Shown here: positions 1-32,000 of the stretch, one piece after another
How the letters are laid out: each line of letters starts with the position of its first letter
How positions within the stretch are numbered: position 1 is the first letter of the stretch
Source of the DNA: an uncultured Chloroflexia bacterium
GTDB taxonomy: Bacteria; Chloroflexota; Anaerolineae; Anaerolineales; Anaerolineaceae
Length of the DNA: 32,000 nt
Reading direction: 5' to 3'
NCBI GenBank assembly: GCA_963704755.1
Contig: OY969938.1
Span: 1,500,001-1,532,000, forward strand
Notes under the pieces: generated by a model
Told to the model about the DNA's origin: nothing
The model's database searches: none
Seen by the model: only the letters and a program-made list of their open reading frames with translations
Translations under genes and position numbers: made by a program

Positions 1-2628
1 CAGGTAAGCCACCAGCTTCCAGGGGCCCTCTTCGTCGGCCATGGCCTCGGGCACCCGGCGCTGCAGCTCGTTCTGCAGCATTTCATCTACGTCCTCGCTC
101 AGGTCCTCCTTGACGAAGACCTTGTCGCGCTGGTCGTAGATGCGCTTGCGCTGCATATTCAAAACGTCGTCGTATTCCAGCAAATGTTTGCGGACGTCAA
201 AGTTCGAACCTTCCACCCGCGTCTGGGATTGTTCCACCAGGCGGGCAACCAGGTTGTTCTCGATCGGCAGGCTTTCATCGATGTTCAACCGCTTGAGCAG
301 GTTCTCCACCTGCTCGCCGCCGAACAGGCGCATCAGGTCATCTTCGAGCGACAGGTAGAACTTGGAAGAGCCAGGATCGCCCTGGCGGGAAGAACGACCA
401 CGCAACTGGTTGTCGATCCGGCGCGCCTCGTGGCGTTCGGAGCCGATTACGTGCAGGCCGCCCAGCTCGCGCACCTTGTCCATTTCTTCCATCGATTGCA
501 GGAACGACTGGACCAATTCGGCATAGATCCCATACTGGTCCAGGTTCATTTTGGCAAGCTGCTGGCGCCGTTCCTCGTTGGTCAGGTCGTAGGGATCTTC
601 GACGCCGTTGCGCTTGAGCACGCGGATAACGTCGTTGATCGTTTCTTCGTCCAGTTCGCCGCCTAGCTTGATATCGACACCACGGCCGGCCATATTGGTT
701 GCAATGGTCACTGCCCCGTAAGCGCCTGCCCGCGCGATAATCATCGATTCTTCGTCGTGTTTACGCGCGTTCAACACCTGGTGCGGCACGCCGCCCTGGA
801 GTACTTTCAACAAGCGCGGCTGGTTTTCGGCCGGCAGCGCGAGGATCTTCATCAGGTTGGCCAGGTTTTCGGGGTCTTCCGGGTTGATCGATGTCATCCC
901 CACCGAACGGGCAAACTGGCGTATCTCGCCGGTATTCAATTCTGGCAGCGGTTTATAAAGGAATTGCAGCTCAGGGATAACGACTTCGTTATCATCTCGC
1001 TTGTTCTGCTTGAGCCAGGCCTGGCGGACCAGGACCACCTGCATCATGCGCCGCAGCAGTTCAGGCTGCAGCCGCTGCGAGAGGCGTTCGGAATGCTCGA
1101 CCGAGGTTGTGCCCAGCAACTGCGGGCGGCCCAGGACGTGATAGCGAATGGCTTCCATCGCGATTGCCCGCACCTTGGCTTCTTCGGTGCGATAGATGAC
1201 GTCCGGGTAGTCTTTACGCTTCCAGAAAAGCGGATCCTCGTCCGGCCTGTCTTTGTTCGCGTAATAGGTATATTTATAGCCCTGTTCGTCCTTGTCGGTC
1301 ACTTCGATCAAGGCCGGGTTGGGCGTAATGACCCTGTATTCCAGGTTGGTCGGGATGGCAAGAACTTCCAATTTGTAGATCTTGGAAAATTCTTCAGCCT
1401 CGGTCAGGGCTGTACCGGTCATGCCGGCTAATTTATCGTACATGCGGAAGTAATTCTGGATGGTGATTGTCGCGTAGGTGACGTTTTCGGCTTCGACCTT
1501 GACCCCTTCTTTGGCCTCGACCGCCTGGTGCAAGCCCTCGGACCAGCGCCGGCCGGGCATCAACCGCCCGGTGAACTCGTCCACAATGACGACCTTGCCG
1601 CCCTGGACGATGTAATCTTTGTTTCGTTTGAACAGGTATTGCCCTTTCAGGGCCTGTTCCAGGTAGCCCAATACCCGCGCCTGTTCGGGAGTGATATCTT
1701 CCGGGCGCTCTGGATCACCCAGGGCCATATCCAGGATCTCTTCGACGTGCGCCGAACCAATTTCGGTCAGGGTAACGGTGCGGTCGCGTTCGTTGATCTC
1801 GTAATCTTCTTCCTTGAGCACCCGCACGACCTGGGCCATCTTGATATACCAGTCGGCATCGTCGGCGGCAGGGCCAGAAATAATCAACGGTGTTCGCGCT
1901 TCATCGATCAGGATGTTATCGACCTCATCGACAATCGCGAAATAATGCCCGCGCTGCGAACGGTCTTCCAGGTGATTGGTCAGGTTATCACGCAGGTAAT
2001 CGAAGCCGAATTCACTGTTGGTGCCGTAAGTAATATCTGCCTGGTAAGCCTCGTAACGATCGACCATTCGAAGCTGGTCCTGGTCCTCGAATGGTGAGGA
2101 TTTATCCAGGTCCACGACAAAGGCTTTGCGGCCGTTTTCGGTGCGGGTGGCCATTTGCAGCACCCCTACCGAAAGTCCCAACATATTGTAGATTGGCGCC
2201 ATCCAGCGCGCATCCCGGCGGGCCAGGTAGTCGTTGACCGTCACCAGGTGCGTACCCCGGCCGGCCAGCGCATTGAGGTACAGTGGTAAGGTCGCTACCA
2301 GGGTTTTGCCTTCACCGGTGCGCATCTCGGCAATTTTGCCCTCGTGCATCACAATTCCGCCGATCATCTGCACTTCATAATGGCGCAGGCCGATGGTGCG
2401 TTTACTGGCCTCGCGCACGACAGCGAAGGCTTCGTTGAGCAGGTCGTCCAGCGTCTCGTCTTCTGCCAGGCGCTGGCGGAACTCCGCGGTCTTTGCCCGC
2501 AGCGCTTCATCCGAAAGCTGCTCGAACTCGGGCTCTAATTCATTAATCGCCTCGACCCTTTCGGCCAGGCGTAAAATTTCTTTGCGGCTGGGGTCTCCAC
2601 CCAAGAAATTGACGATTTTCTTGAACAT
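1..2628 (-). CDS. secA: Preprotein translocase ATPase SecA; N-terminal ~876 codons, 3' end runs off the window at position 1
   Basis: Reverse strand from ATG at 2628-2626 reads MFKKIVNFLGGDPSRKEILRL...RHYEVQMIGGIVMHEGKIAEMRTGEGKTLVATLPLYLNALAGRGTHLVTVNDYLARRDA, the SecA motor N-terminus with its Walker A. It is open to the window edge, so it is absent from the ORF track. Plus-strand ORFs 140-2097 are antisense shadows. Confidence 0.95.
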   Translation of the reverse strand, partial: MFKKIVNFLGGDPSRKEILRLAERVEAINELEPEFEQLSDEALRAKTAEFRQRLAEDETLDDLLNEAFAVVREASKRTIGLRHYEVQMIGGIVMHEGKIAEMRTGEGKTLVATLPLYLNALAGRGTHLVTVNDYLARRDARWMAPIYNMLGLSVGVLQMATRTENGRKAFVVDLDKSSPFEDQDQLRMVDRYEAYQADITYGTNSEFGFDYLRDNLTNHLEDRSQRGHYFAIVDEVDNILIDEARTPLIISGPAADDADWYIKMAQVVRVLKEEDYEINERDRTVTLTEIGSAHVEEILDMALGDPERPEDITPEQARVLGYLEQALKGQYLFKRNKDYIVQGGKVVIVDEFTGRLMPGRRWSEGLHQAVEAKEGVKVEAENVTYATITIQNYFRMYDKLAGMTGTALTEAEEFSKIYKLEVLAIPTNLEYRVITPNPALIEVTDKDEQGYKYTYYANKDRPDEDPLFWKRKDYPDVIYRTEEAKVRAIAMEAIRYHVLGRPQLLGTTSVEHSERLSQRLQPELLRRMMQVVLVRQAWLKQNKRDDNEVVIPELQFLYKPLPELNTGEIRQFARSVGMTSINPEDPENLANLMKILALPAENQPRLLKVLQGGVPHQVLNARKHDEESMIIARAGAYGAVTIATNMAGRGVDIKLGGELDEETINDVIRVLKRNGVEDPYDLTNEERRQQLAKMNLDQYGIYAELVQSFLQSMEEMDKVRELGGLHVIGSERHEARRIDNQLRGRSSRQGDPGSSKFYLSLEDDLMRLFGGEQVENLLKRLNIDESLPIENNLVARLVEQSQTRVEGSNFDVRKHLLEYDDVLNMQRKRIYDQRDKVFVKEDLSEDVDEMLQNELQRRVPEAMADEEGPWKLVAYL

Positions 2629-2728
2629 GCAAGGTCCCTTTCTGGGAGGAAATTATAGCATATGTAGCCTGCCAGAAAGGCTGCAAGGTATTTTGCGCCT
2701 GGGCGAACGCAATATAAAACAGCAATTT

Positions 2729-2765
2729 GGGTGTTTTTGTGGAGGTTTGTTCCACAAAAACACCC
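2729..2765 (-). terminator. 15-bp hairpin downstream of lpdA, candidate intrinsic terminator
   Basis: GGGTGTTTTTGTGGA (2729-2743), loop ggtttgt, TCCACAAAAACACCC (2751-2765). It lies 10 nt after the lpdA stop. On the minus strand it is followed by a moderately T-rich stretch (aaattgctgttttatatt). Confidence 0.5.
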
Positions 2766-2774
2766 ATTAATTCT

Positions 2775-4172
2775 TTACATCTGGACGGTCTGGCCGACCA
2801 CGTTGTGCGCCGCTTCCATAATCACCTCGCTCAGGGTGGGGTGCGCGTGCACGTTGCGGGCAATCTGTTCGGCGGTCAATTCCATGCTCTGCGCCAGGGT
2901 CAACTCAGGCAGCAGTTCCGACACATCCGGCCCGATCATATGAGCCCCCAGGATCTCGCCGTATTTCGCGTCGGTGACAATTTTGACCCAGCCCACGTAG
3001 TCGCCCAACCCCAGGGCCTTGCCGTTGGGCTGGAAGGGGAATTTGCCGACTTTGACCTCATAGCCTTGTTCTTTGGCCTGGGCTTCCGTCAGCCCAAAGG
3101 AAGCCACCTGCGGCTGGCAGTAGGTAGCCCGCGGCATCATACGATAATCCAGCGTGACCGTCTCTGCCCCGGCGATATTCTCGGCGCAAATGATACCCAT
3201 GGCCGAGGCCACGTGGGCCAGCAGCAGCCGGCCGGTCACGTCGCCAATCGCCCAGATACCGGGGACGTTGGTCGCCATGCGGTCGTCCACCTGGATAAAG
3301 CCGCGCTCATTGATTTGCACGCCCACTGCTTCCAGGCCCATATCCTTCGAATTCGGCCGGAAACCGATCGCTACCAGGGTCTGGTCGGCATCCAGGGTCT
3401 TTTCGTTGCTGCCATCCGACACTTTTACCTGCACGCCTTTGTCCGTGGGGGTGATACCCAGGACTTTGGTATCGGTCATAATGTCGATGCCGCGTTTCTT
3501 GAGCGCCTTGGCCAGCTCGGCGCTGACTTCCTCATCTTCGAGCGGCAGCACCCGCGGCAGCATTTCCACAATGGTCACCTTGCTGCCATATGAACTCCAC
3601 ACAGTGGCGAACTCGACGCCGATCGCGCCGGCGCCGATAATGACCACCGATTTGGGCATGCGGGTTTGCAAGATCGCTTCCCGGAAAGTGAGTACTTTTT
3701 CGCCGTCGGCCTGTACACCCGGGATCATAAACGGTTTTGTGCCGGTTGCGATGATAATGTCTTTTGCCTGCAAATCCTGGGTTTTACCATCTTTATCGGT
3801 CACCCGGACCTGGTCTTTCGCCGTTAAGGTCGCCGTGCCCATATAGACGTCGATATTATTCTTTTTCATCAAGAAGCCGACGCCCTGGGTCAACCGCTTG
3901 GACACCTTGCGGCTGCGATCCACTGCGACACTGTAATCCAGCTTGAGATTGTCATAAGAAATCCCGAACTCGGCCGCCCTTTCTCGCAAGGTATGGGCCA
4001 GTTCGGCATTTTTCAGCAGCGATTTCGATGGAATACAGCCAATGTTCAGGCAAATCCCGCCCAGGAACTCTTTATCCACAATGGCGGCTTTTTTACCCAA
4101 CTGCGTAGCGCGAATAGCCGCAACGTATCCACCCGGACCTGCTCCAATAACGACGACGTCATATTCACTCAT
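2775..4172 (-). CDS. lpdA: Dihydrolipoyl dehydrogenase (E3)
   Basis: 465-aa ORF. N-terminal FAD fold VVVIGAGPGGYVAAIRA, redox-active disulfide GGICLNIGCIPSK, second Rossmann fold VVIIGAGAIGVEFA, C-terminal HAHPTLSE interface motif. GAGGA lies 7 nt upstream of the ATG. Confidence 0.95.
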   Translation of the reverse strand: MSEYDVVVIGAGPGGYVAAIRATQLGKKAAIVDKEFLGGICLNIGCIPSKSLLKNAELAHTLRERAAEFGISYDNLKLDYSVAVDRSRKVSKRLTQGVGFLMKKNNIDVYMGTATLTAKDQVRVTDKDGKTQDLQAKDIIIATGTKPFMIPGVQADGEKVLTFREAILQTRMPKSVVIIGAGAIGVEFATVWSSYGSKVTIVEMLPRVLPLEDEEVSAELAKALKKRGIDIMTDTKVLGITPTDKGVQVKVSDGSNEKTLDADQTLVAIGFRPNSKDMGLEAVGVQINERGFIQVDDRMATNVPGIWAIGDVTGRLLLAHVASAMGIICAENIAGAETVTLDYRMMPRATYCQPQVASFGLTEAQAKEQGYEVKVGKFPFQPNGKALGLGDYVGWVKIVTDAKYGEILGAHMIGPDVSELLPELTLAQSMELTAEQIARNVHAHPTLSEVIMEAAHNVVGQTVQM

Positions 4173-4281
4173 AGTTTTTCCTCAATATTGAATTAACCGA
4201 TCACCGTTTGGTGAAAAAAATAAGCTGAATTCGGGGCATGAAAATTTTCCGTAAAGAACCCCACAGAATTCTTAAGGTATC

Positions 4282-4394
4282 GTAACTACCCAGGCCTATG
4301 TTAAGGAGTTCCCTGAATTTGAGGTGTTTGCAGGGGCGAAGCCCCTGCAAACACCTCAAATTCAGGGTTCTTACCTGACAGGCCAAGCAGTTAC
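4282..4394. repeat. Palindromic ~110-bp element, copy 1 (perfect 27-bp-arm hairpin flanked by conserved end motifs)
   Basis: Left motif GTAACTACCCAGG (4282-4294). Perfect arms CCCTGAATTTGAGGTGTTTGCAGGGGC (4311-4337) and its exact reverse complement (4341-4367), loop GAA. Right motif CCAAGCAGTTAC (4383-4394). Same architecture as 24055-24163 and 28327-28435. Confidence 0.75.
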
Positions 4395-4488
4395 ATGTAA
4401 CCAATAATTGTGCCTATCGTCCCTGCAATGATACACCATCTGGGATGCGCAGGAAAGCGTAAAAGATGCATTTGCGGAGGGATAAGTC

Positions 4489-4569
4489 GATGAGGAAACG
4501 AGGCAACCTCAGAGAAGAGAGATTAGAGAGGAGAGAATAGTGAATAAGGCAACGAGGTAGGCGGAGGCG
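4489..4569. repeat. Purine-rich GAGGCAAC-type repeat module
   Basis: GATGAGGAAACGAGGCAACC...GTGAATAAGGCAACGAGGTAGGCGGAGG shares GATGAGG..CAACC and GTGAAT[AC]AGGCAACG[AT]GG with 8367-8408. Confidence 0.5.
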
Positions 4570-4617
4570 AAATGTGCCGGCCTACCAGCCCATTGACTCG
4601 AAATAACAGCACAGAAG

Positions 4618-4740
4618 AAGAGCGTCTCAGCCGAGGGTTGCGAGGGACCGGGCCGATCTGCTTCAGACGATCATTCTTCTTAAAAAGTAATTCCTCTTTT
4701 CCTCTTTCTCTTCTCCGTGTCCTCCGTGCCTCCGTGGTTA
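4618..4740 (-). repeat. Composite post-stop repeat (SD-like octamer tract plus imperfect hairpin), copy downstream of E2
   Basis: Minus strand right after the E2 stop reads TAAGAGGGATTAACCACGGAGGCACGGAGGACACGGAGAAGAGAAAGAGGAAAAGAGG, then GCAGATCGGCCCGGTCCCTCGCAACCCTCGGCTGAGACGCT. Homologous to 22130-22271, 25268-25347 and 25525-25670. Confidence 0.65.
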
Positions 4741-4747
4741 ATCCCTC

Positions 4748-6025
4748 TTATTTCGGCCAACCCTCCAGGGTCTCGCGAACCCTGGCCAGGAACCCGTCGG
4801 CCGAGACGCCGTCCAGGATGCGGTGATCGAAGGTCAGCGACAGGTAAACCATCGGGCGTACGGCGATGGCGTCATCCGCCAGGACGACCGCCCGTTTCTG
4901 GATGACGCCCACCCCCAGGATGGCGCTCTGCGGCTGGTTGATGATCGGCGTGGCAAATAGGGAGCCATACACGCCGTGGTTGGTGATCGTAAACGTCCCG
5001 CCGTGGACCTCATCCGGCTGCAAGCGCTTGCGGCGGGCCCGCTCGGCCAGGTCGTTGAGCTCGCGCGCCAGACCCAGCAGCGACAGGCTGTCGGCGTTGT
5101 GGATGACCGGGACGATCAGCCCGTCCGGCCCCAGCGAAACGGCCATGCCCAGGTGGATGGCCGGGTGGACGATCACGGCCTCATCCGACCAGGAAGCGTT
5201 GACCAATGGGAACGCCTTGAGCGCCGTGATGACGGCCATGGCGAAATAAGCCGAATAGGTCAGCTTGACCCCCTCGCGGGCAAAGGCTTCTTTGTTGGCC
5301 TCACGGTGCAAGGTCACCTGTTTCATGTCTGCCTCCATCACGGTGGTCACATGCGGAGCGGTATGTTTGCTGTTGACCATATGCTCGGCAATCGATTTGC
5401 GCATGACCGTGTGTGGGATGACCCGGTCGGCCCCCGGCCTGGGGGACTCGCCGGCCGGTGGCGCAGGACGGATGAGCTCGCTGGGACGGAACAGGTCACC
5501 ATCCCCGGGCGCTTCCCAGGCAGCCGGTTCGGCCGGCGGGCCGGCGCTTTCCAGATAATCCAATATGTCCTTCTTGGTGATACGCCCGCCCTGGCCGGTG
5601 CCCTGGACCCGGTATAGATCCACTTCATTTTCCTGGGCCAGGCGCGCCACCACCGGCGAGATGAAGCCCAGCTCACGGTGGTTCCCTGATTCCGGCGCAG
5701 CGGCCGGCCTGACCGGCTGCTCACCTACCGCGGCTTTGCCGGCGTGACGTTCTCCGTTGCCGTTGCTCCCGCCGGGCACTTCTTCACCCGGCGCGCCGAT
5801 CCAGGCCAGCACCGTGCCGGCCGTGACCGTCTGCCCCTCCGGGACCACCACCGCCAGCAAAGTACCCGCCGCCGGGCTGGGAATTTCCGTATCGACTTTA
5901 TCCGTATTGACTTCCAACAAAGCGTCGTATTCGTCGACGGTATCCCCGGGCTTTTTCAGCCACTTGGTCACCGTGCCCTCGATTACCGATTCGCCCAACT
6001 GGGGCATAATCACTTTAGTTGGCAT
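4748..6025 (-). CDS. Dihydrolipoamide acyltransferase (E2) of a 2-oxoacid dehydrogenase complex
   Basis: 425-aa ORF. Lipoyl domain with LEVNTDKVDTEIPSP, peripheral subunit-binding domain (ISPVVARLAQENEVDL), catalytic domain with LTFDHRILDG. AAGGAGG lies 5 nt upstream of the ATG. Confidence 0.93.
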   Translation of the reverse strand: MPTKVIMPQLGESVIEGTVTKWLKKPGDTVDEYDALLEVNTDKVDTEIPSPAAGTLLAVVVPEGQTVTAGTVLAWIGAPGEEVPGGSNGNGERHAGKAAVGEQPVRPAAAPESGNHRELGFISPVVARLAQENEVDLYRVQGTGQGGRITKKDILDYLESAGPPAEPAAWEAPGDGDLFRPSELIRPAPPAGESPRPGADRVIPHTVMRKSIAEHMVNSKHTAPHVTTVMEADMKQVTLHREANKEAFAREGVKLTYSAYFAMAVITALKAFPLVNASWSDEAVIVHPAIHLGMAVSLGPDGLIVPVIHNADSLSLLGLARELNDLAERARRKRLQPDEVHGGTFTITNHGVYGSLFATPIINQPQSAILGVGVIQKRAVVLADDAIAVRPMVYLSLTFDHRILDGVSADGFLARVRETLEGWPK

Positions 6026-6044
6026 GATACCTCCTTGGGAAGCG

Positions 6045-6086
6045 GATAGCTGGTAGCTGTTAGCGATTAGCTTTTAGCGGTTAGCT
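6045..6086. repeat. Tandem heptamer repeat, 6 units
   Basis: GATAGCT GGTAGCT GTTAGCG ATTAGCT TTTAGCG GTTAGCT, read directly, in the E1beta-E2 spacer. Confidence 0.8.
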
Positions 6087-6148
6087 ATCCACTCGAATTT
6101 TCGTTCGTAATGATGTTGCCGGGAACACACCACTTGAAATTTCGCCGC

Positions 6149-6183
6149 CTGAACCCTGACACCTGACACGTGACCCTTGACAC
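6149..6183. repeat. Tandem heptamer repeat, 5 units
   Basis: CTGAACC CTGACAC CTGACAC GTGACCC TTGACAC, ending 3 nt from the E1beta stop codon (6187-6189). Confidence 0.8.
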
Positions 6184-6186
6184 TTT

Positions 6187-7170
6187 TTAATAAGCCGCCA
6201 ACTCCCGGATGGCGTTTTCGATCTTGTTCACGTCGATCATGAACCATTCCTGCATGGGGCGGCTGAAGGGCATAGCGGGCACATCCGGCCCGGCCAGCCG
6301 GCGGACGGGCGCGTCCAGGGAAGTAAAGGCCTCCTCGGCCACAATCGCGGCGATCTCGGCGCCGAAACCGCCGGTCAGGTTATCCTCATATACAATCAGG
6401 GCTTTGCCGGTCTTTTCCACCGAAGCCAGGATAGTTTCCTTATCCAGCGGATTGAGCGTGCGCAGGTCCACTACCTCCACGTCGATCCCGTCGCGGGCGA
6501 CGTTCTCGGCAGCTTGCAAAGCATAATAATGCATCATCCCGTAGGCAAAAACGCTCAAATCGCGGCCCTGCCGGCTGACCTGGGCCGGCCCAATCGGGAC
6601 GGTAAAGTCGTCGCCGGGTACTTCACCCTTAATCAGGCGGTAGCCTTTCTTCGGCTCCAGGTACAGCACCGGGTCGGGGTCGCGCACGGCCGCCTTGAGC
6701 AGCCCCTTGGCATCGCGCGGGTTGGAAGGCACCACCACTTTCAACCCGGGCACGTGGGCGAAATAGGCCTCGATGCTCTGCGAATGGTACAGCCCGCCGC
6801 CGATCCCGCCGCCATAAGGCGCGCGAATGACCATCGGCACAGTCCACTCGCCGTTGGAACGGTAGCACATCTTGGCCGCCTCGTTCACAATCTGGTTAAA
6901 GGCCGGGAAGATGAAGTCGGCAAACTGGATTTCGCAGATCGGGCGCATGCCGTACAGCGCCGCCCCAACGCCAATGCCGACAATGGACAGCTCTGCCAGG
7001 GGTGAATCCACTACCCGGTCCTGGCCGTATTTTTCGTACAATCCTACCGTGGCGCGGAACACACCGCCGCGTTTGCCCACGTCTTCTCCCACCAAAAATA
7101 CCTGGTCATCCTGGGCCATTTCTTCGTCCATGGCCTGGCGGATGGCCTCAACCAGGGTAATTTCAGCCAT
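6187..7170 (-). CDS. 2-oxoacid dehydrogenase E1 component, beta subunit
   Basis: The ORF track gives 6187-7257, but the conserved sequence starts at MAEITLVEAIRQAMDEEM (ATG at 7170). That ATG overlaps the E1alpha stop as ATGGCTGA. Transketolase-like pyrimidine-binding and C-terminal domains. Confidence 0.93.
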   Translation of the reverse strand: MAEITLVEAIRQAMDEEMAQDDQVFLVGEDVGKRGGVFRATVGLYEKYGQDRVVDSPLAELSIVGIGVGAALYGMRPICEIQFADFIFPAFNQIVNEAAKMCYRSNGEWTVPMVIRAPYGGGIGGGLYHSQSIEAYFAHVPGLKVVVPSNPRDAKGLLKAAVRDPDPVLYLEPKKGYRLIKGEVPGDDFTVPIGPAQVSRQGRDLSVFAYGMMHYYALQAAENVARDGIDVEVVDLRTLNPLDKETILASVEKTGKALIVYEDNLTGGFGAEIAAIVAEEAFTSLDAPVRRLAGPDVPAMPFSRPMQEWFMIDVNKIENAIRELAAY

Positions 7171-8149
7171 GGACCACCACCTGTTCGGAAAACACCGGGT
7201 AAGCCGCTTCTTCGGCTTCTGGTGAAGGCGCCCCCTCCGCGTAACGTACCGCCGCATCGATCATTTCTTTGGCTCGTGTTTCCCAATCATCGAGCATTTT
7301 GCGGGTTAGCAGGCCTGCCTTCTCGAGCGTTTTTTGATAAACCACCAGCGGATCGTTCTTTTTATGTTCTTCGACCTCCTCGCGCGAGCGGTAAGTACGG
7401 TCGTCGTCATCGGAGGTGTGCGGAGTGAGCCGGTACACTTGCGCCTCGATCAGCGCTGGCCCTTCGCCATTACGCGCCTGTTCGACCACCTCGGCCATGG
7501 CTTGATACACCGCTACCGGGTCGTTGCCGTCCACGGTGATTCCCCTCAGCCCCAGGCCGCAGGCCTTTTCGGCCGAGCTGGACACGGCCATTTGTTTATC
7601 CTGCGGCACGGAAATGGCGTAGGCGTTGTTTTCGACCAAAAAGATCACCGGCAGCCGGTGCACCGCCGACCAGTTGACCGCCTCGTACCATTCACCCTGT
7701 GAGGTTGAACCCTCACCCAGGGTGACCAGCACCACTTTGTCCTCGTGGCGCATCTTGATGGCCATACCAACCCCGGCGGCGTGCGGGCACTGGGTCGCCA
7801 CCGGCGAGGACTGGCTGATCACGTTAGCCCGGCGCAGTCCCCAGTGGCTGGGCATTTGCCGCCCGCCGGAACTGGGCTCTTCCCGTTTGCCCATCAGCCC
7901 CAACACGAATTCCTGGGGGGTGTAACCCAGGCACAACAATAAAGCCAGGTCTCGGTAGTAGGGGGCAACCCAATCGTATCCGCGGCGCAGCGCATAGGCG
8001 GCCCCAACCTGGGCGGCCTCCTGGCCGATGCCCGAAACATGAAAAGCAATCTTGCCCTGGCGGTGCAAAACCCAGGCGCGTTCGTCCAGGCGCCTGGCGA
8101 GCAGCATCATCCAGTACATTTCCAAGCGGGTATCATCACTCAACTCCAT
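7163..8149 (-). CDS. 2-oxoacid dehydrogenase E1 component, alpha subunit (TPP-dependent)
   Basis: 328-aa ORF. TPP-binding region GEGSTSQGEWYEAVNWSAVHRLPVIFLVENNAYAIS. CAGGAGG lies 10 nt upstream of the ATG. Confidence 0.93.
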   Translation of the reverse strand: MELSDDTRLEMYWMMLLARRLDERAWVLHRQGKIAFHVSGIGQEAAQVGAAYALRRGYDWVAPYYRDLALLLCLGYTPQEFVLGLMGKREEPSSGGRQMPSHWGLRRANVISQSSPVATQCPHAAGVGMAIKMRHEDKVVLVTLGEGSTSQGEWYEAVNWSAVHRLPVIFLVENNAYAISVPQDKQMAVSSSAEKACGLGLRGITVDGNDPVAVYQAMAEVVEQARNGEGPALIEAQVYRLTPHTSDDDDRTYRSREEVEEHKKNDPLVVYQKTLEKAGLLTRKMLDDWETRAKEMIDAAVRYAEGAPSPEAEEAAYPVFSEQVVVHG

Positions 8150-8366
8150 GTTAATGATCCTCCTGTTTAGCAGCCGGAGTCACAGCAAGCAGGCATCGAT
8201 AAGCCCATCGCATCCGGAAATAGGTTTTTGACTAACTGTACCAGCCCAGCCCTGACATTACGAGGGCGTATTTTTTAATTCAGACAAAACCACACTTATT
8301 AGAACCCTCTGCGTAAATTTTGTTACGCTCGAACAAGGAAATTCCCCCGATTTGAGGGTGGAAGGA

Positions 8367-8408
8367 GATGAGGCAACCAGTGAATCAGGCAACGTGGGGA
8401 GGGAAGAG
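8367..8408. repeat. Purine-rich GAGGCAAC-type repeat module
   Basis: GATGAGGCAACCAGTGAATCAGGCAACGTGGGGAGGGAAG; motifs shared with 4489-4569. Confidence 0.5.
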
Positions 8409-8416
8409 CATAATAC

Positions 8417-9014
8417 CTCCCCCAAAATCCGCATTTGTTGCCAGGCTTTGCCCGTAACTCACCATCCCCGTTGGCCGGCGCTTCGCCCTCATCCTTCTCC
8501 CAGAAGCGGGAGAAGGGTTGCCTTGCTGCCAGAAGGCCGCTTTTAACCAGCGGTTCCCCTAATATTCGCACTTTGGATTTAAAAAAGGGTGGGTGCAGGG
8601 CTCATACGCAATACCGGTGGATCACCGGGCGGAAAAACATGCCAGGCCTTGCCCGTAACCCACCATCCCCGTTGGCCGGCGCTTCGCCCTCATCCTCCGG
8701 CCCCTTCTCCCTGAAGCGGGAGAAGGGGTGCCTTGCTGCCAGAAGGCCGTTTTTAACCAGCGGTTCCCCTAATATTCGCACTTTGGATTTGAAAAAATGT
8801 AGGGTGGGTGCAGGGCTCATACGCAATACCGGTGAATCACCGGGCGGTAAAACATGCCAGGCCTTGCCCGTAACCCACCATCCCCGTTGGCCGGCGCTTC
8901 GCCCTCATCCTCCGGCACCTTCTCCCTGAAGCGGGAGAAGGGGTGCCTTGCTGCCAGAAGGCCACTTTTAACCGGCGGTTCCCCTGAAATCCGCACTTTA
9001 GATTTTGGGGGAGG
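8417..9014. repeat. Tandem array of three ~200-215-bp units, non-coding
   Basis: Units start at GCCAGGC at 8440, 8641 and 8856 (periods 201 and 215). Units 2 and 3 differ by only a handful of substitutions over ~150 nt. Each unit has TTGCCCGTAAC[CT]CACCAT, GGCGCTTCGCC and an 11-bp hairpin CCCCTTCTCCC-tgaagc-GGGAGAAGGGG. Units 1 and 2 additionally end in a (GTA)GGGTGGGTGCAGGGCTCAT module; the truncated third unit lacks it. The array is bracketed by CCTCCCCCAAAATC (8417-8430) and its reverse complement GATTTTGGGGGAGG (9001-9014). Confidence 0.85.
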
Positions 9015-9077
9015 AATGGAAAGAGAAAAAAGTTGACCGGGCGACAAGGGAAAGAAGGACCCGCTGTCGTCTGCCCG

Positions 9078-10466
9078 TCAGCCGACCAGTTCTTTTGCTC
9101 GCAAAACCTGGGCGACATCTTGCAGGCCCATCACATCCAGCATGTCGCGATTGCTCGAGAATTTGAAATCATCCACGCCGGTATCCTTGCCGCGCTGCTG
9201 CTCCACCATTTCCAGTGTCTTCAAGGCATCTTTGGTCACCACCGGATGATCCAGGTTGGCCAGTGCTCGTTGAAACCGGCTGAGCGCATCCGGGTCCGGC
9301 CCATCCTGGGGCAGGTCCTGTAAATATTGCCATACGGCCCTGGCGCCGTTTATGCCGTCTTTGCGGGCAATGCCCACCAGGCCGGTGCTGGCCAGCCGTG
9401 ACCAGCCGGCCACGAAATAGCCGGTCCAGGGCTGTTTCGTCTCGGGATCGTATACTTCGTATGAGATCCCTTCGACCGGGTAAGCCGGGTCGGGATTCTT
9501 GTCAAAACGGCTGTTGTGCATCGGCAGCCCCAGGCGGTCGTCCACCCGGTCGCCGACCGCAAAGATGACCGTATCCACATCATATATCTTGTGCGTGGGC
9601 AGCGCGACCGCGCGGGTTTCTTCGCCATCCAGCACAAGGCTGTTGTCTTCGATTTCCAGGCCGCCCACGTGGCCGGTACCATCATCCAGAATGGCTACCG
9701 GCGAGGAGAGGAAGCGGATCCAAAAACAGGTTCGCGACTTCAATTCCTCGGCTTTATCCAGGGCCGAATGGACGTATGTCCGGGCAACTTCCGGATCCTG
9801 GCCTACCTGGCGCATAATCGGTGTGACCCGCTCGATTTCGCTGTCGAAAGATCCCACGTCCAGGTTGGCGGCAACGATCTCAAGTTGCTTGCGGTCGAAC
9901 TTGATTTCCGCCGGCCCCCTGCGAGCCAGGGTCAAGACTTCTTCCACCTTCATATCATTGATCAGGTAATGGGCGATATCTACCATCACGTTGCCAGCGC
10001 CAACGATGATAGCATTTTTCCCCAGGGAAAATTCTTCCTCGCTAAAGGGCGGCAGGTGATTGTAGTGATAAACCAGGTCTTTGGCGTGGTATACCCCCAC
10101 CAGGTTTTCACCCGGTAGTCCCAGCCATTTCGTCCCCTGGGCACCGGCCGTCACCAGCACGGCCTGGAAGCCCATTTCTTTAAGCTGCTCCAGGGTCAGA
10201 TCGCCTTGCTCGCCAACCAGCAGGTTGCCGTAATAATCGATATTCGGCATGGCTAAAGCCTGGCGAAACTGGGCCCTGAGCCCAAATTTCATCTTCAGCT
10301 TATCCGGGTAAATTCCATATTCCGCTAAACCGCCGGGTTTGATATCCCGGTTGATCAGAACAACATGCGCACCCTGGCCAGCTAATTCTCGCGCCGCAAA
10401 AATTCCGGCCGGCCCGGCTCCAATGATCGCTACTAAGAATTTGGGTGTTTCTTCCATGATGGTCAA
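9078..10466 (-). CDS. FAD/NAD(P)-binding oxidoreductase, FprA/adrenodoxin-reductase-like (ferredoxin-NADP reductase type)
   Basis: 462-aa ORF. N-terminal FLVAIIGAGPAGIFAAREL, second dinucleotide fold NAIIVGAGNVMVDIAHYL. The track start is TTG at 10466; ATG at 10457 is an equally plausible start. Confidence 0.85.
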   Translation of the reverse strand: MTIMEETPKFLVAIIGAGPAGIFAARELAGQGAHVVLINRDIKPGGLAEYGIYPDKLKMKFGLRAQFRQALAMPNIDYYGNLLVGEQGDLTLEQLKEMGFQAVLVTAGAQGTKWLGLPGENLVGVYHAKDLVYHYNHLPPFSEEEFSLGKNAIIVGAGNVMVDIAHYLINDMKVEEVLTLARRGPAEIKFDRKQLEIVAANLDVGSFDSEIERVTPIMRQVGQDPEVARTYVHSALDKAEELKSRTCFWIRFLSSPVAILDDGTGHVGGLEIEDNSLVLDGEETRAVALPTHKIYDVDTVIFAVGDRVDDRLGLPMHNSRFDKNPDPAYPVEGISYEVYDPETKQPWTGYFVAGWSRLASTGLVGIARKDGINGARAVWQYLQDLPQDGPDPDALSRFQRALANLDHPVVTKDALKTLEMVEQQRGKDTGVDDFKFSSNRDMLDVMGLQDVAQVLRAKELVG

Positions 10467-11014
10467 CTCGATTCTGGTATATATTTAACCCCAGCACAGG
10501 ACAACATTTTTGAGCCTGAGCGACCGGTCCGTTTGTAGCCCGATCTTTCGGTTACCCGCAAACAATTGCTTTCGATCCCCATCGCTCCGGTCCATTTTGT
10601 CCTTTGCCAGTTTTCCATATCGACCGGCATTTATTTTGGTTGAGGCTGCACACACCTTATAACCAAATAAATTCGCCAATATAGATCAATTATACCTTTA
10701 TTGTTAGTCGTTTTTTTGCACCTATGCTATAGTCATATAGAAAGGTGATTCCAAAAAACAAGTGAGTACTGTCTCCATATTTCTGTGCAGGGCAGCCGTC
10801 AGGCCGGCCGGGTAAGCATCCGCTTTTCGGCGAATTTCTTCCACAAGCCTGAAGCGCCACAACATCGTTATACAGGAAGTATGTTTGAAAATGATTAACA
10901 ATGTATGAATTATTACTTAAATGATCCTATTTAGTGTGTTAACAATTCCGGATTAGCCGGCTCGAACGCATCTCTTACCTGAAGCACCTTATCCACTAAC
11001 CCCGAGATGAAATC

Positions 11015-12320
11015 ATGACTTCACCTGTCCTCAAAAAAACACTGGCAAACGGCCTTGTCGTTATGCTCAAAGAAATCCACACCGCACCCATTATCAGCCA
11101 CTGGGTCTGGTACCGGGTTGGGTCGCGTAATGAGGTGCAAGGCAGTACCGGCATCTCTCATTGGGTGGAGCATATGCAGTTCAAGGGCACGCCACGCTTT
11201 CCGGCCGGCTACCTGGATAAAGCCATTGCCCGCACCGGTGGCGCCTGGAACGCCTTCACCCACCTGGATTGGACGACCTATTACGAAACCCTGCCGGCCG
11301 ACCAGATCGACCTGGCCTTGCAGTTGGAAGTGGACCGCATGAGCCAATTCCACCTTCGACCCGGAAGAGGTCGAATCGGAGCGTACCGTCATCCTTTCCG
11401 AATTGGCCGGCGACCTGAACGAGCCCTTATTTCGCCTGGGCGAGGCCGTCCAGAAAGCCGCCTTCGACACCCACCCCTACCGCAATGAGGTGATCGGCTC
11501 ATCGAAGACCTGGGAAAAATCCACCGTGACGACCTTTACCGCACTACCGCCGCAATTACAATCCGAGCAATGCGCTTGCTGGCCGTCGCCGGCGATTTCG
11601 ACAGCCAGGAGGTCCTTCACCACCTGGAGGAGATGTACGATCCATCTCCGCCGGGCAGGAGGCAAGATCACCCAGGCGGTGCAGCCCGAAGCCCGCCCGG
11701 CCGCCGAACGGAAAGTCGTGACCTGGAAGGTCCCAGTAACGCTACCTATATCCACATTGCCTACCGGGCCCCGGCCGCCGTCCGATCCCGATTTTTTGCC
11801 TTCACCATCCTCGATTCGCTGCTGTGCGGCCCAACCAGGCTAAATATGTTCGGCGGAGGTGGTATCTCCAATAAGACCAGCCGCCTGTACCGCGCGCTGG
11901 TAGAGGCTGAACTGGCCGTCACTGTCCGCGGCGGGATGCAGGCTACCATCGACCCATTTCTATACGAGATCGTCATGACTGTGCGGCCGGAACGCACGCC
12001 GAGACTATTTTATCCGCCGTGGATGCCAGATCAAACGGCTGCAGGACGGCCTGGTAGACGAAGCCGAAATTGCCCGCGCCACCAAACAAGCCCGGGCCAT
12101 GTTCCTTACGGCAGTGAAAATATCACCAACCAGGCTTTCTGGCTGGGTTATGCCGAAATGTTTGCCAGCTACGATTGGTTCAGCCAGTATGTGGAACGCC
12201 TGGCAAAGAATACTCCCGGCAGACATGCAGCGCATCGCTCAGGTTTATTTGAGCCCGGCGCGCCGGGTGGTCGGCGTTTATAATGCGGTCGCCGGCGAAG
12301 CGGAGAGCGAACGGAAGTGA
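11015..12320 (+). pseudogene. M16 family zinc peptidase (catalytic-type subunit), multiply frameshifted
   Basis: The N-terminus carries the HxxEH motif ([14 protein letters not shown]) and later [13 protein letters not shown]. The reading is spread over track ORFs 11015-11488, 11403-11843, 11570-12283 and 12099-12320, with further compensated shifts. One example: LYRHYRRNYNPSNALLAVAGDFD is recovered only by changing frame twice near 11541-11580. Confidence 0.85.
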
Positions 12321-12365
12321 GCATCTCTTGCCAGTAACGAACCTATTCCAGTCAGGATCACTCCA

Positions 12366-13645
12366 ATGAACCTACTCAAGACTGAACATTTACGCAATCT
12401 TCCCGGGGCAGACAATACCTCATGCGCCAGCTTGCCCAATGGGATTACAGTGCTGGTTTACCCGAACACCGACAGCGCTTCGGTGGTCATCAGCGGCTAT
12501 TTTCAGGCCGGCAGCATGTACGATCCGCCTGAAAAACTAGGGTTGGCGTATTTACCGCCTCGGCATTATGCGCGGCACCCAGACCCGCACCTTCCAGCAG
12601 ATCTTCAATGACCTGGAGACAGCCGGGGCCAGCCGGGTTTTGGCGCGAGCGTGCACACCGTCAGTTTCGGTGGTCATGGGCTGGCCGAGGACCTGCCGTT
12701 ACTGGTGGATACGCTGGCTACTGCCTGACCAGCCGGTATTCCCGGCCGAACACGTCGAACGCATGCGCGCACAATACCTGACCGGCCTGGCCATTCGCGC
12801 CCAGGACACCGCCGAAATGTCCTCACTGGCCTTCGACGAGATCCTCTTCGCCAACCACCCCTACAGCCTGCCGGAAGACGGCTACCCTGAGACCATTCAG
12901 CGTATTACCCGCGCGGACCTGGTTGAATTTCACCGGGGCTATTATAGCCCCAAGGGGCTGGTCCTGGTGGTGGTCGGCGCCGTATCGCCCGAGGCAGTGG
13001 TCGAAGCTGGTCAGCCAAAAATTGGGCCCTGGAGAAGGTGGCCGCCCGCAGAAAAACTACCCGAATTTCACCTGCCGCCCCGCCTGCGACCAATGTACGC
13101 CGCCACATTTTCTTGCCGGATAAAAGCCAGGTAGACCTGGTGATGGGCAGTTTCGGCCCGCGCCGCATCGACCCGGAGTACCCGGCGGCCGTGTTGGGCA
13201 ACAATATCCTTGGCCAGTTTGGCATGATGGGACGTATTGGCGAATCGGTGCGCGAGAACGCCGGCCTGGCTTATTATGCCTCGACCGGATTGAATGCCTG
13301 GATCGAAGGCGGCTCGTGGGAAATTGCCGCTGGCGTGGACCCGGATAATTTGAAGAGGCGATCGACCTCATCCAGGACGAAATCAAGCGGTTCGTGGACG
13401 AACCGGTCAGCGCGGAAGAGCTGGAAGACAGCCAGTCCTCCCTGATCGGACGGCTGCCGCTGAGCATGGAATCCAACCAGGGCATCGCCGGCAGCTTGCT
13501 AAATATCGAGCGCTTTAGCCTGGGCATGGATTATTACCGCCATTACCCCCAAAAGATCCGCGAAATCAGCCCAACCCAAATATTGGAAGTGGCCCGCCGC
13601 TATCTCAACCCCGAGCGCTTTGTCATCGTCAGTGCCGGCCACTAA
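12366..13645 (+). pseudogene. M16 family peptidase (non-catalytic partner type, no HxxEH), multiply frameshifted
   Basis: Family-like sequence is split over track ORFs 12366-12611, 12568-13134, 12923-13123, 13038-13445 and 13394-13645. An internal stretch of 12568-13134 reads sensibly only in another frame (LGFGASVHTVSFGGHGLAEDLPLLVDTLA). Confidence 0.85.
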
Positions 13646-13699
13646 CAGGTTAGCTCGGAGCGCGAGCATAAATGCAATCTGTCCGCACCGGAAGAAATA

Positions 13700-14100
13700 A
13701 TGATCATTTTACGAGATCAACCGTCGGATCAATCCGGATACCGGCCGGCCATCCGCGAGCGGTTTATTAAAGCGTGTGTTCACCCCGGCCGAGCTGGCTG
13801 AATCCAAGAATTAAAACGATTACCTGGCCGGCCGCTTTGCGGTCAAAGAATCGGTTTCCAAAGCCCTGGGAACCGGCATCGGTTGGGTGCACTGGCAGCG
13901 ACATCGAATGCCTGGATGGCCCCTGGGGAGAACCGATCCTGCATCTTTATGGAAATGCGGTTAAAATTGCTCAATACCTGGGACTTGAACAATGGTCTGT
14001 GAGCATCAGCCATTCGAATGAGAATGCGGTTGCCGTTGCCGTAGGGATCGGACCTTCCGATCCACCCACTGCGCCTTATCCGCTCGTCAAGCCCACCTAG
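13700..14100 (+). pseudogene. acpS: Holo-ACP synthase (4'-phosphopantetheinyl transferase), frameshifted
   Basis: AcpS-like segments lie in different frames: MII.. at 13700, EINR.., KRVFTPAELAE, LAGRFAVKESVSKALGTGIGWVHW, then track ORF 13774-14100 (DIECLDGPWGEPILHLYGNAVKIAQYLGLEQWSVSISHSNENAVAVAV). An in-frame TAA lies near 13811. Confidence 0.75.
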
Positions 14101-14107
14101 AGCAGGC

Positions 14108-14785
14108 ATGAAGATACTGGCGATCAGTGATATCGAGCTGGGTTTTATCTATAACACCCAGATCCGGCAGCGATTTAAGGATGTCGATCTGGTCATCAGT
14201 TGCGGCGATTTGCCGTACTACTACCTTGAATTTATCGTTAGTATGCTCGACAAGCCCTTGTATTATGTCAGGGGTAATCACGCCAGCCAGGTCGAAAGCA
14301 CCACCGGCGGAGAGCGCTCGTCACCCTGGGGCGCCATCGACATCCATCGCCGGACGAAGCGCTCCTCCTCGGGAATTTTAATGGCCGGCATTGAAGGCAG
14401 CCTGCGCTATAACCTTGGCCTGCACCAGTACTCCCAGGCAGAAATGTGGTATTTCGCACTTGATTTGGTGCCGCATCTGCTGTACAATCGCCTGCGATAT
14501 GGTCGGTACGTTGACATTTTAGTGACTCATGCCCCGCCGTGGCACATCCACGACATGGACGACCTGCCCCACCGGGGCATAAAGGCGTTTCGCTGGCTGG
14601 ACCAGGTGTTCAAACCCAGCTACCATCTGCATGGTCACATTCACGTTTATCGAAATGACATTGACACGGTCACTGGCTTTGGCCAGACTTCCGTGATGAA
14701 CTGTTACGGCTATAGAGAATTTAACTTCGATCCCCCGGTTAAGCCGCGGTCGTTTCCGTTTGGAAAACGCGGCCTGGCAGGTTGA
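14108..14785 (+). CDS. Metallophosphoesterase (calcineurin-like)
   Basis: Intact 225-aa ORF. Motifs ISDIE, SCGDLPYY, VRGNHA, THAPP and HLHGHIH. Confidence 0.85.
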   Translation: MKILAISDIELGFIYNTQIRQRFKDVDLVISCGDLPYYYLEFIVSMLDKPLYYVRGNHASQVESTTGGERSSPWGAIDIHRRTKRSSSGILMAGIEGSLRYNLGLHQYSQAEMWYFALDLVPHLLYNRLRYGRYVDILVTHAPPWHIHDMDDLPHRGIKAFRWLDQVFKPSYHLHGHIHVYRNDIDTVTGFGQTSVMNCYGYREFNFDPPVKPRSFPFGKRGLAG

Positions 14786-14893
14786 GGAGGATCCTATGAA
14801 TGCTGATTCAATAACGAAAATAACCCTGTATTCTTTCAGCGCATAGCGAAAGATGACTTCGACCAGGCCCTGCGCAAAGGGTTCTGGCGTTCT

Positions 14894-15826
14894 GTGTTTA
14901 GTTGGTTCAATAAATCCAACAATCAATTGATGCCTTTCGACGAAATCCGCAAGGTGCTGCCCATGCAGTCCCAGTTCGATGCGGGGGTTCGCCAGATTCC
15001 GATCAACAAGGTGGTCGGCAGCGTTGGCCGGTACAACGATTTCGATCGGGCCTTCTTGCCGCTCCACACCCACACCCGCAGCCGCTGGATCAACGTGGAT
15101 ATCGCCAACCGGCGCGAAATCAATTTGCCGCCAATCGAGGTCTACAAGATCGGCGAGGTGTACTTTGTCAAAGACGGCAATCACCGGGTCTCGGTGGCTC
15201 GCGAGCGCGGCCAGAAGTATATCGATGCCAGCGTGATCGAGATCGTCAGCGAAATTGTGATCGACGAAAACACCAATATCGACGAGATCATCCTGCGCCA
15301 GGATAAAGCCTACTTCTACAAAACCACCCAAATCCTGGAATTCCGCCCGGACGCCGATATCGACCTGACCTTGCCCGGCCAGTACGAGAAACTGCTGGAG
15401 CACATCAACGTTAACCGCTGGTACATGGGCGAAAAATCCGGTCACGATATCCCCTACCCCGATGCCGTACGCAATTGGTATGACCACGTTTATTGCCCAT
15501 TGGCCGTGGTGATCCAAGAACAGGATATCCTCAAAGAGTTCCCCGGCCGGACCACCGCGGACATGTACCTGTGGATTATCGAGCACCTGTATTACCTGCG
15601 GGAAGAGTTCAAGTCCGAGATAAGCCTGGAAGATGCCGCACGCAACTTTACCGAAGAGTTTTCACGCAAGCCGCTGCGCCGGATGCTGACCCTGTTTCGC
15701 AAGTTTGCCCGCGCCGCAGGAGAGGGGTTGGAAGACGCCTCTGAACTGGAACTGGGTATCCTTTCTGAAGAGATGTTGATCAATTCTGAGCCGCCCGAAG
15801 ATGATGAGGGTGAAGAAGAACGCTAA
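14894..15826 (+). CDS. ParB/Srx-like N-terminal domain plus DUF4032-type protein; 5' end probably disrupted
   Basis: 310-aa ORF from GTG, with ParB-like motif VYFVKDGNHRVSVARERG and an acidic C-terminal tail. The same frame stays open and looks protein-like back to 14807. A strong GAGGAGG-ATG start at 14796 is in a different frame and stops at 14844-14846. Confidence 0.8.
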   Translation: MFSWFNKSNNQLMPFDEIRKVLPMQSQFDAGVRQIPINKVVGSVGRYNDFDRAFLPLHTHTRSRWINVDIANRREINLPPIEVYKIGEVYFVKDGNHRVSVARERGQKYIDASVIEIVSEIVIDENTNIDEIILRQDKAYFYKTTQILEFRPDADIDLTLPGQYEKLLEHINVNRWYMGEKSGHDIPYPDAVRNWYDHVYCPLAVVIQEQDILKEFPGRTTADMYLWIIEHLYYLREEFKSEISLEDAARNFTEEFSRKPLRRMLTLFRKFARAAGEGLEDASELELGILSEEMLINSEPPEDDEGEEER

Positions 15827-15838
15827 ATTAAAGAAACT

Positions 15839-15866
15839 GGCCGGCCCCCTGGCGTAAGGGCCGGCC
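15839..15866. terminator. GC-rich hairpin between convergent genes
   Basis: GGCCGGCCC (15839-15847), 10-nt loop, GGGCCGGCC (15858-15866). On the minus strand it is followed by CAGTTTCTTTAATTT. Confidence 0.5.
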
Positions 15867-15899
15867 CGTCTCAGGTGATTCGATTTCCCCCTGTTTGAA

Positions 15900-16163
15900 T
15901 TATCGGGAATTACCCGCACCTTCCTTATTATTTCCTTCGCTGATCCCAATCCAGAAATGGTTGGGGAGGATCCGCCGGTTGGCTTTTATTTCAACACCGT
16001 TGCGGTGCGACAGCTCTTCGTGCAGCATACTGGGATGAACAAAACACAAGTCTGGATGTATGCCATACTTGTGCTGGTAAAAATCGACCGCACGGCTGAT
16101 TTTAGTCTGCAAATCAGCCTTTGGGTCGTTATCGAACCATAACATGCCGGTGTTCATGCTCAC
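15900..16163 (-). CDS. Small conserved hypothetical protein (~87 aa)
   Basis: The track ORF runs 15900-16352, but GGAAGGAGG sits 10 nt upstream of GTG at 16163 (ATG at 16157 as alternative). Product: VSMNTGMLWFDNDPKADLQTKISRAVDFYQHKYGIHPDLCFVHPSML... I recognise no domain. Confidence 0.6.
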   Translation of the reverse strand: MSMNTGMLWFDNDPKADLQTKISRAVDFYQHKYGIHPDLCFVHPSMLHEELSHRNGVEIKANRRILPNHFWIGISEGNNKEGAGNSR

Positions 16164-16266
16164 TTTGTAAGTGCCTCCTTCCATCCATTCTGTGCGAGCG
16201 CTGGCAGGTACCCGGTTTCCCTGATCATTGGCCGACCACAGGAAGTTAGAGCGCCCGCCCGGTCGC

Positions 16267-17085
16267 TCAAATTTCGGGCGTCCAAAATTGCAGGTTGGCA
16301 CGCCCAATCCGCACGGCAAACTGGCGGCCGCGCTCGAAGGCGGAAAAGTCAACCGTGGGCAGCAACGAAAGCTCGCGGGCCGTGGTTGGGTCTTCGATAT
16401 AACCGGTCAGGCGCGACCGAAACAGGCTGATCCACTGGGGGTGTTGGCGGGCCGTTTGTACATCGCAGGCCACCACCGGCCAGACCTGGTAAAAGGGTCC
16501 TTCTTGCAGCAGCCATTCGAAATTCAGGCGCACATCGAAGTCCATATATGGCAGGGTATCCATGCCATCCAGGATGACCAGGTGGGCGCCACCGCTCATC
16601 CGCCCGTGCTGGCGGCTTTCGATCAAGTCGCAGGCCGCAAGGATCGCATCGGCCGCGTCGCGCTCGTAATTGGAGGTGATCACCTTGAAGTAGTCGCCGT
16701 AACGGTTTTCCTCGAGCGACCACTGCCCGGGCTTGGCGCTGATCACGCTGAATTGGACTTCATACGGTCGGTTGGTCCGCAGTAAAGAATGCACCATCGT
16801 TTTAATCAGGCCGGTCTTGCCGGCATAACGCTCGCCCACGATCAGCAAAGACCCCGGGCGGGGATCGTTCAGATCGAACAAAACCGGGGTATGCTCACTG
16901 CTCTCGCCTAAAATCGCGGTCTGCAGCGGTAAAGCCGGCATTTGCCGGATCAGGTCATTCAGGCTGGCCGGCTTTGATCCGGGCGTCTGCTGCCCGCCGC
17001 GGAGTGGAGTGCCAACCCGGGTGTTCCAGGCCGGAAACGCATGCGCGTCCATTTTTGTATTTACAATCGGTAGAGCTACCATCAC
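16267..17085 (-). CDS. Stand-alone FtsK/SpoIIIE-like P-loop ATPase domain protein
   Basis: 272-aa ORF. Walker A LLIVGERYAGKTGL, Walker B-like HLVILDGMDTL. The overall layout resembles a single FtsK/EssC-type ATPase domain. Start is GTG at 17085 or ATG at 17082. Confidence 0.75.
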   Translation of the reverse strand: MMVALPIVNTKMDAHAFPAWNTRVGTPLRGGQQTPGSKPASLNDLIRQMPALPLQTAILGESSEHTPVLFDLNDPRPGSLLIVGERYAGKTGLIKTMVHSLLRTNRPYEVQFSVISAKPGQWSLEENRYGDYFKVITSNYERDAADAILAACDLIESRQHGRMSGGAHLVILDGMDTLPYMDFDVRLNFEWLLQEGPFYQVWPVVACDVQTARQHPQWISLFRSRLTGYIEDPTTARELSLLPTVDFSAFERGRQFAVRIGRANLQFWTPEI

Positions 17086-17129
17086 GATGAACCTTTCGTA
17101 TCGAAAACGATTTGCATCGGTAAATAGGT

Positions 17130-17159
17130 ATTATGTTCTAAAACAGTATAGAACATAAT
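17130..17159. promoter_or_regulatory. Candidate operator: 11-bp perfect inverted repeat overlapping the -10 element
   Basis: ATTATGTTCTA (17130-17140), 8-nt spacer, TAGAACATAAT (17149-17159). It overlaps the spacer, the -10 and the predicted transcription start of the promoter above. Confidence 0.5.
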
Positions 17160-17173
17160 TACTAGAGAGTCAA
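17145..17173 (-). promoter_or_regulatory. Sigma-70-type promoter for the FtsK-like gene
   Basis: Minus strand reads TTGACT (17173-17168), a 17-nt spacer, then TATACT (17150-17145), about 60 nt upstream of the start codon. Confidence 0.6.
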
Positions 17174-17220
17174 GTACTTAATGTAAGAGTGTTGAAAAAC
17201 ACCTTCATATAAAAATTTTT

Positions 17221-17267
17221 GGGATAAATGTGGCGGGGCGGCTTCGCCGCCCCGCCACATTTATCCC
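17221..17267. terminator. Perfect 22-bp-arm hairpin, possible bidirectional terminator or insulator
   Basis: GGGATAAATGTGGCGGGGCGGC-ttc-GCCGCCCCGCCACATTTATCCC. GC-rich top, with ATAAAT/ATTTAT at the base. It lies between the IS and the FtsK-like promoter. Confidence 0.4.
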
Positions 17268-17545
17268 AATTCGGATGATGAAAAGCGACTTTTTCATCAC
17301 CCTCTAATGTTCGTTGTGGGGAAACCCAAGATACCGTTTTGGCTTTCTCGTATTCACTTTACAAAAATCAGGATTTTTGCCATCGCGAGCCCTGGTCGCA
17401 ATGACAACCCTTCCTTGAGAAAGCCATGTAGACACAGTCAGGGCGATTGCAACCGGCCTGCTTTTCGAGGGCAGTTCCCCAAAGAATGGGTTTTTGGGAC
17501 TAAATTGGGATGATGCGATTGCCCTGTAGACACAGTTTCCCTCCA

Positions 17546-18839
17546 CGTGGTGCCTCAAAATAAAATGTTACTTTGGGATAATCGTTGCCTCAAATAGAAA
17601 TGTTACCGGAGAATTCTTAACAATTGATTGACCTTTTTATTGATACTGGCCTGTAAGGACACAGGGTTCAGATGAACATATTGGGCAGTAAGACTGGCCT
17701 TGACTTTCAGGGGAAGAGAGTCCTGGGCTAAGACCCGGCGATAGGGGGTCTTGGCCAGATCATACTTACGGATCGTCTTGCCGTCAACGGTTTCTTTAGC
17801 AATCAGTTTGAGAACTGGCTGGAAAAAATTGATGTAAAGACGCAAATCGGAGTAAATGGATTTGAGCAAGGCAAGTTCTTGTGGGGTTTCGAAGCGGTCA
17901 TAGCCAATGGTATGTCGAACAACCGACCAATTCTTCTGTTCCACATGAGCCTGATCATTCTTGTGGTAAGGCCGCGAACGCGTAAAGGTAATGAGTTCGC
18001 TCTGGCAGTATCGCAAAAGTGTATCGTTGATGAATTCACTGCCATTGTCTGAATCCAATCCCAAAAGAGGAAAAGGCAGGTTATGGCGCAATTCCTCAAT
18101 GGCTTGAGAGACAGCTGTCTGGGTTTTGTTGGCCAGGCCCAGGCACTCGGTCCAGCCGGTGGCTAAATCGGTTGCAGTGAGGGTATTGAGGTAGGTACCC
18201 TCGGTGGTTGTACCACAATGGGCCACCAGGTCGATTTCCAGAAAGCCTGGCTTCTCGTCCTCCCAAGGGGTAAAGGTGCGGATGGGAATGGCTTGTTTGA
18301 GCAAACTGCCCGGTTTGGTAGTCCCAAGCCCACGTGGGGTGGGGGCGAGGCGTGCCTTTTTCAAACAGCGATCTATGGTGGCCCGGCTCAAGCTCAACAA
18401 AAGCGCTTTGGTTTCCTCGCTCAACTCTATTTCCTGCCAGCGCTCTAAAACATCCACCATTTCAGGAATAAAAGGCTGTAGTCGTTTTGAGCAGATGCAC
18501 CCACTAACTTCCCAAATCTTTTCCAGAGCCACGACGACTTCCCCGTTGTATTTCTTCCGTCGCCCGGCTTTCTTCAACCCCTTTGGCTTGGAACCATGCT
18601 TCAACAGCCGAATAGCGTATTTACGATGATATCCGCTTGTGGCGATAAATTCATCCAGAATCTGTTTCTTCTCGGCTTTCCTGGCTTTCAAATAGCGCGG
18701 ACGAATGCTTTCTAGCATCTCCCGCCGACTGCGTTGACTCATCATGAGCTCCCTCTGCGGTGCTTTATTCCGCGTTAGGGTAACATTTATTTTGAGCCAA
18801 CGTTATTTCGCAAAGTAAGATTAATTGTGAGGCAATTCG
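17546..18839 (-). mobile_element. Insertion sequence, 1294 bp, single rve/DDE transposase (ISNCY/IS481-like; family uncertain)
   Basis: ~60-bp imperfect terminal inverted repeats: CGTGGTGCCTCAAAATAAAATGTTACTTTGGGATAATCGTTGCCTCAAATAGAAATGTTACC versus the reverse complement of 18779-18839. 5-bp direct repeat CTCCA at 17541-17545 and 18840-18844. Visibly lower GC than the flanks. Confidence 0.85.
17603..18745 (-). CDS. DDE (rve/integrase-core) transposase
   Basis: 380-aa ORF. N-terminal HTH-like region (ILDEFIATSGYHRKYAIRLL). Catalytic candidates in FLEIDLVAH, LDSDNGSEFIN and HVEQKNWSVVR. AGGGAG lies 4 nt upstream of the ATG. Confidence 0.9.
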   Translation of the reverse strand: MMSQRSRREMLESIRPRYLKARKAEKKQILDEFIATSGYHRKYAIRLLKHGSKPKGLKKAGRRKKYNGEVVVALEKIWEVSGCICSKRLQPFIPEMVDVLERWQEIELSEETKALLLSLSRATIDRCLKKARLAPTPRGLGTTKPGSLLKQAIPIRTFTPWEDEKPGFLEIDLVAHCGTTTEGTYLNTLTATDLATGWTECLGLANKTQTAVSQAIEELRHNLPFPLLGLDSDNGSEFINDTLLRYCQSELITFTRSRPYHKNDQAHVEQKNWSVVRHTIGYDRFETPQELALLKSIYSDLRLYINFFQPVLKLIAKETVDGKTIRKYDLAKTPYRRVLAQDSLPLKVKASLTAQYVHLNPVSLQASINKKVNQLLRILR

Positions 18840-18959
18840 CTCCATAGCTTTTTTAATAATTTTGCGGTATCCTTAATCTTGCCGCATAGCCCATTACGCT
18901 CCATCAGGCGGATTTTCATTTCACCCTGGCAAAAAAACCATCGTACCGAGGAGATCTCC

Positions 18960-19517
18960 ATGATTAAAGAAACCGTCAAGGATGCCGAAACTCGCATGAA
19001 AGGGGCCATTCAAAACCTGGAAGATGACCTCGCCGGGATTCGCACCGGCCGGGCAACTCCCTCGCTGGTCGAAAAGCTGCCGGTTGACTATTACGGTGCT
19101 CCTACCCCTTTGATGCAATTGGCCACCATCAGCGTTCCGGATGCCCGCACGTTGATGATTAAGCCTTTCGATCCATCGACCATCAAGGCCATCGAGCGCG
19201 GTATCATCACGTCCAACCTGGGGCTGACCCCCAACAACGATGGCAAAACCATCCGCTTGAACCTTCCGCCCCTGACCGAGGAACGCCGCCGTGACCTGGT
19301 GAAATTGGTCAACAACCGCCTGGAGGAGGCCAAGATCGCCGTCCGCAACATCCGCCGGGATATTATCAAAGACCTGCGTGACTTCGAAAAAGAGAAAATG
19401 ATTTCCGAAGACGACCTGAAAAAGGGCGAGGAAGAATTACAAAAGTTGACCGACCGGATTGTTATCGATATTGACCAGGTCGGCGAGAAAAAAGATAAAG
19501 AAATCATGGAGTTTTAA
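18960..19517 (+). CDS. frr: Ribosome recycling factor
   Basis: MIKETVKDAETRMKGAIQNLEDDLAGIRTGRATPSLVEKL... (185 aa). GAGGAG lies 5 nt upstream of ATG 18960. The track ORF from 18879 is an upstream extension. Confidence 0.95.
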   Translation: MIKETVKDAETRMKGAIQNLEDDLAGIRTGRATPSLVEKLPVDYYGAPTPLMQLATISVPDARTLMIKPFDPSTIKAIERGIITSNLGLTPNNDGKTIRLNLPPLTEERRRDLVKLVNNRLEEAKIAVRNIRRDIIKDLRDFEKEKMISEDDLKKGEEELQKLTDRIVIDIDQVGEKKDKEIMEF

Positions 19518-19526
19518 CTCGAGCCA

Positions 19527-20273
19527 ATGAGTTCCGAAGCTGGAATCATTTCAACCGAGACTTTACAAAACATACCCACGCACGTTGCCATCATTATGGA
19601 TGGCAATGGCCGTTGGGCGGCTTCGCGGGGGATGCCTCGCCAGGCCGGTCATCGCGCCGGCACAGAAAACCTGCGCCCGATCATTCGTGCCTGTGCTGAG
19701 TTCAAGGTTAAATACCTGACCGTTTACGCCTTTTCAACTGAGAACTGGGCCCGCCCATCCGAGGAAGTCCAGGGCTTGATGATGATCCTGGAAGAGGTCA
19801 TCGATCAGGAGCTGGAGGAATTGAATGGAGAAGGCGTCCGCTTGCAACACATTGGGCGGATCGAACAGCTCAGCCCGCGTTTGCAGGAAAAAGTCCGTCA
19901 CGCCGCCGAAGTCACCAAAGACAACGACCGGCTGGTGCTGTGCATCGCCTGGAACTATGGCGGGCGGGATGAAATTGTCTGCGCCGTGCGCAAAATGATG
20001 ACCGAGGGGATCAAGCCCGAGGAAGTCACCGACGAATTGATCAGCAGTTACCTGTTCACTGCCGGCATCCCCGACCCGGACCTGCTGATCCGCACCTCCG
20101 GGGAAATGCGCTTGAGCAATTTCCTTATCTGGCAGAGCGCATACGCAGAATGGTACGTAACCCCCAAGTTTTGGCCGGATTTCGGCCCCGAAGACCTGTA
20201 TGAGGCGCTGGTTTCTTACAACCAAAGGGACCGGCGTTTCGGGAAACTATCGAACATGTGCTCCGAAGGGTAA
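19527..20273 (+). CDS. uppS: Isoprenyl transferase / undecaprenyl diphosphate synthase
   Basis: 248-aa ORF with HVAIIMDGNGRWA, FSTENWARP and RTSGEMRLSNFLIWQSAYAE. Confidence 0.95.
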   Translation: MSSEAGIISTETLQNIPTHVAIIMDGNGRWAASRGMPRQAGHRAGTENLRPIIRACAEFKVKYLTVYAFSTENWARPSEEVQGLMMILEEVIDQELEELNGEGVRLQHIGRIEQLSPRLQEKVRHAAEVTKDNDRLVLCIAWNYGGRDEIVCAVRKMMTEGIKPEEVTDELISSYLFTAGIPDPDLLIRTSGEMRLSNFLIWQSAYAEWYVTPKFWPDFGPEDLYEALVSYNQRDRRFGKLSNMCSEG

Positions 20274-20280
20274 ATCATTC

Positions 20281-21087
20281 ATGCTCGCCAACCGCCTCAA
20301 GGTTGTCATCGTCATCATCCCGGTTGGCGTGTTCTTTGCCGTTCTGGGGGGTTGGCCTTTAGCCATTTTCGGCGCCGCCCTGATGGGCGTGTGTGCCTGG
20401 GAATATTGGCACATGTTCACCCAGGGTGGTTTCAAGCCCGCATTATGGATATTAATTCCTGGGGTAGCGCTGCTGGTCGCCAGCCGCTACTTCTGGCGCT
20501 TTGCCTACAGCGATGCGCTGCTGGCCCTGCTGGTAATTATTTCGATGGGCTACCATACCTTGCGTATGCCCAAAGATATCGGCACCCCGGCGGTCGATTT
20601 CAGCATCACCGTGGCCGGCCTGATGTATCTGGGCTGGTTAGGCGGTTACCTGATCTCACTGCGCGAACTGCCCGGCGGGCTGTGGTGGCTGCTGCTGGCC
20701 TTACCCACCATCGGCCTGGGCGATGCCGGTGCATACCTGGTCGGCAGCCGCATTGGAAAACATCCCCTGGCGCCAAACGTTTCGCCTCACAAGACGGTGG
20801 AAGGCTACCTGGGCGGGGTCTTTTTCGCCACGATTGGCGGGGTTTTGCTGGCTTTACTCTGGAGCCTGCGCTATCCCACCCTGACCGCCGTCCACGGCCT
20901 GGTGCTGGGACTGGTCCTGGGCATTCTTACCCCCCTGGGTGACCTGGGGGAAAGCATGCTCAAACGCCAGTTCAATCTGAAAGATGCCGGCACCATTTTC
21001 CCCGGGCATGGTGGCATGCTCGATCGCATGGATTCGTGGTTGTGGGGAGCCATGATCAGCTATTATTTGATCCTTTGGTTGTGGTAA
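20281..21087 (+). CDS. cdsA: Phosphatidate cytidylyltransferase
   Basis: Starts at MLANRLKVVIVIIP (ATG 20281, GAAGGG upstream). Multi-TM protein with the CDS signature SMLKRQFNLKDAGTIFPGHGGMLDRMDS. Confidence 0.92.
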   Translation: MLANRLKVVIVIIPVGVFFAVLGGWPLAIFGAALMGVCAWEYWHMFTQGGFKPALWILIPGVALLVASRYFWRFAYSDALLALLVIISMGYHTLRMPKDIGTPAVDFSITVAGLMYLGWLGGYLISLRELPGGLWWLLLALPTIGLGDAGAYLVGSRIGKHPLAPNVSPHKTVEGYLGGVFFATIGGVLLALLWSLRYPTLTAVHGLVLGLVLGILTPLGDLGESMLKRQFNLKDAGTIFPGHGGMLDRMDSWLWGAMISYYLILWLW

Positions 21088-21136
21088 TACAACTTATCCG
21101 CGTTAATTTTTCAACAGCCATTCCAAGGAGGTCAAG

Positions 21137-22123
21137 ATGATCGAAAGCAAGCCTACCCGCAACCTGGCGCTCGAACTGGTGCGGGTCACTGAGGCTGCAG
21201 CGCTGGCAGCCGGCCGCTTTGTCGGACGGGGTGACAAAATTGCGGCCGATAAAGCTGCTGTGGACGCGATGCGGCTGGTCATGAACTCGATCCAGATGGA
21301 CGGAGTCATCGTGATTGGCGAGGGGGAGAAAGACGAAGCGCCGATGCTGTTCAACGGCGAACACCTGGGCTCCGGTGAATTACCGGAAGTCGATATCGCC
21401 GTCGATCCGATCGATGGCACCCGCCCGACTGCTTACGGCTTGCCTAACGCGATTGCGACCGTGGCGCTTGCGCCACGTGGGGCCATGTTCAACCCGGGAC
21501 CGTTGGTGTATATGGATAAAATCGCCGTTGGCCCTGAGGCCAGGGACGTGATCGACATCAACGCGCCGATCAGGGACAACCTGGAAAAAATTGCCAAAGC
21601 CAAGCACGAGCAGGTCGCCGACTTGAGCGTGGTCATTCTCGACCGGCCGCGCCACACCAGCCTGATCGAAGAAGTCCGCCGGGTAGGTGCGCGCATATTC
21701 CTCATCCCGGACGGAGACGTGGCTGGGGCATTGATGACCGCATTGCCCGATACCGGCGTGGACGTATTGATGGGCATCGGCGGCACACCCGAGGGCGTGC
21801 TGGCGGCCTGTGCCCTGCGCTGCACCGGCGGGACGATTCAGGGTAAGCTCTTCGCCCGCAACGAACAGGAAAGGCGCAAGGGCGAGGACGCCGGTTACGA
21901 TTTCGACCAGGTCCTGACCATCGACGACCTGGTTTCTTCCGACGACGTGTTCTTTGCCGCCACCGGCGTGACCAATGGTGAACTGCTTAAGGGCGTGGAT
22001 TATTTTGGCGGTGGCGCCACCACCGACAGCGTGGTTCTGCGAGGATTAACCGGCACCAGCCGGCGTATCATTGCCACCCACCGCCTGACCAAGCTCTCCC
22101 AGATCAGCACGATCGCGTATTAA
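21137..22123 (+). CDS. glpX: Class II fructose-1,6-bisphosphatase (GlpX type)
   Basis: 328-aa [58 protein letters not shown] lies 5 nt upstream. Confidence 0.93.
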
Positions 22124-22129
22124 AAAAAT

Positions 22130-22271
22130 AACCACGGAGCACGGAGAAGAAAAAACAAAAGAGGAAGAAATTAACCACACAGGACACAGAGAGAAAAGAG
22201 TTTAAGAAAAGTAAAGAGGGTTTGTTAAAAGTGATCGGCCCGGTCTCCAGACCGAGGCCGATCTGCTTTTT
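22130..22271 (+). repeat. Composite post-stop repeat (SD-like octamer tract plus hairpin plus T-run), copy downstream of glpX
   Basis: Begins 6 nt after the glpX TAA: AACCACGGAGCACGGAGAAGAAAAAACAAAAGAGGAAG...AACCACACAGGACACAGAGAG. Then hairpin GATCGGCCCGGTCTCCAGACCGAGGCCGATC (22233-22263), followed by TGCTTTTT. Confidence 0.65.
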
Positions 22272-22318
22272 ATAATCCTTCTTTCCTACCCTTAAGCTCT
22301 TTCCTTATCGGTAGCGCT

Positions 22319-22493
22319 GTAGGGTAGGTGAAGGGCTCATTAACACTACTGGTGACTTACACACCGGCAAGACCTACGAAACCTTGCCCGTAACTCACCA
22401 TTATGTACGGATGGTGGGTTACGGGCAATTCCTGGGTTGAGGTAGTTGCTCTTTGTTCGCAAGTGTTATGAATGAGCCCTGCACCCACCCTAC
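22319..22493. repeat. 175-bp REP-like composite palindromic element
   Basis: Outer arms GTAGGGTAGGTGAAGGGCTCAT (22319-22340) and ATGAGCCCTGCACCCACCCTAC (22472-22493). Central hairpin TTGCCCGTAACTCACCAT (22384-22401), 9-nt loop, ATGGTGGGTTACGGGCAA (22411-22428), with one G-T position. Both modules recur in the 8417-9014 array. Confidence 0.7.
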
Positions 22494-22502
22494 GGCTAAT
22501 TG

Positions 22503-23924
22503 CTATTGGCTTCTCGCCTTTCCCATCCCCAGCACGATGGGGATCGAGAGCAGGAAGAGCGCGCCGTAGATGCCCATGATCAGGGCATAGCCGAACTGGT
22601 CGGCGATGGGGCCGGCGATGTAGGCCCCCACAGCGCCGGCGCCCGCCCCGGCCAGGTTGGCCAGGCTGAGAAAGCGCCCGATCTGCTCGTGGGGGATGAT
22701 TTCGCTCCCCAGGGACCAATCCGCCGGGTAGAACAGGCCGGTGCCGGCGCCGATGAAGCCCCCGGCCAGGTACACCGCCGCCAGGCTTTTGGATACCAGC
22801 AAAACCATCACCCCGGTCGCAGCCAGCAGGCCGGCGAATGCGATCAGTGGCCTTTTGCCCAGCTTGCCGGCCAACCAGTTGCCCGGCAGGGCGGTCAGCA
22901 AGATGAGGATGCCCACAATCATGGCCATGATCGCAGCCGGGCCGGCGGCTTTCATCCCGGCGTAATCGGCGAACCGCTCCTGCAAAAAGAAGACCAGGAA
23001 AGTCGCCACGTTGGTCGAGCCGATCAGGAAAGCCAGGCGGTTGGCCACCCACCACTTGAAGGCGGGTGGGTAGTGAAATTTGCGGTGGATGCCGATCCGT
23101 AATGTGGCGCTGACCCCCAGCGCCGTGGCGGCAGCCATGGCCAGCAGACCGACGATGGCTGTCACGATCATCTCGGTATGGTCGGGCAAGCCCATTTCGA
23201 TCCGCAGGAACCGGCGCACCAATCCGCCCACGACCAGGATCACCAGCGCGAAACCGCCCGCCATAGTGGCCAGGCGTACAAACGGCTGCCAGTCTGGCCG
23301 GGTGGCCGGACCCTCCAGTCGTTTTTCGCGAATGGTCATGGCAAAAATCATGCAGGCAGCGATCACCAGCATGAGCAGGATCAGCCCACCCCACAAGTTG
23401 CCCCGGCTGAGGAGCTGGCCGATCACAAAGGCGACGAAAATCAAGGGCAGGGGCAGCTCCAGGAGAGCCTTGACCCGGGCATACAATCCCTGTTTTTCAG
23501 CCGGCACCAGGTCGGGCAGCAGGCGCTGGTAAGCGGCGTGGACCGTGTTGGAAGAGACCATCGAGAGGAGATAGAGCCCAAACAGGAAGGGGTAACCGCT
23601 GGAACCGTCCATACCGGCGGTCAGGCCAATCAAGGCGAAGAGGATGATTTCGGCCAGCGAGCCGGCCAGGATAAACGGCCGCCGGCGGCCCCAGGGCAGG
23701 GTGCTGCGGTCGGAGACCATTCCCATAAAGCTCTGGGCTAAAACAGTGACCATTAACGCCCACAGGCGTACCGTACCCAGCGCCGCACCCTGGGCCGATA
23801 CCCCCACGAATTGCTGGACCAGTAACGGTAAGATTAAAGGCGAGATCGTCTGGGAACGGGCGGTCAGGGCGAACCAGTAAATGTTGATCGAAAAAACGTC
23901 GTACCAGCGCACGGGCTGTTTCAT
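22503..23924 (-). CDS. MFS-type transporter
   Basis: Highly hydrophobic multi-TM ORF (track 22503-23942). ATG at 23924 (MKQPVRWYDVFSINIYWF) is preferred because TGAGGT lies 5 nt upstream. The overlapping 345-aa ORF 22357-23394 is an out-of-frame shadow. Confidence 0.85.
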   Translation of the reverse strand: MKQPVRWYDVFSINIYWFALTARSQTISPLILPLLVQQFVGVSAQGAALGTVRLWALMVTVLAQSFMGMVSDRSTLPWGRRRPFILAGSLAEIILFALIGLTAGMDGSSGYPFLFGLYLLSMVSSNTVHAAYQRLLPDLVPAEKQGLYARVKALLELPLPLIFVAFVIGQLLSRGNLWGGLILLMLVIAACMIFAMTIREKRLEGPATRPDWQPFVRLATMAGGFALVILVVGGLVRRFLRIEMGLPDHTEMIVTAIVGLLAMAAATALGVSATLRIGIHRKFHYPPAFKWWVANRLAFLIGSTNVATFLVFFLQERFADYAGMKAAGPAAIMAMIVGILILLTALPGNWLAGKLGKRPLIAFAGLLAATGVMVLLVSKSLAAVYLAGGFIGAGTGLFYPADWSLGSEIIPHEQIGRFLSLANLAGAGAGAVGAYIAGPIADQFGYALIMGIYGALFLLSIPIVLGMGKARSQ

Positions 23925-24054
23925 GCAAACCTCAAGGGGCACCTGATAATGGCTGAATCTTGCTCAAGGCCTATCCAAAAAGCAATTCGAGTGTTTATCT
24001 CTAGTGGCTGGCCGATCAGGATGAGCACCTGGCTGTCTTTTTGATCCATCGTAT

Positions 24055-24163
24055 TAACTACTCAGTCCAGTTCAAAGCGGGAGATTGTTTTGTAGTTTTT
24101 CGCGTGCTTTGCACGCGAAAAACTACAAAACAACCGACCTCTCCTGGATAGTTGAGCAGTTAC
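24055..24163. repeat. Palindromic ~110-bp element, copy 2 (perfect 23-bp-arm hairpin flanked by conserved end motifs)
   Basis: TAACTACTCAG (24055-24065). Perfect arms TTGTTTTGTAGTTTTTCGCGTGC (24085-24107) and reverse complement (24111-24133), loop TTT. GTTGAGCAGTTAC (24151-24163). Inner flanks also pair (TCCAG/CTGGA, GGGAG/CTCTCC). Confidence 0.75.
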
Positions 24164-24317
24164 GAGTTCAGGTTAATTATAGTGGTTTCCGACGGAATTC
24201 CATCCCCGGGACTGGTGATACGTTACAATATTCGTAGTTGCTCGACTTCCATAAACCAGATCCTTTTTCTGCAAGCCTGAGCAGCAATCTTTTTCTCCTC
24301 AGCCAAAGGAGCCGTTC

Positions 24318-24875
24318 ATGGCACAAGATCGAACTCGTAAAATTGTCGTTACCGGCGTTCTGGGGGCAATATCCATTTTGTTGGGCCTCACCCGCATTGG
24401 ATTTATCCCCTGGTTCAGCGGGGCATCCTTGACGATCATGCATGTGCCGGTCATCATTGGGGCGATCCTGGAGGGGCCGGTAGTGGGGGCCGGGATTGGC
24501 CTGATTTTTGGGGTGTTCAGCATGATCCAGGCCGCCGTGGCACCGAACGGGCCGACGGATGTCTGGTTTACCAATCCGCTTTTGGCGGTATTGCCACGCC
24601 TGTTCATCGGGCCGGTGGCCTGGCTGGTCTGGCGGGCACTACAAAAATGGCCGGTGCCGGGATTGATCATTTCCGGGATCGCCGGCAGCCTGACCAACAC
24701 CGTGTTGGTGCTGGGCGTGATCGGCTTGCTGGGCTATTTACCCTGGGCGGCCCTGCCGGCGATTGTGGTTGCCAACGGCCTGCCTGAGATCGCCCTCTCG
24801 GCGATTATCACCTTGATCGTGGTGGCCGCCTGGCGCCAGATCACGATTGGCAGGCGTAAAGGAGCGAATATATAG
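24318..24875 (+). CDS. ECF transporter S (substrate-binding) component, substrate unknown
   Basis: 185-aa, ~6-TM ORF. IPWFSGASLTIMHVPVIIGAILEGPVVGAGIGLIFGVFS and NPLLAVLPRLFIGPVAW are typical of the ECF_trnsprt-type S components. AAGGAG lies 6 nt upstream. Confidence 0.85.
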   Translation: MAQDRTRKIVVTGVLGAISILLGLTRIGFIPWFSGASLTIMHVPVIIGAILEGPVVGAGIGLIFGVFSMIQAAVAPNGPTDVWFTNPLLAVLPRLFIGPVAWLVWRALQKWPVPGLIISGIAGSLTNTVLVLGVIGLLGYLPWAALPAIVVANGLPEIALSAIITLIVVAAWRQITIGRRKGANI

Positions 24876-24966
24876 AGGCGTGGTCGCTCTACGCCGGAAA
24901 CCGAAAAAACAGGGTGTTGCCACCCGCCCGGCACGCCGGCGGGTGAATCGAAGTCCGAATTCTTTT

Positions 24967-25038
24967 GTAGGGGCGAGGCTGCCGGCGGGTAGGCTTGGAG
25001 AGGGAAAGTATATTGGCTCCGGCGGCTTCGCCCGCTAC
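24967..25038. repeat. REP-like imperfect hairpin bounded by GTAGGGG...CCCGCTAC
   Basis: GTAGGGGCGAGGCTGCCGG, ~34 nt, CCGGCGGCTTCGCCCGCTAC. The arms match at 16 of 19 positions by my count. Confidence 0.5.
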
Positions 25039-25267
25039 ACCGGCAAATATGCGAATTGGGGATTACAACAGGTGCTCTTTTTTGCAAACAAATCCTGGAA
25101 GAGCCTTCTGCTATAACTGGATTAGCGCCTGACAGAAAAAGAAGCTTGTTTTTTGGTTGGGCGTCTACCTTCATCCCAACCTTCTCCCTGGGAGGAGGCC
25201 TGGTGAGAGGCGCGGCCGGCAGGTTAAGGCCCTATCATAAATCAGAAAGTATTGATAGATTGGCGTT

Positions 25268-25347
25268 GAAGAGCGGCCTCGGTCTGGAGACCGGGCCGAT
25301 CCGCTCTTAAAAAACTCTTCTCCGTGACCTCTGTGTCCTCTGTGGTT
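25268..25347 (-). repeat. Composite post-stop repeat, short copy
   Basis: Plus strand: GAAGAGCGGCCTCGGTCTGGAGACCGGGCCGATCCGCTCTT, then AAAAAACTCTTCTCCGTGACCTCTGTGTCCTCTGTGGTT. The hairpin core is the reverse complement of the one at 22233-22263. Confidence 0.55.
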
Positions 25348-25394
25348 TTATTTGTAAAATCGGAGCTATAACGGTGCGTTCCGGGCATGCCAGG

Positions 25395-25455
25395 GTAGGC
25401 TGGTGGTCTGGCGGTCCGCCGGCACTGGGGAGGTCAGCCCTCAAACGCACCCTAC
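25395..25455. repeat. Degenerate GTAGG...CCCTAC REP-like element
   Basis: GTAGGCTGGTGG...GTCAGCCCTCAAACGCACCCTAC resembles the ATGAGCCCTGCACCCACCCTAC module of 22472-22493 and of the array. Confidence 0.4.
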
Positions 25456-25524
25456 GATAATGTATTTTTAGAAATCTTCTCTGCGCTCTCAGCGCCTCTG
25501 CGGTGAATTTTCCTGGCCAGCGTT

Positions 25525-25670
25525 GCAGAGCGGCCTCGGCCAAGGGTAGCGAGGGACTGGGCCAATCTGCCACAGGCTTTCGTCTTTTCGACCAGCGAAT
25601 TTTCTTATTTTCTTTTCTTTCTCCGTGTGCTCTGTGCCTCCGTGGTTATCTTTCTTTTCCTCTGCGGTGA
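25525..25670 (-). repeat. Composite post-stop repeat, copy downstream of ecfT
   Basis: Plus strand: GCAGAGCGGCCTCGGCCAAGGGTAGCGAGGGACTGGGCCAATCTGC, then a pyrimidine tract ending CTCCGTGTGCTCTGTGCCTCCGTGGTT. On the minus strand it begins within 30 nt of the ecfT stop. Confidence 0.6.
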
Positions 25671-25677
25671 TTAACTC

Positions 25678-26505
25678 TTATCTCCCCAGCCAAAGGATCG
25701 CGACGGCGGCAGCGAGGGACGCCAGGGTAAACCAGGCGTCTTTCCAGGTGAAGTGCATCACGAACATGGAGGTGCGGTTTTTGCTGCTGCCGTAGCCGCG
25801 CGCATCCATGGCCAGGGCCATGGTCTCGGCCCGGCGCAGGCTGGTGAGAAAAAGCGGCAGGATCAACGGGATGACCTGGCGCACCCGTTGGAACAGGTTG
25901 CCCTTACGCGTACCCCATTCGGCGCCGCGGGAGGCCTGCGCCTTGGCGATTCGTTCGGCGGCCTGGGCCAGGAAGGGGATGAACCTCAAGGTGACCTGCA
26001 CGACCATAATCAGGTCTTGGGTGGGGATACCCAGGCGGGCCAGGGGCGAAAACAGTGATTCCAGCCCGTGAATCATCTCGGAAGAGGACAGGGTAAAGGA
26101 AAACAGGCTCAACAACAGGATCAGGGCGGCGAAACGCAACAGCAGCACCCCGGCCGCGGTCAGCCCGGCGGCATAAATGTAGATAAACCCGGCCGCGAAG
26201 ACCGGCACGGCGCCGGCGGGGTGGCCGGTCAAAAAGACCTGCAACACGGCCAGGATCAGCAAAAAAGGCAGGGGCGGCAGCAGCCCGCGTAAGGCGAACC
26301 GCAGGGGGATCCGCCCTAAAATCAGTCCGAGCAGGACGACCAGCAGCGCCAGCAGGAGACCCGGCACGTGCAAGGTGAACGTGACGGCCAGCAGGACGGC
26401 CGTGAATGACAGGATGCGGGCGCGCGGGTCCAGCCGGTGCAGGAAGGAATCGAGCGGCAGGTACTGGCCAATATTGACCATACGCAGAAACTCGAAATTA
26501 TTCAC
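25678..26505 (-). CDS. ecfT: ECF transporter transmembrane component EcfT
   Basis: Conserved N-terminus IGQYLPLDSFLHRLDPRARIL and C-terminal LAMDARGYG. GTG at 26505 is preferred because AGGAGG lies 6 nt upstream. It overlaps the ecfA stop (GTGAATAA). ATG at 26481 is the alternative. Confidence 0.9.
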   Translation of the reverse strand: MNNFEFLRMVNIGQYLPLDSFLHRLDPRARILSFTAVLLAVTFTLHVPGLLLALLVVLLGLILGRIPLRFALRGLLPPLPFLLILAVLQVFLTGHPAGAVPVFAAGFIYIYAAGLTAAGVLLLRFAALILLLSLFSFTLSSSEMIHGLESLFSPLARLGIPTQDLIMVVQVTLRFIPFLAQAAERIAKAQASRGAEWGTRKGNLFQRVRQVIPLILPLFLTSLRRAETMALAMDARGYGSSKNRTSMFVMHFTWKDAWFTLASLAAAVAILWLGR

Positions 26506-28252
26506 GGGCCGCCTCCTGAATGCGTCCCAGGTAAAGGACCAGGTCTTCCGGGCGGACCAGGTTGGGTGGCAGCGGCCAGCCACGGCTGCGCAGCGTCTCG
26601 GCCACATAGGCGACCAAGGGAGCATCCAGGCCGACCGCTTCGAGCTGGCGGATCTGGCCAAAGACCTCCGGACCAGGCCCGGCCATCAACGTGCGGCCTG
26701 CGTGGATCACGGTGACGGCGTCGCACATCTCGGCCACATCCTCCATGTAGTGCGAGGAAAGCACCTGGGTGATACCTTGGGCCTTCAACTGCTTCAGCGA
26801 ATTCAAAGTCTCGCGACGCGAAAGCGGGTCCAGCCCGGCAGTGGGCTCGTCCAGCAGCAGCACCTGGGGGTGCATGGCCAGCAGGGAGGCCAGGGCAACC
26901 TTGCGGCGCTCGCCGCCGCTGAGGGTGAAAGTCAGGCGGTCCTTGAAGCCCGTGAAATCCAGGCCGACCATTTCCATGGCTGTTCGGACGGTCTCGCGCA
27001 GGGCGGGGCCTTGTTCACCGTTCAGGCGCGGCGCGTAGGCAATTTCATCCCCGACGTACTGCTCGAAGAGCTGGTATTCCGGGTTCTGAAAAACCAACCC
27101 GGCGTAGCGCCGCACGGCCTTCAAGTCGGTGCGGCTGTCGTTGAGGTCAAACGGCCCGACAGTAACCCGGCCGGCCTGGGGCAGGAGCAGCCCGTTGAGG
27201 TGTTGCAGCAGGGTGGATTTTCCCGAGCCGGTAATCCCGATCAGGCCATGAACACCCGCTTCGACGGCTTGCAGCGAGGCGCCTTGTAGGGCCAGGTGTG
27301 CCAGGGGGGTACCGCGCAGATAAACATGCTCCAGGTCAGTGACCTGGATGAGGGGATGTATTTCTGCCGCGGGCAAGGCGGGTTCGAGCCAACCCGGCGG
27401 ACCGGGCAGGTTGCGGCTGAAAGCCGGCAGCGCGTCGATCAATTCGCTGCTGCGCAAGATGCCTTCCGGCAGGCCGGGCAGCACACTGCGCATCTGTTCA
27501 ACCAGGCGGGCAGTGTAGGGCACGTCCAGCCCCAGGGATTGCAAGTCGGCCGGGTGGCGGAAGACCTGCTCGGGTGAGCTGTCCAGGGCTACCTGGCCGT
27601 GGTTCAGCACAATCACCCGCCCGGCCTCGACCGCCTCGCGCATGAAGTGCGAAATGACGATCACGGTCAGACCTTCATCGTTCAGCCGGCGGATCAGCTT
27701 GCGCACCATTTGCCGGCCGCCCGGGTCGAGCATGGCGGTGGTCTCGTCGAAGATCACGCAGCGCGGGCGCATGGCCAACACGCCCGCCAGGGCGGCGCGC
27801 TGCATCTGGCCGGCGCTCAGCAGGTGCGGAGGCCGGCTGCGCTGATCGACCAGGCCGGTCGTCTCCAGGGCCTCATCCACCCGCTGGCGGATCTCGTCCT
27901 GGGGCAGGCCCAGGTTCTCCGGGCCGAAGGCAACGTCTTCTTCCAGCACGGCCGCCACGATCTGGTCTTCGGGGGTCTGAAAAACCATGCCGACGCTGCT
28001 GCGGATCGAGGTAAGATTCTGGGCATCGCGGGTATCCATGCCCTGGACCAGCACCCGGCCGTGGTCGGGTAACAGCAGCGCGTTCAGGTGACGGGCCAAT
28101 GTGGTTTTACCGGAGCCGTTCGCACCAACGATGGCTACGTATTCGCCTTCTTCGATCTTCAGGTTGATCCCTCGCAGGGCCGGGATGGCTTCGCCGCCGC
28201 GCACCGGATGGCTGAAGGACAGGTTTTCGATTTCAATGAATAATTGGGTCAT
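26498..28252 (-). CDS. ecfA: Fused ECF transporter ATPase (EcfA1-EcfA2, two ABC domains)
   Basis: 584-aa ORF. Two Walker A sites (GANGSGKTT, GITGSGKST), two ABC signatures (LSAGQMQR, LSGGERRK) and two Walker B sites (CVIFDETT, VLLLDEPT). Confidence 0.93.
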   Translation of the reverse strand: MTQLFIEIENLSFSHPVRGGEAIPALRGINLKIEEGEYVAIVGANGSGKTTLARHLNALLLPDHGRVLVQGMDTRDAQNLTSIRSSVGMVFQTPEDQIVAAVLEEDVAFGPENLGLPQDEIRQRVDEALETTGLVDQRSRPPHLLSAGQMQRAALAGVLAMRPRCVIFDETTAMLDPGGRQMVRKLIRRLNDEGLTVIVISHFMREAVEAGRVIVLNHGQVALDSSPEQVFRHPADLQSLGLDVPYTARLVEQMRSVLPGLPEGILRSSELIDALPAFSRNLPGPPGWLEPALPAAEIHPLIQVTDLEHVYLRGTPLAHLALQGASLQAVEAGVHGLIGITGSGKSTLLQHLNGLLLPQAGRVTVGPFDLNDSRTDLKAVRRYAGLVFQNPEYQLFEQYVGDEIAYAPRLNGEQGPALRETVRTAMEMVGLDFTGFKDRLTFTLSGGERRKVALASLLAMHPQVLLLDEPTAGLDPLSRRETLNSLKQLKAQGITQVLSSHYMEDVAEMCDAVTVIHAGRTLMAGPGPEVFGQIRQLEAVGLDAPLVAYVAETLRSRGWPLPPNLVRPEDLVLYLGRIQEAARE

Positions 28253-28326
28253 TGGTCAAGCAATTTTAACATAGCCGGGTAGTGAAATCTGTCCACAATT
28301 TCGCATATAATACTATTGTCCAAATG

Positions 28327-28435
28327 TCACTACTCAGCTACCCTGGAGGAACTGGGTGTTTTTATTATTTTTGTGTGCTTCGCACACAAAAATAATAAAA
28401 ACACCCATATCTTCTGAACCCGGTTGAGCAGTTGC
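28327..28435. repeat. Palindromic ~110-bp element, copy 3 (perfect 25-bp-arm hairpin flanked by conserved end motifs)
   Basis: TCACTACTCAG (28327-28337). Perfect arms GGGTGTTTTTATTATTTTTGTGTGC (28354-28378) and reverse complement (28382-28406), loop TTC. GTTGAGCAGTTGC (28423-28435). Confidence 0.8.
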
Positions 28436-28469
28436 AAAAAATATTAACAAACCCTGGCCACTCAAGCTT

Positions 28470-29954
28470 GTGATCAACGAAACTGATACCAATCCAACAT
28501 CGACCGATACAGGACTGCACCGCAATCGCTGGCATCATTTCAGACAGCAATTCAAACCCTGGACTTCAGGGGCGTCTGCGCTGCAAAGGATGGCCCTGGT
28601 CAGCGCCGTGCTGGCTTTGCTGATCCTGCTGGTGATCGCCCTGGCCCAAATGGTATTGGCCTTCAACCCTTACCAGGGCGTATACGGACAGGTTGAACAG
28701 ATGGTGGATAACCAGCCCGACCTGGAATCGCACCTGGATTACAACGGCCTGGCTTCTGAAAACCTGGATCCCAGCCTGGATGTCCCGACAGCCCAGGCTT
28801 TAGCCGAATGGTACGCCGGCTCGACCGAATTGAAAATCTCCAGTGTAGCCGCCGAATACGGCGAGCAGAGTGCGGAAGTCCGCAACGCGATCCGCTCGAT
28901 GGGCGACCTGGCTTATGCTATCCGGCGGGTGAATGATGCCCTGCAAACGGTCACCAATGACAACCGCATTTCGCAGGAAATCAGCCAGGTGCGGCTGTAC
29001 CCGGACCGGGTCAACCCGGACCTGCTGATTTCGATTTACAATGATAGCCTGGCCGAAGTGGAATTGATCAACGAGCTGCGCGGCCAGTTGCAAGACCTGG
29101 CTACCCAGGCACGCCAGATTAGCGGGAACGCCCAGGTAAACGCGACGATCGCCATGCTCCAGGCCGATCCGCAGGACGCCTCCACGCCCGTACCGATTGC
29201 ATTGATGGTCAAAGGATATACCTCCTGGCAAAATATTCCCGACCGCTGCCAATCCTTGGAGATACAGTTCGCCGATACCGTCGCGACGCTCAACCAGATT
29301 TACCTGACCATCGACGTGGCCTGGCGTTCGGATCGGAATTGGGGTTACTCATTTTGGGAACCGGCAGCGAGCTGGGTCAACCGCAATATGGCCTGGTTGA
29401 CGGTGCTGGTGATGGCCCTGATCGCCTTTATGCTGGTAGGATTTTTTCGGAAACGAACTGCCTCAGTCAGCGTTCCACCCAAGGAACCCGGGTTCAATTT
29501 CCAGCGCTGGAGCCAGACCCACATTACCCGCCTGGTGGAAACCCAACCACGTGAGAAAGACGGCAGCCCGGATTTTTGGCGAGAGGCCAATTCATTGGTG
29601 CGCCACCTGATCGATGTGCCCGCTCCGGCGGATGCGTCCGCCAGGCGTTCGGCCCCGGCGGTAGCCCGCCTGGTGATTATCCAGCCGAACGGCCAAAAAG
29701 AAGAAAGACCCTTGCCCGATGAGGGGATTTACCGCATTGGCAGCGACCCGAGTTTCCAGGTGCCGATCAATTACCAGCGGGCCGCTTATGTGGAGCTTTG
29801 GATCCGGAAGGCCCGCTCGGGTTATTTTCTGGAGGTCATGTTCAGCGACGACCCGGTGATGGTCAACAACAAGCCGATCCGCGCCGCCCGGGCGTTGAAA
29901 CATGGCGACTTGATCGAGATGAAAGAAATTACCATCATCTATCTGGAGCAATAA
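28470..29954 (+). CDS. Membrane protein with C-terminal FHA domain
   Basis: 494-aa ORF. Hydrophobic segments MALVSAVLALLILLVIALAQMVLAF and MAWLTVLVMALIAFMLVGFF. C-terminal FHA-like YRIGSDPSFQVPIN...VMVNNKPI...LKHGDLIEM. Start (GTG 28470) is uncertain; no clear SD. Confidence 0.8.
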   Translation: MINETDTNPTSTDTGLHRNRWHHFRQQFKPWTSGASALQRMALVSAVLALLILLVIALAQMVLAFNPYQGVYGQVEQMVDNQPDLESHLDYNGLASENLDPSLDVPTAQALAEWYAGSTELKISSVAAEYGEQSAEVRNAIRSMGDLAYAIRRVNDALQTVTNDNRISQEISQVRLYPDRVNPDLLISIYNDSLAEVELINELRGQLQDLATQARQISGNAQVNATIAMLQADPQDASTPVPIALMVKGYTSWQNIPDRCQSLEIQFADTVATLNQIYLTIDVAWRSDRNWGYSFWEPAASWVNRNMAWLTVLVMALIAFMLVGFFRKRTASVSVPPKEPGFNFQRWSQTHITRLVETQPREKDGSPDFWREANSLVRHLIDVPAPADASARRSAPAVARLVIIQPNGQKEERPLPDEGIYRIGSDPSFQVPINYQRAAYVELWIRKARSGYFLEVMFSDDPVMVNNKPIRAARALKHGDLIEMKEITIIYLEQ

Positions 29955-29955
29955 G

Positions 29956-30014
29956 GAACAAAAGATATGGAGAGGGGTGCGGTTTCACCGCACCCCTCTC
30001 CATATCTTTTGTTC
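29956..30014 (+). terminator. Intrinsic terminator, perfect 28-bp-arm hairpin
   Basis: GAACAAAAGATATGGAGAGGGGTGCGGT-ttc-ACCGCACCCCTCTCCATATCTTTTGTTC, followed by TTT. It starts 2 nt after the FHA gene stop. A-tract and T-tract at the base suggest bidirectional use. Confidence 0.7.
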
Positions 30015-30100
30015 TTTAGCCCGCTTGTACAAGAATTTGTGCTTTCCGGTTTGGGTTGTTTACCCGTTAAATGTTAAGATCACTTACCCAGGAGATGCGA

Positions 30101-32000
30101 ATGGAAGCGAGTTTGAACGCCTTTTTTAATCCACGCGGCGTGGCGGTGATTGGCGCCTCGTCCAGCCCGAGCAAACTGAGTTACGGCATCCTGCGTAACC
30201 TGACCCTGTATGGCTACCAGGGCCAGGTTGCCCCGGTCAACCCCAAGGTGAGTGAAATCCTCGGGTTGAAATGCTATAGGGACGTGGCCTCCGTCCCGGA
30301 TCCACTCGACCTGGCGGTCATCGTCCTGCCGGCACCGGCGATCCCGCCGGTGCTGGAAGCCTGCGGGCGGCGGGGGGTGCAGGCGGTGACGATCATCTCG
30401 GGTGGGTTCAAGGAGATTGGGACCGAGGGCGCCGGTTTGGAGAAAACCATCCTGGAAATTGCCGCCCGTTACGCTATCCGCCTGGTTGGGCCGAATTGTG
30501 TGGGTACATTGGACATGTATTCCGGCCTGAATACCACCTTTATCCAGGGCGAGCCGGAAAAAGGCGGGATCGGTTTCGTTTCCCAATCCGGGGCGGTCGG
30601 CGGAGGTGTGGTGGACCTGCTGCGCAACAAAAAAATCGGCTTTGCCAATTTTTCCAGCCTGGGTAACGAGGCGGACGTGACCGAGACGGATATGATCGAG
30701 TACCAGGCGGCCAACCAGCGTACAAAAGTCATTGCCGCTTACGTGGAACAAATCCGCGATGGGCAGCGCTTCATCGCCACCGCCCGCCGGGTGACCCGCC
30801 ACAAGCCGATCGTGCTGCTCAAGGCCGGGCGGACACAAGCCGGAGCGCGAGCGGTTTCGTCGCATACCGGCTCGCTGGCCGGCTCGCACGCAGCCTACCA
30901 GGCGGCCTTTGCCCAATCCGGGGTGATCGAGGTGAGCAACGTGACCAACCTGTTCGACGTAGCCCAGGCGCTGGATACCCAGCCCTTGCCGGGCGGTAAA
31001 CGGGTAGCCATCCTGACCAATGCCGGCGGCCCGGCCGCCCTGGCTTCCGACAGCCTGGCCGATCACGGGCTGCAAATGGCCGATCTTTCCGAAGCAACCC
31101 GCCAGTTGCTGCGGGATAACCTCAACCCGGCGGCTCAGGTAGGCAACCCGGTGGATATGTTGGGCGGCGCTGAACCGGGTGAGTTTTACCTGGCGTTGCA
31201 GGCCGTGCTGAGCGATCCCAATGTGGATGCGGCCGTCCCGATCCTGGTACCGCAGGCGCTGGTGGACCCAGCCGCGGTGGCCAGAAGCATCTGTGAGGCC
31301 TCTCAGGGCAGCGCCAAGCCGGTGCTGGCCTGTTTTATGGGGGATTGGTCGGTAGGCCCGGCGCGCGAGCTGCTGCACGCGCACGGCGTGCCGATGTACG
31401 TGTCACCCGAAACGCCCGGGCTGGTGTTAGGCGCCATGCTGGATTATGCCGCCTGGCTAGCCCGGCCGGCCGAGGAAAGCCAGGTCCTCGAGGGTGTCGA
31501 CCACGACCAGGCCGCGGCCTTAATCCGGGCGGAAAGCGGGCACGGCTCGCTGGGCGAGGCGCTGACTCGCCCGCTGCTGGCGGCCTACGGCATGCCGGTC
31601 GTGGCCGGCGAAACGGCTCACGGTGCCGCGGAGGCTGCTGAAATTGCCGGACGGATCGGTTTCCCGGTAGTGATGAAGATCGTCTCGCCTGATATTCTGC
31701 ACAAGTCAGATGTAAGCGGTATCCGGCTCGACCTGGCAGACAAAGATGCTGTGGCCCTTGCTTACGATGATTTGATGCGGAGCGTGGCTTTGCGTGCGCC
31801 TCAGGCGCGGCTGGACGGGGCTTTGATCGAGGCCATGGCGCCCAAGGGACAGGAAGTGATCGTGGGCATGCGCCGGGATGCAAATTTCGGTCCGCTGATG
31901 ATGTTCGGGCTGGGTGGGGTGTACGTCGAGCTGTTTGGGGATGTCGCTTTCCGGGTGGCGCCATTAAGCCGCCAGGATGCGCTCGAGATGATCCGCCAGA
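30101..32000 (+). CDS. ADP-forming acetyl-CoA synthetase family protein (CoA-binding plus ATP-grasp), 3' end off window
   Basis: ATG 30101 with AGGAG upstream. MEASLNAFFNPRGVAVIGASSSPSKLSYGILRNL (CoA-binding), VGPNCVG, SQSGAVGG, then an ATP-grasp region (GFPVVMKIVSPDILHKSDVSGIRL). Open to the window end, so absent from the track. Minus ORFs 30080-31384 and 31335-31964 are shadows. Confidence 0.9.
   Translation, partial: MEASLNAFFNPRGVAVIGASSSPSKLSYGILRNLTLYGYQGQVAPVNPKVSEILGLKCYRDVASVPDPLDLAVIVLPAPAIPPVLEACGRRGVQAVTIISGGFKEIGTEGAGLEKTILEIAARYAIRLVGPNCVGTLDMYSGLNTTFIQGEPEKGGIGFVSQSGAVGGGVVDLLRNKKIGFANFSSLGNEADVTETDMIEYQAANQRTKVIAAYVEQIRDGQRFIATARRVTRHKPIVLLKAGRTQAGARAVSSHTGSLAGSHAAYQAAFAQSGVIEVSNVTNLFDVAQALDTQPLPGGKRVAILTNAGGPAALASDSLADHGLQMADLSEATRQLLRDNLNPAAQVGNPVDMLGGAEPGEFYLALQAVLSDPNVDAAVPILVPQALVDPAAVARSICEASQGSAKPVLACFMGDWSVGPARELLHAHGVPMYVSPETPGLVLGAMLDYAAWLARPAEESQVLEGVDHDQAAALIRAESGHGSLGEALTRPLLAAYGMPVVAGETAHGAAEAAEIAGRIGFPVVMKIVSPDILHKSDVSGIRLDLADKDAVALAYDDLMRSVALRAPQARLDGALIEAMAPKGQEVIVGMRRDANFGPLMMFGLGGVYVELFGDVAFRVAPLSRQDALEMIRQ

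Follow-up and report, generated by a model that had tools for sequence, protein, structure and literature searches.

The tandem array at 8439-9005, in the spacer between an FprA-like gene and a 2-oxoacid dehydrogenase operon, is in our judgment a BIME-like cluster, in which a mosaic unit of about 215 bp was amplified to about 2.7 tandem copies; we hold this reading with moderate confidence. Small selfish palindromic repeats have most likely accumulated here in this lineage, and the array is less likely to be a regulatory RNA dedicated to the pyruvate/2-oxoacid dehydrogenase operon. The original prediction, which was made from the letters of the sequence, had left three options for a non-coding role (a tandem sRNA or decoy, a protein-binding array, or nested mobile repeats). 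We favor the last of these, given that the unit is a mosaic of a MITE-like arm and a BoxC/PIT/TM-like module. Throughout, the window means the whole 32-kb stretch of DNA that was analyzed.

Anatomy and setting of the array

TRF finds a single array at 8439-9005, with a period of 215, 2.7 copies, 91% matches and a score of 924. The three units described previously are real, with starts at 8439, 8640 and 8855, each one base before the earlier numbers. Unit 1 (8439-8639, 201 nt) has a 9-nt deletion beside the hairpin module and a 5-nt deletion of TGTAG at the foot of box A. Unit 2 (8640-8854, 215 nt) is the most complete of the three, and unit 3 (8855-9005) is truncated, lacks both box A and the CCGGTGA palindrome, and ends in a tail hairpin. 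As had been claimed, units 2 and 3 are nearly identical (95% over 205 nt), and the small deletions of unit 1 are confirmed. The statement that the period is not a multiple of 3 is correct for the spacing of units 2 and 3 (215) and incorrect for that of units 1 and 2 (201 or 210, both multiples of 3).

Two motifs occur once per unit, GGCGCTTCGCC (8477, 8678 and 8893) and the box TTGCCCGTAACYCACCAT (8448, 8649 and 8864), and two others occur only twice, box A GGGTGGGTGCAGGGCTCAT (8587 and 8802) and CCGGTGRATCACCGG (8614 and 8829). The third unit does break off before the second box and the CCGGTGA palindrome, each of which is found in only two places. A conserved hairpin of 11-14 bp was predicted for every unit; the hairpin CCCCTTCTCCC/GGGAGAAGGGG is indeed present in each, but its perfectly paired stretch reaches 11 bp only in unit 2 and stops at 9 bp in units 1 and 3. 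From box B to GCCCTCAT, the opening ~55 nt of a unit are almost invariant across all three, while the remainder differs by 5-9%, and the units at the edges are the most diverged. The near-invariance of this first segment could reflect constraint rather than homogenization.

The array is bracketed by an inverted repeat, with ATACCTCCCCCAAAATC on the plus strand at 8413-8429 and its partner GATTTTGGGGGAGGAAT, also on the plus strand, at 9001-9017. The bracket had been noted before, and it is exact over a 14-mer at both array ends (8416-8429 and 9001-9014), extending to 17 nt with one mismatch (94% complementary). An inverted repeat of 16/17 positions exactly at the two ends, and the lack of the whole segment in the spacer of relatives, would suit a single composite non-autonomous transposable element of about 600 bp (8413-9017), with 17-bp TIRs and internal tandem repeats, that was inserted whole between the FprA-like gene and pdhA. 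We regard such an element as unlikely. The right arm, as seen in the fold of unit 3, doubles as the 3' half of the tail hairpin with which every unit ends, and the left arm resembles its 5' half. A tandem duplication with breakpoints inside one hairpin therefore explains the bracket equally well. Also against the composite element are the absence of a visible target-site duplication beside the bracket repeats, the absence of the bracket 14-mer from the rest of the window, and the ~330 nt of further, non-repeat spacer that is likewise extra in comparison with relatives.

The flanking genes are as originally described, and both are minus-strand genes. The FprA-like FAD/NAD(P) oxidoreductase gene (9078-10466), which encodes a flavoprotein, has its stop codon 61 nt from the array. 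The E1-alpha gene (7163-8149) is the first in an E1a-E1b-E2-E3 operon, with ~265 nt of unique sequence between its start and the array. The closest relatives are Anaerolineae MAGs with an E1-alpha that is 75-78% identical, and the FprA-like protein has 64% identity to the syntenic gene of one of them (L024). These relatives keep the order of the FprA-like gene and E1a-E1b-E2-E3, with a spacer of 87-168 nt compared with 930 nt here, and no sequence resembling the array was found in their syntenic spacer. Because the spacer of relatives is short and holds nothing similar, the array is best understood as an insertion followed by amplification, not as a conserved leader. At 75-78% protein identity, absence in relatives would still be compatible with a young, lineage-specific function. 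The original prediction had stressed the position directly upstream of a central-metabolism operon. The position is correct, but carries little weight given the spacer of 87-168 nt in relatives and the inflation of other spacers: the gap between E2 and E3 is 575 nt here and 108-120 nt in relatives, and other spacers of the window are likewise swollen by repeats.

In the present data, the element is carried by one genome only. Exact 18-mer scans with TTGCCCGTAACYCACCAT of genome, metagenome and viral contig collections gave single chance matches with no extension past the word, and the phage collection searched had no match to the array. Exact look-up of the FprA-like protein (with two start sites) and of glpX found no strain variants, and we found no paper in the literature on MITEs in Anaerolineae. 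A replication origin with iterons was considered and rejected, since the GC skew does not turn at the array and none of the 28 ORFs scanned is a dnaA gene. The anatomy led us to reject an integron attC array or a CRISPR as well: units of 215 bp that are 91-95% identical contain no unique cassettes or spacers; there is also no integrase or cas gene among the same 28 ORFs.

A mosaic of repeat families

Each unit combines an 84-nt MITE-like arm, a hairpin module (GCCCTCATCC..CCCCTTCTCCC-loop-GGGAGAAGGGG) and small linker hairpins. The first copy of the arm (8583-8666, plus strand) consists of box A GGGTGGGTGCAGGGCTCAT, CCGGTGGATCACCGG and box B TTGCCCGTAACCCACCAT, lies across the junction of units 1 and 2, and has its GTAG foot deleted. 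The second copy (8798-8881, plus strand) lies across the junction of units 2 and 3 and has the GTAG foot at 8799; taken as reference, it is 94% identical to the first. A solo box B, TGCCAGGCTTTGCCCGTAACTCACCAT (8439-8465, plus strand), is what is left of a third arm where the array begins.

The arm at 8798-8881 (84 nt) is 75% identical to 22318-22401, which is part of a second locus in the window. This is a MITE-like palindrome of ~180 nt at 22316-22496, in the spacer between convergent glpX and MFS genes. Its 40-nt arms are 78% complementary, carry boxes A and B and have GTAG/CTAC feet, and it folds into one long hairpin (z = -10.0). The proposal that both boxes are the arms of a second element, at 22319-22493 in the earlier numbering, is thus confirmed. 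GTAGGGT occurs at 8799 and 22319, CTAC at the right end of 22316-22496, and TGTAG is deleted at the junction of units 1 and 2.

Known bacterial MITEs include Correia/NEMIS of Neisseria and Nezha of Cyanobacteria. The palindrome at 22316-22496 is like them in being a ~180-nt palindrome with long inverted arms in a spacer between convergent genes, with solo arms and fragments elsewhere (in the array). It differs in having no recognized target-site duplication and no transposase with matching ends, and in being limited to two loci in the window. Inspection of the flanks of the array and of 22316-22496 revealed no clear direct repeat, with a TA dinucleotide possible at the latter. The search of the window for an autonomous partner with matching ends was also negative: the sole transposase (rve domain, 17603-18745) is unlike both the unit and the palindrome, and there is no BLAST match in 17-19 kb.

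Box A and box B are a single 14-mer, GGTGGGTNNNGGGC, in opposite orientations; at no more than one mismatch, it has 10 matches in the window compared with 1.3 expected; nine of these fall within the array and 22316-22496, always as inverted pairs. Along the array the boxes follow the order B(-) 8450, A(+) 8588, B(-) 8651, A(+) 8803 and B(-) 8866, with alternating linkers of 49 nt and ~124-138 nt, and a 15-nt third variant, GGTGRATCACCGGGC, lies between each box pair. REP clusters are commonly made of units that are tandemly reiterated together with flanking DNA, mostly downstream of genes, and GTAG repeats have been reported in the phylum Chloroflexi (Di Nocera et al. 2013, PMC3733652). The array resembles the BIMEs (bacterial interspersed mosaic elements) of enterobacteria and the clusters of GTAG-tagged REP families (PMC3733652) in its intergenic site downstream of a gene in a co-directional pair, in its inverted motifs of alternating orientation, and in its two alternating linkers, with the whole mosaic tandemly reiterated. 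As in GTAG-REPs, the GTAG is at the outer end of the arm and outside the helix (8799 and 22319), and 22316-22496 corresponds to a 'head-to-head' dimer.

The resemblance has limits. A GTAG-REP unit is a short imperfect palindrome with a stem of 5-13 bp and a loop of 2-20 nt, whereas boxes A and B are not palindromes themselves, and the helix that they form with each other (14 nt, 79% complementary) has 49 nt between its arms. The 215-bp unit is also far larger than BIME units, and none of the 28 window ORFs scanned has the Y1 transposase domain of a RAYT gene. Of the 131-nt linker part there is no second copy in the 32-kb window, so this part may not be a repeat outside the array.

The excess of the 14-mer, its occurrence in inverted pairs and the third variant within each pair would also be expected of a protein-binding DNA array, in which the alternating GGTGGGTNNNGGGC boxes are putative sites for a nucleoid protein, a gyrase, a transposase or a regulator, like E. 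coli BIMEs. We think this quite improbable, given that no candidate protein can be named and that neither a regulator nor a transposase gene adjoins the array. Furthermore, the same boxes are found between convergent genes at 22316-22496, where promoter control is unlikely.

The second component of the mosaic is a hairpin module of three blocks, on the minus strand. In unit 2 (8687-8727) it reads CCCTTCTCCC-GCTTCA-GGGAGAAGGGG-CCGGA-GGATGAGGG. In unit 3 (8902-8942) one plus-strand C>A change leaves a perfect stem of 9 bp, and in unit 1 (8485-8517) the module is degenerate, with the 9-nt deletion removing the second loop and part of the third block. The modules of units 2 and 3 have nine consecutive purine-motif triads (G*G-C / A*A-T / T*A-T), equal to the E. 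coli TM example, and that of unit 1 has only seven. Within the 32-kb window the module is confined to the array. Elsewhere, it has matches in cyanobacterial plasmids, of 87% over 47 nt (E = 3e-5) in a Pseudanabaena plasmid and of 83% (E = 4e-3). There the module makes up half of a pair of inverted hairpins, and a plasmid can have as many as 12 matching places. This pair is also present in a Cupriavidus plasmid, and plasmids of Azospirillum and Vitreoscilla match only its other hairpin. A relaxed three-block pattern finds units 2 and 3 as well as all the family members fetched from plasmids, and has no match in 29 other fetched control loci, syntenic relatives included.

By these comparisons the module belongs to a widespread BoxC/PIT/TM-like repeat family, with relatives on cyanobacterial and proteobacterial replicons and an intrastrand triplex as its predicted structure. 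Members of the BoxC/PIT/TM motif class are abundant, intergenic and tied to local genomic instability, and Chloroflexota are absent from the hosts reported (Holder et al. 2015, PMC4666352). The module shares with BoxC/PIT/TM(ECO) the order of blocks (C-rich stem, loop, G-rich stem, loop and mirror G-rich block), the nine allowed purine-motif triads, the intergenic site and, as a family, the association with local rearrangement. It is also directly similar, at 83-87%, to the CCCTTCTCCC...GGGAGAAGGGG...GGATGAGGG subtype of cyanobacterial plasmids. It is unlike the strict TM(ECO) consensus, CCCTCNCCC-N3-6-GGGNGAGGG-N3-GGGNGAGGG, which has no match anywhere in the window: the stem is 10-11 nt with TT, the second loop is 5 nt and not 3, and GGATGAGGG replaces GGGNGAGGG. 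In addition, the usual inverted pair is reduced here to one of its halves, which is embedded in a larger tandem unit. Box A and the third BoxC block (TAGGGTGGG and TAGGGGTGAGGG, respectively) might have a common ancestry, which we judge too weak to claim.

RNA, peptide and assembly readings

Both flanking genes are on the minus strand, and on this sense strand a GGUGGGU/ACCCACC helix (box B'/A') is followed by T6/U6 at the two unit junctions (8581-8586 and 8792-8797). Box B' pairs alternatively in different folds, box B and the ~30 nt that follow it hardly vary between units, and the spacer of relatives likewise has a hairpin and a T-run. Taken together, these features would suit a cis-acting minus-strand RNA array, i.e., a repeated terminator, attenuator or 3'-end stabilizer that insulates pdh from read-through and in which box B' has two alternative partners, the CCGGTGA region and box A' with the U-tract behind it. 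The same features could be those of tandem sRNA genes of ~215 nt. Like tandem sRNA genes and the Chloroflexi-1 motif, the array is multi-copy, hairpin-rich and intergenic, in a host of the phylum Chloroflexota. We assign an RNA array of either kind a small, though not negligible, probability.

Several results weigh against it. The original prediction had called for an Rfam scan with the Chloroflexi motif included; in Rfam 15, with Chloroflexi-1 among the models, there is no match at the gathering score, and at E<=10 there are only chance matches of 12-16 bits (E = 3-9). Neither strand of the array has a promoter-like (sigma-70-like) site, the terminator scan did not pick up the box helices, and the tRNA/tmRNA scan found none. 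The array folds no better than shuffled sequences (z-scores from -0.45 to -2.0). Compensatory changes, which the original prediction had wanted to test for in the proposed stems, are present in 0/54 predicted pairs across the three units, with an unfavorable covariation term, although three copies give this comparison almost no power. The array is not conserved in relatives, and in E. coli the related PIT/BoxC elements acted neither as promoters nor as terminators (Holder et al. 2015, PMC4666352). With no Rfam, promoter, folding or covariation signal and no counterpart in relatives, the sRNA and decoy options of the original prediction are unsupported, and so is the protein-binding one.

A more elaborate version would have ~215-nt structured RNA or ssDNA modules, each with a BoxC-type hairpin and a switchable box B' helix, on the sense strand of fprA-like/pdh. 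Three in series would form a graded attenuator or insulator, setting how much of the transcription of the ferredoxin-NADP reductase-like gene continues into the 2-oxoacid dehydrogenase operon, and the selfish mosaic would have been domesticated for this very recently. We consider this domestication improbable.

On the selfish-repeat reading that we prefer, the array is non-coding and probably without a dedicated function, and the tests for a peptide agree with the non-coding role proposed earlier. Mycobacterial MIRU/VNTR minisatellites are tandem intergenic repeats inside or between operon genes. The array is similar in being a tandem intergenic repeat with unit ORFs in which a stop overlaps the next start, and in its likely copy-number polymorphism. 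A MIRU-like coding minisatellite could therefore be imagined, with a minus-strand peptide of ~72 aa per unit and the ATG at box A overlapping the stop codon of the unit before it (ATGA). None of the three units interrupts this minus-strand frame, and the 9-nt deletion is in frame. However, the main period of 215 is not a multiple of 3, the units are 2-5 times longer than those of MIRU/VNTRs and are built of other repeat families, and the frame of unit 1 continues into unrelated sequence. A search of 5.8 billion proteins with peptides from six frames of the unit gave no homologue at E<=10, called ORFs of the source genome included, the unit ORFs have no match in Pfam, and no SD precedes the unit ATG. 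The ORF differences are mostly nonsynonymous, as had been observed (10, compared with four synonymous); 75% nonsynonymous changes are expected at random, and the substitutions look neutral. A coding array is thus extremely improbable.

It is also very improbable that the array is an assembly artefact, with a copy number inflated or mis-joined by the assembler. Frameshifts relative to relatives, in the neighboring M16 peptidase pair and in ACPS, would be consistent with an error-prone long-read assembly. Collapsed or expanded artefacts normally consist of identical copies, but the units differ by 5-9% substitutions and by distinct 9-nt and 5-nt indels, and the pdh and fprA-like genes that flank the array are intact. 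An independent Logan contig of 1.3 kb matches 6923-8268 at 100%, and ends ~150 nt short of the array.

Origin of the array and its significance

We suspect that mobile or selfish palindromic repeats landed in the spacer, and that replication slippage or unequal recombination, favored by DNA that is prone to form hairpins or triplexes, then multiplied the unit. The 9-nt and 5-nt deletions of unit 1 may have arisen later, also by slippage or recombination. The resulting array would have no dedicated, selected function. Should it form the 3' tail of the FprA-like mRNA, its hairpins may have the incidental effect of stabilizing or ending the transcript.

As a new regulatory RNA, the array is no strong candidate. 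It illustrates how spacers may expand in an Anaerolineae genome, with small palindromic repeats from different families nesting within one another before tandem amplification. Here, a spacer next to a core metabolic operon has gone from ~90 nt, as in relatives, to 930 nt. In practice, the array could well serve as a marker of variable copy number and is likely to cause assemblies to break. The module extends the BoxC/PIT/TM-type hairpin family to Chloroflexota, and its 83-87% identity to copies on cyanobacterial plasmids bears on how tiny elements without a known transposase may spread.

Setting and lineage-specificity of the array

The tandem array occupies positions 8439-9005 within a 930-nt spacer whose flanking genes both lie on the minus strand. 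An FprA-like flavoprotein is encoded at 9078-10466 (minus strand), and its gene stops 61 nt short of the array. On the other side lie the genes for E1-alpha, E1-beta, E2 and E3 of a 2-oxoacid dehydrogenase complex (8149 down to 2775, minus strand), with about 265 nt of unique sequence between the E1-alpha start and the array. Tandem Repeats Finder returned it as the single large array of the window (score 924, 91% matches, 2.7 copies, period 215), and a gap-free repeat finder placed the unit starts at 8439, 8640 and 8855, with 95% identity between units 2 and 3 over 205 nt. In alignments, unit 1 has two deletions, one of 9 nt beside the main hairpin and one of 5 nt that removes TGTAG from the foot of the short motif termed box A. 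These three methods bear out the three-unit array of the original prediction, and all of the motifs that it listed were found and positioned exactly. The main hairpin, given as 11-14 bp, is present, but its perfect stem reaches 11 bp in unit 2 only and is 9 bp long in units 1 and 3. The inverted repeat that brackets the array is longer than had been proposed (17 nt with one mismatch, 8413-8429 and 9001-9017). The repetition could be an artefact of assembly, but this is very unlikely, given that the three units differ in substitutions and in distinct multi-base indels.

The source sequence is one contig of 4.87 Mb, and its proteins fall into singleton clusters. The E1-alpha homologues with source names are from Anaerolineae (Bellilinea, Levilinea, Longilinea), and the best matches are only 75-78% identical. 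Seven loci of the closest relatives (20-kb contexts), representing three E1-alpha proteins at 75-78% identity, keep the gene order M16 peptidases, FprA-like, E1-alpha, E1-beta, E2, E3 and SecA. The spacer between the FprA-like and E1-alpha genes is 92, 87 and 168 nt in these relatives versus 930 nt in the window, and a BLAST comparison of the window spacer and of a palindromic element at 22316-22496 with the relatives' loci gave only noise. Because the relatives' spacers are short and lack similarity, the array is a lineage-specific gain, not a conserved operon leader. Exact-word scans of genome, metagenome and viral collections for the 18-mer of a second motif, box B, found only chance singletons. 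More spacers in the window are inflated and hold other repeat families, and thus the array is one instance of a general habit of this genome. The E2/E3 gap (4173-4747), for example, is 575 nt versus 108-120 nt in relatives. This second case of spacer inflation in the 2-oxoacid dehydrogenase operon contains a perfect palindrome with 27-nt arms, AGAGAAT-type microsatellites (4511-4546) and a repeat of a family found 3' of genes.

Mosaic structure of the unit

Each array unit is a mosaic of repeat modules. One is an arm of 84 nt, with box A (GGGTGGGTGCAGGGCTCAT) at one end, box B (TTGCCCGTAACCCACCAT) at the other and CCGGTGRATCACCGG between them. It shares 75% identity with the left arm of the 22316-22496 element (alignments, and direct and inverted repeat families D3, I1, I4 and I9 of the repeat finder), whose right arm matches the boxes in reverse complement. 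The element is a palindrome of about 180 nt between convergent glpX and MFS genes, its predicted fold is one long hairpin (z = -10.0), and it is MITE-like, though no target duplication or partner transposase was recognised. Boxes A and B share a 14-mer, GGTGGGTNNNGGGC, which they carry in opposite orientations; with at most one mismatch it has 10 matches in the window versus 1.3 expected, nine of them in the array and this element. Successive boxes of the array point in opposite directions (B-, A+, B-, A+, B-), two linkers take turns between them, and the tetranucleotide GTAG stands at the outer foot of the arm (8799 and 22319). That these boxes form a protein-binding array seems to us quite unlikely.

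A second module is a hairpin with relatives in distant bacteria. When one unit was compared with PLSDB plasmids by BLAST, matches were confined to unit positions 100-147, GCCCTCATCC..CCCCTTCTCCC-loop-GGGAGAAGGGG, and the matching sequences lie in unannotated spacers of a Pseudanabaena plasmid (87% identity, E = 3e-5) and a Leptolyngbya plasmid (83%). In these two plasmids the module is half of an inverted hairpin pair, and as many as 12 places match in a single plasmid. A Cupriavidus plasmid has the pair too, and Azospirillum and Vitreoscilla plasmids match only the other hairpin of the pair. On the minus strand, the window's module reads CCCTTCTCCC-GCTTCA-GGGAGAAGGGG-CCGGA-GGATGAGGG, in the three-block order that Holder et al. 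(2015, PMC4666352) describe for the BoxC/PIT/TM(ECO) "intrastrand triplex" motif. In a scripted count, units 2 and 3 have nine consecutive permitted purine-motif triads, equal to an E. coli TM, and unit 1 only seven, because its 9-nt deletion takes out the second loop. The strict E. coli TM consensus has no match here. A relaxed three-block pattern matches only units 2 and 3 in the window and all fetched plasmid family members, with no match in 29 other fetched loci, syntenic relatives included. Judged by layout and by similarity to the cyanobacterial subtype, the module is a member of the BoxC/PIT/TM family in the broad sense.

The inverted pair itself has the form CCCTCAYCCCC..hairpin..hairpin..GGGGTGAGGG in the fetched plasmid loci (L030, 1501-1610; L031, 1502-1589 and 2844-2940; L033; L034). 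It is multi-copy and intergenic in the Pseudanabaena and Leptolyngbya plasmids, and its identity across phyla is high for such a short element.

The other ~90 nt of the unit comprise GCCTT-N8-AAGGC, CCGC-N9-GCGG and a "tail" hairpin, and have no second copy within the window. In the predicted fold the tail hairpin of unit 3 has the right bracket as its 3' arm, and the left bracket resembles the 5' arm and loop of that hairpin. A single composite MITE with 17-bp ends would account for the brackets, but since they match or resemble arms of the tail hairpin, a tandem duplication that broke inside one hairpin fits at least as well as transposon ends, and we regard the composite MITE as unlikely.

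Tests for RNA and coding functions

No Rfam family reached its gathering score in the array, and at E<=10 only noise of 12-16 bits appeared; of the Chloroflexi-specific motifs suggested for comparison, Chloroflexi-1 was absent. Between 8100 and 9150 there are no sigma-70-like promoters on either strand and only weak matches to terminator-like sites. Folding of whole units and their parts gave z = -0.45 to -2.0 against dinucleotide shuffles, within about two standard deviations. The compensatory changes sought in the proposed stems were found in none of 54 pairs of the three-unit consensus fold, in which the covariation term was unfavourable, three copies giving little power. On the sense (minus) strand, a helix of the two boxes (B'/A') precedes a T6 run at two junctions, and B' has an alternative pairing partner in predicted folds; these features could give incidental termination or 3'-end protection. 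Against this idea, BoxC/PIT elements showed neither promoter nor terminator activity in E. coli (PMC4666352). A cis-acting RNA array or tandem sRNA genes are improbable, though we rate them above the other alternatives.

All three units keep one minus-strand frame open, with a stop that overlaps the following ATG in box A. This frame has no Shine-Dalgarno-like site, unit frames have no Pfam match, and a concatenated query of all open frames had no match at E<=10 among 5.8 billion proteins, in keeping with the non-coding view of the original prediction. Differences between the frames had been described as mostly non-synonymous, and they are (10 versus 4 synonymous; chance alone would make 75% nonsynonymous). 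The period was said not to be a multiple of 3, which is true of the 215 nt between units 2 and 3 but not of the spacing between units 1 and 2, which is 201 or 210. A coding minisatellite is extremely unlikely.

A replication origin at the array is rejected, as the GC skew does not turn there. Cumulative skew has its minimum at ~15000-17000, where its sign turns from negative to positive and gene orientation changes too; because neither dnaA nor any other origin marker turned up, this is probably a coding-strand effect.

Neighbouring repeats and proposed origin of the array

The window also holds five long near-perfect palindromes (4311-4367, 17219-17269, 24076-24142, 28346-28414 and 29952-30018), with arms of 24-33 nt, 88-100% complementary, and 3-nt centres. 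Three of the five centres are GC-TTC-GC or GC-GAA-GC, the GCTTCGC core of the small hairpin in every array unit. Those at 24076 and 28346 lie in divergent promoter regions, one ahead of an ECF S-component gene and one ahead of a 494-aa ORF, and may be a single larger element family, because they have the outer flanks ACTACTCAG ... GTTGAGCAGTT in common. A purine-rich family (4630-4745, 22124-22283, 25270-25345 and 25540-25650) lies directly 3' of stop codons, sense to the upstream gene (E2, glpX, CbiQ), with two tandem copies after CbiQ. It reads TAACCACGGAG(G)CACGGAG...AAGAGAAA then GATCGGCCCGGTC..., and its CACGGAG heptads, every 8-9 nt, include the Shine-Dalgarno-like GGAG.

The ORF at 17603-18745 (minus strand, 380 aa) has an integrase-core (rve) domain and presumably encodes an IS transposase. 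It is inserted between the 274-aa/DUF4032 gene block and frr, a site at which relatives lack a gene of this kind. GC in this stretch is the lowest of the window (47%), and the ORF has no similarity to the array or the MITE-like element. At 11015-14100, two M16 peptidase genes and a holo-ACP synthase gene are split over several frames or interrupted by a stop versus intact orthologues in relatives (tblastn); the pdh and fprA-like genes are unbroken. The breaks do not obviously fall in homopolymers, and are either assembly indel errors or genuine pseudogenes.

On balance, we favor the array as a BIME-like cluster, in which nested palindromic arms and a BoxC-type hairpin formed a mosaic that was then tandemly amplified. 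A local MITE/REPIN-like palindrome may have supplied the arms that nested, together with the hairpin, 3' of the FprA-like gene, and the 215-bp mosaic would then have been amplified by slippage or unequal recombination, promoted by its structure-prone DNA. Small deletions would have come later, and the edge units would have diverged more strongly, as is usual. Published accounts agree with the BIME-like picture, and TM/BoxC loci are reported to be hot spots for intergenic rearrangement (PMC4666352). The array probably has no dedicated function.

In architecture the array resembles BIME or REP clusters; however, its A:B helix encloses a 49-nt loop, unlike a REP palindrome, and its hairpin departs from the strict TM(ECO) consensus. 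The most interesting by-product of the analysis is the likeness of the hairpin module across phyla. The array belongs to a known class, that of interspersed-repeat mosaics, which are little described in the Chloroflexota.

Follow-up and report, generated by a model that had tools for sequence, protein, structure and literature searches.

The DNA analysed here is a 32-kb stretch (the window, meaning the whole of that stretch). Within it, a 110-bp palindromic element, E2, lies between two divergent genes identified with Pfam, one for an MFS transporter and one for the S-component of an ECF transporter (ECF-S) (Table 1). The MFS ATG (23924) is 131 bp from E2 and the ECF-S ATG (24318) is 155 bp from it, the distances given in a preliminary description of this DNA. 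The closest relatives of the MFS protein, at ~62% amino acid identity, are from Chloroflexota and are Bellilinea/Anaerolinea-like. E2 is non-coding: nearly all of its 110 bp is self-complementary, and the ORF list has no ORF of at least 80 amino acids inside it. The only other contig that we found with an identical ECF-S gene (L001, Logan ERR11571143) carries an identical E2. This contig and the window differ by one A/G substitution in 2827 bp (L001 position 1494, window position 23955).

Table 1. Features of the window and full-length elements used for comparison
Feature	Coordinates	Strand	Notes
MFS transporter gene, left of E2	22503-23924	-	Pfam
ECF transporter S-component gene, right of E2	24318-24875	+	Pfam
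E1, candidate MITE copy, 113 bp	4282-4394	+	GTAACTACCCAG ... CCAAGCAGTTAC; 27-bp perfect core, loop GAA
E2, candidate MITE copy, 110 bp	24054-24163	+	ACTAC end left, GCAGTT end right
E2 left terminal inverted repeat	24054-24065	+	TTAACTACTCAG; 11/12 vs GTAACTACTCAG; first G changed to T
E2 core palindrome	24085-24133		perfect 23-bp arms, loop TTT
E2 right terminal inverted repeat	24152-24163	-	minus strand reads GTAACTGCTCAA; 11/12 vs GTAACTGCTCAG
E3, candidate MITE copy, 110 bp	28326-28435	+	GTCACTACTCAG ... GTTGAGCAGTTGC; perfect core ~26 bp, loop TTC
B. thuringiensis full-length element, 1628 bp			ends GTAACTACTCAGCTTC/…CTTA; no duplication detected
Leptolyngbya full-length element			end GTAACTACTCAGG; duplication AGAGTATC
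D. radiodurans full-length element			end GTAACTGCTCAGCA; duplication TACATTTG
C. estertheticum full-length element			ends GTTACTGCTCAG / GTTACTACTCAC; duplication CAAAATT(T/A)
pHTA426 element			ends GTATCTATTCAG / GTAACTATTCAG; duplication GACGAGTT

Structure of E2

The center of E2 is a perfect palindrome. It can be read directly from the sequence that the 23-bp arms at 24085-24107 (TTGTTTTGTAGTTTTTCGCGTGC) and 24111-24133 are fully complementary around the loop TTT. By our estimate, perfect 23-bp arms around a loop fixed at 3 nt are expected ~5e-10 times in 32 kb (~32000 x 4^-23). Within 24040-24170, the left part reads ...cgtaT TAACTACTCAG TCCAG ttcaaagc GGGAGA TTGTTTTGTAGTTTTTCGCGTGC ttt, and the part after the loop reads GCACGCGAAAAACTACAAAACAA ccgacc TCTCC TGGA ta GTTGAGCAGTTAC gag...

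Pairing continues outside the core. In the minimum-energy fold, TCCAG (24066-24070) is paired with CTGGA (24144-24148), and the two end motifs of E2 pair with each other. Pairing of GGGAG with CTCTCC, which had also been proposed, was partial. The RNA fold had an energy of -54.7 kcal/mol (z = -8.3), and 0 of 200 shuffled sequences folded as well. The DNA fold had an energy of -35.2 kcal/mol (z = -9.4), and no shuffle was as stable. Both folds are far better than those of shuffles, and they predict that E2 should be capable of folding or extrusion, as originally suggested. The right limit of the element, 24163, stands as first drawn. The left limit is 24054 (G in the consensus, T here), one base before the 24055 first given.

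E2 is one of three copies in the window

We found three copies with one architecture, all in the same orientation, in the 32-kb window (E1, E2 and E3; Table 1). The preliminary description had related 24055-24163 to 28327-28435. These two are indeed related, and a further copy exists at 4282-4394. In the flank alignment of 24055-24163 with 28327-28435, the match extends through both ends and breaks off precisely where the terminal repeats do. Based on the folds and this alignment, we place the two in a single family of palindromic elements whose ends are conserved. E1 lies between the E2 and E3 genes of a 2-oxoacid dehydrogenase. Copy E3 lies between an ecfA-like ABC gene (start 28252, minus strand) and a gene for a 494-aa protein (start 28470).

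The copies share their layout and little else. Each consists of a terminal repeat, a linker of ~15-19 nt, a perfect palindromic core, a second linker, and a second terminal repeat. The only sequence common to all three is the 12-bp terminal inverted repeat GTAACT(A/G)CTCAG. When the copies are aligned, the left end reads G-T-N-A-C-T-A-C-Y-C-A-G and the right end A-G-C-A-G-T-T-R-C, and similarity outside the ends is zero. The interiors are mutually different and each is self-complementary. The terminal repeats of the three copies are ~90% consensus, and the cores are perfect over 23-27 bp.

None of the three copies is flanked by a target-site duplication; 4, 1, and 2 of 8 bases match at E1, E2, and E3, respectively. 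We searched around them for a shifted or decayed duplication and found none. By eye, neither swapping flanks between copies nor assuming a 3-nt insertion in the left end of E2 gave a match.

E2 and E3 are the two most similar copies, and they precede the two transcription units of a single ECF transporter. This placement may be a coincidence. We rejected the idea that E2 and E3 bound a composite transposon around the ECF cluster, because they share no duplication and because relatives without the MITEs keep the same gene order.

Other repeats occur in the window. Long hairpins, perfect or nearly so and lacking terminal repeats, are found at 17219-17269 (24 bp), 29952-30018 (32 bp, 97%), and 2728-2766 (16 bp), all at gene 3' ends; the stem of the one at 29952 begins at the stop codon of the gene at 28470-29954. 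The first two have a TTC loop and G-rich/C-rich tips like those of the MITE cores. These three hairpins could be terminators or stripped MITE cores. The hairpin at 17219 sits between genes for an rve-domain integrase (380 aa, weak IS481-like match) and, ~500 bp away, a P-loop/FtsK-like protein (272 aa). This gene pair (16267-18745, minus strand) may be another mobile element. A 215-bp tandem repeat (8439-9005; 2.7 copies, 91% matches) has a unit containing the palindrome CCCTTCTCCCTGAAGCGGGAGAAGGG and the motif TTGCCCGTAACCCACCAT. The same motif is found again in a ~180-bp imperfect palindromic element (22316-22496) just downstream of the MFS stop. These two regions look like a second, unrelated repeat family.

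The ends of E2 match those of ISBst12-group elements

A full-text literature search with the end sequence led to ISDge4 of Deinococcus geothermalis. This element belongs to the ISBst12 group of the IS66 family, has ends GTGACTACTCAGCA / GTAACTGCTCAGCA, is flanked by an 8-bp direct repeat, and encodes a single transposase of 449 aa (PMC12898284). As a cross-check, we searched plasmids by tblastn with the IS66-like transposase of pHTA426 and retrieved six matches. The retrieved full-length, single-ORF elements have the same ends as the MITEs, and most have 8-bp duplications (Table 1). Using ISDge4 and three full-length elements (L121, L124, and L125) as reference ends, we found that the terminal repeats of E2 match the ends of the autonomous elements (GTAACT(A/G)CTCAG) at 11 of 12 positions at each end. 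The annotated transposases of pHTA426, B. thuringiensis, C. estertheticum, and Streptomyces contain the domains DDE_Tnp_IS66 (4/4), DUF6444 (4/4), and zf-IS66 (2/4).

These results show that the two 12-bp ends of E2 are the terminal inverted repeats that DDE transposases of the ISBst12 group (IS66 family, single ORF) recognize. Because their ends equal those of full-length IS66-family elements, we assign E1, E2, and E3 to MITEs of the ISBst12 group. The naming of these elements is unsettled: one relative, ISGka4, is 'IS66-like' according to NCBI and is placed in the ISLre2 family elsewhere (PMC8024623).

We searched for an autonomous IS66-family element by tblastn with four IS66-family transposases and found none in the window or in the fetched Anaerolineae loci. 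The only matches were in two metagenome contigs, L168 and L141. Both contigs (L168 at 1212-2768) contain full-length IS66-family elements in which a GTAACTACTCAGG end is followed by the transposase gene; these transposases are 31-35% identical to the plasmid ones. All-against-all clustering of the ORFs of 117 MITE-bearing loci yielded only clusters of housekeeping size and no linked transposase.

Related elements in other genomes have 8-bp duplications

We scanned one genome per species with the pattern TAACTACYCAG-N70-100-AGCAGTTAC. At least 117 loci match, with elements of ~100-120 bp that are GTAACTRCTCAG-ended and bounded by GTAACTACTCAG ... CTGAGCAGTTAC. The matches listed come from Chloroflexota (mostly Anaerolineae), Gamma- and Zetaproteobacteria, Desulfobacterota, and Elusimicrobiota. 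Among these matches, the base before TAAC (position -1) is G in 118 of 124 elements.

The family carries a signature of transposition. An 8-bp duplication with 7 or 8 of 8 bases identical is present in the exact frame in 53 of the 124 elements listed, compared to 0 of 124 in a shifted control. For copies elsewhere with a hairpin core, again among the matches listed, the fraction is 27/31. The duplications are AT-rich (30% GC, compared to 54% for the loci) and have the pattern N-W6-N. The 8-bp duplication is found in the family elsewhere and is not found at E2 itself (1/8); we read E2 as a decayed copy whose duplication is gone. The copies are dispersed, with three in 32 kb that have dissimilar flanks and at least 117 loci elsewhere.

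A scan of metagenomes with the end variant specific to E2 and E3 (…GTTGAGCAGTT) gave 39 loci. About half of these are real MITEs, and they belong to other subfamilies. We found no sister copy of the AT-rich core type of E2 and E3, either in the genomes (among the matches listed) or in the 39 metagenome loci.

Some proteobacterial and Desulfobacterota MITEs contain an extra internal end (L016:390-575, L036:1333-1505, L003:126-296, and L009:3232-3382). Their layout is an ACTAC end ... GCAGTTAC, a spacer, and GTAGTTAC; the 8-bp duplication flanks the outermost ends. L016 has a tandem duplication of the internal end and spacer. A 120-bp interior (…GCGTTGAAAAATG.TCATTTACA…TGTAAACTC…) is common to MITEs of Gammaproteobacteria (Thiotrichales, Sedimenticola, and a Methylococcales symbiont) and Zetaproteobacteria (Mariprofundales). 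It was seen in L009, L016, L019, L021, L026, L030, L039, L041, L044, L052, L056, and other loci. That this interior is kept between the two classes suggests horizontal spread or constraint. Many contigs of metagenome-assembled genomes stop within ~50-100 bp of a solitary terminal repeat (L004, L017, L064, L071, L083, L090, L092, L096, and L103), and MITEs of the ISBst12 type therefore seem to break metagenome assemblies.

Relatives have the same gene pair without E2

Four relatives keep the divergent ECF-S/MFS pair beside ecfT and ecfA genes. They have 192-261 bp between ECF-S and MFS, compared to 393 bp in the window. We scanned this intergenic region in three of the four (L126-L131) for the terminal repeat, allowing up to 2 mismatches, and found none. 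All four syntenic relatives are without E2, at a distance too great for exact alignment of the empty site. Because relatives with conserved MFS/ECF-S synteny are without E2, we conclude that E2 is an insertion. At the site of copy E3, the orthologous 499-aa gene and ABC gene of one relative (L171) are 152 bp apart, with no element on reading. The intergenic alignments with relatives are too diverged for promoters or the exact empty site. An apparent conserved TATAAT in these alignments was dropped as it was inconsistent across them.

On the other side of the ECF-S gene, ~800 bp (24876-25677) separate its stop from the convergent stop of CbiQ/EcfT, and the ORF list has only short ORFs there. 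The corresponding distance in relatives is 2-16 bp.

The preliminary description had also pointed to a pair of end-like motifs downstream of E2 and suggested that they could be an empty or decayed site, or part of the ECF-S leader. The motifs are at 24234-24246 (GTAGTTGCTCGAC) and 24277-24289 (CTGAGCAGCAATC), not at 24232-24244 and 24268-24280 as first given. The second (24277-24288) has 3 mismatches to the consensus end and is the only one of the pair found at a limit of 3 mismatches; the first, at 8/12 by our own count, is outside that limit. Sites of this quality occur at chance level (31 in the window with up to 3 mismatches, compared to 21 +/- 4.6 in shuffles), and an empty or decayed site is not supported. 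A part of the ECF-S leader fits better, if weakly: GATTGCTGCT, which is part of the pair, recurs at the corresponding position in one relative lineage (L130/L131) that is free of the MITE.

E2 is probably an old MITE

Based on these results, we suggest that E2 is an old, non-coding, non-autonomous MITE with IS66/ISBst12 ends, an ordinary relic of a mobile element. We put the probability of this reading at about 85%. E2 has the terminal repeats, the size, the copy number, the restriction of similarity to the ends, and the absence from orthologous sites that would be expected of an ISBst12-group MITE. It is a known kind of element, not a new kind. In the literature searched, we found no description of a MITE of the ISBst12 group, nor of any MITE from Chloroflexi.

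A transposase encoded elsewhere would have bound both ends, and E2 would have entered the DNA between the MFS and ECF-S genes, at a cut with an 8-bp stagger, in a Chloroflexota genome of the Anaerolineae type. E2 is probably now an old, immobile fossil, because the first base of its left repeat is mutated, the duplication is absent, and the window has no transposase gene. The long hairpin would be part of the architecture of the MITE and not an adaptation of the MFS/ECF-S locus. At 131 and 155 bp from the two gene starts, the insertion may alter 5' UTRs or promoter spacing; any effect on expression of MFS or ECF-S, through a 5' UTR hairpin or altered spacing, would be a by-product.

If E2 is an old MITE, then it is debris left by mobile DNA of a known IS group, and a candidate "regulatory palindrome" is removed. 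One 12-bp terminal repeat would mark a class of MITEs in at least five phyla, with interiors that are lineage-specific, and annotation pipelines could flag it. MITEs of the ISBst12 type would also explain many contig breaks in metagenome-assembled genomes. Their cores, perfect yet variable in sequence, are a natural data set on the upkeep of palindromes in bacterial genomes.

The palindromic core

Some process appears to keep the two arms of the core complementary. In a subfamily of eight members that includes E1, all changes in the core stem are double and compensated, with no G-U intermediates and a single broken cell. The outer helix of the same eight members has G-U pairs and mismatches. 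Across 36 unique cores, we counted 770 Watson-Crick pairs, 5 G-T pairs, 7 A-C pairs, and 10 other mismatches. With the asymmetric ends as reference, loop triplets are as frequent in one orientation as in the other (GTA/TAC, 4:4; GCA/TGC, 3:3; TTC/GAA, 3:3). Between L086 and L118, the whole tip is inverted. Imperfect intermediates of the core also occur (L142 and L156).

The strict Watson-Crick pairing, the lack of strand bias, and the loop flips point to maintenance of the palindrome at the level of DNA and not to selection acting on a single strand of RNA. Intrastrand template switching at quasipalindromes is an established mechanism with just these properties. From this pattern, the most likely DNA-level process would be quasipalindrome correction, in which the core is kept perfect by template switching at the replication fork. 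Template switching would transfer a change from one arm to its partner, and it could also flip the loop. Selection for a function of the hairpin would likewise keep the arms complementary.

We checked four full-length ISs and found no comparable hairpin, indicating that the core is a module specific to the MITEs. Simple neutral decay does not predict the combination of ~90% terminal repeats, a perfect core, and no duplication. It is a tentative idea, with the odds against it, that the palindromic core of the Anaerolineae-type ISBst12 MITEs is an actively maintained module and not passive filling. If it is, then either there is efficient DNA-level correction of palindromes, measurable on hundreds of natural reporters, or the hairpin has a function. 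Such a function might be to show the ends to the transposase on single-stranded DNA, or to serve the host as a cruciform or 5'-UTR hairpin.

Other explanations for E2

E2 had been treated as a candidate element of the promoters or leaders of the two divergent genes. This interpretation was not supported: its "end motifs" are terminal repeats of the IS66 family, relatives are without E2, and there is no promoter-like site. A scan of 23850-24400 found no sigma-70-like promoter, and it found no terminator that overlaps E2. We found no evidence that MFS or ECF-S needs E2, and a regulatory role for it, though possible, is unlikely.

A related explanation is that E2 began as a MITE and is now kept for a function at this locus. 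It could have been exapted as a stem-loop in the 5' UTR of MFS or ECF-S that is stabilizing or targeted by RNase III, as a cruciform or insulator separating the two promoters, or as the donor of a -35-like hexamer (TTGAGC, right end). E2 keeps a perfect core and ~90% consensus terminal repeats though its duplication is lost, the predicted fold is very stable, and E2 and E3 lie upstream of both transcription units of one ECF transporter cluster. AT-rich, -10-like hexamers are present at E2 and at E3, in each case 12-14 nt beyond one end. Other bacterial MITEs (Correia and ERIC) affect mRNA stability, which we also count in favor of exaptation. However, relatives run the same gene pair without E2, and the promoter scan passed no site, the intergenic alignments being too diverged to place promoters. 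In addition, the cores show neither tolerance of G-U nor strand bias (5 G-T compared to 7 A-C) and their loops occur both ways, which argues against selection on one RNA strand. We consider exaptation unlikely.

It is far less probable that E2 belongs to a family of stand-alone, structured non-coding RNA genes with conserved ends and a variable stem. The strong folds and compensatory changes in the stem would fit such a family. However, the ends are transposon terminal repeats, the elements are flanked by target-site duplications, mismatches show no strand asymmetry, and no promoter or terminator frames the element. There were also no Rfam matches at the gathering score in the window and six sister loci. 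An Rfam scan of 23900-24340 by E-value gave only generic matches of the hairpin or miRNA kind, all of them under the threshold, and showed the ECF-S leader to contain no riboswitch match. The window contains no tRNA or tmRNA gene.

We give slightly less credence still to the notion that E2 is a REP/BIME palindrome spread by a RAYT, or an integron attC site. E2 is an intergenic palindromic repeat, it resembles attC in having a variable palindrome between conserved ends, and GTTGAGC in E2 and E3 fits GTTRRRY. However, the left end, TATTAAC, is unlike RYYYAAC, and E1 is without GTTRRRY. The copies are separated by 4-20 kb and have housekeeping genes around them, unlike sites in cassette arrays. 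The family's 8-bp duplications and 12-bp terminal inverted repeats are foreign to both REPs and attC. No tyrosine recombinase, IntI-type integrase, or RAYT was found with Pfam among the ten window ORFs scanned, which included the neighbors of E1, E2, and E3.

It is equally improbable that E2 is a bidirectional intrinsic terminator: it has a long hairpin with GC-rich tips, and some sister subfamilies have an A6-stem-T6 layout, but E2 lies between divergent gene starts and not at 3' ends, its inner stem has T5 before and A5 after on both strands (a terminator reversed), and the scan placed both of its terminator-like sites (24016-24032 and 23913-23900) outside it. When tested for membership in REP/BIME, attC, intrinsic terminators, and Rfam families, E2 belonged to none of them.

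Comparison with known systems

As an old MITE, E2 is most readily compared with the ISBst12-group ISs (ISBst12, ISDge4, and plasmid elements of Bacillus, Leptolyngbya, and Deinococcus), with which it shares the terminal repeat GT(A/G)ACT(A/G)CTCAG. The A/G asymmetry of the ISDge4 ends is also found in the MITE family, as is the 8-bp target-site duplication. Unlike these ISs, E2 has no transposase gene, is 110 bp and not ~1.6 kb, and has lost its own duplication. Its long, perfect palindromic core sets it apart from the four full-length ISs that we checked.

Classical bacterial MITEs (Correia/CREE of Neisseria, ERIC/IRU, RUP, Nezha, and MITEPsy1) are short intergenic sequences that are non-coding and occur in multiple copies. 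They carry terminal inverted repeats, can potentially form a hairpin over their whole length, and can be co-transcribed with their neighbors. The E2 family would share these traits and would differ in its parent IS and in the length of its duplication (8 bp). The interiors of E2-type MITEs are lineage-specific, and only the terminal repeats are common across phyla.

REP/BIME sequences (GTAG- or CGTC-tagged and RAYT-associated; PMC3733652) are also abundant intergenic palindromes with compensatory evolution of the stem. REPs are 20-40 bp and have neither terminal inverted repeats nor target duplications, whereas E2 is 110 bp with 12-bp repeats and its family has 8-bp duplications. The likeness to integron attC sites is in the short, conserved end motifs around a variable palindromic center; attC acts as a folded single strand. 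E2 and its relatives differ from attC in that the R''/R' core is not present in all copies and in that the family makes 8-bp duplications.

Follow-up and report, generated by a model that had tools for sequence, protein, structure and literature searches.

The intergenic region between an ecfA-like ECF-type ABC ATPase gene (26498-28252, minus strand) and the gene for a 494-aa protein (28470-29954, plus strand) carries a palindromic element of 110 bp, raising the questions of what kind of element this is and how the long hairpin at its center has come to be free of mismatches. This site was originally placed between ecfA and an FHA gene; the ecfA-like neighbor is borne out, while the FHA match of the 494-aa protein is weak, C-terminal, and below the Pfam cut-off (E 0.0023).

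We find three elements of shared architecture in the window, as we call the whole 32-kb stretch of DNA analyzed here: copy 1 (4282-4394, 113 bp), copy 2 (24054-24163, 110 bp), and copy 3 (28326-28435, 110 bp). All are type A fold-backs, a class described below, and score 89.5, 68.8, and 76.6 bits, respectively, against our covariance model R1, with copy 3 matched over its full length. The original prediction had described the same three loci and their common layout, with coordinates that prove correct to within 1-2 nt, as well as perfect 23-27-bp stems with 3-nt loops, which we recover in every copy: a 27-bp stem with loop GAA in copy 1 (4311-4367), a 23-bp stem with loop TTT in copy 2 (24085-24133), and a 26-bp stem with loop TTC in copy 3 (28353-28407). 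Neither the elements nor their core hairpins are assigned to a strand. The outer boundaries are terminal inverted repeats, reading GTAACTACCCAG, TTAACTACTCAG, and GTCACTACTCAG at the left and CCAAGCAGTTAC, TTGAGCAGTTAC, and TTGAGCAGTTGC at the right of copies 1, 2, and 3, with 2-3 departures per copy from the family consensus (GTAACTRCTCAG and CTGAGYAGTTAC). In copy 3 they occupy 28326-28337 and 28424-28435 (both given for the plus strand), the left one matching the ends of ISDge4. Copies 2 and 3 do share an 11-mer, GTTGAGCAGTT, as had been noted. A possible inversion of the interior of copy 2 relative to copy 3, with respect to the ends, yields 11/19 vs 8/19 matches, too weak a difference to use.

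Paired end motifs occur in the window at these three sites and no further one, and a search with R1 likewise returns exactly three full-length copies, with E-values between 1e-16 and 1e-22. Random sequence would yield a perfect stem of 23 bp or more about 5e-10 times per 32 kb; DNA-fold z-scores of the three copies, calculated on single strands, range from -7 to -11.5, and none of 200 shuffles folded equally well. Copy 3 is also present, base for base, in a separate Logan assembly (L081), which may share its strain or its reads with the window. The 8-mers on either side of the elements match at 4/8, 1/8, and 2/8 positions for copies 1, 2, and 3 (GTCCAAAT and AAAAAATA in the last case), such that a target duplication is undetectable in the window copies.

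Relatives of these elements elsewhere provide the duplications that the window copies lack. Scanning a metagenome collection with the pattern AACTRCTCARN{82,94}CTGAGYAGT identified about 126 or more elements on at least 120 contigs, in which the terminal inverted repeats of the window copies are likewise found; lengths run from 107 to 120 bp, a range set by the search pattern and from which no size constraint can be claimed. Among the matches listed, 52 of 129 elements have perfect 8-bp duplications flanking GTAAC...GTTAC, compared to 0.002 expected, and for type A these are perfect in 29 of 53 elements and match at 6-7 of 8 positions in 14 more, every one at a different locus. Copies are thus dispersed, with three in our 32 kb, two in a 3-kb contig (L008), and at least 120 contigs bearing distinct duplications. 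Among viral contigs, the end pattern had a single match, attributable to chance and lacking a hairpin, and BLAST of a type A element against plasmids gave no match.

The ends themselves point to a transposon family. One insertion sequence of the ISBst12 group (IS66 family), ISDge4 of Deinococcus geothermalis, is bounded by terminal inverted repeats GTGACTACTCAGCA and GTAACTGCTCAGCA with a direct repeat of 8 bp, and encodes a single transposase of 449 aa (PMC12898284). On pHTA426 of Geobacillus kaustophilus, an IS66-like element of the ISGka4 family, whose sequence we read directly, is bounded by GTATCTATTCAGCCCA and GGGCTGAATAGTTAC and has the duplication GACGAGTT at both flanks. In ISfinder descriptions, ends starting with GTAA and an 8-bp target duplication define this family, and both features are seen in the palindrome family. 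A fragment detected by tblastn on contig L194, only 20 nt from a type A MITE, consists of GTTACTACTCAGCC followed by a transposase C-terminus 57% identical to the protein of the pHTA426 element. With the exception of this fragment, a search of the fetched loci for an autonomous element with these ends encountered only host genes beside solitary half-sites, and no transposase of IS66/ISBst12 type lies within the 32-kb window. Judged by their terminal repeats, the family's 8-bp duplications, and cognate insertion sequence ends, the three palindromes are MITEs of IS66/ISBst12 type. The original prediction had held that their pattern is not that of a usual MITE, a view that fails in light of these repeats and duplications and of cognate insertion sequences with the same ends. 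Our literature searches returned no description of MITEs with these ends.

What lies between the ends is variable, and not always a hairpin. Among the matches listed, the same ends surround several unrelated interiors, and about 60% of end-motif pairs enclose interiors that are not of the hairpin type; a centered perfect stem of at least 11 bp occurs in 40 of 126 elements. The originally proposed association between end motifs and long stems is strong, but the motifs are not specific to the hairpin. The largest cluster among these matches, the type A fold-backs that include the window copies, holds 49 elements plus a few singletons and has the layout end, spacer of about 17 nt, central hairpin of about 25 bp, spacer, end. 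The interior of a second cluster is GTCATTGCGAGGAGCG...GCTCGCAATGAC, and several smaller clusters contain others. Sixteen of the elements with IS66-type ends among the matches listed contain GTCATTGCGAGGAGCG...AGCAATC...GATTGCT...CGCTCGCAATGAC, on contigs L084, L104-L106, L112, L120, L133, L139, L154, L168, L184, L192, and L195, and further interior types with the same ends are rich in CTACAGCCTAAA or contain GGCAGAGTTTACTCTGCC. Evidently, one set of IS66-type ends mobilizes many unrelated short cargoes. Conversely, fold-backs with perfect 19-29-bp cores (for example CGGGGCGGCATATATGGGGGTGCGTGC) also occur with other ends, CACTGAAAAAAC... or ACTAGAAG..., on L092 (98-200), L094 (1704-1800), and L022 (5986-6088), implying that the long-hairpin design is not tied to one transposase family. 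The center of a palindrome can also be lost, as seen in a 69-bp derivative on L093 (5431-5499) with intact ends GTAACTGGTCAG ... CTGAGCAGTTAC and a mostly deleted central hairpin.

The central arms had been called unrelated between copies, which does not hold once relatives are considered: the core of copy 1, CCCTGAATTTGAGGTGT, recurs in L008 and in many metagenome copies, and the core of copy 3 resembles those of L110 and of a hairpin at 2728-2766 in the window. L008 is an Anaerolinea MAG with an LpdA 73% identical to that of the window, and its 113-bp element (1450-1562), upstream of lpdA and with good ends, shares the 17 outer core bases of copy 1 but differs in the loop-proximal 10 bp and has one bulged nucleotide; the end of the contig holds a second copy, which is truncated. 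This homolog implies that cores are not free-form and that we are dealing with a dispersed repeat. The same contig also has three copies of a palindromic motif (AACCCTAAGGGTC / GACCCTTAGGGTT) at 1563-1625, between its MITE and the start of lpdA. Both mismatched and conserved cores occur in the wider family. Mismatches or bulges are found on L183 (1964-2074, 16/23 pairs) and L178 (7425-7529, 18/23), with further deviating cores on L085, L098, L108, L113, L123, and L008, and cores are conserved inside a given sublineage, as in 16 near-identical copies that share CCCGAAAAAAGGGTGTGCGAAGGGGGC at different loci. A special, non-MITE reading of the elements does not survive the existence of both kinds.

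The part of the original prediction that fares best is its proposal of strong selection for pairing or of arm-to-arm correction. Among 34 representatives, one per 88%-identity lineage and with membership decided by sequence and not by pairing, the core is 95% Watson-Crick paired, compared to 66% for the spacers and 85% for the ends; in an alignment of these lineages, the end helix is 91% paired, with its sequence conserved. Pairing stands at 0.96-0.98 at 10-21 nt from the center and drops abruptly to about 0.64 beyond 25 nt, with slid controls of the alignment about 40% paired. All 25 core pairs have changes on both sides, and none of 500 shuffles reached the observed covariation score. Pairing of the core is thus preferentially kept, and this by covariation as opposed to sequence conservation. 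The core boundary, sharp and staying at about 25 bp across lineages, is equally compatible with a selected structural module and with an inherited correction limit. Cores are also perfect in elements with degenerate ends or duplications, including L200 (2812-2924) and L131 (7417-7527), and since these two and the window copies have lost duplications, ends, or both, some form of maintenance is needed after insertion.

Evidence for how this maintenance may operate comes from the 16-copy CCCGAAAAAAGGGTGTGCGAAGGGGGC lineage, in which asymmetric spacers are identical, fixing the orientation of each copy (score 60 vs 23), and three loops occur: GCA, TGC (the reverse complement of GCA), and GTA. L094 likewise differs from L116 and L167 by inversion of an asymmetric 20-nt center. 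These inversions are taken from short-read metagenome assemblies, in which isomers share canonical k-mers where k is smaller than arm plus loop, and some of the calls may be assembly choices; flips are seen in one lineage only, with none in the four-copy L083 lineage. In the youngest members of the 16-copy lineage (L145, L187, and L088) changes affect a single arm, and in the more diverged L172 and L089 all core changes are compensated. Subject to this assembly caveat, inversions of loops and centers in otherwise identical copies suggest arm-to-arm template switching at the DNA level, making the predicted arm-to-arm correction in an extruded DNA hairpin the best-supported reading. Intramolecular template switching is, we infer, most likely what keeps the cores perfect. 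Quasipalindrome correction, known from the Ripley model and from work of the Lovett laboratory in E. coli, is predicted to turn imperfect short-loop inverted repeats into perfect ones, to change both arms together, and to allow inversion of the spacer between the arms; inversion between inverted repeats can be recA-independent.

The course of events would then be as follows. An ISBst12-group DDE transposase would recognize ends of 12-14 bp, GTAACTRCTCAG(CC), and insert an element of about 110 bp with duplication of 8 bp of target. Once inserted, the window copies would have decayed in their duplications, spacers, and ends, the central inverted repeat staying perfect. On single-stranded DNA, such as the lagging-strand template, a long perfect palindrome may fold back on itself, and in quasipalindrome correction one arm would be copied from the other by intramolecular template switching. 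A new mutation would be either erased or transferred to both arms, such that the core drifts in sequence and stays Watson-Crick perfect, and the loop could be inverted in the same event. In the window copies the duplications look saturated and the ends are only about 10% diverged, a combination that would be odd under uniform neutral decay and that may reflect loss of the flanks by rearrangement or constraint on the ends.

Two of the window copies lie between divergent genes. Copy 2 is found between an MFS gene (minus strand) and an ECF S-component gene (plus strand), and in front of copy 3 a promoter-like site, GTGAAA-18-TATAAT (28282-28311, plus strand), matches the consensus at 10 of 12 positions, a consensus match only; if used, this site would make copy 3 in its entirety part of the 5' leader of the gene at 28470. 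The likeliest role of copy 3 is that of a passenger within a divergent promoter region, its contribution being at most a strong hairpin in the 5' leader of the gene downstream. Copy 1 separates the E2 and E3 (lpdA) genes of a 2-oxoacid dehydrogenase, lying downstream of the E2 gene and 110 nt upstream of lpdA (2775-4172, minus strand). Relatives of this LpdA put the window in the Anaerolineae (Chloroflexota), with the best match from Bellilinea (78%), and a scan for them yielded L008, L022, and L072. Three genomes carry a type A hairpin 114-139 nt upstream of lpdA (window, 4282-4394; L008, 1450-1562; L072, 9815-9872), and their LpdA proteins share 71-78% identity with one another; R1 detects four loci in 1.3 Mb of lpdA neighborhoods, two of them at the lpdA-upstream position. 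As the flanks are not alignable, these hairpins may reflect orthology, an insertion hotspot, or retention. No empty insertion site was found among relatives, the nearest of which are at most 79% identical at the protein level.

The window also contains hairpins that stand alone. A perfect 28-bp hairpin with loop TTC (29956-30014) between convergent genes matches the R1 core only (37.5 bits), has no ends, and scores as a good bidirectional terminator on both strands in a terminator scan. Another, with a perfect 24-bp stem and loop TTC (17219-17269), lies downstream of an rve-integrase ORF and matches the R1 core only (29-31 bits), with no recognizable MITE ends. A third, directly after the lpdA stop codon (2728-2766), pairs over 16 bp around a 7-nt loop, matches the R1 core only (15 bits), and begins its arm with TGGGTGTTTTT, like the core of copy 3. 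None of the three is assigned to a strand. They may be MITE core relics whose ends are gone. Perfect stems of at least 18 bp number five in the 32-kb window vs eight in 1.31 Mb of lpdA neighborhoods from 80 related Anaerolineae genomes. The 17219-17269 hairpin is flanked by the rve-type integrase ORF (17603-18745, minus strand) and an FtsK/SpoIIIE-like ORF (16267-17085, minus strand); GC content dips to 0.52 within 16267-18745, which may be part of an integrated element.

Other repeats in the window are of different make-up. At 8439-9018, a unit of about 212 bp occurs in three tandem copies, 93-96% alike, with a hairpin CCCTTCTCCCTGAAGCGGGAGAAGGG and motifs TTGCCCGTAACYCACCAT and GTAGGGTGGGTGCAGGGCTCAT; both motifs return in an imperfect palindrome of about 180 bp just downstream of the MFS gene (22316-22496), and together these look like a second repeat family. 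An imperfect palindrome of about 110 bp at 22194-22303, AAAGAGTTTAAG ... CTTAAGCTCTTTC around hairpin GATCGGCCCGGTCTCCAGACCGAGGCCGATC, gives a weak full-length R1 match (18 bits) and is without IS66-type ends.

We also considered readings of the elements as known types of structured RNA. Rfam 15 gives no matches in the window at gathering thresholds, and sub-threshold matches to eukaryotic miRNA precursors, including mir-548 (24083-24135 and 28346-28414), reflect generic long hairpins and not homology to a curated RNA family. REP-like, riboswitch, and intrinsic terminator readings of copies 1-3 were likewise rejected.

Selection could in principle do the work that we ascribe to template switching. 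One such account would have the hairpin kept by selection on the transposon, for example because a cruciform helps to join the ends or to mobilize the element; only masters with intact cores would leave descendants, and the window copies would be younger than their lost duplications suggest. Consistent with this idea, core length and boundary are constant across the 34 lineages, covariation is strong at the level of the family, and interiors sharing these ends are nearly all strongly self-complementary; most sampled copies are, moreover, young, with intact duplications, so that their pairing mirrors that of their masters. However, the cores of the window copies, L200, and L131 are perfect despite missing duplications, ends, or both, several interiors without a long central hairpin still show perfect target duplications, and the element length, set by our pattern, cannot be called upon as a size constraint. 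We consider selection on the transposon unlikely as the main explanation, though less so than recruitment by the host, which strikes us as rather improbable. Under the latter, the hairpins would be candidate bidirectional terminators or insulators, stabilizers of 5' leaders, or RNase III sites, with selection on both transcribed strands forbidding G-U pairs. The stand-alone hairpin at 29956-30014, terminator-like on both strands between convergent genes, is in keeping with such a role, as are a sublineage of textbook bidirectional terminator form (AAAAAA, GC-rich stem, TTTTTT), the leader position that the promoter-like site at 28282-28311 would give to copy 3, and the recurrence of a type A hairpin upstream of lpdA in the window, L008, and L072. 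Against it, copies 1-3 went unflagged in the terminator scan and have A-rich 3' arms with no U-tract on either strand (the 5' arm of copy 3 is T/G-rich on both), in agreement with the original prediction that these are not plain terminators. Type A elements, by crude longest-ORF calls that are indicative only, lie in a tandem context in 29 cases, a divergent one in 7, and a convergent one in just 2, giving no sign of general terminator use, no bacterial Rfam family applies, and loop inversions are unexplained by selection alone. Selection for transposition competence and host recruitment may each add to correction.

Two further accounts set transposition aside and are, in our estimation, hardly credible. 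The elements superficially resemble integron attC sites, in which conserved inverse core sites surround a variable folded center for site-specific recombination: they have inverted ends with AAC...GTT, a variable palindromic center, and a length of about 110 bp. Yet the family has 8-bp target duplications and ends equal to IS66/ISBst12 terminal inverted repeats, these ends (GTAACTAC... and ...GCAGTTAC) do not fit RYYYAAC / GTTRRRY, and copies are scattered singly between housekeeping genes with no one-way cassette arrays and no integron integrase among the flanking ORFs. Nor do we give any real weight to a coincidence of unrelated hairpins or terminators with chance end motifs, or to assembly artefacts. 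Other long perfect hairpins without ends do exist in the window, and the 56-bp perfect palindrome on L185, which continues into its flanks, may be an assembly artefact and was left out of consideration; but the restriction of paired end motifs to three sites, the R1 E-values, the homologous copies on at least 120 other contigs, and the reproduction of copy 3 in an independent assembly all speak against this explanation.

The balance of evidence thus tips toward the window copies being old, immobile ISBst12-type MITEs whose cores are kept perfect by template-switch correction, copy 3 being most likely a passenger. More tentatively, it is possible that a self-correcting core outlives its transposon ends, and that invaded genomes accumulate diverse perfect hairpins in this way, some of which are recruited as bidirectional terminators or leaders, with the hairpins at 29956-30014 and 2728-2766 as candidates. 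For annotation, a class of conspicuous intergenic palindromes in Anaerolineae and many environmental genomes is to be read as IS66/ISBst12-type MITEs, and not as a new regulatory RNA or recombination site. The family also constitutes a natural experiment, in which dozens of lineages keep an inverted repeat of about 25 bp perfectly paired by co-variation as the neighboring sequence decays. If the loop inversions are real, it would offer a convenient system to measure hairpin-templated palindrome correction in bacterial chromosomes, and these MITE palindromes could also show whether relics seed terminators.

Finally, our results can be set against several known systems. Integron attC sites are like these elements in their conserved inverted ends, variable structured center, and similar length, but target duplications and IS-type ends set the window family apart, and it lacks RYYYAAC/GTTRRRY cores, cassette arrays, and a nearby integrase. 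Bidirectional intrinsic terminators find their counterpart in the AAAAAA-stem-TTTTTT sublineage and the stand-alone hairpin at 29956-30014, unlike copies 1-3, in which the stem is not followed by a U-tract on either strand. All three patterns predicted by quasipalindrome correction are seen in the MITE family, although here the process is deduced from comparative data alone, with the inversions drawn from metagenome assemblies.

Among transposons, the closest likeness is to the ISBst12 group of IS66, as represented by ISDge4 and the pHTA426 element: the ends correspond (GTAACTRCTCAG(CC) vs GTAACTGCTCAGCA / GTGACTACTCAGCA and GTAACTATTCAGCCC), and an 8-bp target duplication is shared by both insertion sequences and the MITE family, whereas the window elements are only about 110 bp long, have no ORF, and carry an interior unrelated to that of the insertion sequences. 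Correia elements of Neisseria, enterobacterial ERIC/IRU elements, and pneumococcal RUP elements are about 100-150 bp long, have terminal inverted repeats and target duplications, and can occupy promoters and leaders. Our family resembles them in being short, non-coding, dispersed, intergenic, and largely self-complementary. The parent elements differ, being IS630-like or IS30-like there and of IS66/ISBst12 type here, as do the duplications (TA there, 8 bp here), and, unlike those elements, the window family is built around a perfect module of about 25 bp that covaries between lineages next to spacers that are only 66% paired.
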